Part shown: positions 1 to 35,739 of the stretch, one piece after another | Numbering within the stretch: the stretch's first letter is position 1 | How the letters are laid out: every line of letters starts with the position of its first letter | From: a virus | Lineage: Duplodnaviria; Heunggongvirae; Uroviricota; Caudoviricetes | Reading direction: 5' to 3' (one strand) | Length of the DNA stretch: 35,739 nucleotides | Virus record (IMG/VR): IMGVR_UViG_3300022758_000287 | The notes under the pieces: model-generated | What the model saw: the letters and a program-made list of their open reading frames with translations, nothing else | Told to the model about the DNA's origin: nothing | The model's database searches: none | Program-made: the position numbers and the translations under genes

Positions 1-36
1 GGATTCTGCCGTTTTTAACAATGCAGGATTAATAAG

Positions 37-328
37 ATGAAAAATGTTGTTTCTGCCGCTCTGGCCAATGCTTATTACAGGATGTGCTACAACAGACGTT
101 TACTGTTGGAAACAAACCTACAGCAGTAACACCAAGGAAACCATCACCCATCATTTCTTCGTTTCGGGAATTGGGCAGAAGAAAACTGTCGATGCAGCAA
201 AAATTTGTGGTGGTGCAGAAAATGTTGTTAAAACAGAAACCCAGCAACATTCGTAAATGGATTGCTCGGTTTTATTACTTTTAGGCATTTATACTCCGCT
301 GGAAGCGCGTGTGTATTGCTCACAATAA
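37..328 (+). pseudogene. bor: bor (serum-resistance lipoprotein) homolog, disrupted by multiple frameshifts
   Basis: Bor/BorD-like peptides (ITGCA, QQTFTVGNKPTAVTP, KETITHHFFVSGIGQKKTVDAAKICGGAENVVKTETQQ, TFVNGLLGFIT) are spread over all three plus-strand frames. Confidence 0.8.
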
Positions 329-359
329 TTGCATGAGTTGCCCATCGATATGGGCAGCT

Positions 360-821
360 CTATCTGCACTGCTCATTAATATACTTCTGGGTTCCTTCCA
401 GTTGTTTTTGCATAGTGATCAGCCTCTCTCTGAGGGTGAAATAATCCCGTTCAGCGGTGTCTGCCAGTCGGGGGGAGGCTGCATTATCCACGCCGGAGGC
501 GGTGGTGGCTTCACGCACTGACTGACAGACTGCTTTGATGTGCAACCGACGACGACCAGCGGCAACATCATCACGCAGAGCATCATTTTCAGCTTTCGCA
601 TCAGCTAACTCCTTCGTGTATTTTGCATCGAGCGCAGCAACATCACGCTGACGCATCTGTATGTCAGTAATTGCCGCGTTCGCCAGCGTCAGTTCTCTGG
701 CATTTTTGTCGCGCTGGGCTTTGTAGGTAATGGCGTTATCACGGTAATGATTAACAGCCCATGACAGGCAGACGATGATGCAGATAACCAGAGCGGAGAT
801 AATCGCGGTTACTCTGTTCAT
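360..821 (-). CDS. Rz: Rz i-spanin
   Basis: Near-identical to remembered lambda Rz; start at MNRVTAI overlaps the R stop. Confidence 0.9.
419..601 (-). CDS. Rz1: Rz1 o-spanin lipoprotein, embedded in Rz in the +1 frame
   Basis: 60 aa with a lipobox (VVGC) and proline-rich stretch, matching lambda Rz1. Confidence 0.85.
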
Positions 822-1315
822 TGCTGACCCCACAAACAGATTTCACGCTCAATCTCACGACGAGTCATGAGACCTTTCCATTGCTTACCGCCAGCATATG
901 TCCAGCGACGTAGCTGATCACATGCGCCTTTGATATCGCCCTGGTTTATTTTGCGAAGAAGCGTCGATGTTCTGAAATTGCCAGCACCCACGTTGTAAAC
1001 GAATGAGTAAAGAGCGCCGCGCATTGTTTCCGGTATATCGACTTTGATGTACGGGTTAATTTGTCTGGCGACCGTGGCAAGGTCTTTATTCAGGAGGGCT
1101 TTGCATTCTGCTTTGGTATACGTTTTACCGAGCATGATGTCTTTTCCTGTATGCCCGTGACATACAGTCCATACACCAACAATATCTTTGTATGGTATGT
1201 AGCTGACACCTTCCAGACCATCGTTACCACTTGGGCCAGTGATTAACACTGATGCTATAGCAATTGCTCCGCCACCAATAGCAGCAGCAACGGCTTTTCG
1301 TAATGATGGAGGCAT
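818..1315 (-). CDS. R: SAR endolysin (phage-21 R / RrrD type lysozyme)
   Basis: N-terminal Gly/Ala-rich SAR segment then lysozyme domain; matches remembered DLP12 RrrD / phage 21 R. Confidence 0.9.
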
Positions 1316-1530
1316 TATTCACCTCTCGCAGCCTTGCGCTTATCTTCTTTAATCTTGAAATAAAGGTTTGTCAGGTACGTCAGCAGGCCAAATACCAGGC
1401 TACCCAGCACACCTATTGCCGCCCACTGTGAGGGCGTGACTTTATCGAGCAACTGTAAAAACCAGTACCCGGCACTACCTGCTGAGGTACCATAGGCGAC
1501 ACCCGTTGTTAACTTATCCATGGATTTCAT
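1315..1530 (-). CDS. S: Pinholin, S21 / EssD type, with dual-start motif
   Basis: 71 aa beginning MKSMDKL (Met1 and Met4), two TM segments; matches S21 / EssD. Confidence 0.9.
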
Positions 1531-1660
1531 AACCCCACCTCGCAGACAAAGCGGGTGTAAATTAAGGGGATACTACGTATCGCAATAAAGGCAGAAACGT
1601 AACAGATTCGGAGTCAGTGAATAACTCAGGTATTGGGTTATCAGCTAATATCGAGACTCA

Positions 1661-1695
1661 AAAAATTGGAAAAACCCGCTCGACGGCGGGTTTTA
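1661..1695 (-). terminator. Intrinsic terminator-like hairpin with U-run on the minus strand, upstream of S
   Basis: GC stem aacccgc / gcgggtt followed on the minus strand by a T-rich tract. Confidence 0.4.
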
Positions 1696-2122
1696 AGCTG
1701 TGTGACGAAGTAACCACTCTTAACAGCATAACCAATTTTTTACGTACGTAAACTACTAAATGATATTTGTGAGAATTGCCACCGAGTGTTCAAAACACCA
1801 CCACAAATTGCATAAGAAAACTTCAACAAATAACCAGTTAATAATTTCCGATGTTATTTTTAGTTTGTTTAAATTAAGATAAAGAATTATAGAGCACTTA
1901 TAAATAAGTGCCATTAATATAAATTAGCTAATAGATTTATTTTTGTTCAGACAAGAGCCATGAATAGGATTAGATAGAAAAGGTTCAGATAAAAATAGAG
2001 ATCTACTTCACAAATTAAATGAGAAACTAAAACTTACATCTTGAAATAATCACATTGATTAGATGAATATTTATCGCGCAGTGACATCATTTTTTAATAA
2101 TAGTTCAAAAAAAGGGCGTACA

Positions 2123-3205
2123 ATGAAAAAATTAACAGTGGCAATTTCTGCTGTAGCTGCATCAGTACTGATGGCGATGTCTGCTCAGGCAGCTGAAATT
2201 TATAATAAAGACAGTAACAAGCTGGATCTATACGGGAAAGTTAATGCCAAGCACTACTTCTCCTCTAATGATGCAGATGATGGTGATACTACTTATGCCC
2301 GTCTTGGCTTCAAAGGTGAAACCCAAATCAACGATCAACTGACTGGTTTCGGTCAGTGGGAATATGAATTCAAAGGCAACCGTGCTGAATCTCAAGGTTC
2401 TTCCAAAGACAAAACCCGTCTTGCATTTGCAGGCCTGAAATTTGGTGATTACGGCTCAATCGATTACGGCCGTAACTACGGTGTAGCATACGACATCGGT
2501 GCGTGGACTGACGTTCTGCCAGAATTCGGTGGTGATACCTGGACCCAAACAGATGTGTTCATGACTGGTCGCACTACTGGTGTTGCAACTTATCGTAACA
2601 ACGACTTCTTTGGTCTGGTCGATGGCCTGAACTTTGCTGCTCAGTATCAGGGTAAAAATGACCGCACTGACGTAACTGAAGCCAATGGTGATGGTTTCGG
2701 TTTCTCCACTACTTATGAGTATGAAGGATTCGGCGTGGGTGCAACCTATGCTAAATCAGATCGCACTGACGGTCAGGTCGCCTATGGTAAGAGCAAATTC
2801 AATGCCTCCGGCAAAAATGCGGAAGTATGGGCTGCAGGCCTGAAATATGATGCGAACAATATCTATCTGGCTACCACATATTCTGAAACTCAGAATATGA
2901 CCGTTTTTGGTAATAACCATATTGCAAACAAAGCACAAAACTTTGAAGCAGTAGCACAATATCAGTTTGACTTCGGTCTGCGTCCATCTGTTGCTTACCT
3001 TCAGTCAAAAGGTAAAGACCTTGGTGTTCATGGTGACCGAGACTTAGTCAAGTATGTCGATGTCGGTGCTACTTACTACTTTAATAAAAACATGTCCACT
3101 TTTGTTGATTACAAAATCAACTTAATTGACGATAGTAAGTTTACCAAAACAGCTGGTATTGATACCGACGACATCGTCGCTGTAGGTCTGGTTTATCAGT
3201 TCTAA
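2123..3205 (+). CDS. nmpC: Outer-membrane general porin, NmpC / OmpD type (phage moron between Q and S)
   Basis: 360 aa with signal peptide [23 protein letters not shown] and C-terminal VYQF; same position and opposite orientation as nmpC in DLP12. Confidence 0.9.
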
Positions 3206-3224
3206 TCTGACTTACGAAAAAGAT

Positions 3225-3254
3225 ATGTTGCGGGAGGCTTTGCCTCCGCAACAT
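3225..3254 (-). terminator. Hairpin followed by a U-run on the minus strand; candidate tR'-like late terminator downstream of Q
   Basis: Near-perfect 12-13 bp inverted repeat atgttgcgggagg / cctccgcaacat; plus-strand aaaaa just 5' gives a U-run on the minus strand. Confidence 0.35.
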
Positions 3255-3343
3255 ATAAGTGGAGCCCTCAAGCCACTTCCTTTAGAAGCACTACCTTGCT
3301 TCTTACTATATAAACCTTCTGTTATATATTACCCTTTATTTTG

Positions 3344-3368
3344 GGGGCGTTTCCACGCCCCATTTTTA
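3344..3368 (+). terminator. Intrinsic terminator, likely for nmpC
   Basis: Stem ggggcg / cgcccc with short loop followed by attttt on the plus strand. Confidence 0.5.
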
Positions 3369-3393
3369 ATAACTTTTAGTAAACAATTGCATA

Positions 3394-3777
3394 TCAATTA
3401 GAATTATTAGCAACGATATCCATATCTAACCGGATATCTAATGCCATTAACATCCCTTCAATTATGCCCTCAGCCTTCTGTAACCTTTTCCCGATATAAC
3501 CATCCGAGCAGCAATGCTTACTTGCCAGTGACATGAATGTCATACCACATACATAATAATCTACTAATAAATCGTGTAAATCGCTGTTGTTCTTTTTCAG
3601 ACGGGCCATGCACCCGCAAATGATCATCGCGTCATCGTCACAACATTGCGGGCGAGATTTTACTTTTGAAGGAATTAATCCCTTAAAACCGGCGGCAATG
3701 GACGACCAGGTCACATCTTCATGATTATTAGCCGCCCACGCACCCCAACGCTCAAGAACCATCTGAATATCACGCAT
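3394..3777 (-). CDS. Q: Late-gene antiterminator Q (phage 82 / QuuD type)
   Basis: 127 aa beginning [14 protein letters not shown], matching remembered DLP12 QuuD; Cys-rich zinc-binding region. Confidence 0.9.
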
Positions 3778-3862
3778 CAACTTACTCCACAAAAATCAGA
3801 CCAGAACGCCAATTACAAGCAAAAATCAACAAAACAGTATTAGTTGATTGTTATCTCTGACT

Positions 3863-4003
3863 TCATACTCCTGTTCCTGTCAGGGTTTTGGCGTAATTCT
3901 TCAGTATTCGGTAATCGGTCAAAACAGAACCGAGGAAACGATATAAGCGCAGACGCCCCCAGCGGTGGCGAAGAAGTTCTGCCATATTAAACTCAAACAT
4001 CAT
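3863..4003 (-). CDS. ylcG: Small protein YlcG (DUF3950)
   Basis: 46 aa [23 protein letters not shown]..., start overlaps the rusA stop. Confidence 0.75.
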
Positions 4004-4362
4004 TCATTCCCCATTTCGGTGATGGTCAGTTCCAGCCTCCCACCTTTGGTAACAGGCATCTTCACAACGCGGTAATCAACGACCTGAGCATCATCCAGCC
4101 AGAAACCTGCTTTAGTGAGTGCGTCAAAAGCGGCTTTTTGCAGATTATCCAGGTCACGGCGACGGCGATCCGGCATGTGGCACTCAATGCGGATTTTCAC
4201 AGGCATAGCCAGGCCGATATCCAGCATTGCGTTTTTAATGATTCGGGCGACGTTATCGCGGTATGCCTGCCCCTCTGCGCTGACGTGCGTGCGCCCGCGA
4301 TTATGGCGGTAATAGCGATTATTGCTCGGAGGCCAGGGTAATGTGATGCTGTAGGTATTCAC
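4000..4362 (-). CDS. rusA: Holliday junction resolvase RusA
   Basis: 120 aa matching remembered E. coli RusA; apparent GTG start. Confidence 0.9.
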
Positions 4363-4487
4363 GCCTTAATAACCCCCTCTTTCAGCCACATAACCTGTGT
4401 TCTCGCCATACCTTCCAGCGCGCATTCTTTTGCATATGCAGCATCGACTTGCTTGGCATGCCCTTTACCGGCAATCTTCTGTATGCG
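4359..4487 (-). pseudogene. ybcO: 3' remnant of ybcO-like (DUF1364) gene; 5' portion replaced
   Basis: Last ~26 codons (...[26 protein letters not shown]) match YbcO; the frame hits stop codons immediately upstream and no frame encodes the YbcO N-terminus. Confidence 0.5.
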
Positions 4488-4568
4488 CTAAACCTAGATA
4501 GAATCCACTCTGTGCACATTGAAGCCCGCTCTATGCTTTCTTTCAGGTATTGAAGGGATTGAGATGGG

Positions 4569-4871
4569 CTAAGCATTATTGGCCTCCTGCATCAGGAGAA
4601 AGACAATCATGGCGGCGCGGAGAGGTCTGGTATCAAATATTGGGCTTACGCCTTTTGCATCCACACACCATTCAGTTAACTGGTCTAAGATAGAAATCCT
4701 GTATTTCTCAATAATCGGCCATGAAGCGCTCGGATCATTGCAGTAGTCAGGCAAATGATTTAATGGCTCAAAAGTTGTATCAGCATTTCCGTAATACCAT
4801 TTGTTGGTGTTATTCCCTGATGTTTCCGGTTTACTTGCCCAAAGGCCTTTAAAAATTATGTCTCCTACCAT
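4569..4871 (-). CDS. Hypothetical protein (100 aa) between ninE and the ybcO remnant
   Basis: Intact ORF in the nin region; no homolog recognised. Confidence 0.45.
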
Positions 4872-4911
4872 TCTGTTAATTTCAAATCACTTAACTGTGA
4901 ATAATCCATTG

Positions 4912-5088
4912 TCATTTCCTCGCACGATATCTTAGCCACCGGATATCCCACAGGTGGGCTGTGTAATTGAAGGTTTTTACGTCAGATTCTTTTGGGATTA
5001 GCTTGCGTTTATTTCTGGAGCGTTTCGTTGGAAGGTATTTGCAGTTTTCGCAGATTATGTCGGTGATGCTTCGTCGCTGTCGTCTCAT
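4912..5088 (-). CDS. ninE: NinE
   Basis: 58 aa [23 protein letters not shown]... matching lambda NinE; start overlaps the methyltransferase stop. Confidence 0.85.
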
Positions 5089-5612
5089 GCAGCCCTCCTG
5101 ACGCCCTGCCCGATCGCCATCAATGCCGCTTTGGATACGGTAGTAAACATCCGTCGAGGACTGATGAACGGTCGCCAAATCAGCAGCATGGAGCCTTTGC
5201 TGTTTCCCTTCTTCTCCAGCCCTGTCGATGGTTCGATAAAATTAATCCGTCCATCAGTGATAATACGAACTTCGTCAACACTCTCCAGAGCCTTGCTGAA
5301 CCATCCGACAGACATATCCTCTGGCACAAGCATCACTACCGTCTGTCGCTGTTGTATACACTGCTCAGCGGCTTTTTCCACCCACGGCCTGATATTGCTG
5401 TACGGTGGGTTATTCCAGATTGCACCGTGGCTTACCCACTCAGAATTGAGCGCGTCGTCGTCCTCAGTTAGCCAGTGAGCGCACAGAGCATTTTTGTCGC
5501 TCGCTGCCGAATCCAGCCAGAATCCAAACTCAATATCCAGTGCATCAAAAAGCCAAAGCGGCGTTTGCCAGCAGTCCTTGTCGTGTGCTGGCGTATTTGA
5601 TTTGATAGTCAT
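5085..5612 (-). CDS. Phage DNA N6-adenine methyltransferase (Dam-like, NPPY motif)
   Basis: 175 aa with NPPY catalytic motif; typical nin-region phage methyltransferase. Confidence 0.8.
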
Positions 5613-6049
5613 GCAGCCCGATCTCCCCATCGCGCTTTCCATTCGAGAGCCAGTCGCGCTTCGTCTGACCACTTAACGCCACGCTCTGTACCGAATGCCT
5701 GTATAAGCTCTAATAGCTCCGCAAATTCGCTTACACGCATCCTGCTGGTTGACTGGCCTATTACCACAAAGCCATTCCCGGCAAGGTTAGGAACAACATC
5801 CTGCTGCTTTAATGCTGCGGTAAACACACACTTCCAGCTTTCTGCATCCAGCCAGCGACCATGCCATTCAACCTGACGAGAGACGTCACCTAAGCAGGCC
5901 CATAGCTTCCTGTTTTGGTCTAAGCTGCGGTTGCGTTCCTGAATGGTTACTACGATTGGTTTGGTTGGGTCTGGAAGGATTTGCTGTACTGCGTGAATAG
6001 CGTTTTGCTGATGTGCCGGAGATCGAATTTCAAAGGTTAGTTTTTTCAT
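5609..6049 (-). CDS. ninB: NinB (Orf family recombination protein)
   Basis: 146 aa near-identical to remembered lambda NinB. Confidence 0.9.
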   Translation of the reverse strand: MKKLTFEIRSPAHQQNAIHAVQQILPDPTKPIVVTIQERNRSLDQNRKLWACLGDVSRQVEWHGRWLDAESWKCVFTAALKQQDVVPNLAGNGFVVIGQSTSRMRVSEFAELLELIQAFGTERGVKWSDEARLALEWKARWGDRAA

Positions 6050-6122
6050 GACTTCCCTCTCCCCCAAATAAAAAGGCCTGCGATTACCTGCAGGCCTGTT
6101 ATTAGCTCAGTGATGTAGATGG

Positions 6123-6413
6123 TCATCTTTTAACTCCATATACCGCCAATATCCGTTTCATCGTGGCACTCTGGCGACACTCCTTAAAAATCAGGTTCGT
6201 GCTCATCTTTCCTTCCCGTTCTTCCTTGGTAGCAAACCGGTAATACACCGTTCGCCAGACCTTACCTTCGATAACCAGAAGACCTGCCCGTGCCATTTTA
6301 GCCGCGGCCTGATTTATGCTGGTTACTGTTGCGCCTGTTAGCGCGGCAACGTCCGGCGCACAGAAGCTATTATGCGTCCCCAGGTAATGAATAATTGCCT
6401 CTTTGCCCGTCAT
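6123..6413 (-). CDS. ren: Ren
   Basis: 96 aa near-identical to lambda Ren. Confidence 0.9.
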   Translation of the reverse strand: MTGKEAIIHYLGTHNSFCAPDVAALTGATVTSINQAAAKMARAGLLVIEGKVWRTVYYRFATKEEREGKMSTNLIFKECRQSATMKRILAVYGVKR

Positions 6414-7111
6414 ACACTTGCTCCTTTCAGTCCTAACTTAGCTTTAATTTCTGCGATCTTCGCCAGCGCCTGAACACGATTTAGAGGTCTGCCGCCCATG
6501 ACAGGAAGTTGTTTTACTGGTTCAGGTATCGTCTCACCACGGTTAATTCGCGCTGTCATACAGGTCAGTTCATCGGCAGCCTTGCGTCGTAATTCCGCGT
6601 CAGTCAGCGCATTGGCCCGCATGTTCTGGTACAGGTTGGTAACCAGCCAGTAGTGCGCGTTCGATTTCCACGGATAAGACTCTGCATCCGGATACAGGCC
6701 TCGCTTCCGGCAATACTCGTAAACCATATCAACCAGCTCGCTGACGTTTGGCAGTCCGGCGATAACGGATGCTTCTTCCCGGCACCATGCAACAAACTGC
6801 CCGGGTGATGGCAGAAATGGTCGATTCTGCCGACGGGCTACGCGCATTCCTGCGTTAACCTGTTCCATTGTGGTGATCCCGTTTTCCCGGAAAGCCAGAA
6901 CCCACTGGCGGCGGATTTCGTTCAGTTCGTTCTGGTCACGGTTAGCCAGACTCGCCGGGAAAGTTGCCAGTAACTGGCTGAACACACCGTTGATGATCTG
7001 CGCTACCTGCTGTACCTGCGGCTTTTCGTCGTACTGTTCCGGCATGTTGTTGGCGATCCGACGCATCTGCTCACGGTCAAAATTAACCATCTGTGCGGCG
7101 ATGTTTTTCAT
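6410..7111 (-). CDS. P: Replication protein P (helicase loader)
   Basis: 233 aa near-identical to lambda P. Confidence 0.95.
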   Translation of the reverse strand: MKNIAAQMVNFDREQMRRIANNMPEQYDEKPQVQQVAQIINGVFSQLLATFPASLANRDQNELNEIRRQWVLAFRENGITTMEQVNAGMRVARRQNRPFLPSPGQFVAWCREEASVIAGLPNVSELVDMVYEYCRKRGLYPDAESYPWKSNAHYWLVTNLYQNMRANALTDAELRRKAADELTCMTARINRGETIPEPVKQLPVMGGRPLNRVQALAKIAEIKAKLGLKGASV

Positions 7112-8008
7112 AAATCCACCCCGTAAATCCAGTCAGTGTTTGTCAGGTCGAGTTTTGGTTTGCAGGCTGTCACACCTGCCTGTTGCTTGTTACGGTTGAT
7201 TTCGAGCTGGGTCCACTTGTCGCGGAGTTTGGCCGGGCTCAGCACGTTACCGGACCAGAAGTTGTCCTGGCATGCCCAGCGGAACAGTACACACATGTCG
7301 CGATGGTTACGTCCGTCACGTTCACGCATCAGGCGGATATCGTTAGCCCACCCTGCAAAATTCGGTTTTCTGGCTGATGGCGCGATGGTCTTCACCATGT
7401 CAAACATCCATTCTGCGGCGGTCAGGTCTTCTGCTGTCCCCCACTTGCTGCCGCTCTGAATTGCAGCATCCGGTTTCACCACAGAAAGGTCGTTTTCTGG
7501 CTGGTCAGAGGATTCGCCAGAATTCTCTGACGAATAATCTTTTCTTTTTTCTTTTGTAATAGTGTCTTTTGTGTCCCCCCTGTTTTGAGGGATAGCAATC
7601 CCCCAATTTGAGGGATGTTTTATCCCTCGTTTTAGGGGATTTTCCCTCGTTTTGAGGGATACACCATTCTGAGATGTTTTTATTTGGTCCAAACATGCCG
7701 CCTTGCTGCTTGATAATATTCATTCTGACGAGTTCTAACTTGGCTTCATTGCACCGTTTGACGGGTAACTTTGTAATCTCGCTAAGTTGAGAATCGGTGA
7801 TTCTGTCCATTGGTTTATTCCATCCATAGGTTTTACGCAGAATGGCAAGCAGCACTTTAAACTGTCGCTTGGTCAGATCTGCGCCTGAATAAGCCTCAAG
7901 CAGCATATTTGATAGTCTGGCGTAACCATCATCGAGATCTGCCACATTACGCTCCTGTTTGGCAAAGTTACCTCTGCAGAAGTTGAGTATTTTTGCTGTA
8001 TTTGTCAT
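7108..8008 (-). CDS. O: Replication initiator O, interrupted by a +1 frameshift inside the ori iteron region
   Basis: N-terminal 140 aa and C-terminal ~150 aa both match lambda O but lie in different frames; switch at the C6 run 7575-7580. Confidence 0.85.
7574..7660. repeat. Replication origin: four iterons (tccct-N-aggga type) inside O, with adjacent AT-rich tract
   Basis: Four ~18-19 bp repeats at 7574-7592, 7598-7616, 7622-7639, 7642-7660; AT-rich run at about 7530-7573. Confidence 0.85.
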
Positions 8009-8040
8009 AATGACTCCTGTGGATTGATCCAGTAATGACC

Positions 8041-8337
8041 TCAGAATTCCATCTGGATTTGTTCAGAACGCTCGGTTGCCGCCGGGCGTTTTTTATTGGT
8101 GAGTCCATCAAGCGCATACTTAAAAGCCCTGCTAATCGGACTGATGTCTGATGCCATTCCGAAAGCACACAAGACCGAAGCAATAAATCTCCAGTCCGTT
8201 CTGCTTATCTTCGATTCATGACAGCCAATCATCTTTGCCAGACCGCGCTGGGTAATAGCTGACAGATTGATAAGTAAATCTGTTTCTGCGCGATCAACGT
8301 CACGCTGTGATAGTTTGCTGTAACTTGTTCTTTCCAT
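8041..8337 (-). CDS. cII: cII transcriptional activator (chimeric: non-lambda N-terminus, lambda-like C-terminus)
   Basis: C-terminal LTNKKRPAATERSEQIQMEF identical to lambda cII; N-terminal HTH region differs. Confidence 0.8.
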   Translation of the reverse strand: MERTSYSKLSQRDVDRAETDLLINLSAITQRGLAKMIGCHESKISRTDWRFIASVLCAFGMASDISPISRAFKYALDGLTNKKRPAATERSEQIQMEF

Positions 8338-8422
8338 TTCTTAAGATTTCCAATAGTGAATAGTTAGTTGAAAGGTATGCGTGGAAACGCATATGGCCTT
8401 AGTTGGTCAGATATCTTGGAAC

Positions 8423-8468
8423 TCGCTTTTCAGCGACGTAGGACGAATGTCCGTTGTTACAAAGAGCG
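8423..8468 (-). promoter_or_regulatory. nutR-like site: boxA (cgctctttg) and boxB hairpin (tcgctgaaaagcga) on the minus strand
   Basis: boxA-like motif 8460-8468 and stem-loop with gaaa loop 8423-8436, between cro and cII. Confidence 0.5.
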
Positions 8469-8512
8469 GATCCGCTTATTAAGCGGCTTTGTGTTCCGGC
8501 GGGAACACGTCA

Positions 8513-8695
8513 TCAAGACTGACTTTTGCGCCTAACTTGTTTTAGGCACGCAACAAGAGCACGGCATGTTTTAAGGTCTGGGAAGCGACGACCAGATTCC
8601 CAATGTCCGATAGCTCCCTGTGTGCATCCAACTGCCTTAGCAAGTGTTGTTTGAGAGATATTCAGTGACTCTCGATATTTTCGTAGGTTGCTCAT
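8513..8695 (-). CDS. cro: Cro-like HTH repressor
   Basis: 60 aa HTH protein with ggaggg RBS, divergent from cI. Confidence 0.75.
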   Translation of the reverse strand: MSNLRKYRESLNISQTTLAKAVGCTQGAIGHWESGRRFPDLKTCRALVACLKQVRRKSQS

Positions 8696-8812
8696 ATGCC
8701 CTCCATAGTAAACACGAATAAAAAAATACAATATGTACTTTGCGAATACAAGTAAAAATACACATTGTGCATGGATGGTTCCAGTACAGAGCGTAATAAT
8801 AAGGACATGAAA
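8696..8812. promoter_or_regulatory. cro-cI intergenic region: presumptive oR operators with divergent pR / pRM
   Basis: AT-rich divergent intergenic region with repeated TACAA / TTGTA half-site-like motifs; exact operators not resolved. Confidence 0.4.
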
Positions 8813-9467
<655 letters not shown>

Positions 9468-9506
9468 TGAAACCACTTTTATCTACAATTTACAGGGCGG
9501 TAAACA

Positions 9507-10064
9507 TTGGCAAAAATAGATGATTATCAGCCAAGCCAAGTAGAAGTTGATAAAGTACTTTATTGTAAAAAAATAGTTAACTTTTCTGGCGTTAAATGGA
9601 AACAGAAACCAAGTCGCTCTGATATGTGGCTACAAGCCCATATCATCCCCTTGGATGAGGATTGTATACCTATACAAGGGCTAAAGTTTGAACTGAAATG
9701 GAAACCAGATCAGGATTCAGAACCTGATGACCCGATTTCTTACCCTAAAATAAATATTATTGCTTTCTATCATAACAAGAGGGTTTTCGCGGTAGATACC
9801 TATCACTTTGACAAACACACGAATAGTTACAAGGTCGATCATCCGAAGTACCAAGATATCATTTACGGTGCTCACTACCATGTATACTATGAAGAAGCTG
9901 GATACTATAGTGATAGAATAGCGTTTCCAATCGAAGATGACATAAACCCAGATGACCTGGTAGGGTATTGGAATTACTTCTGTAAACATCTGAACATAAC
10001 TTACTCTGGGAGAATACCTTTACCGCTTGAAGATGAGTCGGGGCAAATGGGGTTTGGAATATGA
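9507..10064 (+). CDS. Hypothetical protein A (185 aa) in the rexA position
   Basis: AT-rich ORF directly after cI; apparent TTG start, or possibly ATG 9467 overlapping the cI stop if the A5 run 9512-9516 is 1 nt too long; no homolog recognised. Confidence 0.6.
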   Translation: MAKIDDYQPSQVEVDKVLYCKKIVNFSGVKWKQKPSRSDMWLQAHIIPLDEDCIPIQGLKFELKWKPDQDSEPDDPISYPKINIIAFYHNKRVFAVDTYHFDKHTNSYKVDHPKYQDIIYGAHYHVYYEEAGYYSDRIAFPIEDDINPDDLVGYWNYFCKHLNITYSGRIPLPLEDESGQMGFGI

Positions 10065-10813
10065 TGTGCTCAACAGTGATCTCACAACTAGGTTTCGAAT
10101 GCCATCCAATAGGCAAGACCTTGAGAATTATCAGTCCATTCACTTACTGTGATGATGGAGAGCATGTCGGTGCCTTTATCCGTGAAGTCAATGGTAGGTA
10201 TTTAGTTAGTGACAGATGCGATGCCTTAATGAATATGGAGGCAAGAGGGATCTCGCTTACCAAAAAACGACTTGATGAGATACGACAATTACTGCTTAAA
10301 GAAGGCGCAGAACTCAATGCTCGAGGAGAAATCATTGCTTGGGCAACAGAAAAGGATGTCGGTGCGATTACATCGAACATAATTAGAGCTGGTATACTCG
10401 CATCAACTTTGTCGTTAGACTGGTATCAGCCAGTTCAAGCTGAAAAGTTTGAAAGTATGGTTATTGATTATCTATATCACACAGAGCTTAGAGACGCACT
10501 TTCTCTTCGTGAAAACGTATATGGCTTGAGTGGACATCAAATTACCGTCCCTGTAACAATAAAAACCGACATACCTAAATACGTTTTTACATCAAGCGTG
10601 AAACACGGAGGAAGCTGGAATAGTGCTTACTCATTGCTTGGGAAACTAATTGATCTTAAAGCTTCAAGTGAGGAGTATAACAACAGATTTGTTGTTATAG
10701 ACAGCGAAGCAATTGGTGATCAAATGCAACAACTCTCCTTACTCTTCCATGAATCAAGCCAAGTTCTACCATTCTCCAAAAGAGAGACTTGGGTTAAGAG
10801 ACTTGCAGCATAA
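10061..10813 (+). CDS. Hypothetical protein B (250 aa) in the rexB position
   Basis: ATGA start/stop overlap with gene A; followed by an intrinsic terminator; no homolog recognised. Confidence 0.65.
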   Translation: MMCSTVISQLGFECHPIGKTLRIISPFTYCDDGEHVGAFIREVNGRYLVSDRCDALMNMEARGISLTKKRLDEIRQLLLKEGAELNARGEIIAWATEKDVGAITSNIIRAGILASTLSLDWYQPVQAEKFESMVIDYLYHTELRDALSLRENVYGLSGHQITVPVTIKTDIPKYVFTSSVKHGGSWNSAYSLLGKLIDLKASSEEYNNRFVVIDSEAIGDQMQQLSLLFHESSQVLPFSKRETWVKRLAA

Positions 10814-10816
10814 TAC

Positions 10817-10845
10817 AACCCGGCCTCAGCGCCGGGTTTTCTTTG
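10817..10845 (+). terminator. Intrinsic terminator ending the cI-A-B operon (tImm-like)
   Basis: Stem aacccggc / gccgggtt with loop ctcagc, followed by ttttctttg. Confidence 0.7.
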
Positions 10846-10989
10846 CCTCACGTTCGCCCACCTAAAAACACATAACCAATTATATTTATTGAAAAATAAA
10901 TAGATGCAACCCACTAAACCACGCAATTCTGATCTCTCCTTACATCGCCGAGGCAATACATCCACGCTAAAAAACAACACTATTAAATA

Positions 10990-11070
10990 CAAAGCGTTAT
11001 AAAAAACCACGCCAACTTACAACAAATTGTATTGATCTTGTAAAGTACATATCGTACTATTTAACCGTCA
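10990..11070 (+). promoter_or_regulatory. Presumptive pL / oL region
   Basis: Position upstream of nutL and N; dyad TACAACAAATTGTA and nearby TTGTA repeats; operators not resolved. Confidence 0.3.
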
Positions 11071-11106
11071 GCAGGACGCTGGAAGCCAAATGGAACAGAC
11101 TGGCAG

Positions 11107-11150
11107 GCTCTTTAAACAACGTCGACTCTCGACTACGTGGCTGAAAAGCC
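11107..11150 (+). promoter_or_regulatory. nutL-like site: boxA (gctctttaa) and boxB hairpin (ggctgaaaagcc)
   Basis: boxA-like motif 11107-11115, stem-loop 11139-11150 with the same gaaa loop as the nutR candidate. Confidence 0.5.
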
Positions 11151-11249
11151 AGATCACCCAACCACATAAGCTGTGGGATGCAATGCCGAAGCAACCGTCT
11201 CAGGAGGAGCTTCGAGATTGCATCGCCAAAGTTTATTCGGGAGGAATCC

Positions 11250-11522
11250 ATGTCCAGAAAAACAGAATTTAAAGGCACCGCAGCTTCTCGCCGTAGAGCT
11301 CGTCGCGCAAATCTGCAAAGTCAGGAGGCGATCAGCTCCGACAAGCTACACAGGCCAACCCCTTCACGAGTGGTCTTGCAATGCAAGCTCAAACCAGCAA
11401 TGAGAGCAGAAGTGATAACTCTGACAACGTTGACCAGAAAATATGAAGGTTCAACTTGTCTTCCGAACGTAGCTCTTTACGCGGCAGGCTACCGGAAATC
11501 AAAACAACTGACGGCGAGATGA
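11250..11522 (+). CDS. N: N-like antitermination protein (arginine-rich motif)
   Basis: N-terminal arginine-rich motif GTAASRRRARRA; gggagg RBS; first gene after nutL. Confidence 0.55.
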   Translation: MSRKTEFKGTAASRRRARRANLQSQEAISSDKLHRPTPSRVVLQCKLKPAMRAEVITLTTLTRKYEGSTCLPNVALYAAGYRKSKQLTAR

Positions 11523-11538
11523 TAAATTCATTTGCTAA

Positions 11539-12120
11539 TTACTTGTTTTTGCCATGCTTATCCTGAGCGATAAGTTCATCCATAAGGCTGTCTGCCTTCC
11601 CGGCAAACCTAATGTAGCACTCATGTCTATAGCTTTCAGGGATAACGAAACGGTCGGTATCAGGATATCCAACAGCAGGAGGCCTTCGAACGAGGAGTCC
11701 TTTTTTGAGCAATGAAATTGATTCATGAGCGCCCTTTTCCGTTTGTAGCTGGTTATTAGCGGCTACAGCGAATGCCAAATACGCTCTTTCTCCAAGAGTT
11801 AACGAATCAAACAAATCTTGCACATATTTTTCTTCTTTAGATTTGCGCTTCTGAGCAGCGAATACCTCAATTCTTTCAGTCACAGCGTGATAAGCGGAAT
11901 TAACAACGCCGTTAAGCACATAGCTAACGCAAAACAACAGGATGTAATACATCCAGTAATGAGGAAGGATTTCTGGACTATGCAGGTTTATCCATTCTTT
12001 TACGCTTACCGGCATAACAATAATCAATATGATCAGGATGATTAGCATATGAATCAACTGTTTAAGTGTCATTCCTTGCAGGAAAAAATGCATTAGTTCC
12101 TGCCACCATGAGTTGTTCAT
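11539..12120 (-). CDS. sieB: Superinfection exclusion protein SieB
   Basis: 193 aa near-identical to remembered lambda SieB. Confidence 0.9.
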   Translation of the reverse strand: MNNSWWQELMHFFLQGMTLKQLIHMLIILIILIIVMPVSVKEWINLHSPEILPHYWMYYILLFCVSYVLNGVVNSAYHAVTERIEVFAAQKRKSKEEKYVQDLFDSLTLGERAYLAFAVAANNQLQTEKGAHESISLLKKGLLVRRPPAVGYPDTDRFVIPESYRHECYIRFAGKADSLMDELIAQDKHGKNK

Positions 12121-12263
12121 CGGCGTTTCTCTTTTGCTCTCTGTAGGGGTGAATAGAGTTTATCCGATTTCTCGTTGTAGGGGTACACGAGAACCACCGA
12201 GCCTGATGTGGTTAAAAGACAGGCACAATCTTTACTACCGCAATCCACTATTTAAGGTGATAT

Positions 12264-12350
12264 ATGGAAGAAGAATTTGAAGAGTTCGAAGAGCATCCTC
12301 AAGATGTGATGGAACAATACCAGGACTATCCGTATGACTACGACTATTGA
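12264..12350 (+). CDS. Small acidic 28-aa ORF (lambda orf28 position)
   Basis: MEEEFEEFEEHPQDVMEQYQDYPYDYDY with aaggtg RBS; same position and length as lambda orf28. Confidence 0.45.
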   Translation: MEEEFEEFEEHPQDVMEQYQDYPYDYDY

Positions 12351-12433
12351 TACAAATCAATGGTGTGGGCAAGTACGAACTACGGCCAATGATTGCCAGA
12401 GAACTTGGTAAACAGAACAACAAAGCTGCCTGA
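12334..12433 (+). pseudogene. ral: ral (restriction alleviation) remnant: internal deletion plus frameshift
   Basis: Ral N-terminus MTTTIDTNQWCGQ and C-terminus MIARELGKQNNKAA are ~20 codons apart and in different frames. Confidence 0.6.
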
Positions 12434-12569
12434 TAGTGGCCTTTATTTTTGGCATAAATAACAGAATAAACACTGCACTGTGTATTCATTCCAACGAGTG
12501 AATACACGGAGCAATGTCGCTCGTAACTAAACAGGAGCCGACTTGTTCTGATTATTGGAAATCTTCTTT

Positions 12570-12596
12570 GCCCTCCAGTGTGAGGGCGATTTTTTA
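12570..12596 (+). terminator. Intrinsic terminator within the pL operon (tL-like)
   Basis: Stem gccctc / gagggc with loop cagtgt, followed by gattttttat. Confidence 0.6.
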
Positions 12597-12615
12597 TCTA
12601 TGAGGATATGAATAG

Positions 12616-12984
12616 ATGTCAAACATCAAAAAATACATCATTGATTACGACTGGAAAGCATCAATAGAAATTGAAATTGACCATGACGTAATGACAGAGG
12701 AAAAACTTCACCAGATTAATAATTTCTGGTCAGACTCTGAATACCGACTCAATAAACACGGCTCTGTATTAAATGCTGTATTAATCATGCTGGCGCAACA
12801 TGCTCTGCTTATAGCAATTTCAAGCGACTTAAATGCATATGGTGTTGTGTGTGAGTTCGACTGGAATGATGGAAATGGTCAGGAAGGATGGCCTCCAATG
12901 GATGGTAGTGAAGGAATAAGAATTACCGATATCGATACATCAGGAATATTTGATTCAGATGATATGACTATCAAGGCCGCCTGA
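12616..12984 (+). CDS. Hypothetical protein (122 aa) in the ea10 position
   Basis: ORF with gagga RBS; acidic C-terminus; no homolog recognised. Confidence 0.55.
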   Translation: MSNIKKYIIDYDWKASIEIEIDHDVMTEEKLHQINNFWSDSEYRLNKHGSVLNAVLIMLAQHALLIAISSDLNAYGVVCEFDWNDGNGQEGWPPMDGSEGIRITDIDTSGIFDSDDMTIKAA

Positions 12985-13056
12985 GCGCGGCGTTACCGCA
13001 TACCAATTACGCTTCACTCGAGGCGTTTTTCGTTATGTATAAATAAGGAGCACACC

Positions 13057-13221
13057 ATGCAATATGCCATTGCAGGGTGGCCTGTTGCTGGCTGCCCTTC
13101 CGAATCTTTACTTGAACGAATCACCCGTAAATTACGTGACGGATGGAAACGCCTTATCGACATACTTAATCAGCCAGGAGTCCCAAAAAATGGATCAAAC
13201 AATTATGGCTATCCAGACTAA
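13057..13221 (+). CDS. cIII: cIII (FtsH inhibitor)
   Basis: 54 aa [54 protein letters not shown], matching lambda cIII. Confidence 0.9.
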   Translation: MQYAIAGWPVAGCPSESLLERITRKLRDGWKRLIDILNQPGVPKNGSNNYGYPD

Positions 13222-13333
13222 ATTCACTATCGCCACTTTTATTGGCGATGAAAAGATGTTTCGTGAGGCCGTCGACGCTTATAAAAAATGGATATTAATA
13301 CTGAAACTGAGATCAAGCAAAAGCATTCACTAA
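13190..13333 (+). CDS. kil: Kil (host cell-division inhibitor)
   Basis: 47 aa [47 protein letters not shown], matching lambda Kil. Confidence 0.85.
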
Positions 13334-13408
13334 CCCCCTTTCCTGTTTTCCTAATCAGCCTGGCATTTCGCGGGCGATATTTTCACAGCCATTTTCAGGA
13401 GTTCAGCC

Positions 13409-13705
13409 ATGAACGCTTATTACATTCAGGATCGTCTTGAGGCTCAGAGCTGGGCGCGTCACTACCAGCAGATCGCCCGTGAAGAGAAAGAGGCAGAACT
13501 GGCAGACGACATGGAAAAAGGCCTGCCCCAGCACCTGTTTGAATCGCTATGCATCGATCATTTACAACGCCACGGGGCCAGCAAAAAAGCCATTACCCGT
13601 GCGTTTGATGACGATGTTGAGTTTCAGGAGCGCATGGCAGAACACATCCGGTACATAGTTGAAACCATTGCTCACCATCAGGCTGATATTGATTCAGAGG
13701 TATAA
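13409..13705 (+). CDS. gam: Gam (RecBCD inhibitor, short GamS form)
   Basis: 98 aa near-identical to lambda GamS with aggag RBS; the upstream GamL extension (ATG 13288) is out of frame. Confidence 0.9.
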
Positions 13706-13710
13706 AACGG

Positions 13711-14496
13711 ATGAGTACAGCACTCGCAACGCTGGCAGGGAAGCTGGCTGAACGTGTCGGCATGGATTCTGTCGACCCACAGGAACTGATCACCACTCTT
13801 CGCCAGACGGCATTTAAAGGTGATGCCAGCGATGCGCAGTTCATCGCATTGTTGATCGTCGCCAACCAGTACGGCCTTAATCCGTGGACGAAAGAAATTT
13901 ACGCCTTCCCTGATAAGCAGAACGGCATTGTTCCGGTGGTGGGCGTTGATGGCTGGTCCCGCATCATCAATGAAAACCAGCAGTTTGATGGTATGGACTT
14001 TGAGCAGGACAATGAATCATGTACATGCCGGATTTACCGCAAAGACCGCAATCATCCGATCTGCGTTACCGAGTGGATGGATGAATGCCGCCGCGAACCA
14101 TTCAAAACCCGCGAAGGCAGAGAAATCACGGGGCCGTGGCAGTCGCATCCCAAACGGATGTTACGGCATAAAGCCATGATTCAGTGTGCCCGTCTCGCCT
14201 TCGGATTTGCTGGTATCTATGACAAGGATGAAGCCGAGCGCATTGTCGAAAATACCGCATACACTGCAGAACGTCAGCCGGAACGCGACATCACTCCGGT
14301 TAACGATGAAACCATGCAGGAGATTAACACTCTGCTGATCGCCCTGGATAAAACATGGGATGACGACTTATTGCCGCTCTGTTCCCAGATATTTCGCCGC
14401 GACATTCGCGCATCGTCAGAACTGACACAGGCCGAAGCAGTGAAAGCTCTTGGATTCCTGAAACAGAAAGCCACTGAGCAGAAGGTGGCAGCATGA
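13711..14496 (+). CDS. bet: Bet (Red-beta single-strand annealing protein)
   Basis: 261 aa matching lambda Bet. Confidence 0.95.
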
Positions 14497-15173
14497 CACC
14501 GGACATTATCCTGCAGCGTACCGGGATCGACGTGAGAGCTGTCGAACAGGGGGATGATGCATGGCACAAATTACGGCTCGGCGTCATCACCGCTTCAGAA
14601 GTTCACAACGTGATAGCAAAACCCCGCTCCGGAAAGAAATGGCCTGACATGAAAATGTCCTACTTCCACACCCTGCTTGCTGAGGTTTGCACCGGTGTGG
14701 CTCCGGAAGTTAACGCTAAGGCGCTGGCTTGGGGAAAACAGTACGAGAACGACGCCAGAGCCCTGTTTGAGTTTACTTCCGGCGTGAATGTTACTGAATC
14801 CCCGATCATCTATCGCGACGAAAGTATGCGCACCGCCTGCTCTCCCGATGGTTTATGCAGTGACGGCAACGGCCTTGAGCTGAAATGCCCGTTTACCTCC
14901 CGGGATTTCATGAAGTTCCGGCTCGGTGGTTTCGAGGCCATAAAATCGGCTTACATGGCCCAGGTGCAGTACAGCATGTGGGTGACGCGAAAAGATGCCT
15001 GGTACTTTGCCAACTATGACCCGCGTATGAAGCGTGAAGGACTGCATTATGTCGTGGTTGAGCGGGATGAAAAGTACATGGCGAGTTTTGACGAGATGGT
15101 GCCGGAGTTCATCGAAAAAATGGACGAGGCACTGGCTGAAATTAGTTTTGTATTTGGGGAGCAATGGCGATGA
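14493..15173 (+). CDS. exo: Exo (lambda exonuclease, Red-alpha)
   Basis: 226 aa matching lambda Exo. Confidence 0.95.
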
Positions 15174-15352
15174 CGCATCCTCACGATAATATCCGGGTAG
15201 GCGCGATCACTTTCGTCTACTCCGTTACAAAGCGAGGCTGGGTATTTCCCGGCCTTTCTGTTATCAGAAATCCACTGAAAGCACAGCGGCTGGCTGAGAA
15301 GATAAATAATAAACGGGAGGCGGTATGCACAAAGCATCTCCTGTTGAGTTAA
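15164..15352 (+). CDS. Lambda orf60a-like small protein
   Basis: [31 protein letters not shown]... matches remembered lambda orf60a. Confidence 0.7.
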
Positions 15353-15516
15353 GAACGAGTATTGAGATGGCACATAGCCTTGCTCAAATTGGAGTCAGGT
15401 TTGTGCCAATACCAGTAGAAACAGACGAAGAATTTCATACGTTAGCCACATCCCTTTCACAAAAGCTGGAAATGATGGTGGCGAAAGCAGAAGCAGATGA
15501 GAGAGACCAGGTATGA
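15325..15516 (+). CDS. Lambda orf63-like small protein
   Basis: 63 aa matching remembered lambda orf63. Confidence 0.7.
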   Translation: MHKASPVELRTSIEMAHSLAQIGVRFVPIPVETDEEFHTLATSLSQKLEMMVAKAEADERDQV

Positions 15517-15526
15517 CAACCACTGA

Positions 15527-15808
15527 ATGCATTTTTCTGGCAGCGGGCTTCATATTCTGTGTGCTTATGCTTGCCGACATGGGGCTTGTTCAGTGACACC
15601 TCAGCAAGAAAACGCCCTTCGCAGCATTGCCCGTCAGGCTAATTCTGAAATCAAAAAAGCCAGACAGCAGTTTCCGGATAAAAACGTCGATGACATTTGC
15701 CGTAGCGTACTAAAGAAGCACCGCGAAACGGTAACGCTGATGGGATTCACACCGACTCATTTAAGCCTGGCGATCGGCATGTTAAACGGCGTCTTTAAGG
15801 AACGGTGA
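15527..15808 (+). CDS. Hypothetical ea-region protein (start uncertain)
   Basis: ORF in the ea region; overlaps a 27-codon ORF (ATG 15513, MTTTECIFLAAGFIF...) in another frame, so start or frame may be affected by an indel. Confidence 0.4.
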   Translation: MHFSGSGLHILCAYACRHGACSVTPQQENALRSIARQANSEIKKARQQFPDKNVDDICRSVLKKHRETVTLMGFTPTHLSLAIGMLNGVFKER

Positions 15809-15906
15809 ACATGAAAAGCAAAATCATCAGGGAGCTACAGGCTCCTTTTTTATTATTCGCATTCACCCTCAAGCGTATTAACCAACAATTCAGGGATTAA
15901 TGAAAG

Positions 15907-16128
15907 ATGGCGGACATCATTGATTCAGCATCAGAAATTGAAGAATTACAGCGCAATACAGCAATAAAAATGCGTCGTCTGAACTACCAGACTATATCCG
16001 CCACTCATTGTTGTGAGTGTGGCGATCCCATAGATGAACGAAGACGCCTGGTCGTTCAGGGTTGTCGGACTTGTGCAAGTTGCCAGGAGGATCTGGAGCT
16101 TATCAGTAAACAGAGAGGTTCGAAGTGA
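15907..16128 (+). CDS. C4 zinc-finger protein, TraR / DksA family
   Basis: CxxC...CxxC pattern (CCECGDPIDERRRLVVQGCRTCASC) in a 73-aa protein. Confidence 0.7.
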   Translation: MADIIDSASEIEELQRNTAIKMRRLNYQTISATHCCECGDPIDERRRLVVQGCRTCASCQEDLELISKQRGSK

Positions 16129-16889
16129 GCGAAATTAACTATCAGGCACTGCGTGAAGCGGCAGAAAAAGCAACGTGTGGTGAGTGGTCGCTCGAATATG
16201 GAGAGAGCCGATTTGATGGTGATTATGCGCTAATTCATCGTGAAGTTGCTGGATATATTCCCATTTGCAGAATTGAAGGAGCGCATCCAGAAAGCGGTTT
16301 CGATGAAGATTTCCAAATGGAACAGCAGGCCAATGCTGAATTCATCGCCGCAGCCAATCCGGCTACTGTGCTGGCACTGCTGGATGAACGGGAAAGAAAC
16401 CAGCAATACATAAAACGCCGCGACCAGGAGAACGAGGATATTGCTCTTACTGTTGGGAAGCTGAGAGTTGAGCTTGAGGAGACAAAATCAAAACTCAACG
16501 AGCAGCGTGAGTATTACGAAGGTGTTATCTCGGATGGGGGTAAGCGTATTGCTGAACTGGAGAAAAGCGAAGAGCAACTCATTAACGAGCGTGACCATGC
16601 TGAATCTGCTTTAGCAGATATGTACTTTGCAGCAACCGGGGATGAGCCGGAGTGGAGCAACTGGTTCGGCTTTTCAGATGCTGTCGATGCCGTGGTTGAC
16701 AGAATTGCTGATTTAGAAGCTAAACAGCCATCACCAGTAGTACCGGAAGGACTGGTTAAAGCAGTGCGCTTCTATGAACAGGTTAAGCGTGAAAATCCAC
16801 CAGTCGAAACAGAGGCATGGAAAGACGCTATTGACTGGGTGCTCAAAGAGTCTTGTCAGGCTGTAAACATTGATACCAATGGAGATTGA
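16125..16889 (+). CDS. Ead / Ea22-like protein
   Basis: 254 aa acidic coiled-coil protein typical of lambdoid ea regions. Confidence 0.6.
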   Translation: MSEINYQALREAAEKATCGEWSLEYGESRFDGDYALIHREVAGYIPICRIEGAHPESGFDEDFQMEQQANAEFIAAANPATVLALLDERERNQQYIKRRDQENEDIALTVGKLRVELEETKSKLNEQREYYEGVISDGGKRIAELEKSEEQLINERDHAESALADMYFAATGDEPEWSNWFGFSDAVDAVVDRIADLEAKQPSPVVPEGLVKAVRFYEQVKRENPPVETEAWKDAIDWVLKESCQAVNIDTNGD

Positions 16890-16890
16890 T

Positions 16891-17696
16891 ATGAGCACTT
16901 TTACCGACAAAGAACTGATTAAAGAAATCAAAGAGCGTATCAGCAGTTTGGATGTGCGAGACAATGTTGAGCGCCGGGCTTATGAAATTGCTCTGGCATC
17001 GCTGGAAGAGAATCCGGTGGCATGGCTGCATTCAGACAATGGCTTAGGTATTCCGGCAATAACGAGGAGTAAAAACATTGCTGACAGTTGGTTATCAAAG
17101 GGTTGGTATGTTCAGCCGCTATATATGCCAAGCCAGTGCCAGTAGTACCTGAAGAAAAACCAATGCCTAACCCTCTTAGCATGTACGCGGTCGATGCTGT
17201 TGCCGCTATTGCAGAGGTGAGAGGCTGGAACGCCTGCCGCGCGGCTATGCTTCATGCCGGAAACTTTCGGGAAAACGCGAATTCGTCAACCAATAATTTT
17301 CGGGAAATTTCGGAAACGTCAACCAACTCTCCGGTAATTCCTGGTGAGGTGTTGTCCGCAATCCTGAAATTTGCCAGAGTTCGTGCTGATTTCGATGATT
17401 TTGACGGCGACAGGCGAGGTATCGGTGATTGTCTGGATGAGGCTGAGCAAGAGCTTATCGTTACCATTAACAAATATGCCAGTCAGTTGGCAGCAGAACC
17501 GATAGCGACTAATGACGTTCGAGAGCAGCAGACAGCCGTTCCGCCAGTTCCTGTAATACAGGCTGATGTCGCGCAAGCAATTGAAAATCTCAGGCAGAAG
17601 TTAGTGGAATGCAATCGCTATAACTACTGCGCAGATGCAGTTAAGGGCGTAGAGGATGCCTGCCACGCTGCCATGCTTCAGGGAAAAAGAGAGTGA
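16891..17696 (+). CDS. Hypothetical ea-region protein, interrupted by a frameshift near 17120
   Basis: Two consecutive ORFs in different frames join naturally around ...QPLY/AKPVPVV... at a tatatat repeat. Confidence 0.5.
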
Positions 17697-17697
17697 T

Positions 17698-17907
17698 ATG
17701 GCTATTGCCGCAAGTTACACCATGCATCTCTATTGTGATTGTCGCCAGTGTACGGAAGGTGTATATCCAGTGCCAGACTTCGGTGAGTATATCGGTACGT
17801 CATGGTCTGGTTGTGCAAAAGAGGCCCGTAAAGACGGGTGGCGAATAAGCAAAGACAAAACACGTACTTTTGCGCCCGGGCATAAAGTTTTGAGGATTAA
17901 CACATGA
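17698..17907 (+). CDS. Hypothetical small Cys-rich protein
   Basis: 69 aa ORF MAIAASYTMHLYCDCRQCTEG... tightly packed between neighbours. Confidence 0.45.
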   Translation: MAIAASYTMHLYCDCRQCTEGVYPVPDFGEYIGTSWSGCAKEARKDGWRISKDKTRTFAPGHKVLRINT

Positions 17908-18644
17908 CCACTATTACCAAAGAACGTATTGAATTGTTCATTAAAAATCCGCTTGAAAACGGGCTTACTCGTGGCGAACAAATGGAACTAGCACGAATTG
18001 CACTGGCATCACTGGAACGCGAACAGATTCGCCACGAGCATGCCAAATGGTCTGACTCCACATTTGGCTGCGTTGGCCCCATTGGTCCACTGAAACACCT
18101 CTCAAAAGAGGCACTGGAAGCCGCAGCCGAACCAGACGATCTTAGCGAGTGGGCTGATATGCAGTTTCTGTTGTGGGATGCACAGCGCCGTGCTGGCATC
18201 AGCGATGCTGAAATTACCGTTGCTATGGAAGATAAATTGAAGATCAACATGGAGCGCCAGTGGCCTGAGCCAAAAGATGGTGAGCCTCGCTTGCACATTA
18301 AAGAACCCGGCAACTCTCCGGTAATTCCGGATGGTTTATCCACGGTATGCGCTGAGGCTTATCAGGTTGTAGGAGTTATGGCAGATGCGCTTGGTGTATT
18401 CGGTGATGCAGCAGTACAGAAAGTTCTGGATAACCTGTCACAGCAAAAACTTGTTCACAGAGATGTGCTGCCGTTCTCGCTTCCGGTAACTCCGGATGGT
18501 TGGGTTATGGTTCCTAAACAGGTAACGCCGGAAATCAGCAACGCGATAAACGTTGTGGGTCAACGCTGTACATGCGGAAATTGCTCTCAGCGGTTGTGGG
18601 ATTTATTACTCGACGCCACACAGCAAGGAGTTAACCGTGGCTAA
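17904..18644 (+). CDS. Hypothetical ea-region protein, paralogous to the 16891-17696 gene
   Basis: gagga RBS; shares the IALASLE and NSPVIP motifs with the upstream paralog. Confidence 0.6.
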   Translation: MTTITKERIELFIKNPLENGLTRGEQMELARIALASLEREQIRHEHAKWSDSTFGCVGPIGPLKHLSKEALEAAAEPDDLSEWADMQFLLWDAQRRAGISDAEITVAMEDKLKINMERQWPEPKDGEPRLHIKEPGNSPVIPDGLSTVCAEAYQVVGVMADALGVFGDAAVQKVLDNLSQQKLVHRDVLPFSLPVTPDGWVMVPKQVTPEISNAINVVGQRCTCGNCSQRLWDLLLDATQQGVNRG

Positions 18645-18921
18645 CCTGCAACTTGCCGTTAAAGGTGAATACTTCGATGCCATGATTCGCGGAGAGAAAA
18701 CGGAAGAGTATCGCCTGTGTAATGACTACTGGAAAAAGCGCCTCGTTAACCGTAAGCATGACCGCCTGATTATCACAAAGGGATATCCGAAGCGCGACGA
18801 TTCCAGCCGCAGAGTTGATGTTCCGTATGACGGATATGAAGTGAAGACAATCACACATCCGCACTTCGGTGATAAACCGGTAAAGGTATACGCGATAAAG
18901 GTAAATATCGGCACTGAATAA
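18637..18921 (+). CDS. ASCH-domain-like protein
   Basis: GTG start with aaggag RBS; GEKTEEYR motif resembling the ASCH GxKTxExR signature. Confidence 0.5.
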   Translation: MANLQLAVKGEYFDAMIRGEKTEEYRLCNDYWKKRLVNRKHDRLIITKGYPKRDDSSRRVDVPYDGYEVKTITHPHFGDKPVKVYAIKVNIGTE

Positions 18922-18946
18922 CAATCCGCACAACACAAGGTCAAGA

Positions 18947-19186
18947 ATGTTCAGAGTGATTTACCCTAACACCTGGTACGTCGACCACCACGGCACTCCC
19001 TGCAAAATCCTGCGTTCCACTCACAACAAAGTTCACTACATCCGAAAAGGCAGAACATGTATCGCCAGCATGTTCCGCTTTAATCATGACTTTGAACCTG
19101 TGAATAAAGCTGACGCAGATCGGATAGCTGAAGAGATCGAAACAGCAGAACACATTAAGAAGTTACGTGCCATACGCAGGAAATAG
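18947..19186 (+). CDS. Hypothetical protein (79 aa)
   Basis: ORF between the ASCH-like gene and xis; no homolog recognised. Confidence 0.4.
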   Translation: MFRVIYPNTWYVDHHGTPCKILRSTHNKVHYIRKGRTCIASMFRFNHDFEPVNKADADRIAEEIETAEHIKKLRAIRRK

Positions 19187-19325
19187 AAAAATTGATAAAT
19201 TCAATACTGCATTTCTCAGCATTAAATTTATCTCTATGACCAGTCAAGAGATGTACCTGCCATGAGCTTAATATCATGTCAGATATATCGGTCACAAACT
19301 CCCTCAGCAGCTAAGAGGAGGACAA

Positions 19326-19562
19326 ATGTCTCGACTAATCACTTTACAGGACTGGGCTAAAGAAGAATTTGGGGACTTAGCACCAAGTGAGCGAGTTCTG
19401 AAAAAATACGCGCAAGGGAAAATGATGGCCCCACCCGCTATAAAAGTTGGTCGCTACTGGATGATTGACCGAAATTCCCGTTTTGTAGGAACGCTTGCAG
19501 AACCGCAACTCCCAATAAACGCAAACCCAAAACTCCAACGGATAATCGCTGATGGCTGCTAG
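19326..19562 (+). CDS. xis: Excisionase
   Basis: 78 aa with gaggagga RBS, overlapping the int start as in lambda; Xis-like LTLQDWA...PP.K.GR.W pattern. Confidence 0.65.
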   Translation: MSRLITLQDWAKEEFGDLAPSERVLKKYAQGKMMAPPAIKVGRYWMIDRNSRFVGTLAEPQLPINANPKLQRIIADGC

Positions 19563-20694
19563 ACCCCGATCTCACAAAATCTCTATACCCAATTTATATT
19601 GCAAATTAGATAAGCGAACCGGAAAGGTATATTGGCAATACAAACATCCACTATCCGGTCGTTTTCATAGCTTAGGAACTGATGAGAATGAAGCAAAACA
19701 AGTTGCTACTGAAGCAAATACCATTATTGCTGAACAACGTACCCGACAAATATTAAGCGTCAATGAGCGTCTAGAAAGAATGAAAGGCAGGCGCTCAGAC
19801 ATTACGGTGACAGAATGGCTTGATAAATATATTTCTATCCAGGAGGACAGGCTGCAACATAATGAACTAAGACCCAACTCCTATCGGCAAAAAGGCAAAC
19901 CCATTCGTCTTTTCCGTGAGCATTGTGGAATGCAACACCTCAAGGATATTACCGCACTTGATATTGCCGAAATAATTGATGCTGTAAAGGCTGAAGGTCA
20001 TAACAGGATGGCGCAAGTCGTGAGAATGGTGTTGATCGACGTCTTCAAAGAAGCACAACACGCAGGACATGTTCCGCCAGGATTTAACCCAGCGCAGGCA
20101 ACAAAACAACCGCGAAATCGAGTAAACCGCCAAAGATTATCACTGCCCGAATGGCAGGCAATATTTGACAGCGTAAGCAGACGGCAGCCCTATTTAAAAT
20201 GCGGGATGCTACTTGCTCTTGTCACTGGACAACGTTTAGGCGATATCTGCAATTTGAAATTCTCTGATATCTGGGACGACATGTTGCACATTACTCAGGA
20301 AAAAACCGGTTCAAAACTTGCTATTCCGCTTAACCTGAAATGCGATGCTCTGAATATTACCCTTCGTGAAGTTATATCTCAGTGCAGGGATGCTGTTGTT
20401 AGTAAATATCTGGTCCATTACCGTCACACTACCTCTCAAGCAAACAGAGGAGACCAGGTGTCTGCAAATACTCTTACAACGGCTTTTAAAAAGGCCAGGG
20501 AAAAATGTGGCATAAAATGGGAGCCAGGAACTGCGCCCACATTTCATGAGCAGCGATCTCTGTCAGAACGGTTATATCGGGAACAGGGTCTGGATACGCA
20601 AAAGTTGTTAGGTCATAAATCCAGAAAAATGACCGACCGATACAATGATGATCGTGGTAAAGACTGGATTATCGTAGATATCAAAACAGCATAG
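19552..20694 (+). CDS. int: Tyrosine integrase (lambda Int family)
   Basis: 380 aa with C-terminal catalytic region (...HEQRSLSERLY...LLGH...Y) aligning to lambda Int. Confidence 0.9.
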   Translation: MAARPRSHKISIPNLYCKLDKRTGKVYWQYKHPLSGRFHSLGTDENEAKQVATEANTIIAEQRTRQILSVNERLERMKGRRSDITVTEWLDKYISIQEDRLQHNELRPNSYRQKGKPIRLFREHCGMQHLKDITALDIAEIIDAVKAEGHNRMAQVVRMVLIDVFKEAQHAGHVPPGFNPAQATKQPRNRVNRQRLSLPEWQAIFDSVSRRQPYLKCGMLLALVTGQRLGDICNLKFSDIWDDMLHITQEKTGSKLAIPLNLKCDALNITLREVISQCRDAVVSKYLVHYRHTTSQANRGDQVSANTLTTAFKKAREKCGIKWEPGTAPTFHEQRSLSERLYREQGLDTQKLLGHKSRKMTDRYNDDRGKDWIIVDIKTA

Positions 20695-20703
20695 AAAATA
20701 GCC

Positions 20704-20741
20704 AGTTTTGGGGAAGGGTTTTGGGGAAAGTTTTGGGGAAG
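20704..20741 (+). repeat. Three tandem GTTTTGGGGAA(G/A) repeats; candidate Int arm-type binding sites
   Basis: agttttggggaag, ggttttggggaaa, gttttggggaag in direct tandem just after the int stop. Confidence 0.5.
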
Positions 20742-20751
20742 ATTTTACATC

Positions 20752-20784
20752 ATCATAAAACAACGGGCGTGTTATACGCCCGTT
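20752..20784 (-). terminator. Intrinsic terminator 3' of the icd fragment, possibly bidirectional for int
   Basis: Perfect 9-bp stem aacgggcgt / acgcccgtt with loop gttat; U-run on the minus strand. Confidence 0.55.
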
Positions 20785-20807
20785 ACAATATTTAACACAT
20801 GTAGTGA

Positions 20808-20972
20808 TTACATATTCTTGATGATCGCATCACCAAACTCTGAACATTTCAGCAGCTTAGCGCCTTCCATCAGACGTTCGAAGTCATAGGTTACGGTCTT
20901 CGCATTGATTGCGCCTTCCATACCTTTAACAATCAGGTCTGCGGCTTCAGTCCAGCCCATATGGCGCAGCAG
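20808..20972 (-). pseudogene. icd: Phage-borne 3' fragment of isocitrate dehydrogenase (last 54 codons plus stop, 165 nt), containing the attP crossover region
   Basis: Translates to [54 protein letters not shown], matching the Icd C-terminus; homology stops abruptly at 20972. Confidence 0.85.
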
Positions 20973-21091
20973 TATATAAAAATTATGTATTCAACTCGCT
21001 GATATTTAATCATAAATATTATTTTCTTGTCTTTGTATTAGCCAAAATCAACTTTATTCAACCGTTTGATTTCATTGACGTTCGTTTTTAT

Positions 21092-21103
21092 TTTGGGGAA
21101 AGA
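21092..21103 (+). repeat. Fourth copy of the TTTTGGGGAAAG motif on the other side of the icd core
   Basis: ttttggggaaag about 120 bp beyond the icd-homology boundary. Confidence 0.4.
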
Positions 21104-21431
21104 TTTTCTCTACCATTTATATCAAAATTACAAGTCTACATTTTATTAACATCTCAATACATGTGTGGCCTTGCAAGCCATTGCGAGGCCTTATGTGTCT
21201 CAGTTTTGTCCCGCCTTGTATTACGACTTGCATAGCCAATGAAGATAAACGTGACGACAAACAAAGCAGCTGTCTTCTTTTCTTTCACACTTTCCCCACT
21301 CAGCAGCATGCATACCTTCTACTATAACTGTAGTGAATGTCTATTATGAGCGAACTGCGGACATCGTGGAGACAACATGCTGCTGGGTGCGGATATCCCA
21401 TGGCACGTCATATCGCTCGCCGTATTACTTG

Positions 21432-22190
21432 TTATTTTTTTGAAACGAGAAGTTGATACAATTCCTTCAGGGATAAGGCTAATAACTCATTCTTCCTGAT
21501 GAGATCTTTATCAGCGTCTATACCCTCTGCGCATGATTCATTTAAATAGTTCAGTGTTTCCTGATCATCATCCAAGCATTCATAGCTGCCTGAATAAAAT
21601 TCATCGCAACTTGCTTTGTTATTTTTGTCAATGTAACCAATGCATTGAATCACGCCTTTAACAACTTTAGCAGCAGAAAAAACAAAGTAACTGCAGTCAT
21701 TTATATAGCGTTCAATATCAAAAATCATATAAAAATAGTGCATAGAGTGTTTTTCAATTTCAAACTCACTTGAAATCATAGCTATTTCACATTCAAGGTC
21801 TTTCAGACCATCTAACATTATGGAAAGTTTACATTGTTTTTCTTGCACAGTTTCATACTTAAATGACTCTCTCCCCTTTGCCCTGACATTTATTCTTTCT
21901 TCAATTGCATAAATATAAGCAGGATATACACGCGACCACACTTGGTTTATTTTTAGGATTAACCGGCCTCTTTTCAGCCTTTCTTTTGTAGCTATAAATT
22001 CTGCATATAGCGCAGCATCCTCTTCGCACCATACATCAACTTTTCGTTTATAACCCAACTTTAATTCTTTCCCTACGCATTCAGGAAACAAAGGATCAAA
22101 GTCCTTTAAGTATTCAAACTCACTTAGATAGAATCCTGTCTCATAACGATTAAATAATTTCCTAAACTCTTTCCCACTTAAGGTTTTCAT
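21432..22190 (-). CDS. Hypothetical protein (252 aa), AT-rich orphan gene in the b region
   Basis: Long intact ORF, visibly AT-rich, between attP and the sit operon; no homolog recognised. Confidence 0.6.
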   Translation of the reverse strand: MKTLSGKEFRKLFNRYETGFYLSEFEYLKDFDPLFPECVGKELKLGYKRKVDVWCEEDAALYAEFIATKERLKRGRLILKINQVWSRVYPAYIYAIEERINVRAKGRESFKYETVQEKQCKLSIMLDGLKDLECEIAMISSEFEIEKHSMHYFYMIFDIERYINDCSYFVFSAAKVVKGVIQCIGYIDKNNKASCDEFYSGSYECLDDDQETLNYLNESCAEGIDADKDLIRKNELLALSLKELYQLLVSKK

Positions 22191-22793
22191 TGTATCAATC
22201 ACTCTGTTTTCATAAAAGCAAAGTCAACAAGATAAAACAATAAAAACTCTTACACAACCAGCTGATGTTTTTAAAATAGAGGATAATATAAGACAAGCAT
22301 AACCTCGTTCACTTCAATGCTACTCCTATCGTTCTTTTGCGTCACAGAGCGCCTGCCGGACAACTGCATCATAGACCAAACGGAACTGCTTCCGTCGATT
22401 AATCAGATGGCAGCGCATAAACACGCTCAACAACCCGTTTGACTGCTTCAATTTTAAGCTCTTCGGAATAACGCTTACCGTGTAAGTCTCCCTGCAAAAC
22501 GAGCTATCAACTTTTAAGGAGTCTCTGGCCCCCCTGCTTCCGCTCCTGGCACACAGCAGCCCTAGAGACAGTGGAGTAAAGTCATGGAGGCTCGGTGGGG
22601 AGAGGTGCAAATCCTCCCATACAAAAAATACGAAAATCAGTAACGGCTAGAAATCATTCAATACATGCACTCTCGAAATTGCATCAGCCAACCGCAAAAC
22701 GTTATTTCAAAGCCTACTAGCTGCCTTACTTTTTTCCTCAATAACGCGTCGCCAGCCGGAAACAACCTAATCCCTGTTTTGGGCCTCAAAACC

Positions 22794-22812
22794 GCTAATG
22801 ATAATCATTTTC
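22794..22812 (+). promoter_or_regulatory. Fur box upstream of sitA
   Basis: gctaatgataatcattttc matches the Fur consensus gataatgataatcattatc at 17 of 19 positions. Confidence 0.7.
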
Positions 22813-22835
22813 ATTTTGTATAGGTTGTGCTATAA

Positions 22836-22855
22836 AACATAGCCGTTGCTATGTT
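22836..22855 (+). promoter_or_regulatory. MntR box upstream of sitA
   Basis: aacatagccgttgctatgtt, a perfect inverted repeat of the MntR-box type. Confidence 0.65.
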
Positions 22856-22911
22856 TGTTCTAATTTTGCTCACTATAGGTACTAAATTATGCACTCGATA
22901 AAAAAGTAACC

Positions 22912-23802
22912 ATGCTCTTGGGGGGCCTCGCACTCACCTGCTCGATCGCATTTCAGGCAAGTGCAACTGAAAAATTCAAGGTCATTACAACATTTACCAT
23001 CATCGCGGATATGGCCAAAAACGTGGCGGGAGATGCTGCAGAAGTCTCATCCATAACCAAGCCTGGTGCAGAAATTCATGAGTATCAGCCTACCCCTGGC
23101 GATATTAAACGTGCGCAGGGGGCACAACTGATTCTCGCCAATGGTATGAATCTGGAATTGTGGTTCCAACGCTTTTACCAGCATCTCAATGGGGTTCCAG
23201 AAGTAATTGTCTCTTCGGGTGTGACGCCTGTAGGGATCACCGAAGGACCCTATGAGGGCAAACCTAACCCCCATGCATGGATGTCGCCAGATAATGCTCT
23301 GATTTACGTCGATAATATTCGTGATGCGTTGATAAAATACGATCCGGCAAATGCACAAACCTACCAACGCAATGCCGATACTTATAAAGCCAAGATTACC
23401 CAAACCCTTGCCCCCCTGCGTAAGCAGATTACGGAACTCCCTGAGAATCAGCGATGGATGGTCACCAGTGAAGGGGCTTTTTCTTATCTCGCACGCGATT
23501 TGGGGCTAAAAGAGCTTTATCTGTGGCCGATTAATGCCGATCAACAAGGAACACCGCAGCAGGTACGTAAGGTTGTTGATATAGTTAAGAAAAATCATAT
23601 CCCGGCAGTCTTTAGCGAGAGTACGATTTCCGATAAACCAGCGCGTCAGGTTGCGCGTGAAACCGGCGCACACTACGGCGGTGTGCTCTATGTCGATTCC
23701 CTGAGCACAGAAAACGGCCCGGTACCGACGTATATCGACCTTCTTAAGGTTACTACCAGTACGCTGGTACAGGGAATTAAAGCTGGGAAAAGGGAGAAAT
23801 AA
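22912..23802 (+). CDS. sitA: SitA, periplasmic Mn/Fe-binding protein of an ABC transporter
   Basis: 296 aa with signal peptide; first gene of a four-gene ABC operon; an out-of-frame ATG at 22889 suggests the true start may be 8 codons upstream. Confidence 0.85.
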
Positions 23803-24629
23803 TGATGCAATCTGCAGGCATTGTCGTTAATGATGTTACTGTCACCTGGCGTAACGGGCACACAGCACTGCGCGATGCATCCTTCACAGTACCAAGTGGA
23901 TCTATTGCCGCTCTGGTTGGGGTAAACGGTTCCGGAAAATCGACGTTGTTTAAAGCGATTATGGGATTTGTGCGTCTGACCAGCGGAAAGATATCTGTTC
24001 TGGGTATTCCCACGCGACAGGCGTTACAGAAAAACCTGGTTGCCTACGTCCCTCAGTCAGAAGATGTTGACTGGTCATTTCCTGTACTGGTGGAAGATGT
24101 GGTGATGATGGGCCGCTATGGGCATATGGGTATGTTGCGTATCGCCAAAAAGAGGGATCGTCAAATTGTCACCGATGCGCTGGAACGTGTCGATATGGTG
24201 AATTTTCGCCATCGACAAATCGGCGAGCTTTCCGGTGGACAAAAGAAACGCGTCTTTCTGGCGAGAGCGATTGCACAGCAGGGTGATGTGATCCTGCTGG
24301 ATGAACCTTTTACTGGCGTTGATGTGAAAACCGAAGCCAAAATCATCAGCCTGTTGAGGGAGTTACGCGCGGAAGGCAAAACGATGCTTGTCTCAACACA
24401 CAATCTCGGATCCGTCACGACATTTTGCGATTATACGGTCATGGTCAAAGGCACCGTCCTGGCAAGCGGGCCGACAGACACCACTTTTACAGCCGAGAAC
24501 CTAGAGCTGGCTTTTAGCGGCGTACTGCGCCATGTCACACTTAACGGCTCGGAAGAAAGCATTATTACTGACGATGAACGCCCTTTTGTGGCTCATCGAC
24601 CGTCAGCGGTGCAGAGGGAAGAAAGATGA
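23802..24629 (+). CDS. sitB: SitB, ABC transporter ATP-binding protein
   Basis: Walker [10 protein letters not shown], signature LSGGQ, Walker B ILLDEP. Confidence 0.9.
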
Positions 24630-25483
24630 ACGTGCTACTGGAACCCTTCAGCTATGAATATATGCTCAATGCGATGTGGGTCTCGGCGATGGTCGGCGGT
24701 CTCTGCGCTTTCCTGTCATGCTATCTGATGCTAAAAGGCTGGTCGCTGATTGGCGATGCGTTGTCGCACTCTATTGTCCCGGGTGTTGCGGGGGCATATA
24801 TGCTGGGGCTTCCGTTTTCTCTGGGAGCCTTCTTTTCCGGCGGACTGGCTGCGGGCAGCATGCTGTTTCTTAACCAACGCACCCGCTTAAAAGAAGATGC
24901 CATCATCGGTCTGATCTTCTCGTCCTTTTTTGGCCTGGGGCTGTTTATGGTGTCATTGAACCCGACATCTGTGAACATTCAGACCATCGTCCTGGGCAAT
25001 ATTCTGGCAATCGATCCGGCGGATATCCTGCAACTCACTATCATTGGCATTCTCTCGATCATCGTGCTTTTTTTCAAATGGAAAGATCTTATGGTGACCT
25101 TTTTCGACGAGAATCACGCCCGTGCTATTGGATTGCATCCGGGCAGATTAAAACTCATCTTCTTCACCCTGCTGTCGGTTTCGACCGTTGCGGCGCTGCA
25201 AACGGTTGGTGCCTTTCTGGTGATCTGTCTGGTGGTGACTCCCGGTGCAACAGCATGGTTGTTAACCGATCGTTTTCCCCGCCTGCTCATGATTGCTGTA
25301 ACTATTGGCAGTGTAACTAGTTTCCTCGGCGCGTGGGTCAGTTACTTTCTGGACGGCGCGACAGGTGGAATCATCGTGGTGGCGCAGACACTGCTGTTTC
25401 TTTTAGCATTTGTCTTTGCGCCCACCCATGGGCTTTTGGCAAATCGTCGGCGTGCGCATAAGGCGCTGGAGGATCGCTCATGA
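24626..25483 (+). CDS. sitC: SitC, ABC transporter permease
   Basis: 285 aa polytopic membrane protein, overlapping stop/start with sitB. Confidence 0.85.
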
Positions 25484-26337
25484 TGGCATTATTACTGGAG
25501 CCACTGCAGTTCACCTTTATGAGTCACGCACTGCTGATTTCACTGGTAGTTTCCATACCCTGTGCGCTGCTGTCGGTCTTTCTGGTCCTGAAAGGTTGGG
25601 CACTGATGGGTGACGCGATGAGTCATGCGGTTTTTCCTGGAATCGTGCTTGCCTGGATTCTGGGGTTACCTTTGGCTACAGGGGCATTCGTCGCCGGAGT
25701 ATTCTGCGCGGTGGCGACGGGATACCTGAAAGACAACAGCCGAATCAAGCAAGATACAGTGATGGGGATTGTTTTTTCTGGCATGTTTGCCGCAGGTCTG
25801 ATCTTGTATATTGCAGTCAAACCAGACGTACATCTTGACCATATTCTTTTCGGCGACATGCTCGGGATAACCATCGGCGATATAATCCAGACGATGATTA
25901 TTGCCGGGCTGGTTACACTTGTTATTAGCGTAAAATGGCGGGATTTTTTGCTGTTCAGCTTTGATTATCAACAGGCGCAGGTAAGCGGTTTGCATACGAG
26001 ATGGCTGCATTATGGGCTGCTGTGCATGGTCTCTCTGACCATTGTGGCGACGCTGAAAGCGGTAGGTATCATTCTCTCCATTTCTCTGCTCATTGCGCCT
26101 GGCGCCATTGCGGTACTCCTGACACAACGCTTTCATATTGCGCTCCTACTGGCGACTGGCATATCGGTAATAGTGTCAATGACTGGTGTCTGGTTGTCCT
26201 TTTTTATCGACAGCGCACCAGCTCCGACGATTGTCGTCTTATTCGCGGTTTTGTTCATCATGACGTTTGCCGTTACCAGCATCAACGCACGCAAAAAGGG
26301 AAACTCCCATACACAGGATCTGTTATCACCCAATTAG
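25480..26337 (+). CDS. sitD: SitD, ABC transporter permease
   Basis: 285 aa polytopic membrane protein paralogous to SitC. Confidence 0.85.
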   Translation: MMALLLEPLQFTFMSHALLISLVVSIPCALLSVFLVLKGWALMGDAMSHAVFPGIVLAWILGLPLATGAFVAGVFCAVATGYLKDNSRIKQDTVMGIVFSGMFAAGLILYIAVKPDVHLDHILFGDMLGITIGDIIQTMIIAGLVTLVISVKWRDFLLFSFDYQQAQVSGLHTRWLHYGLLCMVSLTIVATLKAVGIILSISLLIAPGAIAVLLTQRFHIALLLATGISVIVSMTGVWLSFFIDSAPAPTIVVLFAVLFIMTFAVTSINARKKGNSHTQDLLSPN

Positions 26338-26428
26338 CACAACATCCGAGGACAGCAACACCCGATACTTTTTCCTGGCTTCCAGCAACGGGGTTTCTTC
26401 CTCCGTTGCATATACAGCTCACCTTTTT

Positions 26429-26722
26429 TCACCCACGATTAACCAACAGCCAGACCAGCAGACACGCCACCACCGGCACAGCAAAATCCATCAGGCTTGC
26501 CACATCCCAAGCTCGCGGATCAAAACCGCCCCACCACGGCATATTCATTCGCTTGCCATGCCCGAACATTTCAATCCAGCGATATTCTGCCTGGGTATGT
26601 TCACGCGCAATGAAGAACGTACAACCGGCTATCGCTCCGTAAGCCCAGTTTCCGGTAAAAAGACCAACCAGTATCTGCGCAGCCACAGCACAAAGCGCAT
26701 GAAGTAAGGGGCTTATATCCAT
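26429..26722 (-). CDS. Small inner-membrane protein (97 aa) at the end of the tail-fibre operon
   Basis: Strong aaggagga RBS; two or three hydrophobic helices; no homolog recognised. Confidence 0.6.
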   Translation of the reverse strand: MDISPLLHALCAVAAQILVGLFTGNWAYGAIAGCTFFIAREHTQAEYRWIEMFGHGKRMNMPWWGGFDPRAWDVASLMDFAVPVVACLLVWLLVNRG

Positions 26723-26734
26723 TATTTCCTCCTT

Positions 26735-27013
26735 TCAGCTCCATTCCCGAAGCGGTGTTTCCAGCTCCACGACATAATCAGAGAATACAGAAACATCAAA
26801 CAAGTCATCAAGAATGCGAATGTTGACAAAATAACCGTCATTCCGGACACAGACAGGTTCTCCCTCTTCTGTTACCCCTGTTTCTGTGTAGGTGAAACCA
26901 ATTTCATCGACTAACAGTTTATTCTGGAGGTCTTCATCCTCCTCCCAGTCAAGAGATGACAGGAAGGCCTTAAACTGCAGTTTGTCATGAAACTTCAAAG
27001 TTAAATCTTTCAT
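26735..27013 (-). CDS. Hypothetical acidic protein (92 aa) translationally coupled to the tail-fibre gene
   Basis: ATGA overlap with the tail-fibre stop; position suggests a fibre assembly or accessory role. Confidence 0.5.
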   Translation of the reverse strand: MKDLTLKFHDKLQFKAFLSSLDWEEDEDLQNKLLVDEIGFTYTETGVTEEGEPVCVRNDGYFVNIRILDDLFDVSVFSDYVVELETPLREWS

Positions 27014-29070
27014 ACGACCTCTTTTAATTGCCTGTCATTTAATTCTTTATGCCATATGCGGAAATTGCGAATATGGCCAAACAGATGTCGTTCTCCAGTA
27101 TTCGTCTGCCCTCCAAATCGGATATTTTTATCAGCGGTCACACCATTATATTCACAATAAACTTCATTAACCGCTTTACCATTTGTCACCACATGAAAGT
27201 GACCATCAGCTTTTGCAATACATCCAAATGTGGTTTTCTCTGCAAATACATCTGTCGCTGCGCTATTAACATACAAGCCTGAAGGGTTTGACAGACTCAT
27301 ATATAACTTACCACTACCTCTGTTGATTGCTGCAATTGCTGATTGCCCGGTATTGGCTGCTGCTATATCCCACACGCGGGGTGCGGCGTTTGGTGCAATA
27401 TCCCAGTTTTTATGAATCTCAAGTAAAAAAGTAAATGGTAACTTATAAAGATTATTTCTGGTGGGGATACTAACCAAATCACTGGCTCTTGTCGTTGCGC
27501 TGCCTCCTGAAATAATAAATGATGATACACACGGCCCATTCTCTACTTGTGGGGTGGCAAGATAAATATAGTCACCAGATACTGTTGCCCCACCCCGCTC
27601 AGGAGAATACTGTATCTGAGAGCCTATTTTTAACTCACCATCAATTGCCTGAATCGTTGCCTCTGCAAAAATCCAGCCTGTGGTCTTATCCTTCCTGACT
27701 CGTGCCGTAATTCTGCCGGCAGCCCCACCTGTCATATTAATTTCAAGCGTTTGCGTATCAATGTACGCATCGCCAAGAAAAGTTGTTGCACTACCATCAT
27801 ACTTATCAAACCGTATACGTAACCTTACCTGTCGTTCTGTTTTAAAACGGCATGAGGTTGTCACGTACTTGTTATCGCCTGAGACATCAACTGACTTTGT
27901 TGCAGCAATTGATGCCATATTAATAGCCGAAGTTTGCCCAACCAGAGAATCGTTGCAGACAAACTTTCCATAAGTAAAACCAAAACTATCTGTCCCGGTT
28001 TCGGGCACATCCATGTTTGATGACTTCCCCCAGCTGGCTGGACTTTCCGAATTGAGCATGTAGTTCGTTCTTTGTCCCTCAATAAGCAGGCCATCACACT
28101 CAAATCGCGGCTCATTAATTTCCGCCGTTTTCAGTTCGCCAGATTTGTTGATATATGTTGCCGTTGATGCGCGACTGAAATTAACCTGTTTATCACTGGC
28201 GACCTGAACCACATCGTCACCAATAGCTATTTTTTTATAGCCCGGAGAAAAACCCGCAATCATATCCAGTGAATCGTTAAACGGTATCCACACATCAGGC
28301 AGCGGCGGCACTATATTCGCATAGGGCTCTGCAGTCACTTCCGCTGCGACTTCTGCGCGGTCTGCCGCCTTTTCAGCCCGTGTCGCTGCCGACAGAGCCT
28401 CATCCTTTTTCTGCCCGGCCTTTGTTGCGTCTGCTGCGGCCTCCCGCGCTTTTGTGGTGGCGACTCCGGCATTTTCAGCGGCTGACTCTGCATTACGGCG
28501 GGAAGCCTCTTCACTGTCTGCGGAGGCTTCTTCTGACGCACGGGCATTTGTCTCTGAACGTTCTGCCGCTGTTGCTGCGTTTTGTGCGGCTGTTTTTGAA
28601 GAAGCTGCCGCTTTCGCGCTGTTACCTGCATTCGTCTCTGATGTTTTCGCCGCATTCCTGGACGATGCCGCTGCTGTTTCTGATTTCTTTGCTGCCGCTG
28701 CGCTCTGAGAGGCGGCTTCAGCGTTGCGTGCCACCTCTTCCACCATCTTTTCAAAACGATACAGTGCCTCCGGACGAACATCATCTTCTGTTGCAGCGCC
28801 CAGAAAATCATTCAATGTCCCCGGCTTAGAATCCTCATACACGGTGATGGCCCCGGCATGTGAAGGCGGAAAACCTTCAACCAGCAGGATAACGCTGTAC
28901 TGGCCATACTCGACATCCATGCTGTAACGTCCGGCTTCATCCGGATTTTCTGAGGCCACCGTGTTCACCACAACCGTGGTGCTGTTACGTTTTGCTTTGA
29001 GCTGAATGGTGCAGTTCTGTATCGGTTTTCCTGCACCGTCTTTCAGCACGCCTGAAATCTGTACTGCCAT
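27010..29070 (-). CDS. Tail fibre protein (lambdoid side-tail-fibre type with Ala-rich central region)
   Basis: N-terminus MAVQISGVLKDGAGKPIQNCTIQLKA... typical of lambdoid tail fibres; long Ala/Ser-rich segment; ggag RBS. Confidence 0.8.
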   Translation of the reverse strand: MAVQISGVLKDGAGKPIQNCTIQLKAKRNSTTVVVNTVASENPDEAGRYSMDVEYGQYSVILLVEGFPPSHAGAITVYEDSKPGTLNDFLGAATEDDVRPEALYRFEKMVEEVARNAEAASQSAAAAKKSETAAASSRNAAKTSETNAGNSAKAAASSKTAAQNAATAAERSETNARASEEASADSEEASRRNAESAAENAGVATTKAREAAADATKAGQKKDEALSAATRAEKAADRAEVAAEVTAEPYANIVPPLPDVWIPFNDSLDMIAGFSPGYKKIAIGDDVVQVASDKQVNFSRASTATYINKSGELKTAEINEPRFECDGLLIEGQRTNYMLNSESPASWGKSSNMDVPETGTDSFGFTYGKFVCNDSLVGQTSAINMASIAATKSVDVSGDNKYVTTSCRFKTERQVRLRIRFDKYDGSATTFLGDAYIDTQTLEINMTGGAAGRITARVRKDKTTGWIFAEATIQAIDGELKIGSQIQYSPERGGATVSGDYIYLATPQVENGPCVSSFIISGGSATTRASDLVSIPTRNNLYKLPFTFLLEIHKNWDIAPNAAPRVWDIAAANTGQSAIAAINRGSGKLYMSLSNPSGLYVNSAATDVFAEKTTFGCIAKADGHFHVVTNGKAVNEVYCEYNGVTADKNIRFGGQTNTGERHLFGHIRNFRIWHKELNDRQLKEVV

Positions 29071-29085
29071 ATTCACTCCACAAAT

Positions 29086-29110
29086 AAAAAAGGCGCCATT
29101 TCTGGCGCCC
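29086..29110 (-). terminator. Intrinsic terminator between J and the tail-fibre gene
   Basis: Stem ggcgcc / ggcgcc with loop, followed on the minus strand by a T6 run. Confidence 0.55.
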
Positions 29111-29128
29111 GTATCTGGGTTATAAAAT

Positions 29129-32100
29129 TCAACTGATACTGATACCGGCTGTAGATTTCTTCATCACAACAACAAGAAGGTCGCTGATACTGGTCGTTGG
29201 CGTCCAGTTATTAGCACCATATGAAGAAACATTGAAAGTCAGGGTGACATGGCCGTGTCCGGCAGGCATATCAATGACTGATGAAAATACCCTGCTGACA
29301 TCCGTCGCGGGTTGCTGAAAGATTTCCTGTCCGTTCTTCAGTACCTGCAGCTTACAGGTTGAATACCAGTATGACTGTTGGTTGTTGCTGTTGAAGTTTT
29401 CATGCTTACCCCCACGAAACAGAACGGGGGGGACTACTATCTGACGGTCAAAAGCCTGGTCATCGTACACAGTGACCGTTATTGTACCGCTGGCATAACT
29501 GCCATTTCTCGGAAAGGCTTTTCCCACCGCTTTGACAATATCACCTTCAATCTGGTTAGCTGACAGTTTTCCCAGAATCCGACAGTTCTGATTAATCGTG
29601 ACGTTGTTGAGCGTCCCGGAGTTCGCGTTCACGTTACCGCTGATATCCGCATTTTTCGCAGAAAGTCGACCATCAGGTGTCAGTGAAAACGTTGGGGGAT
29701 TGCCACCGCTGGTAATGGTGGGAGCCGTCAGATATTTCAGGAACACTTCGTTCATGAATATCTGATCGCCCTGCCCAACAAACATCGGCTTTGTGTTGCC
29801 ATTCGCAGGATTAATCATCGCAATCCTGTCCGCCGCCAGCAGCACCTGACTCTGCATACCGTCAGGAGTATTCTCAACACCGGCACCAATACCCGCGATA
29901 TAAAGGCGTCCGTCCTGCATCTGCTGCAGCTTCACAGCCCACATGCTGTTCAGGTTATTATTTGTATCAACCTGAACCTTCTGTATCTGCTGGATCGCTG
30001 CACTCTGGTCTTCCAGTTTCTTATTGACGGTCTGCGTGATTTCATTGCTGACACCCGTAATGGACGTCCTGATTTCAGCCAGGTCAGGCGCAAGCTGACC
30101 GTTATCAATCTGCGTCCACAACTCCTGAGCCAGATGGGTTTTCCCTATCTCTCCTTTGAAAAAATTCAGATAGCCGGATGCATCATCACTCGGCTGGCCA
30201 ACAGCCTCCACAAATGCCGATTTGCCAACGGTGTTCACACTGCGGATGTAAAAATAATAATCATGGCCCGGTTTGATATTGATACTGGCGGCTATCCAGT
30301 ACAGCGCCGTGCCAAGATAGCGTGCTGTGGTTTCAACCTGCCTGATATCCGCAATCCGCTTTTCCGAGAACCAGAACTCAAACTGTACCGTCGGATCATA
30401 AACCGCAAGATGCGGCGTGGCGGTTATCTGAAAATACCCCGGTGTCAGCTCAATCTGCGACGGCGCTGCCGGTGCGGCAATCCGGAACGATACCGATGCC
30501 GGATCGCCCTGCTGCCCCCACGCATTTACCGCCCGGACTGTCAGCCTGTAGTTCCCCAGCGCCAGTTGCCTGAAGCGGTATGTGGTTTCCGTCGTCCGGG
30601 CCGTGCTGGCCAGCCGCTCACTGCCGTCATCCGCTGCCACGGTCAGGCGAAGCATAAAGCTCACCCCCTTCACCACCTTCGGCGTGTCCCAGCGCGCCAG
30701 CACCTGATATTCCCCGCTGTCTGCGGTGACTTCGGCAGTCAGGTGCTGCACCGCTGGCGGCGTGACACCATTCACCGTGCCGCTCTGGTCGCCGTCAAAG
30801 TGCGCCCCGTTATCCACGATGGCCTCTTTTTCCGGTACATGCTGCACGGCAGTGATGGCATACGTGCCGTCATCGTTCTCACGGATACTCACACAGCGGA
30901 ACAGGCGCTGGCGCAACGTCGGCAACTTCAGCCCCCACACGCTGTATTCTGCAACGCCGTCAGGAACACGGCTCACTTTTACCTTCACGCCGTCGGTGAC
31001 GGACTGGACCTCCACGCTGACCGGATTCCCCTGTCCGTCAGCCAGGCTTATCAGCGTGGTGCCGGAGGATGGCAGCGTGATTTCACGGTCGAGCGTCAGT
31101 GTCCGCGTCTGGTTGTTCACCGCCAGCACGCGCCCGCCGATGCTGATCCCCGCATAGTCATCATCACAGATTTCAATGACATCGCCCGGTACATGGCGAA
31201 GCCCTTCTGCACCCACGCTGAAGTCCACGGTCTGCGTTTCCAGCAGTTCCGTTTTAATCAGCCACAGCCCGGCGCGGTGTGCCTGCCCCCGGCTGGTACA
31301 GCCAAAAGCATCCATCTTCGTGACGTTACGACCGTAACGGGCAATGGCCTGCGTATCCTCCACAAGCTCTGTCGCCGTCTCCCAGCCGTTGTCCGGGTCA
31401 ATCCAGTTCACCTCAACGGCATTATGGCGGTCTTTCAGGGCGCTGAAGCTGTAGCGGAACGGCGCGCCATCATCCGGCATCACCACATTACTGCGGTTAT
31501 AGGTCCACACCTTATCCGACGGTCGGTCCTGCACGAACGTCAGCGTCTGCCCGTTCCATACCGGCATACAGCGCATCGCCGAGCAGAAATCACTGAGCAC
31601 ATCCCACGCCTTGCGCTGTGTGGTCAGGTACGCATTACAGGTGATGCGCGGCTCCGTGCCGCCAAAGCCGTCCGGCACTGACTGGTCGCAGTACTGGCCG
31701 ATGACATACAGCGCCCATTTGTCCACATCCGCCGCACCAAGACGTTTCCCCATGCCGTAGCGCGGGTGGGTCAGCATATCCCACAGACACCAGGCCATGT
31801 TGTTGCTGTATGCTGGTTTTAACGTTCCGTCCCAGATACCGCTGTATTGCCGCGTCTGCGGGTTATAATTCGACGGCACCTGCAGAATACGCCCGCGCAG
31901 ATGATAATTACGGCTCACCTGCTGGCTGCCGAACTGCTCCGAATCCACCTGCACGCCGACCAGTGCCGTGTTCGGGTAGCACTGTTTCACATCGATGATT
32001 TCGGTGTATGACGACCAGAGCGTTTTGTTCTGCAGCTGGTCTGTGGTGCTGTCCGGTGTCATCCTGCGCATCCGGATATTGAACGGGCGCGGAGGCAGGT

Positions 32101-32611
32101 TATCCACCACCACCGAGGCCAGATACTGCGAGGTGGTTTTGCCCTTAATGGTGATGTCTTTTTCCGTCACCCAGCCACCGTTACGCTGTATCTGAACCAG
32201 CAGGCGAACTTCCGACGGATTCCTGTCTCCCTTTGAGGTGGTTTCCACCAGTGCCTGCACGCCGAAAGTAAAACGCAGACGGTCAATGTTTGCCGACGTG
32301 ATGGTCCGGGTGATCGGCGTGTCATATTTCACTTCTGTACCGAGCACCGTCTCGGAGCCGGAGGATTCAAATCCCTCCGGCGGTGTCTGCTCCTGCTCAC
32401 CGGCCCGGAACACCACCGTGACGCCGAATATATTGGTATTCCCCTCACTGTCCAGCACCGGCGTACTGTTCAGCAGCACGCTTTTTAATCCATCCACCGG
32501 ACCTTCAACCGGCCCTTCGCTGATGGCGTCTATCACGCTCAGCATCTGGGATGATTTCAGGTTGTCCTTCGCTTCGCGCGGGGTATGCCCCTTACTGCTG
32601 CCTTTACCCAT
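29129..32611 (-). CDS. J: Host specificity / central tail fibre protein J
   Basis: 1160 aa, N-terminal ~1000 aa near-identical to lambda J; C-terminal receptor-binding region divergent. Confidence 0.95.
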
Positions 32612-32671
32612 TCGTCATGCTCCATAAACGATAAAACCGCCCGGAGGCGGTTTCACATAAAACATTTTGCA

Positions 32672-33343
32672 TCAGCGACCAATCACCACAACCTGACCAC
32701 CATCCCCTTCGTCTGCCGTGCTGATCTCCTGAGAAACCACGCGTGACCCCACGCGCATTTCACCGTACAGAACCGGCAGAACATTGCCCTGGGCAACCAT
32801 GTTATCCAGTGAGGAGAAATAGGTGTTCTGTTTGCCGTTATCCGTTGTCTGTGTACGGGGAGTTCTGGCTTTCGGTGCCAGCATCTGCGCCACACCACCG
32901 AGCACCATACTGGCACCGAGAGAAAACAGGATGCCGGTCATACCACCGGCCCCAATGGCTGCCCCCCATGCTGCAAGGGTGGCTCCGGCAGTAAAGAATG
33001 ATCCGGCAATGGCGGCTGCTCCCAGGACAATCTGGAATACGCCACCTGACTTGGCCCCGGCGACTCTGGGAACAATATGAATCACAGCGCCATCAGGCAG
33101 AGTCTCATGTAACTGCGCCGTTAACCCGGACGTGCTGACGTCCCGCCCGGCAATCCGTACCTGATACCAGCCGTCGCTCAGTTTCTGACGAAACGCCGGG
33201 AGCTGTGTGGCCAGTGCGCGGATGGCTTCAGCCCCCGTTTTCACACGAAGGTCGATGCGGCGGCCAAATCGTTGCAAATCCCCGTAAAGGCAGATGCGCG
33301 CCATGCCCGGTGACGCCAGAGGGAGTGTGTGCGTCGCTGCCAT
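32672..33343 (-). CDS. I: Tail assembly protein I
   Basis: 223 aa matching lambda I. Confidence 0.9.
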   Translation of the reverse strand: MAATHTLPLASPGMARICLYGDLQRFGRRIDLRVKTGAEAIRALATQLPAFRQKLSDGWYQVRIAGRDVSTSGLTAQLHETLPDGAVIHIVPRVAGAKSGGVFQIVLGAAAIAGSFFTAGATLAAWGAAIGAGGMTGILFSLGASMVLGGVAQMLAPKARTPRTQTTDNGKQNTYFSSLDNMVAQGNVLPVLYGEMRVGSRVVSQEISTADEGDGGQVVVIGR

Positions 33344-33984
33344 TTGTCGGTATACCTCTCTCGTTTGCTCAGTTGTTCAGGAATATGGTGCAGCAGCTCG
33401 CCATCACCACAGTAAATGGCGGCATGATTCGGCACCGATGAACCAAAACAGCACAGCAGCACATCGCCCGGTTGTGCTGATGACAACGGCACCTGATACA
33501 GCCCTGTGGCCTCCAGATTATCCAGATAGAGATTCTGGCCGTTACGCCACCAGTCATCCTCACGATGAAAGTCCGGCATCTCAATCCCCGCCAGATGGTA
33601 AGCGTCCCGGAACAGCGTGTAACAGTCCGTCACCCCGTGCTCAAAGCGCCGCCCGGTGAGATGCGGCACACAGCGGAACTTATGAATCGCCCCCCGGCAG
33701 ACCAGCCACCACGGCAAATCACTCTGCACCTGCAGCCGCCGGTCGGCCTCACTCAGCCAGGGCAGACCACCGGGATGACTGTGGACCAGCGCCACAATCT
33801 CACCCTGCATCTCTGCCTGCAGCCAGTCCTCCGGAGCCATCCGGAAATACGCCTCCGGCTCACCGGAGATATTCACGCAGGGAAAATATCTTTCCCCCTC
33901 CGGCGCTCTCACCACGAAGCCGCACGACTCCGCTGGCGCACATCGCCGGGCATGCGCCAGAATCGCTGATTCTGTCTCTGTCAT
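33241..33984 (-). CDS. K: Tail assembly protein K (JAB/MPN plus NlpC/P60 domains)
   Basis: 247 aa matching lambda K, including the HSHP metalloprotease motif. Confidence 0.9.
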   Translation of the reverse strand: MTETESAILAHARRCAPAESCGFVVRAPEGERYFPCVNISGEPEAYFRMAPEDWLQAEMQGEIVALVHSHPGGLPWLSEADRRLQVQSDLPWWLVCRGAIHKFRCVPHLTGRRFEHGVTDCYTLFRDAYHLAGIEMPDFHREDDWWRNGQNLYLDNLEATGLYQVPLSSAQPGDVLLCCFGSSVPNHAAIYCGDGELLHHIPEQLSKRERYTDKWQRRTHSLWRHRAWRASAFTGICNDLAAASTFV

Positions 33985-33989
33985 GGGAT

Positions 33990-34690
33990 TTACTGCGAAA
34001 GTTTGTTAATGGAAAGGAAGCCGCCAAAGTTGCCGACGTTATTGCGAAACTTACAGCCGCTCAGGCATTTGCTGCATTTATCCTTCGTGATATCGGAAGT
34101 CGGCTGATCATATTCATCCGCGACCGCCGGACCGTGATAACCGCACTCATCACCGCGATAGGTCCAGGTGCAGGTATTAGCCAGCATGATGCGCCCCCGG
34201 AAAAAACGGCACCATCCGTTTCCGTCGGTGTGGACAGTACAAAGGAGGCACTGACCGCACTCAGTTCGCTGCACTGCTCGATGCGCCAGCGGCTGATCAC
34301 CTCCTGCTCCGGATCGGCGTCGCTGTTTCCGTTGACGAAGTTCACCGCATCCAGAAAACGGGCGTAAACCTTACGCCTGACCACCGTTCCGCCGACCAGA
34401 CTCTGCAGATCTTCCACCATCCCGGTGACCATACCGTACAGGTTAGAAACCGTCAGCGTGGGGCGCGTACTGGTGCCTTTGCCATTCAGTTCAAAACCAC
34501 TCCCCTGAATGGGATACGGCTGATACTGTCGCCCCTGCCAGGTGACCGGCTCACCTTTTTCGTTCTGCTCATTACAGAAAAAATAACGTTCTCCACCGAC
34601 CTCTGTCAGATCGATTTCCCAGAGCACCACGCTGGCCGACTGCTCCGCACGGGTGCATTCATTCAATGTTTCCTGCCGGATATCCTGCAT
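33990..34690 (-). CDS. L: Tail tip protein L, interrupted by two adjacent +1 insertions
   Basis: N-terminal ~170 aa and C-terminal ~60 aa both match lambda L in different frames; switch at the adjacent C5 and A6 runs 34194-34206. Confidence 0.85.
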
Positions 34691-35019
34691 CAGTTCACCA
34701 CCTGTTCAAACTCTGCGCTGAACTCAACACGCAGCATACTGACCCGCGACGACCATTTTGCGCAGGTCACCTTTATCTGCCTGTAACCATAAGGCGGCGT
34801 CCACAGAAAGGCCTTCCAGCCCCCGTGCTCAGCCAGAAACGACTCCAGCGCCGTGGCCTCCTCACGGGAGACAGACAGCGTCACGCTGTACGTTTTCAGG
34901 TCAGCGTTCAGCCCGGCAGGCGCACGCTGGGAATAGCCATCACCAAAGCGCACCTCCCTGACGGAAGGAGCCGATGTCACATCCATCCCGGGTTTCACTT
35001 TCCAGCGGAAGGTTTTCAT
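34690..35019 (-). CDS. M: Tail tip protein M
   Basis: 109 aa matching lambda M. Confidence 0.9.
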   Translation of the reverse strand: MKTFRWKVKPGMDVTSAPSVREVRFGDGYSQRAPAGLNADLKTYSVTLSVSREEATALESFLAEHGGWKAFLWTPPYGYRQIKVTCAKWSSRVSMLRVEFSAEFEQVVN

Positions 35020-35739
35020 CGTCCACCTCCGGAGAACAGACCACCATCGCGCATCTGTGCCTGGATTTCATCACGGGCACCCTTGCGGGCCATGTCATAC
35101 ACCGCCTTCATCATCTGTGGACCTGGCAGACCATTCGTACCGTCGTTCTGAATCACCACGTTGTTGTTCTGCTCAAACCTGATACCCTCTGAACGCCGCA
35201 TTTGCGCCGGACTTCCGGTGCCACCGACATAACCGCCGGTGGCATAGCCGCGCATCAGCCGGTAGAGATTTCCCACGCCAATCCGGCTGGTTGCCTCCTT
35301 CGTGAAGACAAATTCACCACGGTGAACAATCCCCGCTGGCTCATATTTGCCGCCGGTTCCCGTAAATCCTCCGGTTGCAAAATGGAGTTTCGCCGCAGCG
35401 GCCTGAATGGCTGTACCGCCTGACGCGGATGCGCCGCCACCAACAGCCCCGCCAATAGCGCTGCCGATACTCCCGACAATCCCCACCATTGCCTGCTTAA
35501 GCAGAATTTCTGTCATCATGGACAGCACGGAACGGGTGAAGCTGCGCCAGTTCTGTTCACTGCCGGTCAGCATCGCCGCCATATTCTGCGCAATACCATC
35601 AAAGGTCTGCGTGGCAGCACTTTTAACCTGCGACATACTGTCCGTGGCACTCTCTTCCCACTCACTCCAGCCGGACTTCAGGCCTGCCATCCAGTTCCCG
35701 CGAAGCAGGTCTTCAGCCGCCCAGGTCTTTTTCTGCTCT
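35016..35739 (-). CDS. H: Tape measure protein H, 3' part only (5' end beyond the window)
   Basis: Matches the C-terminal region of lambda H; ORF runs off the window end. Confidence 0.9.
   Translation of the reverse strand, partial: EQKKTWAAEDLLRGNWMAGLKSGWSEWEESATDSMSQVKSAATQTFDGIAQNMAAMLTGSEQNWRSFTRSVLSMMTEILLKQAMVGIVGSIGSAIGGAVGGGASASGGTAIQAAAAKLHFATGGFTGTGGKYEPAGIVHRGEFVFTKEATSRIGVGNLYRLMRGYATGGYVGGTGSPAQMRRSEGIRFEQNNNVVIQNDGTNGLPGPQMMKAVYDMARKGARDEIQAQMRDGGLFSGGGR

What the first reader, a model, noticed from the sequence alone, without database searches (positions are those of the whole stretch)
4359..4871. Mosaic junction in the nin region: a 100-aa ORF replaces the 5' part of ybcO
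Only the last ~26 codons before rusA match YbcO (...[26 protein letters not shown]). Immediately upstream, that frame hits stop codons and no frame encodes the Cys-rich YbcO N-terminus. Instead a different intact 100-aa ORF (4569-4871) lies between ninE and the remnant. This looks like a recombination breakpoint that brought in a new gene, unlike the single-base indels seen elsewhere.
Basis: partly seen in the sequence, partly recalled or inferred. Interest (0 to 1): 0.5.

Follow-up and report, generated by a model that had tools for sequence, protein, structure and literature searches.

The report
Known NinX gene beside ybcO remnant
This is an ordinary, widely shared recombination scar in a lambda-like prophage, and the "new" 100-aa gene is the known phage gene ninX, which reads short only because this sequence lacks one base.

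Summary
The ybcO remnant is real. Only YbcO residues 68-96 survive (window 4448-4362, minus strand), stop codons lie just upstream, and no YbcO N-terminus exists anywhere in the window.

The 100-aa ORF (4569-4871) is neither new nor intact. It is Met14 to the end of the 113-aa P22-type nin gene ninX (Pfam PF10765). The true start is at 4909. A single-base deletion (T4 to T3 at 4884-4886) breaks the frame. That deletion was absent from all 1,075 matching complete E. coli records, from IMG/VR and from GTDB representative genomes. The window carries about 19 such run-length single-base indels in 21 kb against 2 substitutions, so a sequencing error is the likeliest cause.

The junction has three parts: a P22/ST64T-type ninE-ninX plus the first 21 codons of ninF; an orphan 65 nt; and a DLP12/phage-82-type ybcO 3' end followed by rusA-ylcG-quuD.

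The identical junction occurs in 560 complete E. coli genomes, where RefSeq already annotates a partial DUF1364 pseudogene. It also occurs in 27 phage records and in 55 of 120 IMG/VR loci.

Verdict: the mosaic junction is confirmed, the "new gene" reading is refuted, and the interest is low.

The parts
4912..5088 (-). ninE, P22/ST64T-type allele, forming the left flank of the mosaic block
   Evidence: PF05322 NinE, E 5.7e-41. Annotated as a 177-nt NinE family protein in CFT073. Near-identical to ST64T ninE and only distantly similar to DLP12 ninE.
4569..4909 (-). ninX (P22 NinX / DUF2591 family). It encodes 113 aa in relatives and is frameshifted in this window.
   Evidence: CFT073 and D8 annotate a 342-nt 'phage protein NinX family protein' at the equivalent place. 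tblastn places NinX residues 1-8 in one frame at 4909-4886 and residues 9-113 in another at 4886-4572, 100% identical. The 113-aa form covers Pfam model positions 1-114 of 114 and phrog_444 end to end.
4884..4886 (-). Site of the private single-base deletion: a T3 run here against T4 in all relatives. It causes a premature TAG at 4867-4865.
   Evidence: Alignment to CFT073. None of 1,075 E. coli records reaches 99% identity on a 60-nt probe spanning the site; the listed hits are 98.4%, one gap. The exact T3 probe finds 0 hits in IMG/VR and in GTDB genomes, while the T4 control finds at least 120 IMG/VR contigs.
4569..4871 (-).
   Evidence: the ORF listing. Its Pfam match covers only model positions 46-114. 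It lacks the family's conserved N-terminal motif MDYSxLSDFEIN (alignment A4).
4514..4576 (-). 5' fragment of ninF (codons 1-21). Its ATG overlaps the ninX stop region, as in P22-like phages.
   Evidence: tblastn of ST64T NinF: residues 1-21, 81% identical, E 1.6e-7. phrog_672 positions 1-22 of 58 only. Homology to P22-like phages ends at query position 399, window 4514 (alignment).
4382..4576 (-). 64-aa chimeric ORF: the NinF N-terminus, then read-through of the orphan segment and of the ybcO remnant out of frame. RefSeq annotates it as 'protein ninF' in phages ev207 and ev099.
   Evidence: the ORF listing and the ev207 annotation. It has no Pfam hit, so the NinF zinc-ribbon part matched by PF05810 (ST64T NinF residues 20-44) is not detectably present.
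4449..4513 (-). Orphan 65-nt segment between the ninF fragment and the ybcO remnant. It resembles neither parent.
   Evidence: No alignment to ST64T ninF or to DLP12 ybcO. Found only in this junction and, at 88.8% identity, in unannotated DNA after ninE in Stx1 phages and about 250 further E. coli genomes, mostly STEC among those listed. No terminator-like site, no unusual fold (z = +1.15) and no Rfam hit.
4359..4448 (-). ybcO (DUF1364 / PF07102) 3' remnant: codons 68-96 plus the stop. It contains the GAGGGGG Shine-Dalgarno-like sequence upstream of rusA.
   Evidence: tblastn. Pfam YbcO model positions 62-92 only, 17.7 bits against a cut-off of 29.9. RefSeq partial pseudogene annotation. Full-length YbcO homologues of phage 82, mEp237 and others align only from residue 14 of the 42-aa open frame.
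4000..4362 (-). rusA, DLP12/82-type, forming the right flank of the mosaic block
   Evidence: PF05866 RusA, E 6.9e-23. Annotated rusA in CFT073, D8 and ev207.

Best explanation
The interval is a non-functional recombination scar inside the non-essential nin region of a lambdoid prophage or phage.

A P22/ST64T-type left module (ninB, dam, ninE, ninX and the start of ninF) is joined to a DLP12/phage-82-type right module (the end of ybcO, rusA, ylcG, quuD, porin). An orphan 65 nt lies between them. The 3' two-thirds of ninF, any gene that followed it, and the first 67 codons of ybcO were lost. The loss includes the Cys-rich part of YbcO, so the putative nuclease YbcO is not made.

Inferred steps: the junction arose once by illegitimate or micro-homology recombination. 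It then spread as part of a conserved ninE-to-porin block through homologous exchange among lambdoid phages. The retained ybcO tail carries the rusA ribosome-binding site, so rusA can still be translated.

The 100-aa ORF is simply ninX read from an internal methionine. This sequence lacks one T in a T4 run at 4884-4886. That deletion is most likely a sequencing or assembly error, and less likely a very recent private mutation.
For: Shown for the parts of the junction:
- NinX identity.
- One-base difference from CFT073 over 801 nt.
- T3 variant absent from 1,075 E. coli records and from two large collections, with a positive T4 control.
- About 19 single-base run-length indels against 2 substitutions over 21 kb relative to strain D8.
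- YbcO residues 68-96 only, NinF residues 1-21 only.
- Breakpoints from three- and four-way alignments.
- ninE is P22-type rather than DLP12-type.

Shown for distribution and context:
- Identical junction in 560 genomes (at least 80% of the 801-nt query), in 589 records at 95% identity or more on a junction-spanning 91-mer, in 27 phage records including ev207 and mEp332, and in 55 of 120 IMG/VR loci.
- The uninterrupted order ninX-ninF-(orf)-ybcO-like-rusA exists in ST64T, and ninX-ninF-(gap)-ybcO-like exists in other viral contigs.
- The phage L paper describes lambda's ren-to-Q nin genes as non-essential, the nin genes as tightly packed, and lambdoid genomes as highly mosaic (PMC8022706).
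Against: - The origin of the orphan 65 nt was not found, so the exact series of events (one deletion, or two successive joins) is not resolved.
- Overlap between the flanking homologies at the mid/ybcO join is at most 7 nt, so micro-homology use can be neither shown nor excluded.
- Whether the missing T is an error or a real mutation cannot be decided without reads.
- Continued rusA expression from its own Shine-Dalgarno sequence is inferred from the sequence, not measured.
Confidence: 0.9

Rival explanations
1. The ninX frameshift is a genuine mutation in this strain or phage, inactivating ninX as part of prophage decay. It is not a sequencing error.
For: The sequence as given has T3. The element sits in a prophage context where pseudogenes occur; D8 has annotated frameshifted or partial genes nearby. 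The window also has a 97-bp deletion within the D8 Ral-family CDS, between short repeats, which looks biological.
Against: The variant is found in none of 1,075 E. coli records, in no IMG/VR contig and in no GTDB representative genome. It is one of about 19 single-base run-length changes against only 2 substitutions in 21 kb, with 9 of them packed into the first 280 bases. That ratio is typical of homopolymer-length sequencing error and not of mutation accumulation.
Confidence: 0.2
2. The 100-aa ORF is an independent, newly acquired gene of unknown family that displaced the ybcO 5' end.
For: It is the longest ATG ORF in the interval.
Against: It is 100% identical to residues 14-113 of the annotated 113-aa NinX family protein. 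It passes the Pfam NinX threshold. It lacks the most conserved N-terminal motif of that family, which is encoded just upstream in another frame. About 130 homologues, mostly named NinX/DUF2591, are typically 110-130 aa long.
Confidence: 0.02
3. The 64-aa NinF'-chimeric ORF (4576-4382) is a functional new small protein created by the junction.
For: It has an ATG in the normal ninF position overlapping the ninX stop. It is open in all carriers examined and is annotated as 'protein ninF' in two RefSeq phages.
Against: It has no Pfam hit, so the NinF zinc-ribbon part is not detectably present. Only residues 1-22 resemble NinF. By my own reading of the sequence (not a tool result), the diverged copy of the same DNA in Stx1 phages has no start codon in that frame, and most of its 10 substitutions would change amino acids. 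Its C-terminal part is ybcO read out of frame.
Confidence: 0.05
4. The orphan 65 nt is a conserved non-coding element, for example part of a Rho-dependent terminator or another regulatory site of the nin region, and not junk.
For: It persists at 88.8% identity in a second, unrelated context after ninE in Stx1 phages and about 250 further E. coli genomes, mostly STEC among those listed. According to the title of Cheng et al. 1995, cited in PMC8022706, the lambda nin region contains Rho-dependent termination regions.
Against: No terminator-like site falls in the interval. The predicted fold is no more stable than shuffled sequence (z = +1.15; 177 of 200 shuffles fold at least as well). There is no Rfam match. 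Two sequence variants give no power to detect covariation.
Confidence: 0.05

Closest known systems
Bacteriophage P22 NinX (Pfam PF10765, DUF2591; PHROG 444), as annotated in ST64T, phage L and CFT073 (WP_000386643.1)
   Same: Same family, same position immediately after ninE, and about 95% nucleotide identity to ST64T ninX. It is 100% identical to the CFT073 protein apart from the frameshift.
   Different: In this window one T is missing, so the gene is split into a 14-codon piece and the 100-aa ORF. The family's function is unknown. The AlphaFold model (pLDDT 90) resembles only uncharacterised structural-genomics proteins, 1r7l and 4pup, at TM about 0.6.
YbcO of the DLP12 cryptic prophage / orf96 of phage 82 (Pfam PF07102, DUF1364; PHROG 131 'HNH endonuclease')
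   Same: The last 29 codons and the overlap of the stop with the rusA start are the same, with 27/29 residues identical.
   Different: Residues 1-67, including all the Cys-rich part, are absent. The fragment scores below the Pfam cut-off and has no start codon for the full frame. RefSeq calls it a partial pseudogene.
The same ninE-ninX-ninF'-'ybcO-rusA block in E. coli CFT073, Nissle 1917, UTI89, ATCC 25922 and D8, and in phages ev207, ev017, mEp332 and Lambda_2E9
   Same: 99.3-99.9% identical across the whole junction in the closest of these, and 98.5-98.7% in mEp332 and the Lambda_2E9 group. The flanking genes run from ren to the porin.
   Different: All of them have T4 at the ninX homopolymer and therefore an intact 113-aa ninX.
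P22-like nin region with intact ninF and a ybcO-like HNH gene (Salmonella phage ST64T)
   Same: The gene order is ninE-ninX-ninF-orf-HNH(ybcO-like)-rus. The left part is about 95% identical to the window up to ninF codon 21.
   Different: ST64T keeps a full ninF, an extra ORF and a full ybcO-like gene. Its right-hand genes are a different, diverged allele set.

Membership tests
NinX (Pfam PF10765 Phage_P22_NinX / DUF2591) | Profile match above Pfam's gathering score | tested here: met
   The 100-aa ORF scores 52.4 bits against a cut-off of 22.6. The 113-aa CFT073 allele, identical apart from the restored base, scores 62.1 bits. phrog_444 E 7.6e-44.
NinX (Pfam PF10765 Phage_P22_NinX / DUF2591) | Full-length domain including the conserved N-terminal motif MDYSxLSDFEIN | tested here: not met
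   As written, the window ORF covers model positions 46-114 only. The motif is encoded at 4909-4877 in another frame because of the 1-nt deletion. With the base restored the match is to positions 1-114 of 114. The gene is therefore a member, and its reading frame is broken in this copy.
NinX (Pfam PF10765 Phage_P22_NinX / DUF2591) | Genomic position in the nin region directly downstream of ninE | tested here: met
   The ninE stop is at 4914-4912 and the ninX ATG at 4909, as in ST64T, CFT073 and ev207.
YbcO (Pfam PF07102 / DUF1364, putative nuclease) | Profile match above the gathering score over the whole domain | tested here: not met
   The open frame scores 17.7 bits against a cut-off of 29.9 and matches model positions 62-92 of 92 only.
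YbcO (Pfam PF07102 / DUF1364, putative nuclease) | Cys-rich N-terminal two-thirds (residues 1-67 of K-12 YbcO) | tested here: not met
   tblastn of K-12 YbcO against all six frames of the window finds only residues 68-96. All other hits have E >= 1.1.
NinF (Pfam PF05810) | Zinc-ribbon core matched by the Pfam model (ST64T NinF residues 20-44) | tested here: not met
   The 64-aa ORF has no Pfam hit. Only residues 1-21/22 match NinF or phrog_672. ST64T NinF itself matches PF05810 at residues 20-44.
Lambdoid mosaic module junction | Abrupt switch of near-identity from one phage lineage to another at a defined point, shared by otherwise different phages | tested here: met
   Left of 4514 the DNA is about 95% identical to ST64T and unlike DLP12. 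Right of 4448 it is near-identical to DLP12 and unlike ST64T. The same junction occurs in a Jouyvirus (ev207), in records named Lambda_*, and in prophages of diverse E. coli.

The most novel reading that the evidence does not exclude
The junction may not be inert. Either the orphan 65 nt (4449-4513), which survives at 89% identity in a second, unrelated post-ninE context in Stx1 phages, is a small cis-acting element of the early-right operon, or the 64-aa NinF'-chimeric ORF is a de novo small protein kept by the many phages that carry this block.
Probability: 0.05. Interest if true: 0.3.

Novelty: already known. Interest (0 to 1): 0.08.

Why it matters
It matters little biologically. It is one more example of the well-described mosaicism of lambdoid nin regions, already annotated in RefSeq genomes such as CFT073 and D8 (intact NinX plus a partial DUF1364 pseudogene).

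The practical lessons concern the scan:
- An ORF that looks "intact and new" can be the tail of a known gene broken by a homopolymer indel a few bases outside the flagged interval.
- This window carries many such indels, so any frameshift-based finding in it needs the same check against close relatives.

It also shows that phage records deposited with K-12 or ECOR13 as host (mEp332, PhiR11_1, PhiR57_1) lack both ninF and ybcO. This fits the description of lambda's nin genes as non-essential.

Tried and rejected
1. An intact ybcO in another frame or elsewhere in the window. Rejected by six-frame tblastn.
2. The 100-aa ORF as a novel family. Rejected by Pfam, PHROGs and homologue searches.
3. 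A function for NinX from structure. The AlphaFold model is confident (pLDDT 90.3). A PDB sequence search gave only chance-level thioredoxin hits with E >= 0.04. Foldseek found only two uncharacterised proteins, 1r7l and 4pup. No function could be assigned.
4. Origin of the orphan 65 nt.
   - blastn against phages and all complete E. coli genomes found it only in this junction and in an unannotated Stx-phage segment.
   - The 28-nt hit in strain AST198 is a further deletion derivative of the same junction.
   - Word-7 blastn against the ninF-to-ybcO intervening DNA of other IMG/VR loci found nothing.
   - tblastn of the open ybcO frame shows that full-length YbcO homologues start aligning only at residues 11-14 of that frame.
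5. A terminator, promoter, RNA structure or Rfam family in the junction. Nothing above background.
6. A programmed frameshift in ninX. Rejected because every relative has a continuous 113-aa frame with T4.
7. The literature search for NinX function found only genome-description papers stating that nin gene functions are largely unknown.
The alignment tool was used instead.

Full report
**Layout.** All genes in the interval lie on the minus strand. Read 5' to 3' on that strand, the order is:
- ninB (6067-5609)
- a Dam-type methyltransferase; the listed ORF is 5672-5085, and the annotated 528-nt CDS in CFT073 corresponds to about 5612-5085
- ninE (5088-4912)
- the flagged interval
- rusA (4362-4000)
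- ylcG
- a QuuD-type antiterminator (3792-3394)
- an OmpC/NmpC-type porin on the plus strand

**The ybcO remnant is real.**
- tblastn of K-12 YbcO (96 aa) against all six frames of the window finds one significant match. It covers residues 68-96 at 4448-4362, with 27 of 29 residues identical.
- Every other hit is at chance level, with E >= 1.1.
- The frame is closed just upstream by two TAG codons.
- The stop TGA at 4361-4359 overlaps the rusA GTG at 4362-4360.
- The open frame matches only Pfam YbcO model positions 62-92 of 92, at 17.7 bits against a cut-off of 29.9.
- Full-length YbcO homologues from phage 82, mEp237 and others align only from residue 14 of the 42-aa open frame.
- RefSeq annotates the same 90 nt in CFT073 and D8 as a partial DUF1364 pseudogene missing its N-terminus.

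**The 100-aa ORF is ninX.**
- It passes Pfam's NinX model (PF10765) at 52.4 bits against a cut-off of 22.6, but covers only model positions 46-114.
- In CFT073 the gene at this place is a 113-aa 'phage protein NinX family protein' that starts two bases after the ninE stop.
- Over 801 nt the window and CFT073 differ at a single position: a T4 run in CFT073 is T3 in the window, at 4884-4886.
- As a result, NinX residues 1-8 are encoded at 4909-4886 in one frame and residues 9-113 at 4886-4572 in another, the latter 100% identical.
- The upstream frame ends at a TAG at 4867-4865. The first ATG in the downstream frame (4871) is Met14 of NinX.
- The 113-aa form covers the whole Pfam model (positions 1-114, 62.1 bits) and PHROG 444 end to end.
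- In a 42-sequence family alignment, Y3, I11 and N12 are invariant and D2, S7, D8, F9 and E10 nearly so. This motif, MDYSxLSDFEIN, is exactly what the 100-aa ORF lacks.

**The missing base is private to this window.**
- A 60-nt probe spanning the site hits 1,075 complete E. coli records. None reaches 99% identity, and the listed hits are 98.4%, meaning one gap.
- An exact 38-nt T3 probe finds nothing in IMG/VR or in GTDB representative genomes. The T4 control finds at least 120 IMG/VR contigs.
- Against the closest genome (strain D8), the first 21 kb of the window shows about 19 single-base indels and only 2 substitutions. Nearly all the indels lengthen or shorten a run of identical bases, and 9 lie in the first 280 bases.
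- This pattern is typical of homopolymer-length sequencing error. I therefore think the ninX frameshift is most likely an artefact (about 0.8) and less likely a real mutation (about 0.2). Only reads can settle it.

**Anatomy of the junction.**
- P22-like Salmonella phages (ST64T, L, ST104) match the interval at about 95% from ninE through ninX and into ninF. The match stops at window 4514 (alignments).
- The retained ninF piece is codons 1-21 at 4576-4514, 81% identical at the protein level to ST64T NinF and matching phrog_672 positions 1-22.
- DLP12 homology begins at 4448 and is almost perfect through rusA.
- ninE itself is the P22/ST64T allele and is only distantly similar to DLP12 ninE. 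The left module is therefore P22-type and the right module DLP12/82-type.
- Between them lie 65 nt (4513-4449) that match neither parent.

**The orphan 65 nt.**
- Together with ninF codons 12-21, it recurs at 88.8% identity in unannotated DNA just after ninE in the Stx1 phages AU6Stx1 and SH2026Stx1, and in about 250 further E. coli genomes that are mostly STEC among those listed.
- I found no intact gene that contains it.
- It has no terminator-like site. Its predicted RNA fold is no better than shuffled sequence (z = +1.15). It has no Rfam match.

**The 64-aa ORF (4576-4382).**
- It starts at the ninF ATG and reads through the orphan segment and then through the ybcO remnant out of frame.
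- RefSeq calls it 'protein ninF' in phages ev207 and ev099.
- It has no Pfam hit, so the NinF zinc-ribbon part is not detectably present.
- By my own reading of the Stx-phage sequence, that copy lacks a start codon in this frame and most of its substitutions would change amino acids.
- I regard this ORF as an accidental product of the junction.

**Distribution.**
- The full ninE-to-rusA stretch is present at at least 80% coverage in 560 of 5,426 complete E. coli genomes.
- A junction-spanning 91-mer is at least 95% identical in 589 records from varied hosts, including human, dog, cattle, goat, pig and poultry isolates.
- The same junction is in 27 phage records, including ev207 (genus Jouyvirus), ev017, mEp332 and records named Lambda_2E9. 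In ev207 the flanking genes from ren to the porin are the same as here.
- It is also in 55 of 120 IMG/VR loci retrieved with the ninX probe.
- Other IMG/VR contigs carry ninX followed by a full ninF, 250-750 bp of other DNA, and a diverged ybcO homologue. ST64T carries ninX, ninF, an ORF, a ybcO-like HNH gene and then rus.
- So ninX upstream of ybcO and rusA is a normal lambdoid gene order. This junction is a deletion-type scar between two allele sets and not the insertion of a new gene.

**How it most likely works.**
- The scar itself does nothing. YbcO and NinF are lost, and ninX is kept; it is intact in all relatives.
- rusA retains its own GAGGGGG Shine-Dalgarno-like sequence inside the ybcO tail. 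I infer this from the sequence and did not test it.
- Phage records with this block list K-12 or ECOR13 as host. This fits the description of lambda's ren-to-Q nin genes as non-essential, tightly packed and highly mosaic (PMC8022706).

**NinX function remains unknown.** The AlphaFold model is confident (pLDDT 90.3, pTM 0.84). It resembles only two uncharacterised structural-genomics proteins, 1r7l (a Bacillus cereus phage protein) and 4pup, at TM about 0.6. The PDB sequence search gave only chance-level hits.

**Verdict.** The junction is real. The 'new intact gene' is a known gene with a probably artefactual frameshift. Everything here is already represented and annotated in public genomes, so the interest is low.

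Noticed in passing
window 30, 39, 49, 65, 89, 133, 245, 279, 1666, 1691, 1776, 1808, 4883-4886, 7575, 8540, 9155, 12373, 12386: About 19 single-base indels against only 2 substitutions relative to strain D8 over 21 kb. Nearly all change the length of a run of identical bases, and 9 fall in the first 280 bases (the iss region). This looks like homopolymer sequencing error, so any frameshift or pseudogene call in this window should be checked against relatives.
   Followed up: partly
window 20971/20972: In strain D8, window 1-20971 maps to 1,927,533-1,948,599, ending past int and inside the 3' end of icd. Window 20902-35739 maps about 29 kb upstream, to 1,898,594-1,913,430, which holds sitABCD and the tail gene J. 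The window therefore reads as if the roughly 50-kb icd-integrated element were circularised or permuted across its attachment site.
   Followed up: partly
window 12366-12386: A 97-bp deletion relative to D8. In D8 coordinates it falls inside the CDS annotated 'antirestriction Ral family protein', between short similar sequences (GGACAAT / GGGCAAT). Unlike the single-base indels it looks like a real deletion.
   Followed up: no
window 13044-13102 (+): Rfam Lambda_thermo (the cIII thermoregulator element), 88.5 bits against a gathering score of 50. It is the only Rfam family found in the window.
   Followed up: no
protein P0032 (from; not in the window): A 148-aa E. coli protein that is an in-frame fusion of about 87 NinX residues to the C-terminal two-thirds of a YbcO homologue (Pfam PF10765 plus PF07102). 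It is an independent ninX/ybcO deletion junction in another prophage, showing that such fusions recur in nin regions.
   Followed up: no
L006 2001-2089 (Stx1 phage AU6Stx1) and about 250 further E. coli genomes, mostly STEC among those listed: An 89-nt relic (ninF codons 12-21 plus the orphan segment) sits in unannotated DNA between ninE and a large gene on the opposite strand. It is 88.8% identical to the window's version. Its persistence in two contexts is unexplained.
   Followed up: partly
NinX family alignment A4: NinX proteins are themselves mosaic. The N-terminus (residues 1-67) and the C-terminal helix ([10 protein letters not shown]) are conserved, while residues about 68-95 fall into several unrelated variants.
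   Followed up: no

What the first reader, a model, noticed from the sequence alone, without database searches (positions are those of the whole stretch)
7575..7580. Replication initiator O is frameshifted inside ori iteron 4
The minus-strand reading gives ...KTSLKLGDCYPSKQGG and then leaves the O frame, while the O C-terminus (DTKDTITKEKRKDYSSENSGESSDQPEN...) continues one frame over. The switch is at a run of six C (six G on the coding strand) inside the fourth iteron. Removing one base restores a continuous 299-aa O. As given, the phage would have no initiator and an altered iteron.
Basis: partly seen in the sequence, partly recalled or inferred. Interest (0 to 1): 0.5.

Follow-up and report, generated by a model that had tools for sequence, protein, structure and literature searches.

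The report
One extra G splits phage O gene
The lambda-type replication initiator gene O in this phage contig is broken by one extra G at the edge of origin repeat 4, but the contig has about twenty similar one-base length errors, so the break is most likely a sequencing artefact and is ordinary either way.

Summary
Window 7575-7580 is CCCCCC (six G on the coding minus strand). Lambda, CFT073, ev207 and every close relative have five. O is split into a 167-aa product (144 native residues plus a 23-aa tail) and an out-of-frame C-terminal part. Deleting one G gives a 299-aa O identical to the CFT073/D8 protein.

The biological reading (a phage without an initiator) is probably wrong. The window is a whole 35,739-bp contig that differs from near-identical prophages by 21 one-base indel events, a 97-bp deletion and essentially no substitutions outside mosaic patches. 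These indels also break cI, cro, tail gene L, sitA, ninX, ral and iss. The contig carries a true attP junction, meaning excised or tandem phage DNA.

The six-G allele is absent from 5,426 complete E. coli genomes and from the plasmid, phage, IMG/VR, GTDB-representative and JGI metagenome collections.

One caveat: the same sixth G is in otherwise clean assemblies of one SRA series (SRR24638402, SRR24638406, SRR24638415 and others). A rare real null allele therefore exists somewhere, but nothing links the window to that lineage.

Estimates: artefact about 0.65, genuine inactivation about 0.3. Low interest either way.

The parts
7575..7580 (-). Run of six G (coding strand). All relatives have five. 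The extra base causes the frame break in O.
7108..8008 (-). Lambda-type replication initiator gene O, 901 nt as given (900 nt in relatives). Deleting one G gives 299 aa identical to the CFT073/D8 O protein.
7505..8008 (-). 5' ORF as given: 167 aa, made of 144 native O residues (including the complete Pfam Phage_rep_O domain, residues 22-115) plus a 23-aa out-of-frame tail.
7108..7574 (-). O C-terminal coding part (residues 145-299 of intact O, the P-interacting half by established knowledge). It is out of frame with the start codon as given and has no Pfam match of its own.
7643..7660 (-). ori iteron 1 (lambda 39034-39051 register)
7623..7640 (-). ori iteron 2
7599..7616 (-). ori iteron 3
7576..7593 (-). 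ori iteron 4: ATCCCTCAAAACAGGGGG, the same 18 bp as in lambda. The sixth G (7575) follows it.
7533..7574 (-). A+T-rich unwinding tract of ori (approximately lambda 39119-39160), displaced by +1 bp from iteron 4. Sequence identical to lambda in the aligned stretch.
   Evidence: coordinates of ori-lambda from PMC3349717
6410..7111 (-). Replication gene P (233 aa), intact and identical to D8. Its start overlaps the end of O.
20962..20971 (.). attP crossover interval. The contig follows the int-side icd 3' copy up to 20971 and the sit-side arm from 20962 at the latest. This bears on whether the phage was excised or replicating.

Best explanation
The locus is an ordinary lambda-type O gene with ori-lambda embedded in it: four 18-bp iterons and an A+T-rich tract, followed by P. 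The sixth G is most likely a homopolymer-length miscall in an error-prone contig. On this reading the real phage has five G and an intact 299-aa O, and replicates as lambda does. The following mechanism is inferred from established lambda biology and was not tested here. O dimers bind the iterons through the N-terminal domain and form the O-some. The adjacent A+T-rich tract unwinds. The C-terminal half recruits P-DnaB. Shown here: the extra base, its exact position, restoration of the ORF by removing it, the contig-wide excess of one-base indels, and the absence of six G from the large collections. Inferred: that this particular base is an error.
For: (1) Against strain D8, window 1-20971 has 18 one-base indel events, a 97-bp deletion, and only 2 substitutions, both inside one garbled patch at 12369-12386. 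With J-identical relatives, 20972-32989 differs by a single A7->A6 indel, and there are two more indels at 34198 and 34201. Nineteen of the 21 indel events change the length of a base run. (2) The indels break iss, ninX, cro, cI, ral, sitA (5' end) and tail gene L. About 40 other genes keep the reference length, and those in the first 21 kb are identical to D8 at protein level. Losing cI and cro together with no substitutions is not how prophages decay. (3) The broken cro and L products exist only on this contig. The same A6->A7 in cI recurs in an unrelated prophage of a 2010 draft (ADUX01000354.1), which shows that such miscalls recur independently. (4) The six-G allele has no hit in 5,426 complete E. 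coli genomes or the plasmid collection with a seed-specific 40-mer. It has none among 131 phage records or about 1,316 genomes with full 70-bp coverage. It has none in IMG/VR, GTDB-representative genomes or JGI metagenomes. Five G is found in at least 120 IMG/VR contigs, and the intact 299-aa protein is on at least 1,000 contigs. (5) Excluding O, 4 of about 169 runs of 5 or more bases in the window are miscalled, about 2.4% per run. That exceeds the apparent frequency of a real six-G lineage: 0 of 223 complete-genome records whose O is at least 99% identical. (6) The contig carries a true attP junction, as expected for an excised phage that is probably replication-competent.
Against: The exact 167-aa truncated product and the six-G run are also on Logan assemblies of SRR24638415, SRR24638406 and SRR24638402 (the last contig is seen in 6 samples). 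These lack all of the window's other indels in the shared region. They differ from D8 only by the sixth G and by an A->G in the Q start codon, and all 45 other runs of 5 or more bases in the 8.9-kb contig agree with D8. So a six-G allele very probably exists in nature. That the window has an error at exactly that run and in that direction is a coincidence of a few percent. No reads were available, so the artefact is inferred, not shown.
Confidence: 0.65

Rival explanations
1. The sixth G is real: a rare slippage mutation in the G5 run has inactivated O in this phage lineage. The phage would make only an origin-binding N-terminal fragment (144 native residues plus 23 others) that cannot recruit P-DnaB. 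It could not start theta replication on its own, and would persist as a prophage or depend on an O protein of the same specificity supplied by another lambdoid prophage.
For: An identical six-G allele is present in otherwise clean assemblies of at least 8 runs of one SRA series on the same prophage backbone. None of 45 other long homopolymers in that 8.9-kb contig deviates from D8. Of the window's informative gene-breaking indels, this is the only one found on the same phage in independent data. Split or partial O products of other lengths are common in E. coli assemblies, so O pseudogenes are not unusual.
Against: Nothing links the window to that lineage. The window lacks its Q start-codon change, and none of the 19 contigs with the window's exact K variant comes from the series. 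The contig's own error rate at long runs (about 2.4%) is higher than the allele's apparent frequency: 0 of 223 close complete-genome records, against at least 1,000 contigs carrying the intact protein. The rest of the phage shows no shared decay. The attP form is easier to explain with a replicating phage.
Confidence: 0.3
2. The six-G run is a recoding site. Full-length O would be made by +1 ribosomal slippage of tRNA-Gly on G-GGG-GGA (re-pairing GGG to GGG and then reading GAC), or by transcriptional slippage, so that the initiator dose is set by frameshift efficiency.
For: The sequence permits codon-anticodon re-pairing after a +1 shift, and the product would be exactly wild-type O (derived).
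Against: A programmed site should be conserved, but every relative has five G and a continuous ORF. No stimulatory element is known here, and a run of six G is short for RNA-polymerase slippage (established knowledge). Leak without a stimulator is expected to be well under 1% (own knowledge, not tested).
Confidence: 0.02

Closest known systems
Bacteriophage lambda gene O with ori-lambda (J02459 38686-39585; ori 39034-39160)
   Same: 97.8% nucleotide identity over the whole gene. The repaired protein differs from lambda O at 3 residues. The same four 18-bp iterons are present with the same spacing, the AT-rich tract is the same, and P follows with an overlapping start.
   Different: One extra G after iteron 4 breaks the reading frame at codon 145 and adds 1 bp between iteron 4 and the AT-rich tract.
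icd-integrated lambdoid prophage of phylogroup-B2-type E. coli (CFT073, D8, ATCC 25922, Nissle 1917, UTI89 and others) carrying sitABCD, iss and an OmpC-like porin gene
   Same: Window 1-20971 and 20757-35739 match its two ends at 99.6-99.9% identity. Gene content and order are the same.
   Different: The window has the excised (attP) order, whereas these genomes have the integrated order. In all of them O has five G and is annotated as an intact 'replication protein'.
Homopolymer-length errors of pyrosequencing-era or low-coverage long-read draft assemblies
   Same: A large excess of +/-1 run-length changes over substitutions, clustered at the contig end and in a few patches. The same A6->A7 in cI is seen in an unrelated 2010 draft contig.
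   Different: The O indel, unlike the others, is also present in clean assemblies of another sample series. The platform of the window's source is unknown.
Lambda O-null mutants (amber) and the plasmid 'inhibition phenotype' caused by oop plus iterons 3-4 (PMC3349717)
   Same: If real, the allele would be a replication-initiation null that still keeps oop, all four iterons and the O origin-binding domain. Those are the cis elements shown to inhibit rep-lambda phages when carried on plasmids.
   Different: No phenotype is known for this allele. The inhibition phenotype was shown for multicopy plasmids, not for a single-copy prophage.

Membership tests
Lambda-type replication initiator O / ori-lambda | N-terminal origin-binding domain (Pfam PF04492 Phage_rep_O) | tested here: met
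   The 167-aa product matches PF04492 over residues 22-115, full profile length, E = 1.8e-36.
Lambda-type replication initiator O / ori-lambda | Four 18-bp iterons followed by an A+T-rich tract inside the coding sequence | tested here: met
   Alignment to lambda's annotated iterons. Four direct repeats with start-to-start spacing 20/24/23.
Lambda-type replication initiator O / ori-lambda | Continuous ORF of about 299 aa joining the origin-binding half to the P-interacting C-terminal half | tested here: not met
   As given, the frame breaks after residue 144. It is met only after deleting one G.
Lambda-type replication initiator O / ori-lambda | Downstream helicase-loader gene P with a start overlapping the end of O | tested here: met
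   P at 6410-7111(-), 233 aa, identical to D8.
Sequencing or assembly homopolymer artefact | The change is +/-1 in a homopolymer, and the same contig shows many such changes with few substitutions | tested here: met
   21 indel events against 2 substitutions outside mosaic and att regions.
Sequencing or assembly homopolymer artefact | Absent from independent sequences of the same element | tested here: inconclusive
   Absent from all complete genomes, plasmids, phage records, IMG/VR, GTDB representatives and JGI metagenomes. Present in one SRA series.
Sequencing or assembly homopolymer artefact | Read-level support is mixed or low quality at the run | not testable with these tools
   No reads or quality values are available.
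Genuine prophage pseudogene (decay) | The same lesion appears in independent, clean assemblies of the same lineage | tested here: inconclusive
   The lesion is in clean Logan contigs. No marker ties the window to that lineage: the Q start codon differs, and the window's K variant is not found in the series.
Genuine prophage pseudogene (decay) | Accompanying signs of decay (substitutions, deletions, IS elements) shared with relatives | tested here: not met
   Apart from the contig-private indels, the genes match intact relatives: identical at protein level in the first 21 kb and same length elsewhere.
Programmed frameshift / recoding site | Frameshift site conserved among homologues | tested here: not met
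   All relatives have five G and a single ORF.
Programmed frameshift / recoding site | Slippery sequence plus a stimulatory element giving substantial frameshifting | not tested
   G-GGG-GGA allows +1 re-pairing (sequence). No stimulator was sought or is known, and efficiency is not measurable here.

The most novel reading that the evidence does not exclude
The six-G allele is real, and the O-null phage is not simply dead. The stable N-terminal origin-binding fragment, together with intact oop and iterons, would act as a replication-level exclusion device against superinfecting rep-lambda phages, a single-copy natural counterpart of the plasmid 'inhibition phenotype'. The element itself would be mobilised using O supplied by a co-resident lambdoid prophage, which could explain finding it in attP form.
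Probability: 0.03. Interest if true: 0.45.

Novelty: not a real feature. Interest (0 to 1): 0.1.

Why it matters
As the most likely case (an artefact), its value is practical. This contig should not be used to infer defective genes, because O, cI, cro, L, sitA, ninX, ral and iss all appear broken for the same technical reason.

If the sixth G is real, it would be one more inactivating slippage mutation in a prophage replication gene. That is a known kind of event with local consequences only: the prophage would be unable to replicate after induction unless helped in trans.

One point has modest interest. A clean six-G allele does exist in one SRA series, so a natural O-null version of a sitABCD/iss-carrying prophage could be studied if someone needed one.

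Tried and rejected
- Exact-pattern scans for the six-G 32-mer in IMG/VR, GTDB-representative genomes and JGI metagenomes found nothing. The window's own contig is evidently not in those searchable copies, so its source could not be identified.
- A full-text search for the SRA run numbers found no paper, so the platform and organism of the six-G series remain unknown.
- Lineage markers: the window's exact J protein is too common to be informative, and only 24 of 39 index blocks were read. The rarer K variant occurs on 19 contigs, none from the SRA series. No link was established, but none is excluded, because Logan contigs may break inside tail genes.
- One search showed one E. coli record at >=99% identity for the 70-bp query. 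A seed-specific 40-mer test showed that no complete genome has six G, so that record was a partial match.
- The fragment look-ups for cI C-terminal (87 aa), sitA (296 aa) and ninX (100 aa) were uninformative, because the same products arise from alternative start calls or contig truncation in many genomes.
- A misassembled join at the duplicated icd 3' end was considered for the int-sit junction. It is largely rejected because the switch falls within about 10 bp relative to relatives whose two copies differ. It is not fully excluded for a host whose copies share 67 bp, as in D8.
- Programmed frameshifting was rejected for lack of conservation.
- Structure prediction and remote-homology searches were not run, because the protein is 99% identical to lambda O and they could not bear on the question.

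Full report
**1. The observation**

Window 7575-7580 is CCCCCC on the + strand, which is GGGGGG on the minus (coding) strand. ORF 7505-8008(-) encodes 167 aa ending ...KTSLKLGDCYPSKQGG followed by HKRHYYKRKKKRLFVREFWRIL*. The rest of O (DTKDTITKEKRKDYSSENSGESSDQPEN...) lies in another frame within ORF 7108-7692(-).

I aligned the stretch with lambda (J02459), E. coli CFT073 and phage ev207. The window has exactly one additional G in the run that closes lambda's annotated iteron 4. Deleting one G yields a 299-aa protein identical to the CFT073/D8 'replication protein', with three residue differences from lambda O (C11G, K17G, C282S).

One refinement applies. The 18 bp that lambda annotates as iteron 4 (ATCCCTCAAAACAGGGGG, window 7593-7576) are unchanged. 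The four iterons keep lambda's start-to-start spacing of 20/24/23. The extra base can equally be described as +1 bp between iteron 4 and the A+T-rich tract.

**2. What the locus is**

This is a standard lambda-type O/ori/P module.
- The 5' product retains the complete Pfam Phage_rep_O domain (residues 22-115, E = 1.8e-36).
- P (6410-7111, minus strand) and cII (8041-8337, minus strand) are intact and identical to D8.
- The literature held here places ori-lambda at 39034-39160 inside O: four 18-bp iterons joined to a 38-bp AT-rich sequence (PMC3349717).
- Iteron 4 is the most weakly bound iteron. The iterons nearest the AT-rich tract are the ones required for unwinding and in vitro replication (PMC7466680).
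- That the N-terminal half of O binds ori and the C-terminal half recruits P-DnaB is established lambda biology. It rests on my own knowledge and was not tested here.

**3. Context**

The exact 167-aa product is on record from a JGI/IMG contig whose length is 35,739 bp. The window is therefore a whole contig.

Window 1-20971 (iss, lysis genes, OmpC-like porin, Q, nin region, P, O, cII, cro, cI... bet, exo, xis, int) matches one end of an icd-integrated lambdoid prophage of CFT073/D8/ATCC 25922-type E. coli. Window 20757-35739 (a 256-aa hypothetical gene, sitABCD, tail fibre, J, I, K, L, M, part of the tape-measure gene) matches the other end of the same prophage.

The two parts are joined at the duplicated icd 3' segment. 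The window follows the int-side copy without a mismatch up to 20971, and the sit-side arm from 20962 at the latest, so the switch lies within about 10 bp (TGGCGCAGCA). That is what an Int-generated attP looks like. The contig therefore represents excised, virion-derived or tandem phage DNA rather than a single integrated prophage. All relatives retrieved through the J protein are in the integrated arrangement.

**4. Error profile of the contig**

Against D8, window 1-20971 shows:
- 18 one-base indel events;
- a 97-bp deletion;
- two substitutions, both inside a garbled patch at 12369-12386.

With relatives that share the window's J protein, 20972-32989 (12 kb) differs by a single event, A7->A6 near the start of sitA. 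Two further insertions lie at 34198 and 34201. A short mosaic patch at 32990-33523 carries ordinary substitutions.

Nineteen of the 21 indel events lengthen or shorten a base run. They cluster at the contig end (nine within 30-279), at 1666-1808 and at 12373-12386. Isolated events lie at 4883, 7575, 8540, 9155, 22899 and 34198/34201.

They break iss, ninX, O, cro, cI, ral, sitA (5' end) and L. About 40 other genes keep the reference length, and those in the first 21 kb are identical to D8 at protein level. Many indels, no substitutions, and cI and cro both broken in a phage that is otherwise identical to intact relatives: this pattern indicates base-calling or consensus error, not decay.

**5. 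Is the sixth G one of these errors?**

Evidence for error:
- The allele is absent from all 5,426 complete E. coli genomes and from the plasmid collection. I used a 40-mer that can only seed on six G.
- It is absent from about 1,316 genomes and 131 phage records that cover a 70-bp query in full.
- It is absent from IMG/VR, GTDB-representative genomes and JGI metagenomes.

Evidence against error: the exact 167-aa product and the six-G run occur on Logan assemblies of SRR24638415 (5.5 kb), SRR24638406 (2.1 kb) and SRR24638402 (8.9 kb, the same contig in six samples).
- These contigs do not share the window's indels at 4883, 8540 or 9155.
- They differ from D8 only by the sixth G and by an A->G in the Q start codon, which the window lacks.
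- They read 45 other runs of 5 or more bases as D8 does.
A genuine six-G allele therefore very probably exists in that series.

Control look-ups put this in perspective:
- The broken cro and L products occur only on the window's contig.
- The broken cI product also occurs on ADUX01000354.1 (GCA_000178695.1). That is a different prophage (16 substitutions per kb) in a 2010 draft, carrying the same A6->A7.
Identical homopolymer miscalls therefore do recur independently, so recurrence alone is not proof.

Weighing the two:
- Excluding O, 4 of about 169 runs of 5 or more bases in the window are miscalled, about 2.4% per run.
- The six-G lineage is 0 of 223 complete-genome records whose O is at least 99% identical, and a handful of contigs against at least 1,000 for the intact protein.
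- No marker ties the window to the SRA lineage. The Q start codon is discordant, and the window's K variant is on 19 contigs, none from the series.
- The attP form also fits a replication-competent phage better.

My estimates are about 0.65 for artefact, 0.3 for a real allele, and the remainder for other readings.

**6. Consequences if the base is real**

The phage would make an origin-binding fragment of 144 native residues plus 23 unrelated ones, with no P-interacting half. It could therefore not assemble the preprimosome at its own ori, a classic O-null phenotype. In cis, the iterons are intact but the AT-rich tract is displaced by 1 bp, with unknown effect.

A +1 slip of tRNA-Gly on G-GGG-GGA would regenerate wild-type O exactly. 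However, the site is not conserved in any relative and no stimulatory element is known, so programmed recoding is very unlikely.

A more speculative reading is that the retained oop, iterons and DNA-binding fragment exclude rep-lambda phages, by analogy with the plasmid inhibition phenotype (PMC3349717). I give this about 3%.

**7. Comparison, novelty and verdict**

The closest known system is lambda O/ori itself (97.8% nucleotide identity). All defining features are met except the continuous ORF, which is restored by removing one base.

Whether artefact or real null allele, nothing here departs from known biology. I file it as most likely not a real feature and give it low interest. The practical message is that this contig's apparent pseudogenes should not be interpreted without reads.

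The decisive tests are pile-ups of the source reads at 7575-7580 and inspection of the SRR246384xx reads and metadata.

Noticed in passing
window 9149-9155 (cI-like repressor, 8771-9467 +): A7 where relatives have A6. This splits the 231-aa LexA-family repressor into 132-aa and 87-aa pieces. The same A6->A7 is found in an unrelated prophage of the draft contig ADUX01000354.1, but not in the SRA-series contigs. It is very likely a recurrent homopolymer miscall.
   Followed up: yes
window 30-279, 1666-1808, 4883, 8540, 12369-12386, 22899-22905, 34198/34201: Twenty further one-base indel events and a 97-bp deletion at 12372, relative to near-identical prophages. They break iss, ninX, cro, ral, sitA (5' end) and tail gene L. 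Nine lie within the first 280 bases of the contig.
   Followed up: yes
window 20757-20971 (crossover 20962-20971): The contig joins int to the sitABCD/tail-fibre arm through a phage-borne copy of the icd 3' end, giving a true attP arrangement. In all complete genomes examined the same phage is integrated in icd, with these arms about 50 kb apart. The source DNA therefore contained excised, packaged or tandem phage genomes.
   Followed up: partly
window 22912-26337 (sitABCD), 2123-3205 (OmpC-like porin), 1-330 (iss): The phage carries three cargo loci. The iron/manganese transporter sitABCD lies between attP and the tail-fibre genes. An OmpC-like porin gene lies between the lysis genes and Q. 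The serum-survival lipoprotein gene iss lies downstream of the lysis genes.
   Followed up: no
window 9507-10813 (+), downstream of the cI-like repressor in the position of lambda rexA/rexB: A two-gene cassette (185 aa, and 250 aa with DUF1828) matches the PADLOC candidate defence system PDC-M24 (subunit A E = 4.8e-4, subunit B E = 4.7e-10). It may be a prophage-encoded defence pair replacing rexAB.
   Followed up: partly
L130 position 8405 / L128 position 5011 (equivalent to window 3777): In the SRA series that carries the six-G O allele, the start codon of the Q antiterminator (quuD-like) is GTG instead of ATG. This is the only other difference from strain D8 in 8.8 kb. That lineage thus carries changes in two lytic-cycle genes.
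   Followed up: no
window 32990-33523 (tail genes I/K) and 29530-32614 (J): Clusters of substitutions against some relatives but not others. These are typical mosaic recombination patches in the tail genes. The window's exact K variant is on only 19 contigs in the protein-position index.
   Followed up: partly

What the first reader, a model, noticed from the sequence alone, without database searches (positions are those of the whole stretch)
9467..10845. Uncharacterised two-gene cassette in the rexAB slot of the immunity operon: candidate prophage-encoded defence system
Two ORFs (185 and 250 aa) sit directly after cI on the same strand, overlap each other by ATGA, and are closed by a strong intrinsic terminator just before pL, nutL and N. 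That is exactly where lambda carries rexA-rexB. Neither protein resembles RexA, RexB or any family I recognise, and neither looks membrane-embedded the way RexB is. The segment is visibly AT-rich compared with the flanking cI and N, which suggests horizontal acquisition. Gene A may be translationally coupled to cI: an ATG at 9467 overlaps the cI stop and would read straight into gene A if the A5 run at 9512-9516 were one base shorter.
Basis: partly seen in the sequence, partly recalled or inferred. Interest (0 to 1): 0.8.

Follow-up and report, generated by a model that had tools for sequence, protein, structure and literature searches.

The report
Untested defence-like gene pair replacing rexAB
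A lambda-like E. coli phage carries, exactly where lambda has its rexA-rexB exclusion genes, a conserved pair of soluble proteins of unknown mechanism that two published computational screens flag as likely anti-phage defence genes, but that nobody appears to have tested.

Summary
Gene A (9507-10064, TTG start, 185 aa) and gene B (10061-10813, 250 aa) overlap by ATGA. They follow cI by 39 nt and end at a strong terminator (10817-10845), ahead of oL/pL and N. The segment 9469-10816 replaces lambda rexA-rexB base-for-base at both junctions.

Both genes are under strong purifying selection. They are always adjacent, and in about 90 prophage loci from Enterobacterales and Aeromonas they sit just downstream of at least 19 different repressor types.

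The pair is uncharacterised but already catalogued:
- B is a DUF1828 protein. Its N-domain has a YbjN/type III-chaperone-like fold and its C-domain a restriction-endonuclease (PD-(D/E)xK) fold without the canonical catalytic motif.
- A has a confidently predicted fold with no PDB match and a conserved D-HxN-HxH cluster.
- Both hit the two subunits of PADLOC's untested candidate PDC-M24. A's hit is weak; B's is full-length.
- These exact RefSeq proteins are listed as "Predicted novel defense gene" in DefensePredictor (Science 2026), but were not among the 94 units tested there.

The suggested cI-A frameshift fusion is refuted. The cI, cro and O frameshifts in this window look like sequencing errors.

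Verdict: a plausible, testable defence candidate, not a new discovery.

The parts
8771..9467 (+). cI repressor (HTH_3 plus Peptidase_S24). It is frameshifted in this window by an extra A at 9155-9161. The intact homologue is 231 aa.
9467..9523 (+). 18-codon upstream ORF ([18 protein letters not shown]). It overlaps the cI stop and the gene A start. Significance unknown.
   Evidence: read from the sequence; the A5 run is unchanged in related records
9469..10816 (+). The exchanged module. Homology to lambda and HK542 stops at 9468-9470 and resumes at 10817. It replaces lambda rexA-rexB. GC is 39.5%.
9507..10064 (+). Gene A: 185 aa, TTG start, soluble. Belongs to phrog_2017. Weak matches to DUF6978 and PDC-M24A. 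Confident predicted fold with no PDB match. Conserved residues D97, H104, N106, G121, H123, H125.
10061..10813 (+). Gene B: 250 aa. Belongs to phrog_1960. DUF1828 N-domain (about residues 1-117) with a YbjN/T3SS-chaperone-like fold. C-domain (about 128-250) with a PD-(D/E)xK-like fold. Full-length match to PDC-M24B.
10817..10845 (+). Intrinsic terminator closing the cI-A-B transcript. It is homologous to the sequence just after lambda rexB.
   Evidence: I12
11022..11062 (+). oL/pL region. Its operator-like sequences are inverted copies of those at oR (8721-8741).
   Evidence: I1, I10
11107..11133 (+). Putative nutL: boxA-like GCTCTTTAA followed by the hairpin GTCGA-CTC-TCGAC.
   Evidence: read from the sequence; hairpin listed; not tested further
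11250..11522 (+). Antiterminator N
   Evidence: PF25694, E 1.5e-32
11539..12120 (-). sieB superinfection-exclusion gene, a second exclusion function next to the cassette

Best explanation
A and B form a two-protein module that the prophage expresses during lysogeny. It is most likely an anti-phage (superinfection exclusion or abortive-infection type) system. It belongs to a prophage-adapted branch of the catalogued but untested candidate family PDC-M24.

Shown:
- The pair is co-transcribed in the sense direction 39 nt after cI with no intervening terminator, and it ends at the lambda-type terminator before pL.
- A and B are strictly co-inherited and overlap, with the ATGA/TATGATG junction conserved.
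- Both are soluble and under purifying selection.
- B combines a protein-binding-type fold (YbjN/type III secretion chaperone-like) with a restriction-endonuclease-fold domain.
- A has a conserved Asp/His/Asn/His-x-His cluster on a fold with no solved relative.

Inferred:
- The two proteins form a complex.
- An incoming heterologous phage supplies a cue, sensed through B's N-domain or through A.
- That cue unleashes an enzymatic activity, either A's putative metal centre or B's nuclease-fold domain acting through its invariant Ser157-Gly-His159/Asp198/Arg209 residues. This activity acts on nucleic acid and blocks phage growth.
- The near-universal GTG/TTG start of gene A in prophages keeps A low on the abundant repressor transcript. 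Environmental relatives use ATG instead.
For: Position and operon logic:
- Exact replacement of rexAB.
- Terminator present.
- No promoter signal above chance inside the cassette.

Conserved linkage:
- In 92 loci (12 genome loci, 80 IMG/VR loci), A is always directly upstream of B.
- An S24-type repressor ORF lies just upstream on the same strand in most loci. These ORFs fall into at least 19 clusters.

Independent defence predictions:
- A hits PDC-M24A (E 4.8e-4) and B hits PDC-M24B (E 4.7e-10, full length).
- PDC-M systems are multi-gene cassettes found embedded in BREX, DISARM or type I RM loci (bioRxiv 10.1101/2024.01.29.577857).
- DefensePredictor Table S5 lists WP_000968518.1 (log-odds 5.64) and WP_001062368.1 (4.90) in one operon as 'Predicted novel defense gene' (PMC13092281).

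Folds:
- A model: pLDDT 85.5, pTM 0.84.

Conserved residues.

Wider family:
- 58 of 68 metagenomic motif hits encode an A-like ORF. A B-like ORF follows directly wherever enough downstream sequence is held.
- Some of these pairs lie next to type II or type III RM genes.

Other support:
- The same slot holds the proven defence systems RexAB and BstA (PMC8585504).
- Purifying selection on both genes.
- The pair is carried by the deposited phage genomes PhiR57_1 and ev017/ev207.
Against: - I found no phenotype for this pair. It was not among the 94 units tested by DefensePredictor, and PDC systems are explicitly untested.
- A's matches to PDC-M24A and DUF6978 are weak, partial and below Pfam's threshold (22 bits against 29.6).
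- B's nuclease-fold domain lacks a recognisable D...(D/E)xK motif. hmmscan does not detect DUF1829 in any of 20 orthologues.
- A has no fold relative that could suggest an activity.
- The neighbourhoods of environmental relatives are mixed, with housekeeping, mobile-element and RM genes. They are not clearly defence islands.
- Guilt by position is indirect. lambda RexA itself also has a non-defence role in the lysis-lysogeny switch.
Confidence: 0.55

Rival explanations
1. The pair is a regulator of the phage's own life cycle rather than a defence against other phages. This would resemble the reported role of lambda RexA in biasing the switch from lysogeny to lytic growth. B's nuclease-fold domain would act as a non-catalytic DNA-binding module.
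For: - Strict linkage to the repressor gene across at least 19 repressor clusters.
- B lacks the canonical PD-(D/E)xK catalytic motif.
- The only validated DUF1829-containing protein, DS-6B/HipAD, is proposed to bind DNA and its partner rather than cut (PMC13092281).
- The RexA precedent is mentioned in the abstract of PMC11077077.
Against: - Relatives of the pair occur in environmental bacteria with no hit in the viral contig collection. There, no phage switch exists to regulate.
- The same pair is attached to many unrelated repressors and operators, which argues against sequence-specific switch control.
- PhiR57_1 and lambda share cI C-terminal, terminator and nearby early-region sequences around different cassettes, so the slot content looks optional.
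Confidence: 0.12
2. The pair is a toxin-antitoxin-like addiction or stabilisation module that penalises loss of the prophage. Any anti-phage effect would be secondary.
For: - Two overlapping, translationally coupled genes with strict co-inheritance.
- The start codon of the upstream gene is kept weak in prophages, which suggests dosage matters.
- Many TA modules double as abortive-infection systems (general knowledge).
Against: - Both proteins are large for type II TA components.
- Neither has a recognisable antitoxin DNA-binding domain or a known toxin fold.
- No TA family hit in Pfam, NCBIfam or PADLOC.
Confidence: 0.1
3. The pair is a lysogenic-conversion cargo that benefits the host in a way unrelated to phages, such as stress tolerance, metabolism or virulence, as with other morons of this phage.
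For: - The phage carries other host-fitness cargo, including sitABCD, bor and a porin gene (annotation of PhiR57_1).
- The cassette is common in ExPEC, APEC and Nissle-type strains.
- bstA, in the same slot, was first linked to virulence phenotypes (PMC8585504).
Against: - Both proteins are cytoplasmic, with no signal peptide or membrane segment.
- Two independent predictors trained or curated on defence contexts flag them.
- Relatives lie next to RM genes in some environmental loci.
Confidence: 0.12

Closest known systems
lambda RexA-RexB exclusion system
   Same: - Identical genomic slot, with identical recombination junctions at the cI 3' end and the terminator before oL/pL.
- A two-gene cassette co-transcribed with cI in the lysogen.
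   Different: - No sequence or profile similarity (hhalign probability 0.1%).
- A and B do not hit the PADLOC RexA/RexB models, which lambda's own proteins hit at 1e-108 and 9e-61.
- No membrane protein equivalent to RexB.
PADLOC candidate PDC-M24 (cassette CAS_00098, FAM_00129>>FAM_00065; Payne et al. 2024 preprint)
   Same: - Same gene order and sizes.
- B matches PDC-M24B over its full length (E 4.7e-10).
- A matches PDC-M24A over its C-terminal conserved core (E 4.8e-4).
- The wider A-B superfamily keeps the overlapping two-gene layout.
   Different: - PDC-M24 was defined from copies embedded in BREX, DISARM or type I RM loci and is itself untested.
- This branch lives in prophage repressor operons, uses GTG/TTG starts for A, and is divergent enough that A scores only 18 bits.
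BstA (Salmonella prophage BTP1) abortive-infection protein
   Same: - Encoded directly downstream of the prophage repressor, presumably on its transcript.
- That architecture is conserved across many prophages (PMC8585504).
   Different: - BstA is a single protein with its own anti-BstA DNA element.
- No BstA model appears among the PADLOC hits for A or B.
DS-6/HipAD (DefensePredictor; validated) protein DS-6B
   Same: Contains a DUF1829 domain (PD-(D/E)xK clan) fused to a different N-terminal DUF, within a two-gene defence system (PMC13092281).
   Different: - Its partner is a HipA-family kinase and its N-domain is DUF3037, not DUF1828.
- It has no A-like protein.
PD-(D/E)xK effector nucleases such as Can2/Card1 and type II restriction enzymes (PspGI, NgoMIV, BstEII)
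   Different: - Sequence identity is only 9-13%.
- The canonical D...(D/E)xK residues are not conserved. Ser157, His159, Asp198 and Arg209 are invariant instead.
- No CARF or DNA-recognition domain.

Membership tests
lambda RexAB | A RexA homologue is present | tested here: not met
   No RexA hit among the PADLOC results for A or B at E<=1. The positive control, lambda RexA, scores 1.3e-108. hhalign probability 0.1%.
lambda RexAB | RexB, a small polytopic membrane protein | tested here: not met
   Maximum 19-residue hydropathy is 0.45 for A and 1.19 for B, against 2.39 for RexB. hhalign probability 0.1%.
lambda RexAB | Location between cI and the terminator before pL, on the cI transcript | tested here: met
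   Junctions at 9468 and 10817 coincide with the ends of lambda rexA-rexB.
PADLOC PDC-M24 (candidate, untested) | Subunit B matches the PDC-M24B model | tested here: met
   PDLC04540: E 4.7e-10, 37.5 bits, residues 2-249 against model positions 4-254 of 256.
PADLOC PDC-M24 (candidate, untested) | Subunit A matches the PDC-M24A model | tested here: inconclusive
   PDLC04536: E 4.8e-4, 18 bits, covering only residues 104-163. Remote relatives of A give similarly weak hits.
PADLOC PDC-M24 (candidate, untested) | A and B adjacent, co-directional, in the order A then B | tested here: met
   True in all 92 prophage loci and in the metagenomic relatives.
PADLOC PDC-M24 (candidate, untested) | Embedded within BREX, DISARM or type I RM loci (the basis of the candidate call) | tested here: not met
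   Here the pair sits in a prophage repressor operon. A few environmental relatives lie next to type II or type III RM genes.
Pfam DUF1828 (PF08861) | Score above the gathering threshold | tested here: met
   33.5 bits against 22, residues 26-110. All 20 orthologues match.
Pfam DUF1829 (PF08862, PD-(D/E)xK clan) | Sequence match to the family model | tested here: inconclusive
PD-(D/E)xK nucleases | Conserved catalytic D...(D/E)xK residues | tested here: not met
   The family-wide invariant residues of the C-domain are G155, S157, G158, H159, W186, G194, D198, R209 and W244. No D/ExK pair is conserved. The 3D arrangement could not be inspected.
Pfam DUF6978 (PF22398) | Score above the gathering threshold | tested here: not met
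   22.0 bits against 29.6, C-terminal third only.
Validated anti-phage defence system | Reduces phage plating when expressed; loss of function on mutation | not testable with these tools
   No experimental report found. The pair is absent from DefensePredictor Tables S6-S8 of tested units. Brenes & Laub 2025 could not be read.

The most novel reading that the evidence does not exclude
The pair is a genuine, mechanistically new defence family. The catalytic or sensing heart would be protein A, a fold with no solved relative carrying an invariant D-HxN-HxH centre. It would work with protein B, whose chaperone-like domain captures a phage protein and whose restriction-enzyme-fold domain has been rewired around a Ser-His-Asp-Arg site. 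A dedicated prophage lineage of the family would have become a standard passenger of repressor operons across Enterobacterales and Aeromonas, with gene A deliberately throttled by GTG/TTG starts.
Probability: 0.3. Interest if true: 0.7.

Novelty: new member of a known kind. Interest (0 to 1): 0.45.

Why it matters
If the pair defends, it adds a third unrelated system, after RexAB and BstA, to the repressor-operon slot of lambdoid phages. It would also give the first phenotype to the PDC-M24/DUF1828 family.

It is carried by about 4% of complete E. coli genomes, including Nissle 1917, UTI89, ATCC 25922 and APEC O1. That makes it relevant to phage therapy against ExPEC and to the phage resistance of the Nissle probiotic.

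Protein A's unmatched fold, and B's nuclease fold without the nuclease motif, make the biochemistry potentially new.

The value is tempered in two ways. The slot is a known hotspot, and the genes are already listed as predicted defence genes.

Tried and rejected
- cI-A fusion by frameshift: rejected.
- Rex homology: none.
- Membrane effector: none.
- PDB sequence homologues: none for A, only noise for B.
- NCBIfam: nothing.
- DUF1829 by hmmscan: not detected.
- Rfam across the window: only the cIII thermoregulator.
- Internal promoters: not above chance.
- Literature. "DUF1828", "DUF6978" and "PDC-M24" return no relevant main-text paper. The PhiR57 phage names return nothing relevant.
- Brenes & Laub 2025 is not held.
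- The Nissle 'phage repressor' study cloned cII, not this cassette.
- Locus searches with the remote-A alignment or a single remote protein failed. A degenerate DNA motif then worked.
- Neighbourhood survey of environmental relatives: mixed, and not decisive for a defence-island association.
- The genome-contig scan gave only 8 close loci.
Full report
WHAT IS THERE

The window is a lambda-like phage genome. The immunity region reads, left to right:
- O (7108-8008, minus strand)
- cII (8041-8337, minus strand)
- cro (about 8479-8696, minus strand)
- cI (8771-9467, plus strand)
- gene A (9507-10064)
- gene B (10061-10813)
- an intrinsic terminator (10817-10845)
- oL/pL (about 11022-11062)
- a boxA-plus-hairpin nutL candidate (11107-11133)
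- N (11250-11522)
- sieB (11539-12120, minus strand)

These assignments rest. Pfam confirms cI (HTH_3 and Peptidase_S24), CII, N (PF25694, E 1.5e-32) and SieB. A and B overlap by ATGA. RefSeq and GenBank annotate the same two CDS in E. coli Nissle 1917 and in phage PhiR57_1.

THE SLOT

Similarity to lambda and to HK542 runs through the 3' half of cI up to 9468-9470. It resumes at 10817, which in lambda is the stop codon of rexB and the terminator behind it. So 9469-10816 (1,348 bp) replaces rexA-rexB exactly. HK542 and HK244 carry a third, unrelated two-gene pair between the same junctions.

The cassette is 39.5% GC with GC3 of 0.34-0.36. cI is 46.6%, N is 49.5% and the whole window is 48.0%.

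THE GENES ARE REAL AND WIDESPREAD

- The 9400-10900 stretch is covered at 80% or more in 239 of 5,426 complete E. coli genomes. These include Nissle 1917, UTI89, ATCC 25922, S88 and APEC O1. All 30 listed records are 100% identical.
- It is 100% identical in phages ev017, ev207, PhiR57_1 and PhiR63_2.
- The exact proteins occur on at least 1,000 contigs. Every source names them "hypothetical" or "DUF1828 domain-containing".
- Orthologues occur in Salmonella, Klebsiella, Yersinia, Providencia, Xenorhabdus, Pantoea, Thorsellia and Aeromonas, among others. Identity is 36-71% for A and 47-84% for B.
- Synonymous sites are saturated while dN is 0.11-0.63, so both genes are under strong purifying selection.

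CONSERVED ARCHITECTURE

I examined 92 loci: 12 from genomes and 80 from IMG/VR.
- A always lies directly upstream of B, with the stop and start codons overlapping or immediately adjacent.
- In most loci an ORF with the S24 motif lies immediately upstream on the same strand.
- These upstream ORFs fall into 23 clusters, 19 of them S24-type.
- The same 100%-identical E. coli cassette is attached to at least two or three different repressors (loci L019-L045).

Gene A starts with GTG or TTG in all but two loci (ATG in Thorsellia; an ATT in L045, which may be an alignment offset). A branch of the family in environmental metagenomes was recovered with a degenerate HEHxW...YAEP DNA motif. It keeps the overlapping A-then-B layout: 58 of 68 hits have an A-like ORF, followed by a B-like ORF wherever enough downstream sequence is held. 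Where the start can be aligned, this branch uses ATG (14 of 14). The same motif has no hit in the viral contig collection.

Family A is small. Only 32 clusters at 50% identity reach E<=1e-3 among 1.84 billion representative proteins.

THE CI-A FUSION IDEA

The ATG at 9467 opens only an 18-codon ORF ending at 9523.
- The A5 run is unchanged in the two reference records aligned base by base, and the surrounding stretch is 100% identical in every listed record.
- The N-terminus MAK is invariant across the 18 orthologues aligned. In the genome loci inspected, their upstream DNA shows no resemblance to that of the window.

The TTG at 9507 is therefore the start, as RefSeq has it. The fusion is rejected.

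WHAT THE PROTEINS LOOK LIKE

Gene B:
- It hits DUF1828 above threshold (33.5 bits against 22), phrog_1960 (E 1.6e-106) and PADLOC PDC-M24B over its full length (E 4.7e-10).
- Its AlphaFold model has pLDDT 81 and pTM 0.70, with two domains.
- hmmscan does not find DUF1829 in any orthologue. The HHpred annotation in DefensePredictor's Table S5 gives DUF1829 (PD-(D/E)xK clan) at 98.8% for residues 155-241.
- The canonical D...(D/E)xK residues are not conserved. Across prophage and environmental members the invariant residues are D32, G33 and D51 in the N-domain, and G155, S157, G158, H159, W186, G194, D198, R209 and W244 in the C-domain.
- Nuclease activity is therefore possible but not established.

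Gene A:
- It hits phrog_2017 (E 6e-67). It hits DUF6978 only weakly (22 bits against a 29.6 threshold) and PDC-M24A weakly (E 4.8e-4), both over its C-terminal core.
- K22, W31, R92, N106, H123, H125, F158 and P173 are invariant across the superfamily. D97, H104, G121 and Q180 are conserved in at least 90% of sequences. This suggests a metal-binding or catalytic site.

Both proteins are soluble. Neither resembles RexA or RexB.

WHAT IS ALREADY KNOWN

- PADLOC's PDC-M entries are multi-gene "phage defence candidates" found embedded in BREX, DISARM or type I RM loci, and they are explicitly untested. PDC-M24 is cassette CAS_00098 (bioRxiv 10.1101/2024.01.29.577857).
- DefensePredictor (PMC13092281) lists WP_000968518.1 (mean log-odds 5.64) and WP_001062368.1 (4.90), in one operon of an ECOR genome, among its "uncharacterized" clusters as "Predicted novel defense gene". 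The cutoff is 4.
- The pair is absent from that paper's tables of the 94 tested and 42 validated units. The validated DUF1829 protein there is a different one, DS-6B/HipAD.
- The cI-N interval is a recognised mosaic hotspot that holds RexAB in lambda and BstA in BTP1 (PMC8585504).
- I could not read Brenes & Laub 2025, the likely source of PhiR57_1 and PhiR63_2. The deposited records call both genes hypothetical.

INTERPRETATION

The best-supported reading (confidence about 0.55) is a lysogen-expressed two-protein anti-phage module. It would be a prophage-adapted, divergent branch of the candidate family PDC-M24.

The mechanistic steps are inference and carry much lower confidence:
- A and B form a complex.
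- A phage cue is sensed through B's chaperone-like domain or through A.
- An enzymatic attack follows, through A's His/Asp centre or B's nuclease-fold domain.

The rivals are a role in the phage's own switch, an addiction module, and a host-fitness cargo. None is excluded.

The neighbourhoods of environmental relatives are mixed. They include some type II and type III RM genes and integrases, but also housekeeping genes. That evidence is only mildly supportive.

VERDICT

However, the pair is a catalogued, computationally predicted and still untested candidate in a known hotspot, so novelty and surprise are moderate. It is a good, cheap experimental target. It is common in clinically and commercially important E. 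coli, and protein A has an unmatched fold.

SIDE OBSERVATIONS

- The window differs from PhiR57_1 by about 25 single-base indels, mostly changes in the length of short single-base runs. Three of them break O, cro and cI. None is shared by any complete E. coli genome. They look like sequencing errors, and none lies in the cassette.
- The primers for the "phage repressor pr" gene reported to protect K-12 in the Nissle study map to cII, not cI.

Noticed in passing
window 7575-7580, 8540-8543, 9155-9161 (and about 20 further sites, e.g. 30-282, 1667-1809, 4886, 12373-12387, 22905, 34198-34201): The window differs from phage PhiR57_1 by about 25 single-base indels, mostly changes in the length of short single-base runs. 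Three of them frameshift O, cro and cI. No complete E. coli genome shares those three, so they are probably sequencing errors in the source record rather than a defective prophage.
   Followed up: yes
window 8041-8337 (minus strand); primer sites 8123-8140 and 8365-8383: The primers for the 'phage repressor (pr, EcN_1294)' of E. coli Nissle 1917 map onto the cII homologue, not cI. Bury et al. 2018 reported that this gene cut lambda and Stx-phage plating about 200-fold. The published effect is therefore likely CII overexpression.
   Followed up: partly
L003 (phage HK542) 2619-3670; same junctions as window 9469-10816: HK542 and HK244 carry a different two-gene pair (144 and 206 aa, overlapping) in exactly the same slot. 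It has no PADLOC hit and no significant Pfam hit, so it is another uncharacterised cassette in this hotspot.
   Followed up: partly
window 9467-9523: An 18-codon ORF starts within the cI stop (TGATGA) and ends 14 nt past the TTG start of gene A. It might couple or modulate gene A translation. It is identical across the closely related E. coli records compared.
   Followed up: no
gene A start, window 9507; loci L004-L098 compared with L099-L166: Gene A uses GTG or TTG in about 90 prophage loci, but ATG in 14 of 14 alignable environmental relatives. This suggests selection for low translation of A when it rides on the repressor transcript.
   Followed up: partly
window 13044-13102: Rfam match to the lambda cIII thermoregulator RNA element (RF01804, 88.5 bits).
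   Followed up: no
window 20695-21153 and flanks: The window is in phage (attP-joined) order. The integrase end of PhiR57_1 is followed, after about 460 bp, by the far end of the prophage map, which carries the sitABCD manganese/iron transporter cargo (about 22.9-26.3 kb in the window, by correspondence with PhiR57_1).
   Followed up: partly
window 11539-12120 (minus strand): A sieB superinfection-exclusion gene lies immediately beyond N, so the phage carries at least two exclusion or defence-type functions around pL.
   Followed up: partly

What the first reader, a model, noticed from the sequence alone, without database searches (positions are those of the whole stretch)
20704..21103. Complete attP with a phage-borne 165-nt icd 3' end and flanking GTTTTGGGGAA arm repeats; the window is in phage topology, not a prophage junction
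Immediately after int, the minus strand encodes exactly the last 54 codons of isocitrate dehydrogenase plus the stop (165 nt) and its terminator hairpin. Homology ends abruptly at 20972 and is followed by phage b-region DNA, not the rest of host icd. This is the arrangement known for phage 21 and e14, which integrate into icd and supply a replacement 3' end. Three tandem GTTTTGGGGAA(G/A) repeats lie on the int side and a fourth copy on the far side, consistent with arm-type Int binding sites. Because int, attP, b region and tail genes are contiguous, the sequence represents a phage genome or circular form rather than an integrated prophage.
Basis: partly seen in the sequence, partly recalled or inferred. 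Interest (0 to 1): 0.6.

Follow-up and report, generated by a model that had tools for sequence, protein, structure and literature searches.

The report
Phage 21-type attP inside icd homology
This is the ordinary, long-known attachment site of a phage 21-like lambdoid phage, which integrates into the host isocitrate dehydrogenase gene and carries a spare copy of the gene's last 53 codons so that the gene stays intact.

Summary

**Source.** The window is a close relative of Escherichia phage ev017, a virion genome. Window 19500-23000 is 100% identical to ev017 and 98.9% identical to phage 21 itself. Both attP arms and the core are 100% identical to phage 21.

**icd fragment.** On the minus strand, 20808-20972 encodes the last 53 codons of Icd plus the stop. 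The 54th codon is CTG rather than ATG, so homology really starts at 20971. The icd terminator follows at 20786-20760.

**Crossover.** Comparing attP with both junctions of a lysogen confines the crossover to the 10 bp TGCTGCGCCA at 20962-20971, the extreme 5' edge of the homology. K-12 e14 gives the same result.

**Repeats.** TTTTGGGGAA occurs exactly four times in 35.7 kb, all within this 400 bp (0.14 expected). GenBank record OL657228 already annotates the three tandem copies as attP subsites.

**Comparative support.** e14 and 50-odd Int homologues across Enterobacterales share the layout and spacing. They fall into four repeat sequence classes that co-vary with the Int arm-binding domain.

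**Caveat.** Tandem prophages at icd produce attP-like junctions in chromosomes, so topology alone does not prove a free phage genome.

Novelty: already known. Interest is low.

The parts
19326..19562 (+). xis (excisionase), overlapping the start of int
   Evidence: PF07825 Exc E=6.7e-6. phrog_629 excisionase E=5e-36. Annotated as excisionase in phage 21.
19552..20694 (+). int: lambda-family heterobivalent tyrosine integrase, 380 aa
   Evidence: PF09003 arm-DNA-binding domain at residues 1-71, E=1.8e-28, and PF00589 catalytic domain. Aligns full-length to lambda Int structures 1z1b/5j0n, E~1e-55. 98.9% identical to phage 21 Int and 60% to K-12 IntE.
20704..21103 (.). whole attP (P arm, core, P' arm); 397 bp between the outermost repeats
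   Evidence: From my memory of Wang et al. 1997 (paper not held), the minimal attP measured in vitro was 366-418 bp, which this span fits.
20705..20741 (-). three tandem arm-type Int sites on the int-proximal (P') arm. On the minus strand they read YYTTCCCCAAAAC: 20730-20741, 20718-20729, 20705-20716
   Evidence: Exact repeats. Annotated as attP subsites in OL657228. Same position and number in e14, with the sequence TTATCAAAA. Conserved across Enterobacterales and co-varying with the Int N-domain.
20755..20786 (-). icd rho-independent terminator (stem 20786-20760 plus T run), carried by the phage
   Evidence: Terminator scan and fold. Identical in the host copy downstream of icdC. e14 keeps the hairpin with changed stem bases. 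A hairpin plus T run lies between the icd stop and the repeats in the loci listed.
20808..20972 (-). icd': phage-borne copy of the last 53 codons of icd plus stop. The 54th codon is CTG, not ATG. Encodes ...LRHMGW...DAIIKNM*
   Evidence: 164 of 165 nt identical to the 3' end of the intact icd in lysogen TUM13773. 155 of 165 to K-12 icdC. 148 of 165 to the e14-derived 3' end of K-12 icd. tblastn E=1e-28.
20962..20971 (-). crossover (core/overlap) interval, TGCTGCGCCA on the minus strand
   Evidence: In lysogen TUM13773, the icd-int junction carries host A then phage T, and the b-region / icd-fragment junction carries phage C then host C, at the bases flanking this 10-mer (20972 and 20961). The same interval follows from K-12 e14. 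The homology boundary is at the same nucleotides in Proteus and Providencia.
20992..21004 (-). IHF-like site next to the core (TATCAGCGAGTTG, one mismatch to WATCAANNNNTTR)
   Evidence: By eye, similar sequences sit at about the same offset in e14 (TGTCAGATAGTTA) and Providencia L034 (AATCAGAGTGTTA) in the output. Weak evidence.
21059..21071 (-). IHF consensus site (AATCAAACGGTTG, perfect match) in the P arm
   Evidence: One site is not significant by count alone (3 in the window, 1.9 expected). However, a perfect consensus lies at -100/-101 from the core in all five independent P arms examined, whose other sequence has diverged.
21090..21101 (-). single arm-type Int site of the P arm (ATTTTGGGGAAA on +; TTTCCCCAAAAT on -)
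   Evidence: It starts 129 nt upstream of the core interval. The e14 copy starts at -128, and the Proteus and Providencia copies at -128 to -131.
21159..21197 (+). 17-bp stem-loop downstream of int beyond the P arm, just outside attP: sib-like element
   Evidence: It overlaps the first of two CII-consensus sites annotated in OL657228. Campbell describes such a sib-like stem-loop with cII sites downstream of phage 21 int.

Best explanation
This is the complete attP of a phage 21-type lambdoid phage, seen in the unintegrated (POP') configuration.

**Proposed mechanism.**
- Int is a lambda-family heterobivalent tyrosine recombinase.
- Its N-terminal domain binds four direct arm-type sites (YTTCCCCAAAAY). 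Three are tandem, next to int (P' arm). One lies about 120 bp beyond the core on the other side (P arm).
- Its core-binding and catalytic domains act at the core, TGCTGCGCCA (20962-20971).
- IHF probably bends the P arm at 21059-21071.
- The bacterial partner is the same 10 bp inside icd, around codons 363-366.
- The crossover is at the extreme 5' edge of a roughly 217-bp stretch copied from the host (53 icd codons, stop, 3' UTR and terminator). Integration therefore joins host icd codons 1-362 to the phage-borne 3' end and terminator, and Icd stays functional.
- The displaced host 3' end is left as a pseudogene fragment at the far end of the prophage, next to the b region and sitABCD.

**Shown here:** sequence identity to phage 21; the crossover interval; the architecture and its conservation; the co-variation of repeat sequence with the Int N-domain.

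**Inferred:** physical Int and IHF binding, and the exact overlap within the 10 bp.
For: **Identity.** Window 19500-23000 is 100% identical to ev017 and 98.9% to phage 21. The window as a whole is collinear with ev017 at 99.5-99.9%. The arms and core are 100% identical to phage 21. The phage 21 record annotates the same repeats, terminator and ICDH pseudogene.

**Integrase.** It has the lambda arm-binding domain PF09003 (E=1.8e-28) and aligns end to end with lambda Int structures.

**Crossover.** In lysogen TUM13773 the layout is bluR-ycgX-ymgL, icd fragment, b region ... xis, int, full icd, rluE. Diagnostic bases on either side of TGCTGCGCCA switch between phage and host type. K-12 e14 gives the same interval.

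**Repeats.** There are 4 exact copies against 0.14 expected, all within 400 bp.

**e14.** Three tandem TTATCAAAA follow the terminator, and one copy starts at -128, with an IHF consensus at -100. These spacings match the window (-129, -100).

**Wider family.** 80 loci from Enterobacterales were fetched. Int homologues of 53-99% identity lie convergent to icd. In 50 loci the gap is 104-173 nt and holds a terminator followed by direct repeats, usually three. The repeats fall into four classes: TCCCCAAAA, TTATCAAAA, CAGTAAAA and CTGCAAAA. Each goes with its own Int N-domain signature: KLDKRTGKVYWQ, PLYSRKVNKVYWR, F.DPRTKRVYWQ and SCYTDARTKKVYWR. The single mismatch, L034, is a chimeric int pseudogene: its first ~280 residues are 21-type, its C-terminal ~100 residues are e14-type, and it has an internal stop.

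**Tandem arrays.** In the heterotypic tandem array of Proteus columbae, the P-arm site type matches the P' type of the same phage, not that of the neighbouring phage.

**Literature.**: 21 replaces 165 bp of the icd 3' end; 21 and e14 share the site but differ in specificity, with determinants mapped on the phage DNA.
Against: No direct binding or recombination data were generated here, and the key paper (Wang et al. 1997, PMC179457) could not be read.

The P' sites lie 221-266 bp from the core, much further than I recall for lambda. No IHF consensus with one mismatch or fewer lies in that interval, so how the P' arm is folded back is not explained.

The IHF consensus count in the window is not above chance by itself.

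The window is not 100% identical to any phage record over its whole length (99.5-99.9%). Its exact source, and hence its physical state, is not known.
Confidence: 0.95

Rival explanations
1. The junction is not from a free or circular phage genome. It is the internal junction between two tandemly integrated prophages at icd. Such a junction reconstitutes a POP' sequence inside a bacterial chromosome.
For: Two complete E. coli chromosomes (FXCREC028 and FXCREC048) carry int, icd fragment, b region, sitABCD and tail genes contiguously at 99.2% identity. Proteus columbae (L018, L050) and Providencia alcalifaciens (L034, L035) carry tandem icd prophages in which int abuts a 55-60 codon icd fragment. 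A homotypic tandem would be identical in sequence to attP.
Against: Only 2 of 5,426 complete E. coli genomes show it. The window's best matches are virion-derived phage genomes at 99.5-100% identity. The two chromosomal cases are less similar across the junction, at 99.2%. No host DNA occurs anywhere in the 35.7 kb.
Confidence: 0.07
2. The repeats are not integrase arm sites. They serve another role, such as Xis or host-factor sites or transcription signals for int, or they are a chance tandem duplication.
For: No binding assay was done here. The repeats lie directly after the int stop codon, where a 3' regulatory element could also sit.
Against: A fourth copy lies about 360 bp away, at the same offset from the core in five diverged P arms. 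Repeat sequence switches in step with the Int N-terminal arm-binding domain across four classes. The only exception is a chimeric pseudogene. The phage 21 annotation and the Campbell laboratory's work assign them to attP.
Confidence: 0.03
3. The icd fragment is an accidental pick-up of host DNA by aberrant excision, as in specialised transduction. It has no role in integration.
For: It is nearly identical to host sequence, and its interior varies between phage isolates like host alleles.
Against: The fragment has the same boundary, at (A/C)TGCT(G/A)CGCCA, in E. coli 21-type phages, e14, Proteus and Providencia. The crossover maps to its 5' edge. In lysogens it forms the expressed 3' end of icd.
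Confidence: 0.01

Closest known systems
Phage 21 attP / int / xis (GenBank M61865, OL657228; Campbell lab: Schneider thesis 1992, Campbell et al. 1992, Wang et al. 1997 J Bacteriol 179:5705)
   Same: Int is 98.9% identical. Both attP arms and the core are 100% identical. The icd 3' end, terminator, three tandem dodecamers plus one distal copy, b-region ORFs, sitABCD cargo and tail genes are the same.
   Different: There are 12 substitutions, all inside the icd-derived stretch. The early and immunity regions of the window follow ev017 rather than phage 21: ev017 covers window 1-25000 completely, while phage 21 is not among the best hits listed for it.
e14 cryptic prophage of E. coli K-12 (intE/xisE, icd/icdC)
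   Same: It uses the same attB in icd and the same crossover interval. It carries the same 165-nt replacement 3' end plus terminator. The layout matches: three tandem sites after the terminator, one site at -128 and an IHF consensus at -100.
   Different: The arm-site sequence is TTATCAAAA rather than TTCCCCAAAA. Int is only 60% identical, with a different N-domain signature. In K-12, cargo genes (ymfD, ymfE, lit) lie between icd and intE.
Phage lambda attP (P1-H1-P2-X-F-H2-COC'-H'-P'1-P'2-P'3) and lambda Int
   Same: The Int protein is heterobivalent and of the same fold family (35% identity, full-length alignment). As I recall the lambda layout, it shares the three tandem arm sites next to the int 3' end, the distal P-arm site with an adjacent IHF site, xis overlapping int, and a sib-like hairpin beyond the P arm.
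   Different: The target lies inside a protein-coding gene rather than intergenic attB. The P' arm is stretched to about 220-265 bp by the embedded icd 3' end and terminator. Only one clear P-arm site was found. The arm consensus is unrelated to lambda's. attP is about 400 bp, against about 240 bp for lambda (lambda figures are from general knowledge).

Membership tests
Phage 21-type icd-integrating attP/Int module | Lambda-family tyrosine integrase with an N-terminal arm-binding domain, closely related to phage 21 Int | tested here: met
   PF09003 E=1.8e-28 and PF00589 E=7.8e-24. 98.9% identity to phage 21 Int.
Phage 21-type icd-integrating attP/Int module | attP carries a copy of the 3' end of icd (about 165 nt of coding sequence) plus its terminator, next to int and convergent with it | tested here: met
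   icd' at 20808-20972 and the terminator at 20786-20760, 113 nt between the int stop and the icd' stop.
Phage 21-type icd-integrating attP/Int module | Crossover with host icd at the 5' edge of the homology, so that lysogens express a hybrid icd with a phage-derived 3' end | tested here: met
   Comparison of attP with the two junctions of lysogen TUM13773 bounds the exchange to 20962-20971. The lysogen's icd 3' end is 164 of 165 nt identical to the window.
Phage 21-type icd-integrating attP/Int module | Arm-type repeats of consensus YYTTCCCCAAAA on both sides of the core | tested here: met
   Four exact TTCCCCAAAA copies against 0.14 expected. Identical to phage 21, where they are annotated as attP subsites.
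Phage 21-type icd-integrating attP/Int module | Int actually binds the repeats and catalyses attP x attB recombination, with specificity distinct from e14 | not testable with these tools
   Only indirect support: co-variation of repeat class with the Int N-domain, and Campbell's statement about different specificities.
e14 element | e14-type arm sites (TTATCAAAA) and an IntE-type integrase | tested here: not met
   The arm sites here are TTCCCCAAAA. Int is 60% identical to IntE, with a 21-type N-domain signature. It works like e14 but is not e14.
Integrated prophage junction (attL or attR) | Host DNA on one side of the core: full-length icd next to int, or host ymgL/ycgX next to the icd fragment | tested here: not met
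   Phage DNA lies on both sides and no further icd sequence is present. Compare the true junctions.

The most novel reading that the evidence does not exclude
The attP itself is textbook. The least ordinary reading left open comes from the comparative survey. The icd-targeting Int family across Enterobacterales appears to comprise at least four arm-site specificity classes: TCCCCAAAA, TTATCAAAA, CAGTAAAA and CTGCAAAA, with possibly a fifth, CCCTACAAA, in Proteus penneri. All are built on an identical scaffold: the same core, the same spacings and an IHF consensus at -100. Each class is paired with a distinct roughly 12-residue segment of the Int N-domain.

To my knowledge only the 21 versus e14 pair has been studied. 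The other classes would extend it into a natural series for reading out how lambda-type arm-binding domains recognise DNA. They would also help explain how several phages share one attB and stack in tandem without cross-excision.
Probability: 0.35. Interest if true: 0.3.

Novelty: already known. Interest (0 to 1): 0.1.

Why it matters
It matters little as a discovery. The phage 21 / e14 icd system has been a classic example since about 1989-1997 of a phage integrating inside a gene and supplying a replacement 3' end. This window is a near-identical copy.

The check is still useful for annotation. It fixes the attP parts to the nucleotide. It shows that the chromosomal sitABCD locus next to an icd fragment in many E. 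coli is the far end of this prophage family. It also warns that attP-like junctions can occur in chromosomes through tandem lysogeny.

The comparative side-result (four co-varying arm-site / N-domain classes on one scaffold) could be a convenient natural data set for integrase arm-recognition studies.

Tried and rejected
- **Key paper not available.** Wang et al. 1997 could not be read by DOI or PMC id, nor Mehta et al. 2004 on e14. The citation was confirmed only through a reference list. Figures I quote from it (minimal attP 366-418 bp, 209-bp icd homology) are from memory.
- **Rfam.** A scan of 19000-23000 gave only a sub-threshold tpke11 hit (22.6 bits against a gathering score of 43, E=0.14) lying over the terminator hairpin. 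I rejected it as a generic hairpin match.
- **IHF consensus count.** Three sites in the window against 1.9 expected is not significant by itself. Only the positional conservation carries weight.
- **More arm sites.** A search of 20650-21250 with up to 2 mismatches found only TTAGCCAAAA at 21038-21047, in inverted orientation. I did not accept it as a site.
- **IHF site in the P' arm.** None with one mismatch or fewer lies between the core and the P' repeats.
- **sib-like hairpin in relatives.** Only Proteus L050 has a comparable hairpin at a similar offset; e14, L018 and L034 do not.
- **svsR/co293 sRNA.** The NC-SV prophage paper places it at the 3' end of cI, not at att, so it is irrelevant here.
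- **b-region ORF 21432-22202.** No Pfam hit, only a negligible PADLOC hit (E=0.0034), and a PHROG of unknown function.
- **Apparent exception L034.** This locus has a 21-type Int N-domain next to e14-type repeats. It turned out to be a chimeric int pseudogene.

Full report
**What is in the sequence.**

Reading 19200-21900 and listing ORFs gives the following order. xis lies at 19326-19562 (+) and int at 19552-20694 (+). Three tandem dodecamers follow: GTTTTGGGGAAG (20705-20716), GTTTTGGGGAAA (20718-20729) and GTTTTGGGGAAG (20730-20741). Next come a minus-strand hairpin plus T run (20786-20755) and a minus-strand reading frame, 20808-20972, that encodes [54 protein letters not shown]. Beyond that is AT-rich DNA with a further ATTTTGGGGAAA at 21090-21101.

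Further on lie an unknown 256-aa ORF (21432-22202, -) and sitABCD (22912-26337, +). Tail-fibre, J, I, K, L and M-type genes on the minus strand run to the end of the window. Early, replication, Q and lysis genes fill 1-19300. This is the lambda vegetative order (...J, b region, attP, int, xis, early genes...).

**Is it more than chance?**

The 10-mer TTTTGGGGAA occurs exactly four times on both strands of the 35.7-kb window, all within 20706-21100. Dinucleotide-preserving shuffles give a mean of 0.14, and none of 100 reaches four. With one mismatch allowed, the other three hits are scattered and the total is near expectation.

The hairpin meets the terminator criteria, with 11 pairs, 6 of them G-C, and a T run. 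It dominates the local fold. The only significant Icd match in the window is aa 362-416, at 20975-20811, with E=1e-28.

**Identity of the window.**

Window 19500-23000 is 100% identical to Escherichia phage ev017 (LR597643 / NC_049948, 50,126 bp). It is 98.9% identical to phage 21 (OL657228) and to the old phage 21 fragment M61865 (98.7%), whose title is 'Bacteriophage 21 isocitrate dehydrogenase (icd) pseudogene, excisionase (xis), and integrase (int) genes'.

The rest of the window is collinear with ev017, at 99.9% over 1-25000 and 99.5% over 25001-35739. The window is therefore a close relative of ev017 rather than that exact record.

The phage 21 record annotates the same features: 'integration site attP consists of 3 subsites P1P2P3; consensus YYTTCCCCAAAA', a terminator, an 'ICDH-like protein; 99% identical to last 53 AA of ICDH' pseudogene, b-region ORFs and sitABCD. 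That genome was sequenced from purified virions.

A base-by-base alignment of attP with phage 21 shows both arms and the core to be 100% identical. All 12 differences fall inside the icd-derived stretch.

**Extent of the host homology and position of the crossover.**

I aligned the window with K-12 icd joined to e14, and with e14 joined to icdC. I then aligned it with both junctions of an ordinary lysogen, E. coli TUM13773. That lysogen has the layout bluR-ycgX-ymgL, icd fragment, b region ... xis, int, full icd, rluE.

Host-like sequence starts at 20971. The codon at 20970-20972 is CTG where icd has ATG. The host-like sequence runs through the stop codon and terminator to about 20755, some 217 bp in all.

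At the lysogen's icd-int junction, the base before TGCTGCGCCA is host type (A) and the base after is phage type (T, followed by GGC). At the b-region / icd-fragment junction it is the reverse: phage C before, host C after, followed by GGT. The exchange therefore took place within TGCTGCGCCA, window 20962-20971.

e14 in K-12 gives the same interval. The same boundary, (A/C)TGCT(G/A)CGCCA, is seen in Proteus and Providencia.

The lysogen's intact icd is 164 of 165 nt identical to the window's fragment over its last 165 nt. In lysogens, then, the expressed 3' end is the phage's copy.

**The integrase.**

Int carries the lambda arm-DNA-binding domain (PF09003, residues 1-71, E=1.8e-28) and the tyrosine recombinase catalytic domain. 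It aligns from residue 5 to 378 with lambda Int crystal and cryo-EM chains (1z1b, 5j0n; E about 1e-55). It is 35% identical to lambda Int, 60% to K-12 IntE and 98.9% to phage 21 Int. A bivalent Int of this kind requires arm-type sites.

e14 has no TTCCCCAAAA. It does have the same layout with a different word: three tandem TTATCAAAA after the icd terminator, and one copy starting 128 nt upstream of the core. In the window the P-arm copy starts at -129.

A perfect IHF consensus (WATCAANNNNTTR) sits at -100 or -101 in all five independent P arms I could examine: the window, e14, Proteus L018, Proteus L050 and Providencia L034. The surrounding sequence of these arms has diverged.

I then fetched 80 loci encoding Int homologues from one genome per species. 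Int homologues of 53-99% identity lie convergent to icd in Kosakonia, Buttiauxella, Edwardsiella, Proteus, Morganella, Providencia, Pantoea, Erwinia, Xenorhabdus, Pectobacterium, Serratia, Klebsiella and others. In 50 loci the gap between int and the icd stop is 104-173 nt. It consists of a terminator hairpin followed by direct repeats, usually three, with a period of 11-13 nt.

Four repeat classes appear: TCCCCAAAA, TTATCAAAA, CAGTAAAA and CTGCAAAA. Each is paired with its own sequence in the Int N-domain, at residues about 14-30...KLDKRTGKVYWQ......PLYSRKVNKVYWR......F.DPRTKRVYWQ... and ...SCYTDARTKKVYWR....

The one discordant locus, L034, is a chimeric int. Its first ~280 residues are 21-type and its C-terminal ~100 residues are e14-type, it has an internal stop, and it is followed by e14-type repeats. 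It is best explained as a recombinant between neighbouring prophages.

In the heterotypic tandem array of Proteus columbae, the P-arm site beside each icd fragment is of the type belonging to the phage that owns that arm, not to the int on the other side.

This pattern is what arm-type Int sites predict. It is hard to reconcile with any other role.

**Phage topology versus prophage.**

In ordinary lysogens the identical Int protein lies 113 nt from a full 416-aa icd followed by rluE. This holds for all nine long contigs shown, and the protein is indexed in 11,799 blocks of the collection. 1,679 of 5,426 complete E. coli genomes carry the int 3' end plus the repeats. The b-region / icd-fragment junction is also common: all 23 partial matches listed (H3-H25) cover only window 20757-23000, which is that junction.

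Only two chromosomes (FXCREC028 and FXCREC048) show the contiguous int, icd fragment, b region, sit and tail arrangement. Their neighbourhood is that of prophage DNA on both sides, consistent with a tandem lysogen or an assembly join. Proteus and Providencia show clear tandem arrays.

The window is therefore a POP' junction. The best matches being virion genomes make a phage genome the most likely source, but a homotypic tandem lysogen cannot be excluded from the sequence alone.

**Comparison with what is known.**

The system is the one worked out by Hill (e14) and the Campbell laboratory (phage 21). [quoted passage not shown] From my own memory of Wang et al. 1997 (citation confirmed, text not available), the minimal attP was between 366 and 418 bp. 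It included the outermost repeated dodecamers, and the long site was attributed to the embedded 209-bp icd 3' homology. The 397 bp measured here between the outermost repeats fits that range.

Relative to lambda (layout from general knowledge), the layout is the same in kind: three tandem sites next to int, a distal P site with an IHF site, and xis overlapping int. The difference is that the P' arm is stretched to about 220-265 bp by the icd segment, and only one P-arm site is evident.

**Verdict.**

The feature is already known and annotated in GenBank, so interest is low. The only mildly new material is the survey across Enterobacterales showing four co-varying arm-site / N-domain classes on one conserved scaffold.

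Noticed in passing
window 22912-26337 (+): A complete sitABCD iron/manganese ABC transporter is carried as cargo between attP and the tail-fibre genes, as in phage 21. In the 23 chromosomal partial matches listed (H3-H25), sitA sits beside the icd fragment, at the far end of this prophage family.
   Followed up: partly
window 21159-21197 (+), with TTGC-N6-TTGC at 21171-21184 and TTGT-N6-TTGT at 21206-21219: A 17-bp stem-loop (-23.5 kcal/mol for the 55-nt window) lies downstream of int, just beyond the P arm, so integration would separate it from int. The first of two CII-consensus sites annotated in phage 21 lies inside it, and the second follows it. Campbell describes such a sib-like element with cII sites downstream of phage 21 int, whose mechanism was unresolved.
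   Followed up: partly
L009-L087 (about 104-173 nt after int in each locus): There are four classes of tandem arm-type repeats: TCCCCAAAA, TTATCAAAA, CAGTAAAA and CTGCAAAA. They co-vary with residues about 14-30 of the Int arm-binding domain across Enterobacterales, on an otherwise identical icd/terminator scaffold. A possible fifth class (CCCTACAAA) appears in the P arm of Proteus penneri L022.
   Followed up: partly
L018, L050 and L017 (Proteus columbae); L034 and L035 (Providencia alcalifaciens); L006 (E. coli FXCREC028): Tandem prophages are stacked at icd. Heterotypic arrays give hybrid junctions with a 21-type arm on one side and an e14-type arm on the other. In Providencia one int is a chimeric pseudogene: its first ~280 residues are 21-type and its C-terminal ~100 residues are e14-type.
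   Followed up: yes
window 20808-20972 compared with L001, L002, L003 and L004: All 12 differences between this attP and phage 21's lie in the icd-derived segment, while the arms are identical. This suggests the embedded segment exchanges alleles with hosts. The phage-supplied Icd C-terminus ends IIKNM, against IIENM in K-12, so lysogeny changes the enzyme's third-from-last residue.
   Followed up: partly
window 21432-22202 (-): A 256-aa ORF sits in a 36% G+C b-region island. It has no Pfam family and no credible PADLOC hit, only PHROG 20520 of unknown function. It is conserved in phage 21 and in chromosomal copies.
   Followed up: partly
window 21035-21047 and K-12 L003 (about 2340-2350): A short GGCTAAT motif lies about 70 nt upstream of the core in both the 21-type and e14 P arms, although the surrounding sequence differs. 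In the window it overlaps an inverted 8-of-10 match to the arm consensus (TTAGCCAAAA). Its role is unknown; it may be Xis-related.
   Followed up: no
L008 (labelled uncultured Sutterella sp.) and L010 (labelled Vagococcus sp.): Assemblies labelled as non-Enterobacterales carry Enterobacterales-type int-icd junctions: 99% and 82% Int identity, and 95.7% Icd identity in L010. This probably reflects binning or contamination errors in those records.
   Followed up: no
window 17904-18644 (+): The 246-aa ORF upstream of xis corresponds to a gene that carries a PF04447 (dATP/dGTP pyrophosphohydrolase) hit in lysogen contigs with the same Int.
   Followed up: no

What the first reader, a model, noticed from the sequence alone, without database searches (positions are those of the whole stretch)
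22794..26337. sitABCD Mn/Fe ABC transporter carried as b-region cargo with its own Fur and MntR operators
A complete four-gene operon (periplasmic binding protein, ATPase, two permeases) sits between attP and the tail fibre genes. Upstream are a near-consensus Fur box (gctaatgataatcattttc) and a perfect MntR-type palindrome (aacatagccgttgctatgtt), so the operon appears to be under host metal regulation rather than phage control. This makes it a lysogenic-conversion locus for metal acquisition.
Basis: partly seen in the sequence, partly recalled or inferred. Interest (0 to 1): 0.5.

Follow-up and report, generated by a model that had tools for sequence, protein, structure and literature searches.

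The report
Known phage-borne sitABCD metal-uptake operon
This is the well-known sitABCD manganese/iron uptake operon, carried with its own iron- and manganese-responsive promoter as passenger cargo in a phage-21-like lambdoid coliphage; this has already been published, and the only oddity here is a one-base gap at the start of sitA that looks like a sequencing error.

Summary
The Fur box at 22794-22812 matches 17 of 19 consensus positions. The palindrome at 22836-22855 has arms identical to the E. coli K-12 mntH MntR operator. sitB, sitC and sitD are intact. The operon lies between attP/icd' and the tail-fibre genes of a phage 99.8-99.9% identical to Escherichia phage ev017 (Jouyvirus, phage 21 group).

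MntR-type palindromes occur at matching positions upstream of all 20 sitA orthologues examined in other Enterobacterales; Fur-like boxes occur mainly in the Enterobacteriaceae-type genera. The 3.66-kb module, promoter included, is also found on IncF plasmids. The operators therefore belong to the sit cassette, not to the phage.

The finding is already published. Mathieu et al. 2020 found sitABCD, with a Fur box, on 70% of infant-gut lambda phages. It is transcribed in the LF82 Perceval lysogen.

In this window the A7 tract in sitA codons 4-6 reads A6, so the canonical start gives MHSIKK-stop and only a 296-aa ORF remains. The window carries 22 such private one-base indels, 20 of them in base runs, against 3 private substitutions. 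They also break cI, cro, O and tail gene L. This is most likely sequencing error.

The parts
20706..20742 (.). Context: attP arm-type sites of the phage 21 integration system, transferred from the phage 21 annotation
   Evidence: Phage 21 record OL657228 annotates attP at locus L002 1507-1543. L002 position x corresponds to window x+19199.
20808..20972 (-). Context: icd' fragment, the 3' end of isocitrate dehydrogenase carried by phage 21-type phages
   Evidence: Annotated in ev017 and phage 21. tblastn gives 100% identity at 20811-20960. The same fragment lies next to sit in the CFT073 prophage.
22704..26364 (+). The sit module as a transferable unit: promoter, both operators and sitABCD
   Evidence: A single 3,663-bp blastn segment, 96.6% identical to an IncF plasmid copy that has IS1 immediately upstream. 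Other phages share it only from 22752 onward.
22794..22812 (+). Fur box, 17 of 19 matches to GATAATGATAATCATTATC, 95 nt upstream of the canonical sitA ATG
   Evidence: It is conserved, with 0-3 changes, in 8 other sit copies. Fur-like boxes lie at -92 to -105 upstream of orthologues in other Enterobacteriaceae. A Fur box upstream of phage sit was reported in PMC6969025.
22808..22813 (+). Predicted -35 hexamer TTTTCA, inside the 3' end of the Fur box
   Evidence: Read from the sequence: it lies 17 nt upstream of TATAAA. The consensus scanner did not report it because the -10 hexamer ends in A. This is an inference; no transcription start has been mapped.
22828..22836 (+). Predicted extended -10, TGcTATAAA
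   Evidence: Read from the sequence. It is invariant in all 9 aligned copies. Inference.
22836..22855 (+). MntR operator-type palindrome AACATAGC-CGTT-GCTATGTT. It starts at the last base of the -10 and covers the expected transcription start, 53 nt upstream of the canonical ATG.
   Evidence: The arms are identical to the palindrome upstream of mntH in K-12 MG1655. 20 of 20 Enterobacterales sitA loci have such a palindrome at -23 to -81 with 0-5 mismatches; the best match in 205 control windows had 5 or more.
22876..22880 (+). Shine-Dalgarno TAGGT serving the canonical sitA start
   Evidence: Sequence. An RBS is annotated at the equivalent position in phage 21.
22889..22909 (+). Canonical sitA start codon, which in this window opens only a 6-codon stub, MHSIKK-TAA
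22900..22905 (+). A6 tract; it is A7 in every comparator. A one-base deletion that frameshifts sitA.
   Evidence: Among 1,154 E. coli genome records hit by the 70-nt query, none matched at 99% or more. The 26-mer is absent from IMG/VR and from metagenome contigs. The only other A6 record is CP054248.1, which has two further homopolymer deletions nearby.
22912..23802 (+). Remaining sitA ORF, 296 aa. It is 100% identical to ev017 SitA residues 9-304; the in-frame match runs from residue 5, at 22900.
   Evidence: Pfam ZnuA, E 8.9e-86. It aligns with Yersinia YfeA 5UXS at E 4e-125, with H64, H129, E195 and D270 at the YfeA metal-ligand positions.
23802..24629 (+). sitB, the ABC ATPase
   Evidence: NCBIfam PRK15056 equivalog, 592.8 bits against a cut-off of 393. 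Walker A GVNGSGKS, signature LSGGQ, Walker B VILLDE.
24626..25483 (+). sitC, permease
   Evidence: Pfam ABC-3, E 9e-83. 100% identical to ev017 SitC.
25480..26337 (+). sitD, permease
   Evidence: Pfam ABC-3, E 1.5e-76. 100% identical to ev017 SitD.
26385..26409 (.). Hairpin GCAACGGGG-loop-CCGTTGC between the convergent sitD and the 97-aa gene. It is a possible but non-canonical transcription stop.
   Evidence: The fold of 26338-26430 gives -20.4 kcal/mol, z = -2.6. The terminator scan found no canonical site here. Weak evidence.

Best explanation
The region is the sitABCD moron of a phage-21-like lambdoid coliphage (genus Jouyvirus). The moron is a self-contained 3.66-kb cassette encoding a cluster A-I (TroA-type) ABC importer for Mn2+ and Fe2+. 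SitA is the periplasmic binding protein, SitB the ATPase, and SitC and SitD the permease pair.

The cassette has its own sigma-70 promoter. The predicted -35 (TTTTCA) lies inside a Fur box. The predicted extended -10 (TGcTATAAA) abuts an MntR palindrome that covers the expected start site.

In a lysogen the inferred behaviour is as follows. Host Fe2+-Fur and Mn2+-MntR each occlude RNA polymerase when their metal is plentiful, and the operon is derepressed when iron or manganese is scarce. The lysogen thereby gains an extra Mn/Fe uptake route that is independent of the phage repressor.

The operon is transcribed convergently to the late tail genes. In the integrated prophage it is separated from int/xis by the att crossover, so no phage promoter is positioned to drive it during lysogeny.

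The one-base deletion at the A7 tract, which breaks the sitA start in this window, is most likely a homopolymer sequencing error in the source record. The real phage would then carry an intact 304-aa SitA.

Shown here: the gene identities, operator sequences, positions, conservation and cassette boundaries. Taken from the literature: metal-dependent repression of sit, its transport function, and its expression in lysogens. Inferred: the promoter hexamers, the occlusion mechanism, and the artefact status of the deletion.
For: - Identity and context. The window is 99.8-99.9% identical to Escherichia phage ev017. 26 phage records carry the whole sit region at 99% or more. The gene order xis-int-attP-icd'-hyp-sitABCD-hyp-hyp-stf-J matches phage 21 and ev017. 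CFT073 has the same arrangement from icd' to J, without xis-int, which lie at the other end of an integrated prophage.
- Protein families.
- Operators. There is one exact occurrence of each motif against 0 expected. The palindrome arms equal those of the K-12 mntH palindrome, and mntH has the same order of Fur-like box then MntR box.
- Conservation. In 20 of 20 Enterobacterales orthologue loci an MntR-type palindrome lies at -23 to -81 with 0-5 mismatches, and no control window scored better than 5. Fur-like boxes with 3-6 mismatches lie at -92 to -105 in the Enterobacteriaceae-type genera and Erwinia amylovora but not in most Pantoea loci; the control best was 6 or more. In the window the sites are at -53 and -95.
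- Local alignment. The stretch from the Fur box to the ATG is nearly invariant across 9 sit copies, while the sequence upstream of the Fur box varies.
- Cassette. The phage/plasmid homology runs from 22704 to 26364 and includes the promoter.
- Composition. The sit genes are 48-52% G+C; the left flank is 35-38%.
- Literature. sitABCD is on 70% of infant-gut lambda phages, always with a Fur box (PMC6969025). It is prophage cargo in EAEC 042 (PMC2808357). sitA-D are transcribed 4- to 13-fold above prophage background in LF82 carrying Perceval (PMC9928086). MntR repression, the title of the Ikeda et al. 2005 MntR-and-Fur study of Salmonella sitABCD, and the Mn/Fe transport data are given in PMC3852070.
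- Artefact reading. All 22 one-base indels that separate the window from ev017 are private to the window when checked against PhiR57_1 (and CFT073 where it overlaps). Only 3 substitutions are private. 20 of the 22 are run-length changes. They also interrupt cI, cro, O, tail gene L, ninX and bor, while the remaining proteins are about 100% identical.
Against: - No read data are available, so the A6 allele cannot be proven to be an error. As written, the sequence does not encode the canonical SitA precursor.
- The promoter hexamers are weak matches (4 of 6 and 5 of 6). The scanner did not call them, and I found no mapped transcription start for E. coli sit.
- No canonical intrinsic terminator follows sitD.
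- Fur or MntR binding to this exact DNA was not tested here and cannot be tested with these tools.
- The primary papers on sit regulation (Ikeda 2005, Runyen-Janecky 2006, Patzer & Hantke 2001) could not be read. That part rests on a review and on my recollection.
Confidence: 0.85

Rival explanations
1. The A7-to-A6 deletion is a real mutation. sitA in this phage is then a pseudogene or a strongly attenuated gene, and the locus no longer confers metal uptake. SitBCD would be made without an efficiently exported binding protein.
For: Taken at face value, the sequence gives a 6-codon stub followed by a 296-aa ORF. That ORF lacks the KK n-region of the signal peptide and has no Shine-Dalgarno. 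sitA is also annotated as frameshifted in CFT073 RefSeq and is unannotated in pBone4_5, so sitA lesions are at least on record in databases.
Against: The deletion is one of 22 private one-base indels against 3 private substitutions, and 20 of them are in base runs. The others would inactivate the repressor cI, replication gene O and tail gene L, which is incompatible with a viable phage that is otherwise about 100% identical to plaque-forming relatives. None of the 1,154 E. coli genome records hit by the 70-nt query matches it at 99% or more. The one other A6 record has two more homopolymer deletions within 3.1 kb.
Confidence: 0.1
2. The conserved A7 tract in codons 4-6 of sitA is a slippage-prone contingency switch. 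A6/A7 variation would turn SitA export or translation off and on, with reinitiation at ATG 22912 (2 nt after the stub's TAA) giving a low-level, poorly exported form.
For: A7 is conserved in all 8 comparators, even at 86% promoter identity. A6 appears in two unrelated records. The stub's stop and the next ATG are 2 nt apart, a spacing compatible with termination-reinitiation (this is an inference).
Against: The conservation is explained by the coding sequence (I-K-K-V). Both A6 records are riddled with other homopolymer errors. Of 1,154 E. coli genome records hit by the 70-nt query, none matched it at 99% or more. A 7-nt run is short for high-frequency phase variation in E. coli (established knowledge).
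Confidence: 0.03
3. sit expression is driven mainly by phage transcription rather than by its own metal-regulated promoter. The candidate is read-through of N-antiterminated pL or pI transcripts through int and attP, which run in the same direction as sit in the vegetative genome.
For: xis, int and sit are all on the + strand of the window, with no gene-sized barrier except two minus-strand ORFs.
Against: In the prophage, integration separates int from sit, as seen in CFT073, where host genes lie left of icd'. A terminator is annotated just after attP in phage 21. The same promoter segment travels with sit on plasmids that carry no phage genes. The operators are conserved in non-phage chromosomal orthologues. 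sit is expressed in uninduced LF82 lysogens.
Confidence: 0.04

Closest known systems
sitABCD of Escherichia phages ev017, 21, Perceval, 1H12, PhiR57_1 and relatives (Jouyvirus / 'Lambda' infant-gut phages; Mathieu et al. 2020, PMC6969025)
   Same: The same DNA: 99.6-100% identity over 22200-26800, the same position between attP/icd' and the side tail fibre, and the same Fur box and palindrome.
   Different: Only the A6/A7 indel at 22900-22905 and one substitution at 26394 relative to ev017. The published description mentions the Fur box but, in the text I read, not the MntR palindrome.
Chromosomal sitABCD of ExPEC/APEC/Shigella (CFT073, UTI89, Nissle 1917, APEC O1), located in a prophage or prophage remnant next to an icd fragment
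   Same: The promoter and the start of sitA are 99.8% identical. CFT073 has the same flanking genes: icd', a 256-aa hypothetical, two small hypotheticals, tail fibre and J. Transport of Mn and Fe and a role in virulence are documented (PMC3852070).
   Different: In those strains the element is integrated and often decayed. The window is in vegetative (phage) gene order, with int/xis upstream of attP.
Plasmid-borne sitABCD of IncF/ColV-type plasmids
   Same: The same 3.66-kb cassette, including both operator boxes, with 94.7-98.9% protein identity.
   Different: 96.6% DNA identity overall and 86% in the promoter segment. It is flanked by IS1 rather than by phage genes. One arm of the palindrome has a C-to-T change in the common plasmid allele.
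E. coli K-12 mntH promoter (dual Fe-Fur / Mn-MntR repression; Patzer & Hantke 2001, cited in PMC3852070)
   Same: Identical 8-bp palindrome arms, AACATAGC-N4-GCTATGTT. The Fur-like box lies upstream of the MntR box in both.
   Different: A different transporter class (NRAMP), a different 4-bp spacer, a 16-nt rather than 23-nt gap between the boxes, and a poorer Fur match in mntH (4 mismatches against 2).
Salmonella SPI-1 SitABCD and Yersinia YfeABCD
   Same: Orthologous transporters. SitA is 74% identical to that of S. enterica subsp. arizonae, with an MntR box at -56 and a Fur-like box at -99. The YfeA structure 5UXS aligns at E 4e-125 with the four ligand positions conserved.
   Different: They are chromosomal or island-borne, not phage-borne. 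According to the review, Yersinia lacks MntR and uses Fur alone.

Membership tests
SitABCD / YfeABCD cluster A-I (TroA-like) Mn/Fe ABC importer | A periplasmic binding protein of the ZnuA/TroA fold with the His-His-Glu-Asp metal site | tested here: met
   Pfam ZnuA, E 8.9e-86. The alignment to YfeA 5UXS puts SitA H64, H129, E195 and D270 opposite YfeA H76, H141, E207 and D282. That these are the YfeA ligands is from my memory of Radka et al. 2017.
SitABCD / YfeABCD cluster A-I (TroA-like) Mn/Fe ABC importer | One ABC ATPase gene with Walker A, signature and Walker B motifs | tested here: met
   NCBIfam PRK15056, 'manganese/iron ABC transporter ATP-binding protein', 592.8 bits against a cut-off of 393. 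The motifs are listed.
SitABCD / YfeABCD cluster A-I (TroA-like) Mn/Fe ABC importer | Two ABC-3 family permease genes, in the order A-B-C-D with coupled junctions | tested here: met
   Pfam ABC-3, E 9e-83 and 1.5e-76. The junctions are ATGA and TAATGATG overlaps.
SitABCD / YfeABCD cluster A-I (TroA-like) Mn/Fe ABC importer | An intact binding-protein precursor with a Sec signal peptide (304 aa, [13 protein letters not shown]...) | tested here: not met
   In the window as written, A6 frameshifts the canonical start, leaving only a 296-aa ORF from ATG 22912. This is probably a sequence error.
SitABCD / YfeABCD cluster A-I (TroA-like) Mn/Fe ABC importer | Actual Mn2+/Fe2+ transport | not testable with these tools
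   Known for the APEC, Shigella and Salmonella homologues (PMC3852070).
Fur-regulated promoter | A 19-bp Fur box close to GATAATGATAATCATTATC that overlaps the promoter elements | tested here: met
   A 17 of 19 match at 22794-22812. It is unique in the window at 3 or fewer mismatches. It overlaps the predicted -35 and is positionally conserved upstream of orthologues in Enterobacteriaceae-type genera.
Fur-regulated promoter | Fe-dependent Fur binding and repression | not testable with these tools
   For Salmonella sitABCD, the review's reference list gives the title of Ikeda et al. 2005, on regulation by MntR and Fur. For Shigella sit, Fur regulation is my recollection only. Inferred for phage sit in PMC6969025.
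MntR (DtxR-family) operator of Enterobacteriaceae | The inverted repeat AACATAGC-N4-GCTATGTT, as at mntH | tested here: met
   0 mismatches in the 16 arm positions. The identical arms occur 14 nt upstream of K-12 mntH. A related palindrome lies upstream of mntS (3 mismatches) and upstream of 20 of 20 sitA orthologues.
MntR (DtxR-family) operator of Enterobacteriaceae | Mn-dependent MntR binding and repression | not testable with these tools
   Reported for sit and mntH in the review PMC3852070.
Phage moron (lysogenic-conversion cassette) | Dispensable for the phage, and absent from close relatives | tested here: met
   Only 54 phage records match the sit segment, against 779 that match the rest of the window. 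30% of the infant-gut lambdas lack it.
Phage moron (lysogenic-conversion cassette) | Its own promoter, and expression in the repressed prophage | tested here: inconclusive
   The promoter is predicted only. Expression in the lysogen is shown for the 99.7% identical Perceval copy in the literature, not for this sequence.
Phage moron (lysogenic-conversion cassette) | Its own terminator | tested here: inconclusive
   There is a hairpin at 26385-26409 (z = -2.6) but no canonical T-tract terminator.
Phage moron (lysogenic-conversion cassette) | Composition different from the neighbouring phage DNA, and evidence of independent mobility | tested here: met
   48-52% G+C against 35-38% in the left flank. 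The same cassette occurs on IncF plasmids next to IS1.

The most novel reading that the evidence does not exclude
The A7 run in sitA codons 4-6 might be a genuine slippage hotspot. On this reading the A6 allele in this phage is real, and SitA is produced only by termination-reinitiation at ATG 22912, with a signal peptide that lacks its charged n-region. That would amount to a phase-variable or attenuated state of a phage-borne virulence transporter.
Probability: 0.03. Interest if true: 0.4.

Novelty: already known. Interest (0 to 1): 0.1.

Why it matters
Little here is new. sitABCD is a recognised fitness and virulence factor for Mn/Fe acquisition and peroxide resistance. It matched in 2,349 of 5,426 complete E. 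coli genomes. Its carriage by phage-21-like temperate phages, with a Fur box, was reported in 2020.

This check adds three modest points:
- The MntR operator, as well as the Fur box, travels with the cassette in phages, plasmids and chromosomes. The MntR operator is ancestral across Enterobacterales sit operons, so a newly lysogenised host with Fur and MntR should regulate the cargo correctly straight away.
- The cassette boundaries are 22704-26364.
- This particular sequence is error-laden, so gene-integrity calls anywhere in this window should be treated with caution.

Tried and rejected
- Tandem prophage or second integrase. Two 380-aa ORFs (2063-3205 and 19552-20694) suggested this. I rejected it: there are no repeats, and the first ORF is an OmpC/NmpC-type porin moron.
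- RNA element such as a Mn riboswitch in the sit leader. Rfam at gathering threshold finds only the lambda cIII thermoregulator at 13044-13102. There are no tRNAs.
- Canonical promoter or terminator calls. The scanner found none at the sit promoter or after sitD. The promoter was read by eye, and only a non-canonical hairpin follows sitD.
- Other occurrences of the A6 allele. None in IMG/VR or metagenome contigs. No 100% match among 5,426 E. coli genomes. One error-prone 'plasmid' record has it.
- Primary papers on sit and mntH regulation and on the Shigella sit island (PMC545731, PMC1539580, PMC2681762, PMC99535). They are not held, so I relied on review PMC3852070.
- A link to the MntS/SitA-signal-peptide story (bioRxiv 2023.06.02.543501). 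MntS-like signal peptides are 40-45 residues long. I read the E. coli SitA signal peptide as about 26 residues ([26 protein letters not shown]), which puts it in the ordinary class, so I dropped this.
- Functions for the flanking genes (21432-22202, 26429-26722, 26735-27013). No Pfam hits, only PHROGs of unknown function, and no convincing PADLOC hit.


Full report
**What is there**

GCTAATGATAATCATTTTC is at 22794-22812 and AACATAGCCGTTGCTATGTT is at 22836-22855. Dinucleotide-preserving shuffles give no matches for either. Downstream lie four co-oriented, tightly coupled ORFs.

SitB (23802-24629) passes the NCBIfam equivalog model for the manganese/iron ABC ATPase, at 592.8 bits against a cut-off of 393. 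It has Walker A, LSGGQ and Walker B motifs. SitC (24626-25483) and SitD (25480-26337) are ABC-3 permeases.

SitA is a ZnuA/TroA-fold binding protein. It aligns with the solved Yersinia YfeA structure at E 4e-125, with His64, His129, Glu195 and Asp270 at the positions I recall as the YfeA metal ligands.

**Context**

The window is the vegetative-order genome of a phage-21-like lambdoid phage. It is 99.8-99.9% identical to Escherichia phage ev017 (Jouyvirus) over its whole length. Around the finding the order is:
- xis 19326-19559
- int 19552-20694
- attP, about 20706-20742
- the icd' fragment, 20808-20972 (-)
- a 256-aa gene of unknown function, 21432-22202 (-)
- sitABCD (+)
- two small genes of unknown function, 26429-27013 (-)
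- side tail fibre, 27010-29076 (-)
- J, 29129-32611 (-)

'Between attP and the tail fibre genes' is therefore correct.

Twenty-six phage records carry the whole 4.6-kb segment at 99% identity or more, including classical phage 21. The uropathogen CFT073 has the same arrangement from icd' to J in a prophage. Sequence matching the promoter and start of sitA is present in 2,349 of 5,426 complete E. coli genomes, on chromosomes and on plasmids.

**The operators**

The Fur box matches the 19-bp consensus at 17 positions. It is the only site in 35.7 kb with three or fewer mismatches.

The two 8-bp arms of the palindrome are identical to those of the palindrome just upstream of mntH in E. coli K-12 (AACATAGC-N4-GCTATGTT). 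I recall that palindrome as the MntR operator of Patzer & Hantke 2001; the paper itself is not held. A Fur-like box also lies upstream of it at mntH.

I tested whether these sites are more than a resemblance. I fetched sitA orthologues (64-86% protein identity) from other species and scanned the 250 nt upstream of each. All 20 Enterobacterales loci have an MntR-type palindrome 23-81 nt before the start codon, with 0-5 mismatches. Among 205 control windows of the same size, none scored better than 5 mismatches.

Fur-like boxes with 3-6 mismatches lie at -92 to -105 in the Enterobacteriaceae-type genera and Erwinia amylovora. Most Pantoea loci lack one there. Six loci from outside Enterobacterales were also scanned: all lack the palindrome, and the two alphaproteobacterial loci lack a Fur-like box as well. 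In the window the two sites lie at -53 and -95 from the canonical ATG (22889), so they are in register with the orthologues.

Across nine E. coli sit copies, down to 86% promoter identity, the stretch from the Fur box to the start codon is almost invariant, while the sequence just upstream of the Fur box varies.

**Promoter architecture (inference)**

I read a promoter from the sequence: -35 TTTTCA (22808-22813), a 17-nt spacer, and an extended -10 TGcTATAAA (22828-22836). The scanner did not call it because the -10 hexamer ends in A.

On this reading Fur covers the -35. MntR covers the last base of the -10 and the start site. That is the usual geometry for repression by occlusion. No transcription start has been mapped, as far as I could find.

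**The operators belong to the cassette, not to the phage**

Homology between the phage copy and an IncF plasmid copy is a single block, 22704-26364 (96.6% identity). It starts 90 nt upstream of the Fur box and ends 27 nt after sitD. IS1 lies immediately upstream on the plasmid.

Another group of phages (4A7, 4C10, 1W, 3W) shares the segment only from 22752.

The sit genes are 48-52% G+C, against 35-38% for the left flank.

In ev017, phage 21, CFT073, three other chromosomal copies and two plasmid copies, sitA starts at the ATG equivalent to 22889 and encodes 304 aa beginning [13 protein letters not shown]. Codons 4-6 contain an A7 run.

The window has A6 at 22900-22905. ATG22889 therefore reads MHSIKK-TAA. 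The only remaining ORF starts at ATG 22912 and gives 296 aa. It lacks the two lysines of the signal-peptide n-region and has no Shine-Dalgarno of its own. The TAGGT at 22876-22880 serves the canonical start. As written, the operon is not complete.

**Is the deletion real?**

I compared the whole window with ev017, using a third, independent phage (PhiR57_1) and CFT073 as referees. All 22 single-base indels between the window and ev017 are private to the window. Only 3 substitutions are private. Twenty of the 22 are changes in the length of a base run.

These indels also interrupt the repressor cI (9155), cro (8540), replication gene O (7575), tail gene L (34198 and 34201), ninX (4883) and bor, while the other proteins are about 100% identical to ev017. 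A phage that had lost cI, O and L by frameshift yet carried almost no substitutions is not credible biology. The pattern is that of homopolymer miscalls.

The A6 26-mer is absent from IMG/VR and from the metagenome contigs. None of the 1,154 E. coli genome records hit by a 70-nt query across the tract matches it at 99% or more. The single other record with A6 (CP054248.1, a 542-kb 'plasmid') has two further homopolymer deletions within 3.1 kb.

I therefore rate the deletion as a sequencing artefact (about 0.85). A real inactivating or attenuating mutation is the main rival (about 0.1). A phase-variable tract is a remote possibility (about 0.03).

**How it most likely works**

In a lysogen, the host's Fe-Fur and Mn-MntR repress the sit promoter when the metals are sufficient. 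When iron or manganese is scarce the operon is derepressed.

SitA captures Mn2+ or Fe2+ in the periplasm, and SitCD with SitB imports it. This supplements MntH and Feo.

Regulation should be independent of the phage repressor. sit is convergent with the late tail operon. In the integrated state it is separated from int/xis by the att crossover, as in CFT073, where host genes lie to the left of icd'.

The regulatory and transport steps are taken from the literature on the Shigella, APEC and Salmonella systems, through review PMC3852070. The review states MntR repression of sit directly; Fur repression of Salmonella sitABCD appears only as the title of Ikeda et al. 2005 in its reference list. 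Expression in the repressed prophage is shown for the 99.7% identical Perceval copy in strain LF82, where sitA-D are 4- to 13-fold above the prophage background (PMC9928086).

**Comparison with what is known, and novelty**

This is the same element that has already been described:
- Mathieu et al. 2020 (PMC6969025) found sitABCD on 70% of lambda-type phages from infant-gut E. coli and noted a Fur box upstream in every case. ev017 comes from that collection.
- The EAEC 042 genome paper lists sitABCD as prophage cargo 'at the tail end'.
- The phage 21 genome announcement mentions multigene virulence morons.

In the text I could read, the MntR palindrome is not mentioned for the phage copies. It is nonetheless the standard operator of the sit and mntH promoters. 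The finding is correct and ordinary: already known.

**Dead ends**

These are listed under Tried and rejected. The main limit is that the primary regulation papers were not available.

Noticed in passing
window 30-279, 1666-1808, 4883, 7575, 8540, 9155, 12373-12386, 22899, 34198-34201: There are 22 private single-base indels relative to ev017 and PhiR57_1, 20 of them in base runs, against only 3 private substitutions. They frameshift cI, cro, O, tail gene L, ninX/DUF2591, bor and sitA. The window looks like an error-prone sequence, so any 'pseudogene' call in it is suspect.
   Followed up: yes
window 9507-10064 (+) and 10061-10813 (+): The two genes between cI and N, at the position of rexAB in lambda, match the PADLOC candidate defence system PDC-M24 (A: E 4.8e-4; B: E 4.7e-10). 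The second was annotated DUF1828 in ev017. This may be a prophage-encoded exclusion or defence pair.
   Followed up: partly
window 2063-3205 (+): A 380-aa OmpC/NmpC/OmpD-type porin gene lies between Q and the lysis genes. It is a second moron in this phage and is also expressed in the LF82 Perceval lysogen, according to PMC9928086.
   Followed up: partly
window 13044-13102 (+): Rfam Lambda_thermo, the cIII thermoregulator, scores 88.5 bits. This is as expected for a lambdoid phage.
   Followed up: no
window about 12366-12386: The alignment to ev017 breaks here. About 97 nt present in ev017, in the N/ral region, are absent from the window, and the ev017 ral ORF is not recovered.
   Followed up: no
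L097 (CP054248.1, pBone4_5) 1732-2252: An independent GenBank record, a 542-kb 'plasmid', has the same A6 allele plus two more homopolymer deletions. sitA is not annotated as a protein there.
   Followed up: yes
L006 (CFT073 NC_004431.1) 20290-21226: RefSeq annotates CFT073 sitA as 'frameshifted'. The cause is a cluster of indels near its 3' end, not the A7 tract.
   Followed up: partly
window 21432-22202 (-), 26429-26722 (-), 26735-27013 (-): Three conserved genes of unknown function flank sit in all phage and prophage copies. The first is low in G+C (about 35%). None has a Pfam hit, and all fall in PHROGs of unknown function.
   Followed up: partly

What the first reader, a model, noticed from the sequence alone, without database searches (positions are those of the whole stretch)
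26429..27013. Two small genes after the tail fibre, including a 97-aa membrane protein in a position typical of exclusion factors
A 92-aa acidic protein is translationally coupled to the tail fibre gene, followed by a 97-aa hydrophobic protein with a strong RBS. Small membrane proteins encoded next to tail fibre genes in lambdoid phages include receptor-blocking superinfection exclusion factors (Cor-like). Assignment here is by position only.
Basis: inference. Interest (0 to 1): 0.45.

Follow-up and report, generated by a model that had tools for sequence, protein, structure and literature searches.

The report
Fibre helper plus unknown membrane protein
The two small genes behind the tail fibre gene of this phage-21-like lambdoid phage are real but unrelated: one is a helper that always travels with this kind of fibre, and the other belongs to a large, unstudied family of tiny membrane proteins that phages of every tail type carry directly behind their receptor-binding genes.

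Summary
Observation confirmed. On the minus strand, a 92-aa acidic protein (26735-27013, ATGA overlap with the fibre gene) is followed by a 97-aa membrane protein (26429-26722, AAGGAGG RBS). The region is 100% identical to phage 21 (gp23, gp24).

The 92-aa protein is a fibre accessory. Homologues overlap the 3' end of the same lateral/side fibre gene in temperate lambdoids, a phage-plasmid and virulent T1-like and T5-like phages and Dhillonvirus.

The 97-aa protein is not Cor-like: it shows no homology and has no conserved lipobox. It belongs to a large uncharacterised family (2292 clusters, no Pfam/NCBIfam/PADLOC/PDB match). The model has three helices (pLDDT 96) and a near-invariant RE-x-TQAEYRWI...NMPWWGGFD loop.

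It lies directly behind receptor-binding genes of at least five unrelated types, in sipho-, podo- and myoviruses. In P22-like and epsilon15-like phages it occupies the slot where relatives carry O-antigen conversion genes. It stays 95-100% identical while the neighbouring fibre end falls to 36-38%. It also occurs as a syntenic chromosomal gene in Aeromonas, Leclercia and sphingomonads.

Best reading, inferred only: an autonomous envelope-acting accessory gene, a receptor-independent exclusion or conversion factor. Function is untested.

The parts
27010..29076 (-). Side (lateral) tail fibre gene, 688 aa. This is context: the upstream gene to which the 92-aa gene is coupled.
   Evidence: Pfam phage_tail_N 9.8e-69, Laminin_G_3, NCBIfam GTA_spike_fiber domain, phrog_1419. 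Annotated 'side tail fiber' in phage 21.
26735..27013 (-). 92-aa acidic protein (phage 21 gp23, phrog_1361): a fibre-coupled accessory protein.
   Evidence: ATGA overlap with the fibre stop codon. pI 4.1. AF2 alpha/beta fold at pLDDT 90, with no convincing structural neighbour. Homologues overlap the fibre gene's 3' end in 145 phage records, including virulent T1-like, T5-like and Dhillonvirus phages.
27018..27023 (-). Shine-Dalgarno AAGAGG of the 92-aa gene, inside the end of the fibre gene.
   Evidence: Read from the sequence.
26728..26734 (-). Shine-Dalgarno AAGGAGG of the 97-aa gene, 5 nt before its ATG and directly after the TGA of the 92-aa gene.
   Evidence: Read from the sequence.
26429..26722 (-). 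97-aa three-helix membrane protein (phage 21 gp24, phrog_1443, UniRef name 'Ybl63'). It is the last gene of the tail operon.
   Evidence: phrog_1443 2.4e-58. No Pfam, NCBIfam, PADLOC or PDB match. AF2 pLDDT 96, helices 4-23, 26-53 and 74-96. GC 53% against 43% for the 92-aa gene. dN/dS 0.12.
26504..26605 (-). Codons 40-73 of the 97-aa protein: the near-invariant segment R-E-x-T-Q-A-E-Y-R-W-I ... G-x-G-x-R-x-N-M-P-W-W-G-G-F-D ... W.
   Evidence: Invariant or near-invariant columns in alignments spanning alpha-, beta- and gamma-proteobacteria and Desulfovibrio.
26345..26428 (-). About 85 nt of 3' flank conserved together with the 97-aa gene in E. coli lambdoid prophages. Beyond it the cargo differs (here, convergent sitD).
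   Evidence: DNA alignment of the downstream regions. The predicted RNA fold is not significant (z = -1.68).

Best explanation
The two ORFs are two unrelated modules at the 3' end of the late tail operon.

(1) The 92-aa acidic protein is a dedicated partner of this type of lateral/side tail fibre. It is translated by coupling to the fibre gene and most likely helps fold, trimerise or attach the fibre's distal part. Its linkage to the fibre is shown; its chaperone or adaptor role is inferred.

(2) The 97-aa protein is an autonomous accessory gene from a large uncharacterised family. Family members are about 100 aa, form three membrane helices, and carry a near-invariant charged and Trp-rich loop between helices 2 and 3.

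Phages of all three tail types, and prophages in alpha-, beta-, gamma- and deltaproteobacteria, place this gene directly behind their receptor-binding gene. In two genera this is the slot where relatives carry O-antigen conversion genes. The protein does not change when the receptor-binding end changes.

The most likely mechanism follows from this. The protein inserts in the inner membrane and uses the conserved loop to bind or modify a conserved envelope component. That alters the cell surface or the entry route in a receptor-type-independent way. In other words, it would be an exclusion or conversion factor, not a Cor-like plug of one outer-membrane receptor.

Shown: the gene, the family, the fold model, the positions and the lack of co-variation. 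Inferred: membrane topology, target and phenotype.
For: Both are real genes under selection.

92-aa protein:
- It overlaps the 3' end of phrog_1419-type fibre genes in temperate lambdoids, an SSU5-like phage-plasmid, and virulent Hanrivervirus, Tequintavirus and Dhillonvirus phages.
- Its identity falls from 100% to 36% as the fibre diverges.

97-aa protein:
- High-confidence three-helix model with an invariant loop motif across classes.
- It lies within 27 nt of, or overlaps, the upstream gene behind a lambdoid side fibre, a P22-like tailspike, a P2-like tail fibre assembly gene, a 2520-aa J protein, short fibres with an S74 chaperone domain, a Desulfovibrio tailspike and an Mtd-like target gene of a diversity-generating retroelement (DGR), with bAvd downstream. 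Distances are listed.
- Slot equivalence holds in two genera. In phiv142-3 it replaces the epsilon15 gp21/gp22 seroconversion genes. In JEP4 and Gally it replaces the oac of Sf6 and the gtrABC of epsilon34.
- In Gally it has a terminator upstream and a promoter-like site of its own.
- Its GC content differs by about 10 points from the 92-aa gene next to it (53% against 43%).
- It stays 95-100% identical while the fibre C-terminus falls to 36-38%.
- It is present in 1903 of 5426 complete E. coli genomes, with up to 7 copies.
- Virulent HC6-type phages carry only a frameshifted remnant.
- It also occurs in non-structural accessory clusters, such as a P1-like plasmid.
Against: No phenotype has been tested, and no homology to any known exclusion, conversion or defence protein was found.

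In the window there is no promoter between the fibre gene and the 97-aa gene. Promoter-like sites in the region do not exceed chance (3 found against 4.0 +/- 2.0 expected). Here the gene therefore looks late-expressed, whereas known conversion genes (oac, gtrABC, epsilon15 21/22) lie on the opposite strand with their own promoters.

Close homologues (57-64% identity) are syntenic core-chromosome genes in Aeromonas, Leclercia, Silvania and Sphingomonadaceae, with no phage genes nearby. That fits a cellular housekeeping role.

Intact divergent homologues exist in virulent Aeromonas jumbo phages.

Topology is ambiguous by charge counts.
Confidence: 0.4

Rival explanations
1. One reading: the 97-aa protein is a Cor-like superinfection exclusion factor that blocks one outer-membrane receptor (FhuA, LamB or OmpC) used by the phage.
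For: It is small and hydrophobic, and it lies next to tail genes, as cor does in HK022. The sequence IAGC at residues 31-34 resembles a lipobox.
Against: BLASTP finds no alignment to HK022 Cor, and the two fall in different PHROGs (1443 against 1119). Cor is a 77-aa lipoprotein with an N-terminal LSGC lipobox. Here Cys34 is replaced by A or S in alphaproteobacterial members, and the segment is modelled as a membrane helix. The same protein (95-100% identical) follows fibres with different receptor-binding ends, and versions 77-79% identical follow P22-like and epsilon15-like tailspikes. Homologues occur in sphingomonads and Desulfovibrio and as chromosomal genes.
Confidence: 0.05
2. The 97-aa protein performs an ordinary cellular membrane task, as a small enzyme, regulator or stabiliser of a conserved envelope machine. 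Phages carry it as fitness cargo, like the neighbouring sitABCD, with no direct role in phage-phage or phage-receptor interactions.
For: It has syntenic, non-prophage chromosomal copies: Aeromonas (pirin - gene - RIO1 kinase), Leclercia, Silvania, and Sphingomonadaceae (directly after ligA in at least 4 genomes). Loop conservation across classes is typical of enzymes or obligate partners. Selection is purifying. There is no PADLOC match.
Against: The chromosomal neighbours share no functional theme: pirin, ligA, cyclophilin, GNAT, cyclopropane-fatty-acid synthase. The recurrent placement directly behind receptor-binding genes of unrelated families, and in conversion-gene slots, would be unexplained.
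Confidence: 0.25
3. The 97-aa protein has a late lytic-cycle function tied to the receptor-binding proteins or to release. Examples are keeping progeny from being lost on the producer's envelope, tuning lysis, or aiding fibre maturation at the membrane.
For: It is co-oriented with, and usually translationally coupled to, the upstream tail gene (gaps of -20 to +27 nt). No promoter precedes it in the window. In Comamonas and Pantoea prophages and in phiv142-3 it lies between the receptor-binding gene and the holin/endolysin cassette. Intact homologues exist in virulent Aeromonas phages.
Against: Phage 21 has its lysis cassette elsewhere. Chromosomal and P1-like-plasmid copies sit away from any tail or lysis gene. 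The protein is invariant across very different fibre types. Dedicated fibre chaperones are already present upstream in several contexts (DUF4376 or Tfa-like proteins). In virulent HC6-type phages it has decayed.
Confidence: 0.2
4. The 97-aa gene persists mainly as a conserved flank that lets fibre cassettes be swapped by homologous recombination, and gives the cell or phage little or no phenotype.
For: The gene and about 85 nt of 3' flank are nearly identical among E. coli prophages, while the fibre end upstream and the cargo downstream vary. A remnant travelled with an S74 fibre into virulent phages.
Against: dN/dS of 0.12 and protein-level conservation across bacterial classes show selection on the protein itself.
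Confidence: 0.05

Closest known systems
Cor superinfection exclusion lipoprotein (HK022, phi80, N15, T1; phrog_1119)
   Same: A small protein encoded in the tail/host-range region of lambdoid phages.
   Different: No sequence similarity. Cor is a 77-aa secreted lipoprotein, whereas the 97-aa protein is a three-helix integral membrane protein without a conserved lipobox. Its distribution goes far beyond FhuA-dependent phages.
O-antigen seroconversion modules next to tailspike genes (epsilon15 gp21/gp22, Sf6 Oac, epsilon34/P22 GtrABC)
   Same: It occupies exactly the same genomic slot in phages of the same genera (Uetakevirus, Lederbergvirus). It is also a membrane protein encoded next to a glycan-binding receptor-binding protein.
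   Different: No homology. The known modules are on the opposite strand with their own promoters. The 97-aa gene is co-oriented and mostly coupled to the receptor-binding gene. The family also occurs in sphingomonads; that they lack LPS is my own knowledge, not tested here.
Inner-membrane injection blockers (HK97 gp15, P22 SieA, T4 Imm)
   Same: Small phage-encoded inner-membrane proteins, moron-like, acting independently of the outer-membrane receptor.
   Different: No sequence similarity to HK97 gp15 and no PHROG or PADLOC link. Those proteins are not known to have conserved chromosomal homologues across bacterial classes (own knowledge).
Tail fibre assembly chaperones (lambda Tfa, Mu U, DUF4376 proteins), compared with the 92-aa protein
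   Same: A small protein encoded immediately after the fibre gene and translationally coupled to it. It is retained with the fibre in virulent phages.

Membership tests
Cor superinfection exclusion protein (phrog_1119) | Sequence homology to Cor | tested here: not met
   BLASTP against HK022 Cor gives no alignment at E <= 100. The 97-aa protein matches phrog_1443 and phrog_34165 only; Cor matches phrog_1119.
Cor superinfection exclusion protein (phrog_1119) | N-terminal signal peptide with a conserved lipobox cysteine (lipoprotein) | tested here: not met
   Cor has MKRLIICIAGALMLSGC. In the 97-aa family Cys34 is not conserved (A or S in alphaproteobacterial members) and lies inside modelled helix 2.
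Cor superinfection exclusion protein (phrog_1119) | Blocks adsorption of FhuA-dependent phages | not testable with these tools
   Needs expression and plating assays.
PHROG 1443 (unknown function) | Full-length profile match | tested here: met
   E = 2.4e-58, residues 1-96 against profile positions 1-96 of 97.
PHROG 1361 (unknown function), for the 92-aa protein | Full-length profile match | tested here: met
   E = 8.1e-42, residues 1-91 against profile positions 1-91 of 92.
Moron (as annotated in HK97: an independent transcription unit inside the late operon) | Nucleotide composition different from the neighbouring genes | tested here: met
   The 97-aa gene has 53% GC, against 43% for the 92-aa gene and 42% for the fibre's 3' end.
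Moron (as annotated in HK97: an independent transcription unit inside the late operon) | Own promoter upstream and terminator downstream | tested here: inconclusive
   No promoter-like site lies between the fibre gene and the 97-aa gene in the window, and there is no canonical terminator after it. In phage Gally, however, the homologue is preceded by a terminator and a promoter-like site.
Moron (as annotated in HK97: an independent transcription unit inside the late operon) | Expressed from the repressed prophage | not testable with these tools
   The only transcript data found (phiv142-3, PMC7724020, supplementary table S1) do not list the homologue orf5.
O-antigen seroconversion proteins (epsilon15 gp22, Oac, GtrABC) | Homology to a known conversion protein | tested here: not met
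   No alignment to epsilon15 gp22, and no Pfam GtrA or acyltransferase hit.
O-antigen seroconversion proteins (epsilon15 gp22, Oac, GtrABC) | Located between the tailspike gene and int, or between the tailspike gene and the lysis genes | tested here: met
   Homologues in JEP4, Gally and phiv142-3 occupy that slot. In the window, the gene lies between the fibre genes and the cargo/att region.
Tail fibre assembly chaperone (Tfa-type), for the 92-aa protein | Homology to Tfa, Caudo_TAP or DUF4376 domains | tested here: not met
Tail fibre assembly chaperone (Tfa-type), for the 92-aa protein | Encoded directly after the fibre gene and inherited with it | tested here: met
   The stop and start codons overlap here and in KarlJaspers and Stokescottia; a homologue also follows the fibre gene directly in plasmid p108. 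145 phage records have a match next to fibre genes.

The most novel reading that the evidence does not exclude
The 97-aa family is a previously unrecognised, very widespread class of phage- and prophage-borne inner-membrane proteins. It would act on a conserved envelope machine, for example a step shared by surface-glycan export or by phage genome entry. That would give receptor-independent exclusion or surface conversion. The gene would have been recruited repeatedly from a cellular gene and parked behind receptor-binding genes in sipho-, podo- and myoviruses.
Probability: 0.25. Interest if true: 0.7.

Novelty: new variant of a known kind. Interest (0 to 1): 0.5.

Why it matters
About a third of complete E. 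coli genomes carry this 97-aa gene, often in several prophages, and relatives occur across the Proteobacteria. Yet it has no Pfam family, no solved structure and no literature.

It recurs behind receptor-binding genes and in known seroconversion slots. This makes it a concrete, cheaply testable candidate for a new exclusion or conversion mechanism, or for an unknown conserved envelope function that phages borrow.

The 92-aa protein is a candidate assembly or adaptor factor for a lateral fibre type shared by lambdoid, T1-like and T5-like phages. That is relevant to engineering host range.

Tried and rejected
- Pfam, NCBIfam and PADLOC scans of both proteins gave nothing above noise: PhoR 0.037 and LUD 0.064, both below their cut-offs.
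- A profile search of PDB sequences gave 0 hits.
- An exhaustive profile search of 1.8 billion representatives found 430 relatives, all stand-alone proteins of about 60-145 aa and none fused to an informative domain.
- The literature gave nothing on 'Ybl63' (one unrelated hit). The phage 21 genome paper says nothing about these genes. The DT57C branched-fibre papers describe a different fibre type. The phiv142-3 study deleted the neighbouring orf6, not the homologue orf5.
- Chromosomal neighbours of homologues showed no common functional theme.
- The promoter/terminator scan of the window found nothing above chance. The RNA fold of the 3' flank was not significant.
- A possible distant homologue of the 92-aa protein in Comamonas gave only hhalign P = 0.0098 and is left as a lead.
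- A cleaved 29-aa signal peptide, as noted in GenBank, was considered and set aside. The segment lacks a basic N-region and is modelled as a helical hairpin.

Full report
**What the window is.** The tail-fibre, small-gene and sitD stretch (26300-29200) is 100% identical to Escherichia phage 21 (OL657228). It is 99.9-100% identical to phages ev017 and PhiR63_2. The left part of the window (1-12000) matches ev017 and PhiR57_1 best, at 99.8%. The window is therefore a phage-21-like lambdoid genome.

All the genes in question lie on the minus strand:
- J: 29129-32611
- side tail fibre: 27010-29076
- 92-aa gene: 26735-27013
- 97-aa gene: 26429-26722
- sitABCD cargo, convergent on the plus strand: 22912-26337

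**Observation.** It is confirmed in every detail.
- The ATG of the 92-aa gene overlaps the TGA of the fibre gene (ATGA at 27010-27013), with AAGAGG 4 nt upstream.
- The 97-aa gene starts 12 nt after the 92-aa stop, with a perfect AAGGAGG 5 nt before its ATG.
- The 92-aa protein has pI 4.1. The 97-aa protein is hydrophobic, with GRAVY +0.53.
- Both are real genes. GenBank annotates them as CPT_21_23 ('hypothetical protein') and CPT_21_24 ('putative membrane protein'). Each has a full-length PHROG match of unknown function, phrog_1361 and phrog_1443. The 97-aa gene has dN/dS of 0.12 among 30 E. coli alleles.

**The 92-aa protein goes with the fibre.**
- It has only 48 clusters in the large protein database, nearly all from E. 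coli and one from Shigella. tblastn nevertheless finds it in 145 phage records, always under or beside a tail fibre gene.
- These records include virulent phages. In Hanrivervirus KarlJaspers the order is lateral tail fibre, then this gene, then a 'putative lateral tail fiber chaperone'. In Tequintavirus Stokescottia the order is collar, 790-aa tail protein, this gene, second fibre. Dhillonvirus phages carry it too.
- An SSU5-like phage-plasmid also has it.
- In E. coli prophages there are two architectures. One is fibre (about 688 aa), 92-aa gene, 97-aa gene. The other is fibre (about 790-800 aa), 93-aa gene, a second short fibre of 227-346 aa with an S74 intramolecular-chaperone end, then the 97-aa gene.
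- Its identity to the window copy ranges from 100% down to 36% as the fibre diverges.
- Retention in virulent genomes and obligatory coupling to the fibre gene argue for an assembly or adaptor role. This is inferred; whether the protein is a virion component is unknown.

**The 97-aa protein belongs to a large unknown family.**
- A single-sequence search gave 577 clusters and a profile search gave 2292, none with a functional name or a Pfam domain.
- An exhaustive search of 1.8 billion representatives gave 430 relatives, all stand-alone proteins of roughly 60-145 aa.
- Pfam, NCBIfam, PADLOC and PDB sequence searches are empty.
- The only name found is UniRef 'Ybl63', which has no literature.
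- Members come from gamma-, beta- and alphaproteobacteria, Desulfovibrio and one Dehalococcoidia MAG.
- Invariant or nearly invariant positions are H8, R40, E41, T43, Q44, A45, E46, Y47, R48, W49, I50, G56, R58, M61, P62, W63, W64, G65, D68, W72, D79 and P83. Cys34, Cys87 and His42 are not conserved outside the gamma and beta clades.
- AlphaFold with a 97-sequence alignment gives pLDDT 96 and three helices: 4-23, 26-53 and 74-96. Fold searches return only generic helical bundles.
- Charge counts put a net positive charge on the C-terminus (2.66 K+R against 0.32 D+E) and on the helix 1/2 turn. The conserved loop is net neutral (4.45 against 4.12).
- I therefore lean towards N-out, C-in, with the conserved loop on the periplasmic side. 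This is an inference and could be wrong.

**Where the 97-aa gene sits.** This is the most informative result. In phages and prophages it lies directly behind the receptor-binding gene or its chaperone, usually overlapping it or within 27 nt. This holds for unrelated tail systems:
- lambdoid side fibre
- P22-like tailspike, with a 4-nt overlap in JEP4
- P2-like Halomonas phage phiHAP-1, where it overlaps the tail fibre assembly gene and precedes the sheath gene
- a Comamonas prophage, after a 2520-aa J protein
- short fibres with an S74 chaperone domain
- Leclercia, Pantoea, Chelativorans and Sphingobium prophage fibres
- a Desulfovibrio tailspike, with a gap of 0 nt
- a diversity-generating retroelement (DGR), where it lies between the Mtd-like target gene and bAvd

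**Slot equivalence.** Two comparisons within a single genus are telling.
- In the Uetakevirus phiv142-3 the order is tail fibre, 97-aa homologue (orf5), gp23-like membrane protein, holin, endolysin. In epsilon15 the gp23 homologue is 93% identical, and the same slot holds the O-antigen polymerase gp21 and the alpha-polymerase inhibitor gp22.
- In the Lederbergviruses JEP4 and Gally the homologue is the only gene between the tailspike gene and int. In that slot Sf6 carries oac and epsilon34 carries gtrABC.
- In Gally the gene is preceded by a strong terminator and a promoter-like site, which is moron-like.

**Independence from the fibre.**
- Across E. coli prophages the 97-aa protein stays 95-100% identical. 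Over the same loci the 92-aa protein drops to 36% and the last 200 residues of the fibre drop to 36-38%.
- Its GC content is 53%, against 43% for the 92-aa gene and 42% for the fibre's 3' end.
- About 85 nt of 3' flank are conserved with it before the cargo diverges.
- It is found in 1903 of 5426 complete E. coli genomes, with a median of 2 and up to 7 copies.

**Evidence that complicates an exclusion reading.**
- Homologues at 57-64% identity are stable chromosomal genes without phage neighbours. Examples are Aeromonas (pirin, gene, RIO1 kinase, lipid A acyltransferases), Leclercia, Silvania, and Sphingomonadaceae (immediately after ligA in at least four genomes, or after a cyclophilin). No functional theme is shared among the neighbours.
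- The gene also occurs in an early accessory cluster of a P1-like plasmid, beside a toxin-antitoxin/Fic/transposase patch, and intact but divergent in virulent Aeromonas phages.
- In virulent HC6-type phages only a frameshifted remnant follows an S74 fibre.
- In the window no sigma-70-like promoter precedes the gene, and promoter-like sites do not exceed the shuffled expectation. Here it looks like the last late gene. The known conversion genes, by contrast, are on the opposite strand with their own promoters.

**Comparison with known exclusion proteins.**
- There is no alignment to HK022 Cor, a 77-aa lipoprotein with an LSGC lipobox (phrog_1119), to HK97 gp15, or to epsilon15 gp22.
- The lipobox-like IAGC in the phage 21 protein is not conserved and sits inside a modelled helix.
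- Membership in the Cor family is therefore tested and not met. 'Works like an exclusion or conversion factor' remains open.

**Conclusion.** The Cor analogy fails, and the two genes should be separated.
- The 92-aa protein is a fibre accessory (confidence about 0.7).
- The 97-aa protein is an autonomous accessory membrane protein of an unstudied, widespread family.
- My preferred mechanism is an inner-membrane factor whose invariant loop engages a conserved envelope component and so changes the surface or the entry route independently of receptor type. I hold it at about 0.35-0.4.
- The main rivals are a cellular housekeeping function carried as cargo (0.25) and a late lytic-cycle role (0.2).
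- All of these can be tested with simple expression, deletion and topology experiments.

Noticed in passing
window 22912-26337 (+): A complete sitABCD iron/manganese ABC transporter is carried as cargo. It is convergent with the tail operon and starts right after the conserved 3' flank of the 97-aa gene. Other prophages have different cargo at the same junction: an AraC-like regulator, a methyltransferase, a DNA invertase, or a 1484-aa protein.
   Followed up: partly
window 2063-3205 (+): A 380-aa ORF lies in the region that matching phage records (ev017, PhiR57_1) annotate as an outer-membrane porin (NmpC/OmpD/OmpC-like). It is another envelope-related cargo gene of this phage. This left part of the window matches ev017 rather than phage 21.
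   Followed up: no
window 29091-29110 (-): A strong terminator-like hairpin (8 pairs, 6 GC, then a T-run) lies between J and the side fibre gene. It is also annotated as a terminator in OL657228. The fibre, the 92-aa gene and the 97-aa gene may therefore depend on antiterminated late transcription.
   Followed up: partly
L156 (phage 4A7, NC_049946) 2626-5042: Three genes annotated as transposases are inserted between the side fibre gene (shortened to about 642 aa) and the 92-aa gene of an isolated phage. The 92-aa and 97-aa genes are left intact downstream.
   Followed up: partly
L162 (phage HC6, OL362274) 3465-3620: An unannotated, frameshifted remnant of the 97-aa gene (…RRRANIPWWGGFDWRAWDLPSLLD) lies right after an 859-aa fibre with an S74 chaperone end. 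The same remnant occurs in ST1UNAM, PBM-2 and PBM-3. It suggests transfer of a fibre cassette from a prophage into virulent phages.
   Followed up: partly
L034 and L036 (Comamonas nitrativorans, Pigmentiphaga humi) 6785-8691: A cassette that looks like a diversity-generating retroelement, with a 97-aa homologue between the Mtd-like variable protein gene and bAvd. A 354-aa ORF follows but was not examined. This arrangement was not seen elsewhere.
   Followed up: partly
L013 (Comamonas kerstersii) 7714-8001: A 95-aa protein lies between a phrog_5939-type fibre and the 97-aa homologue, and both of its junctions overlap. It resembles the 92-aa protein weakly (hhalign P = 0.0098, 31% identity over 52 columns). 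The three-gene module may therefore extend to betaproteobacteria.
   Followed up: partly
window 21432-22202 (-): A 256-aa ORF of unknown function (CPT_21_31 in phage 21) lies between the att/int region and sitA. It was not examined.
   Followed up: no
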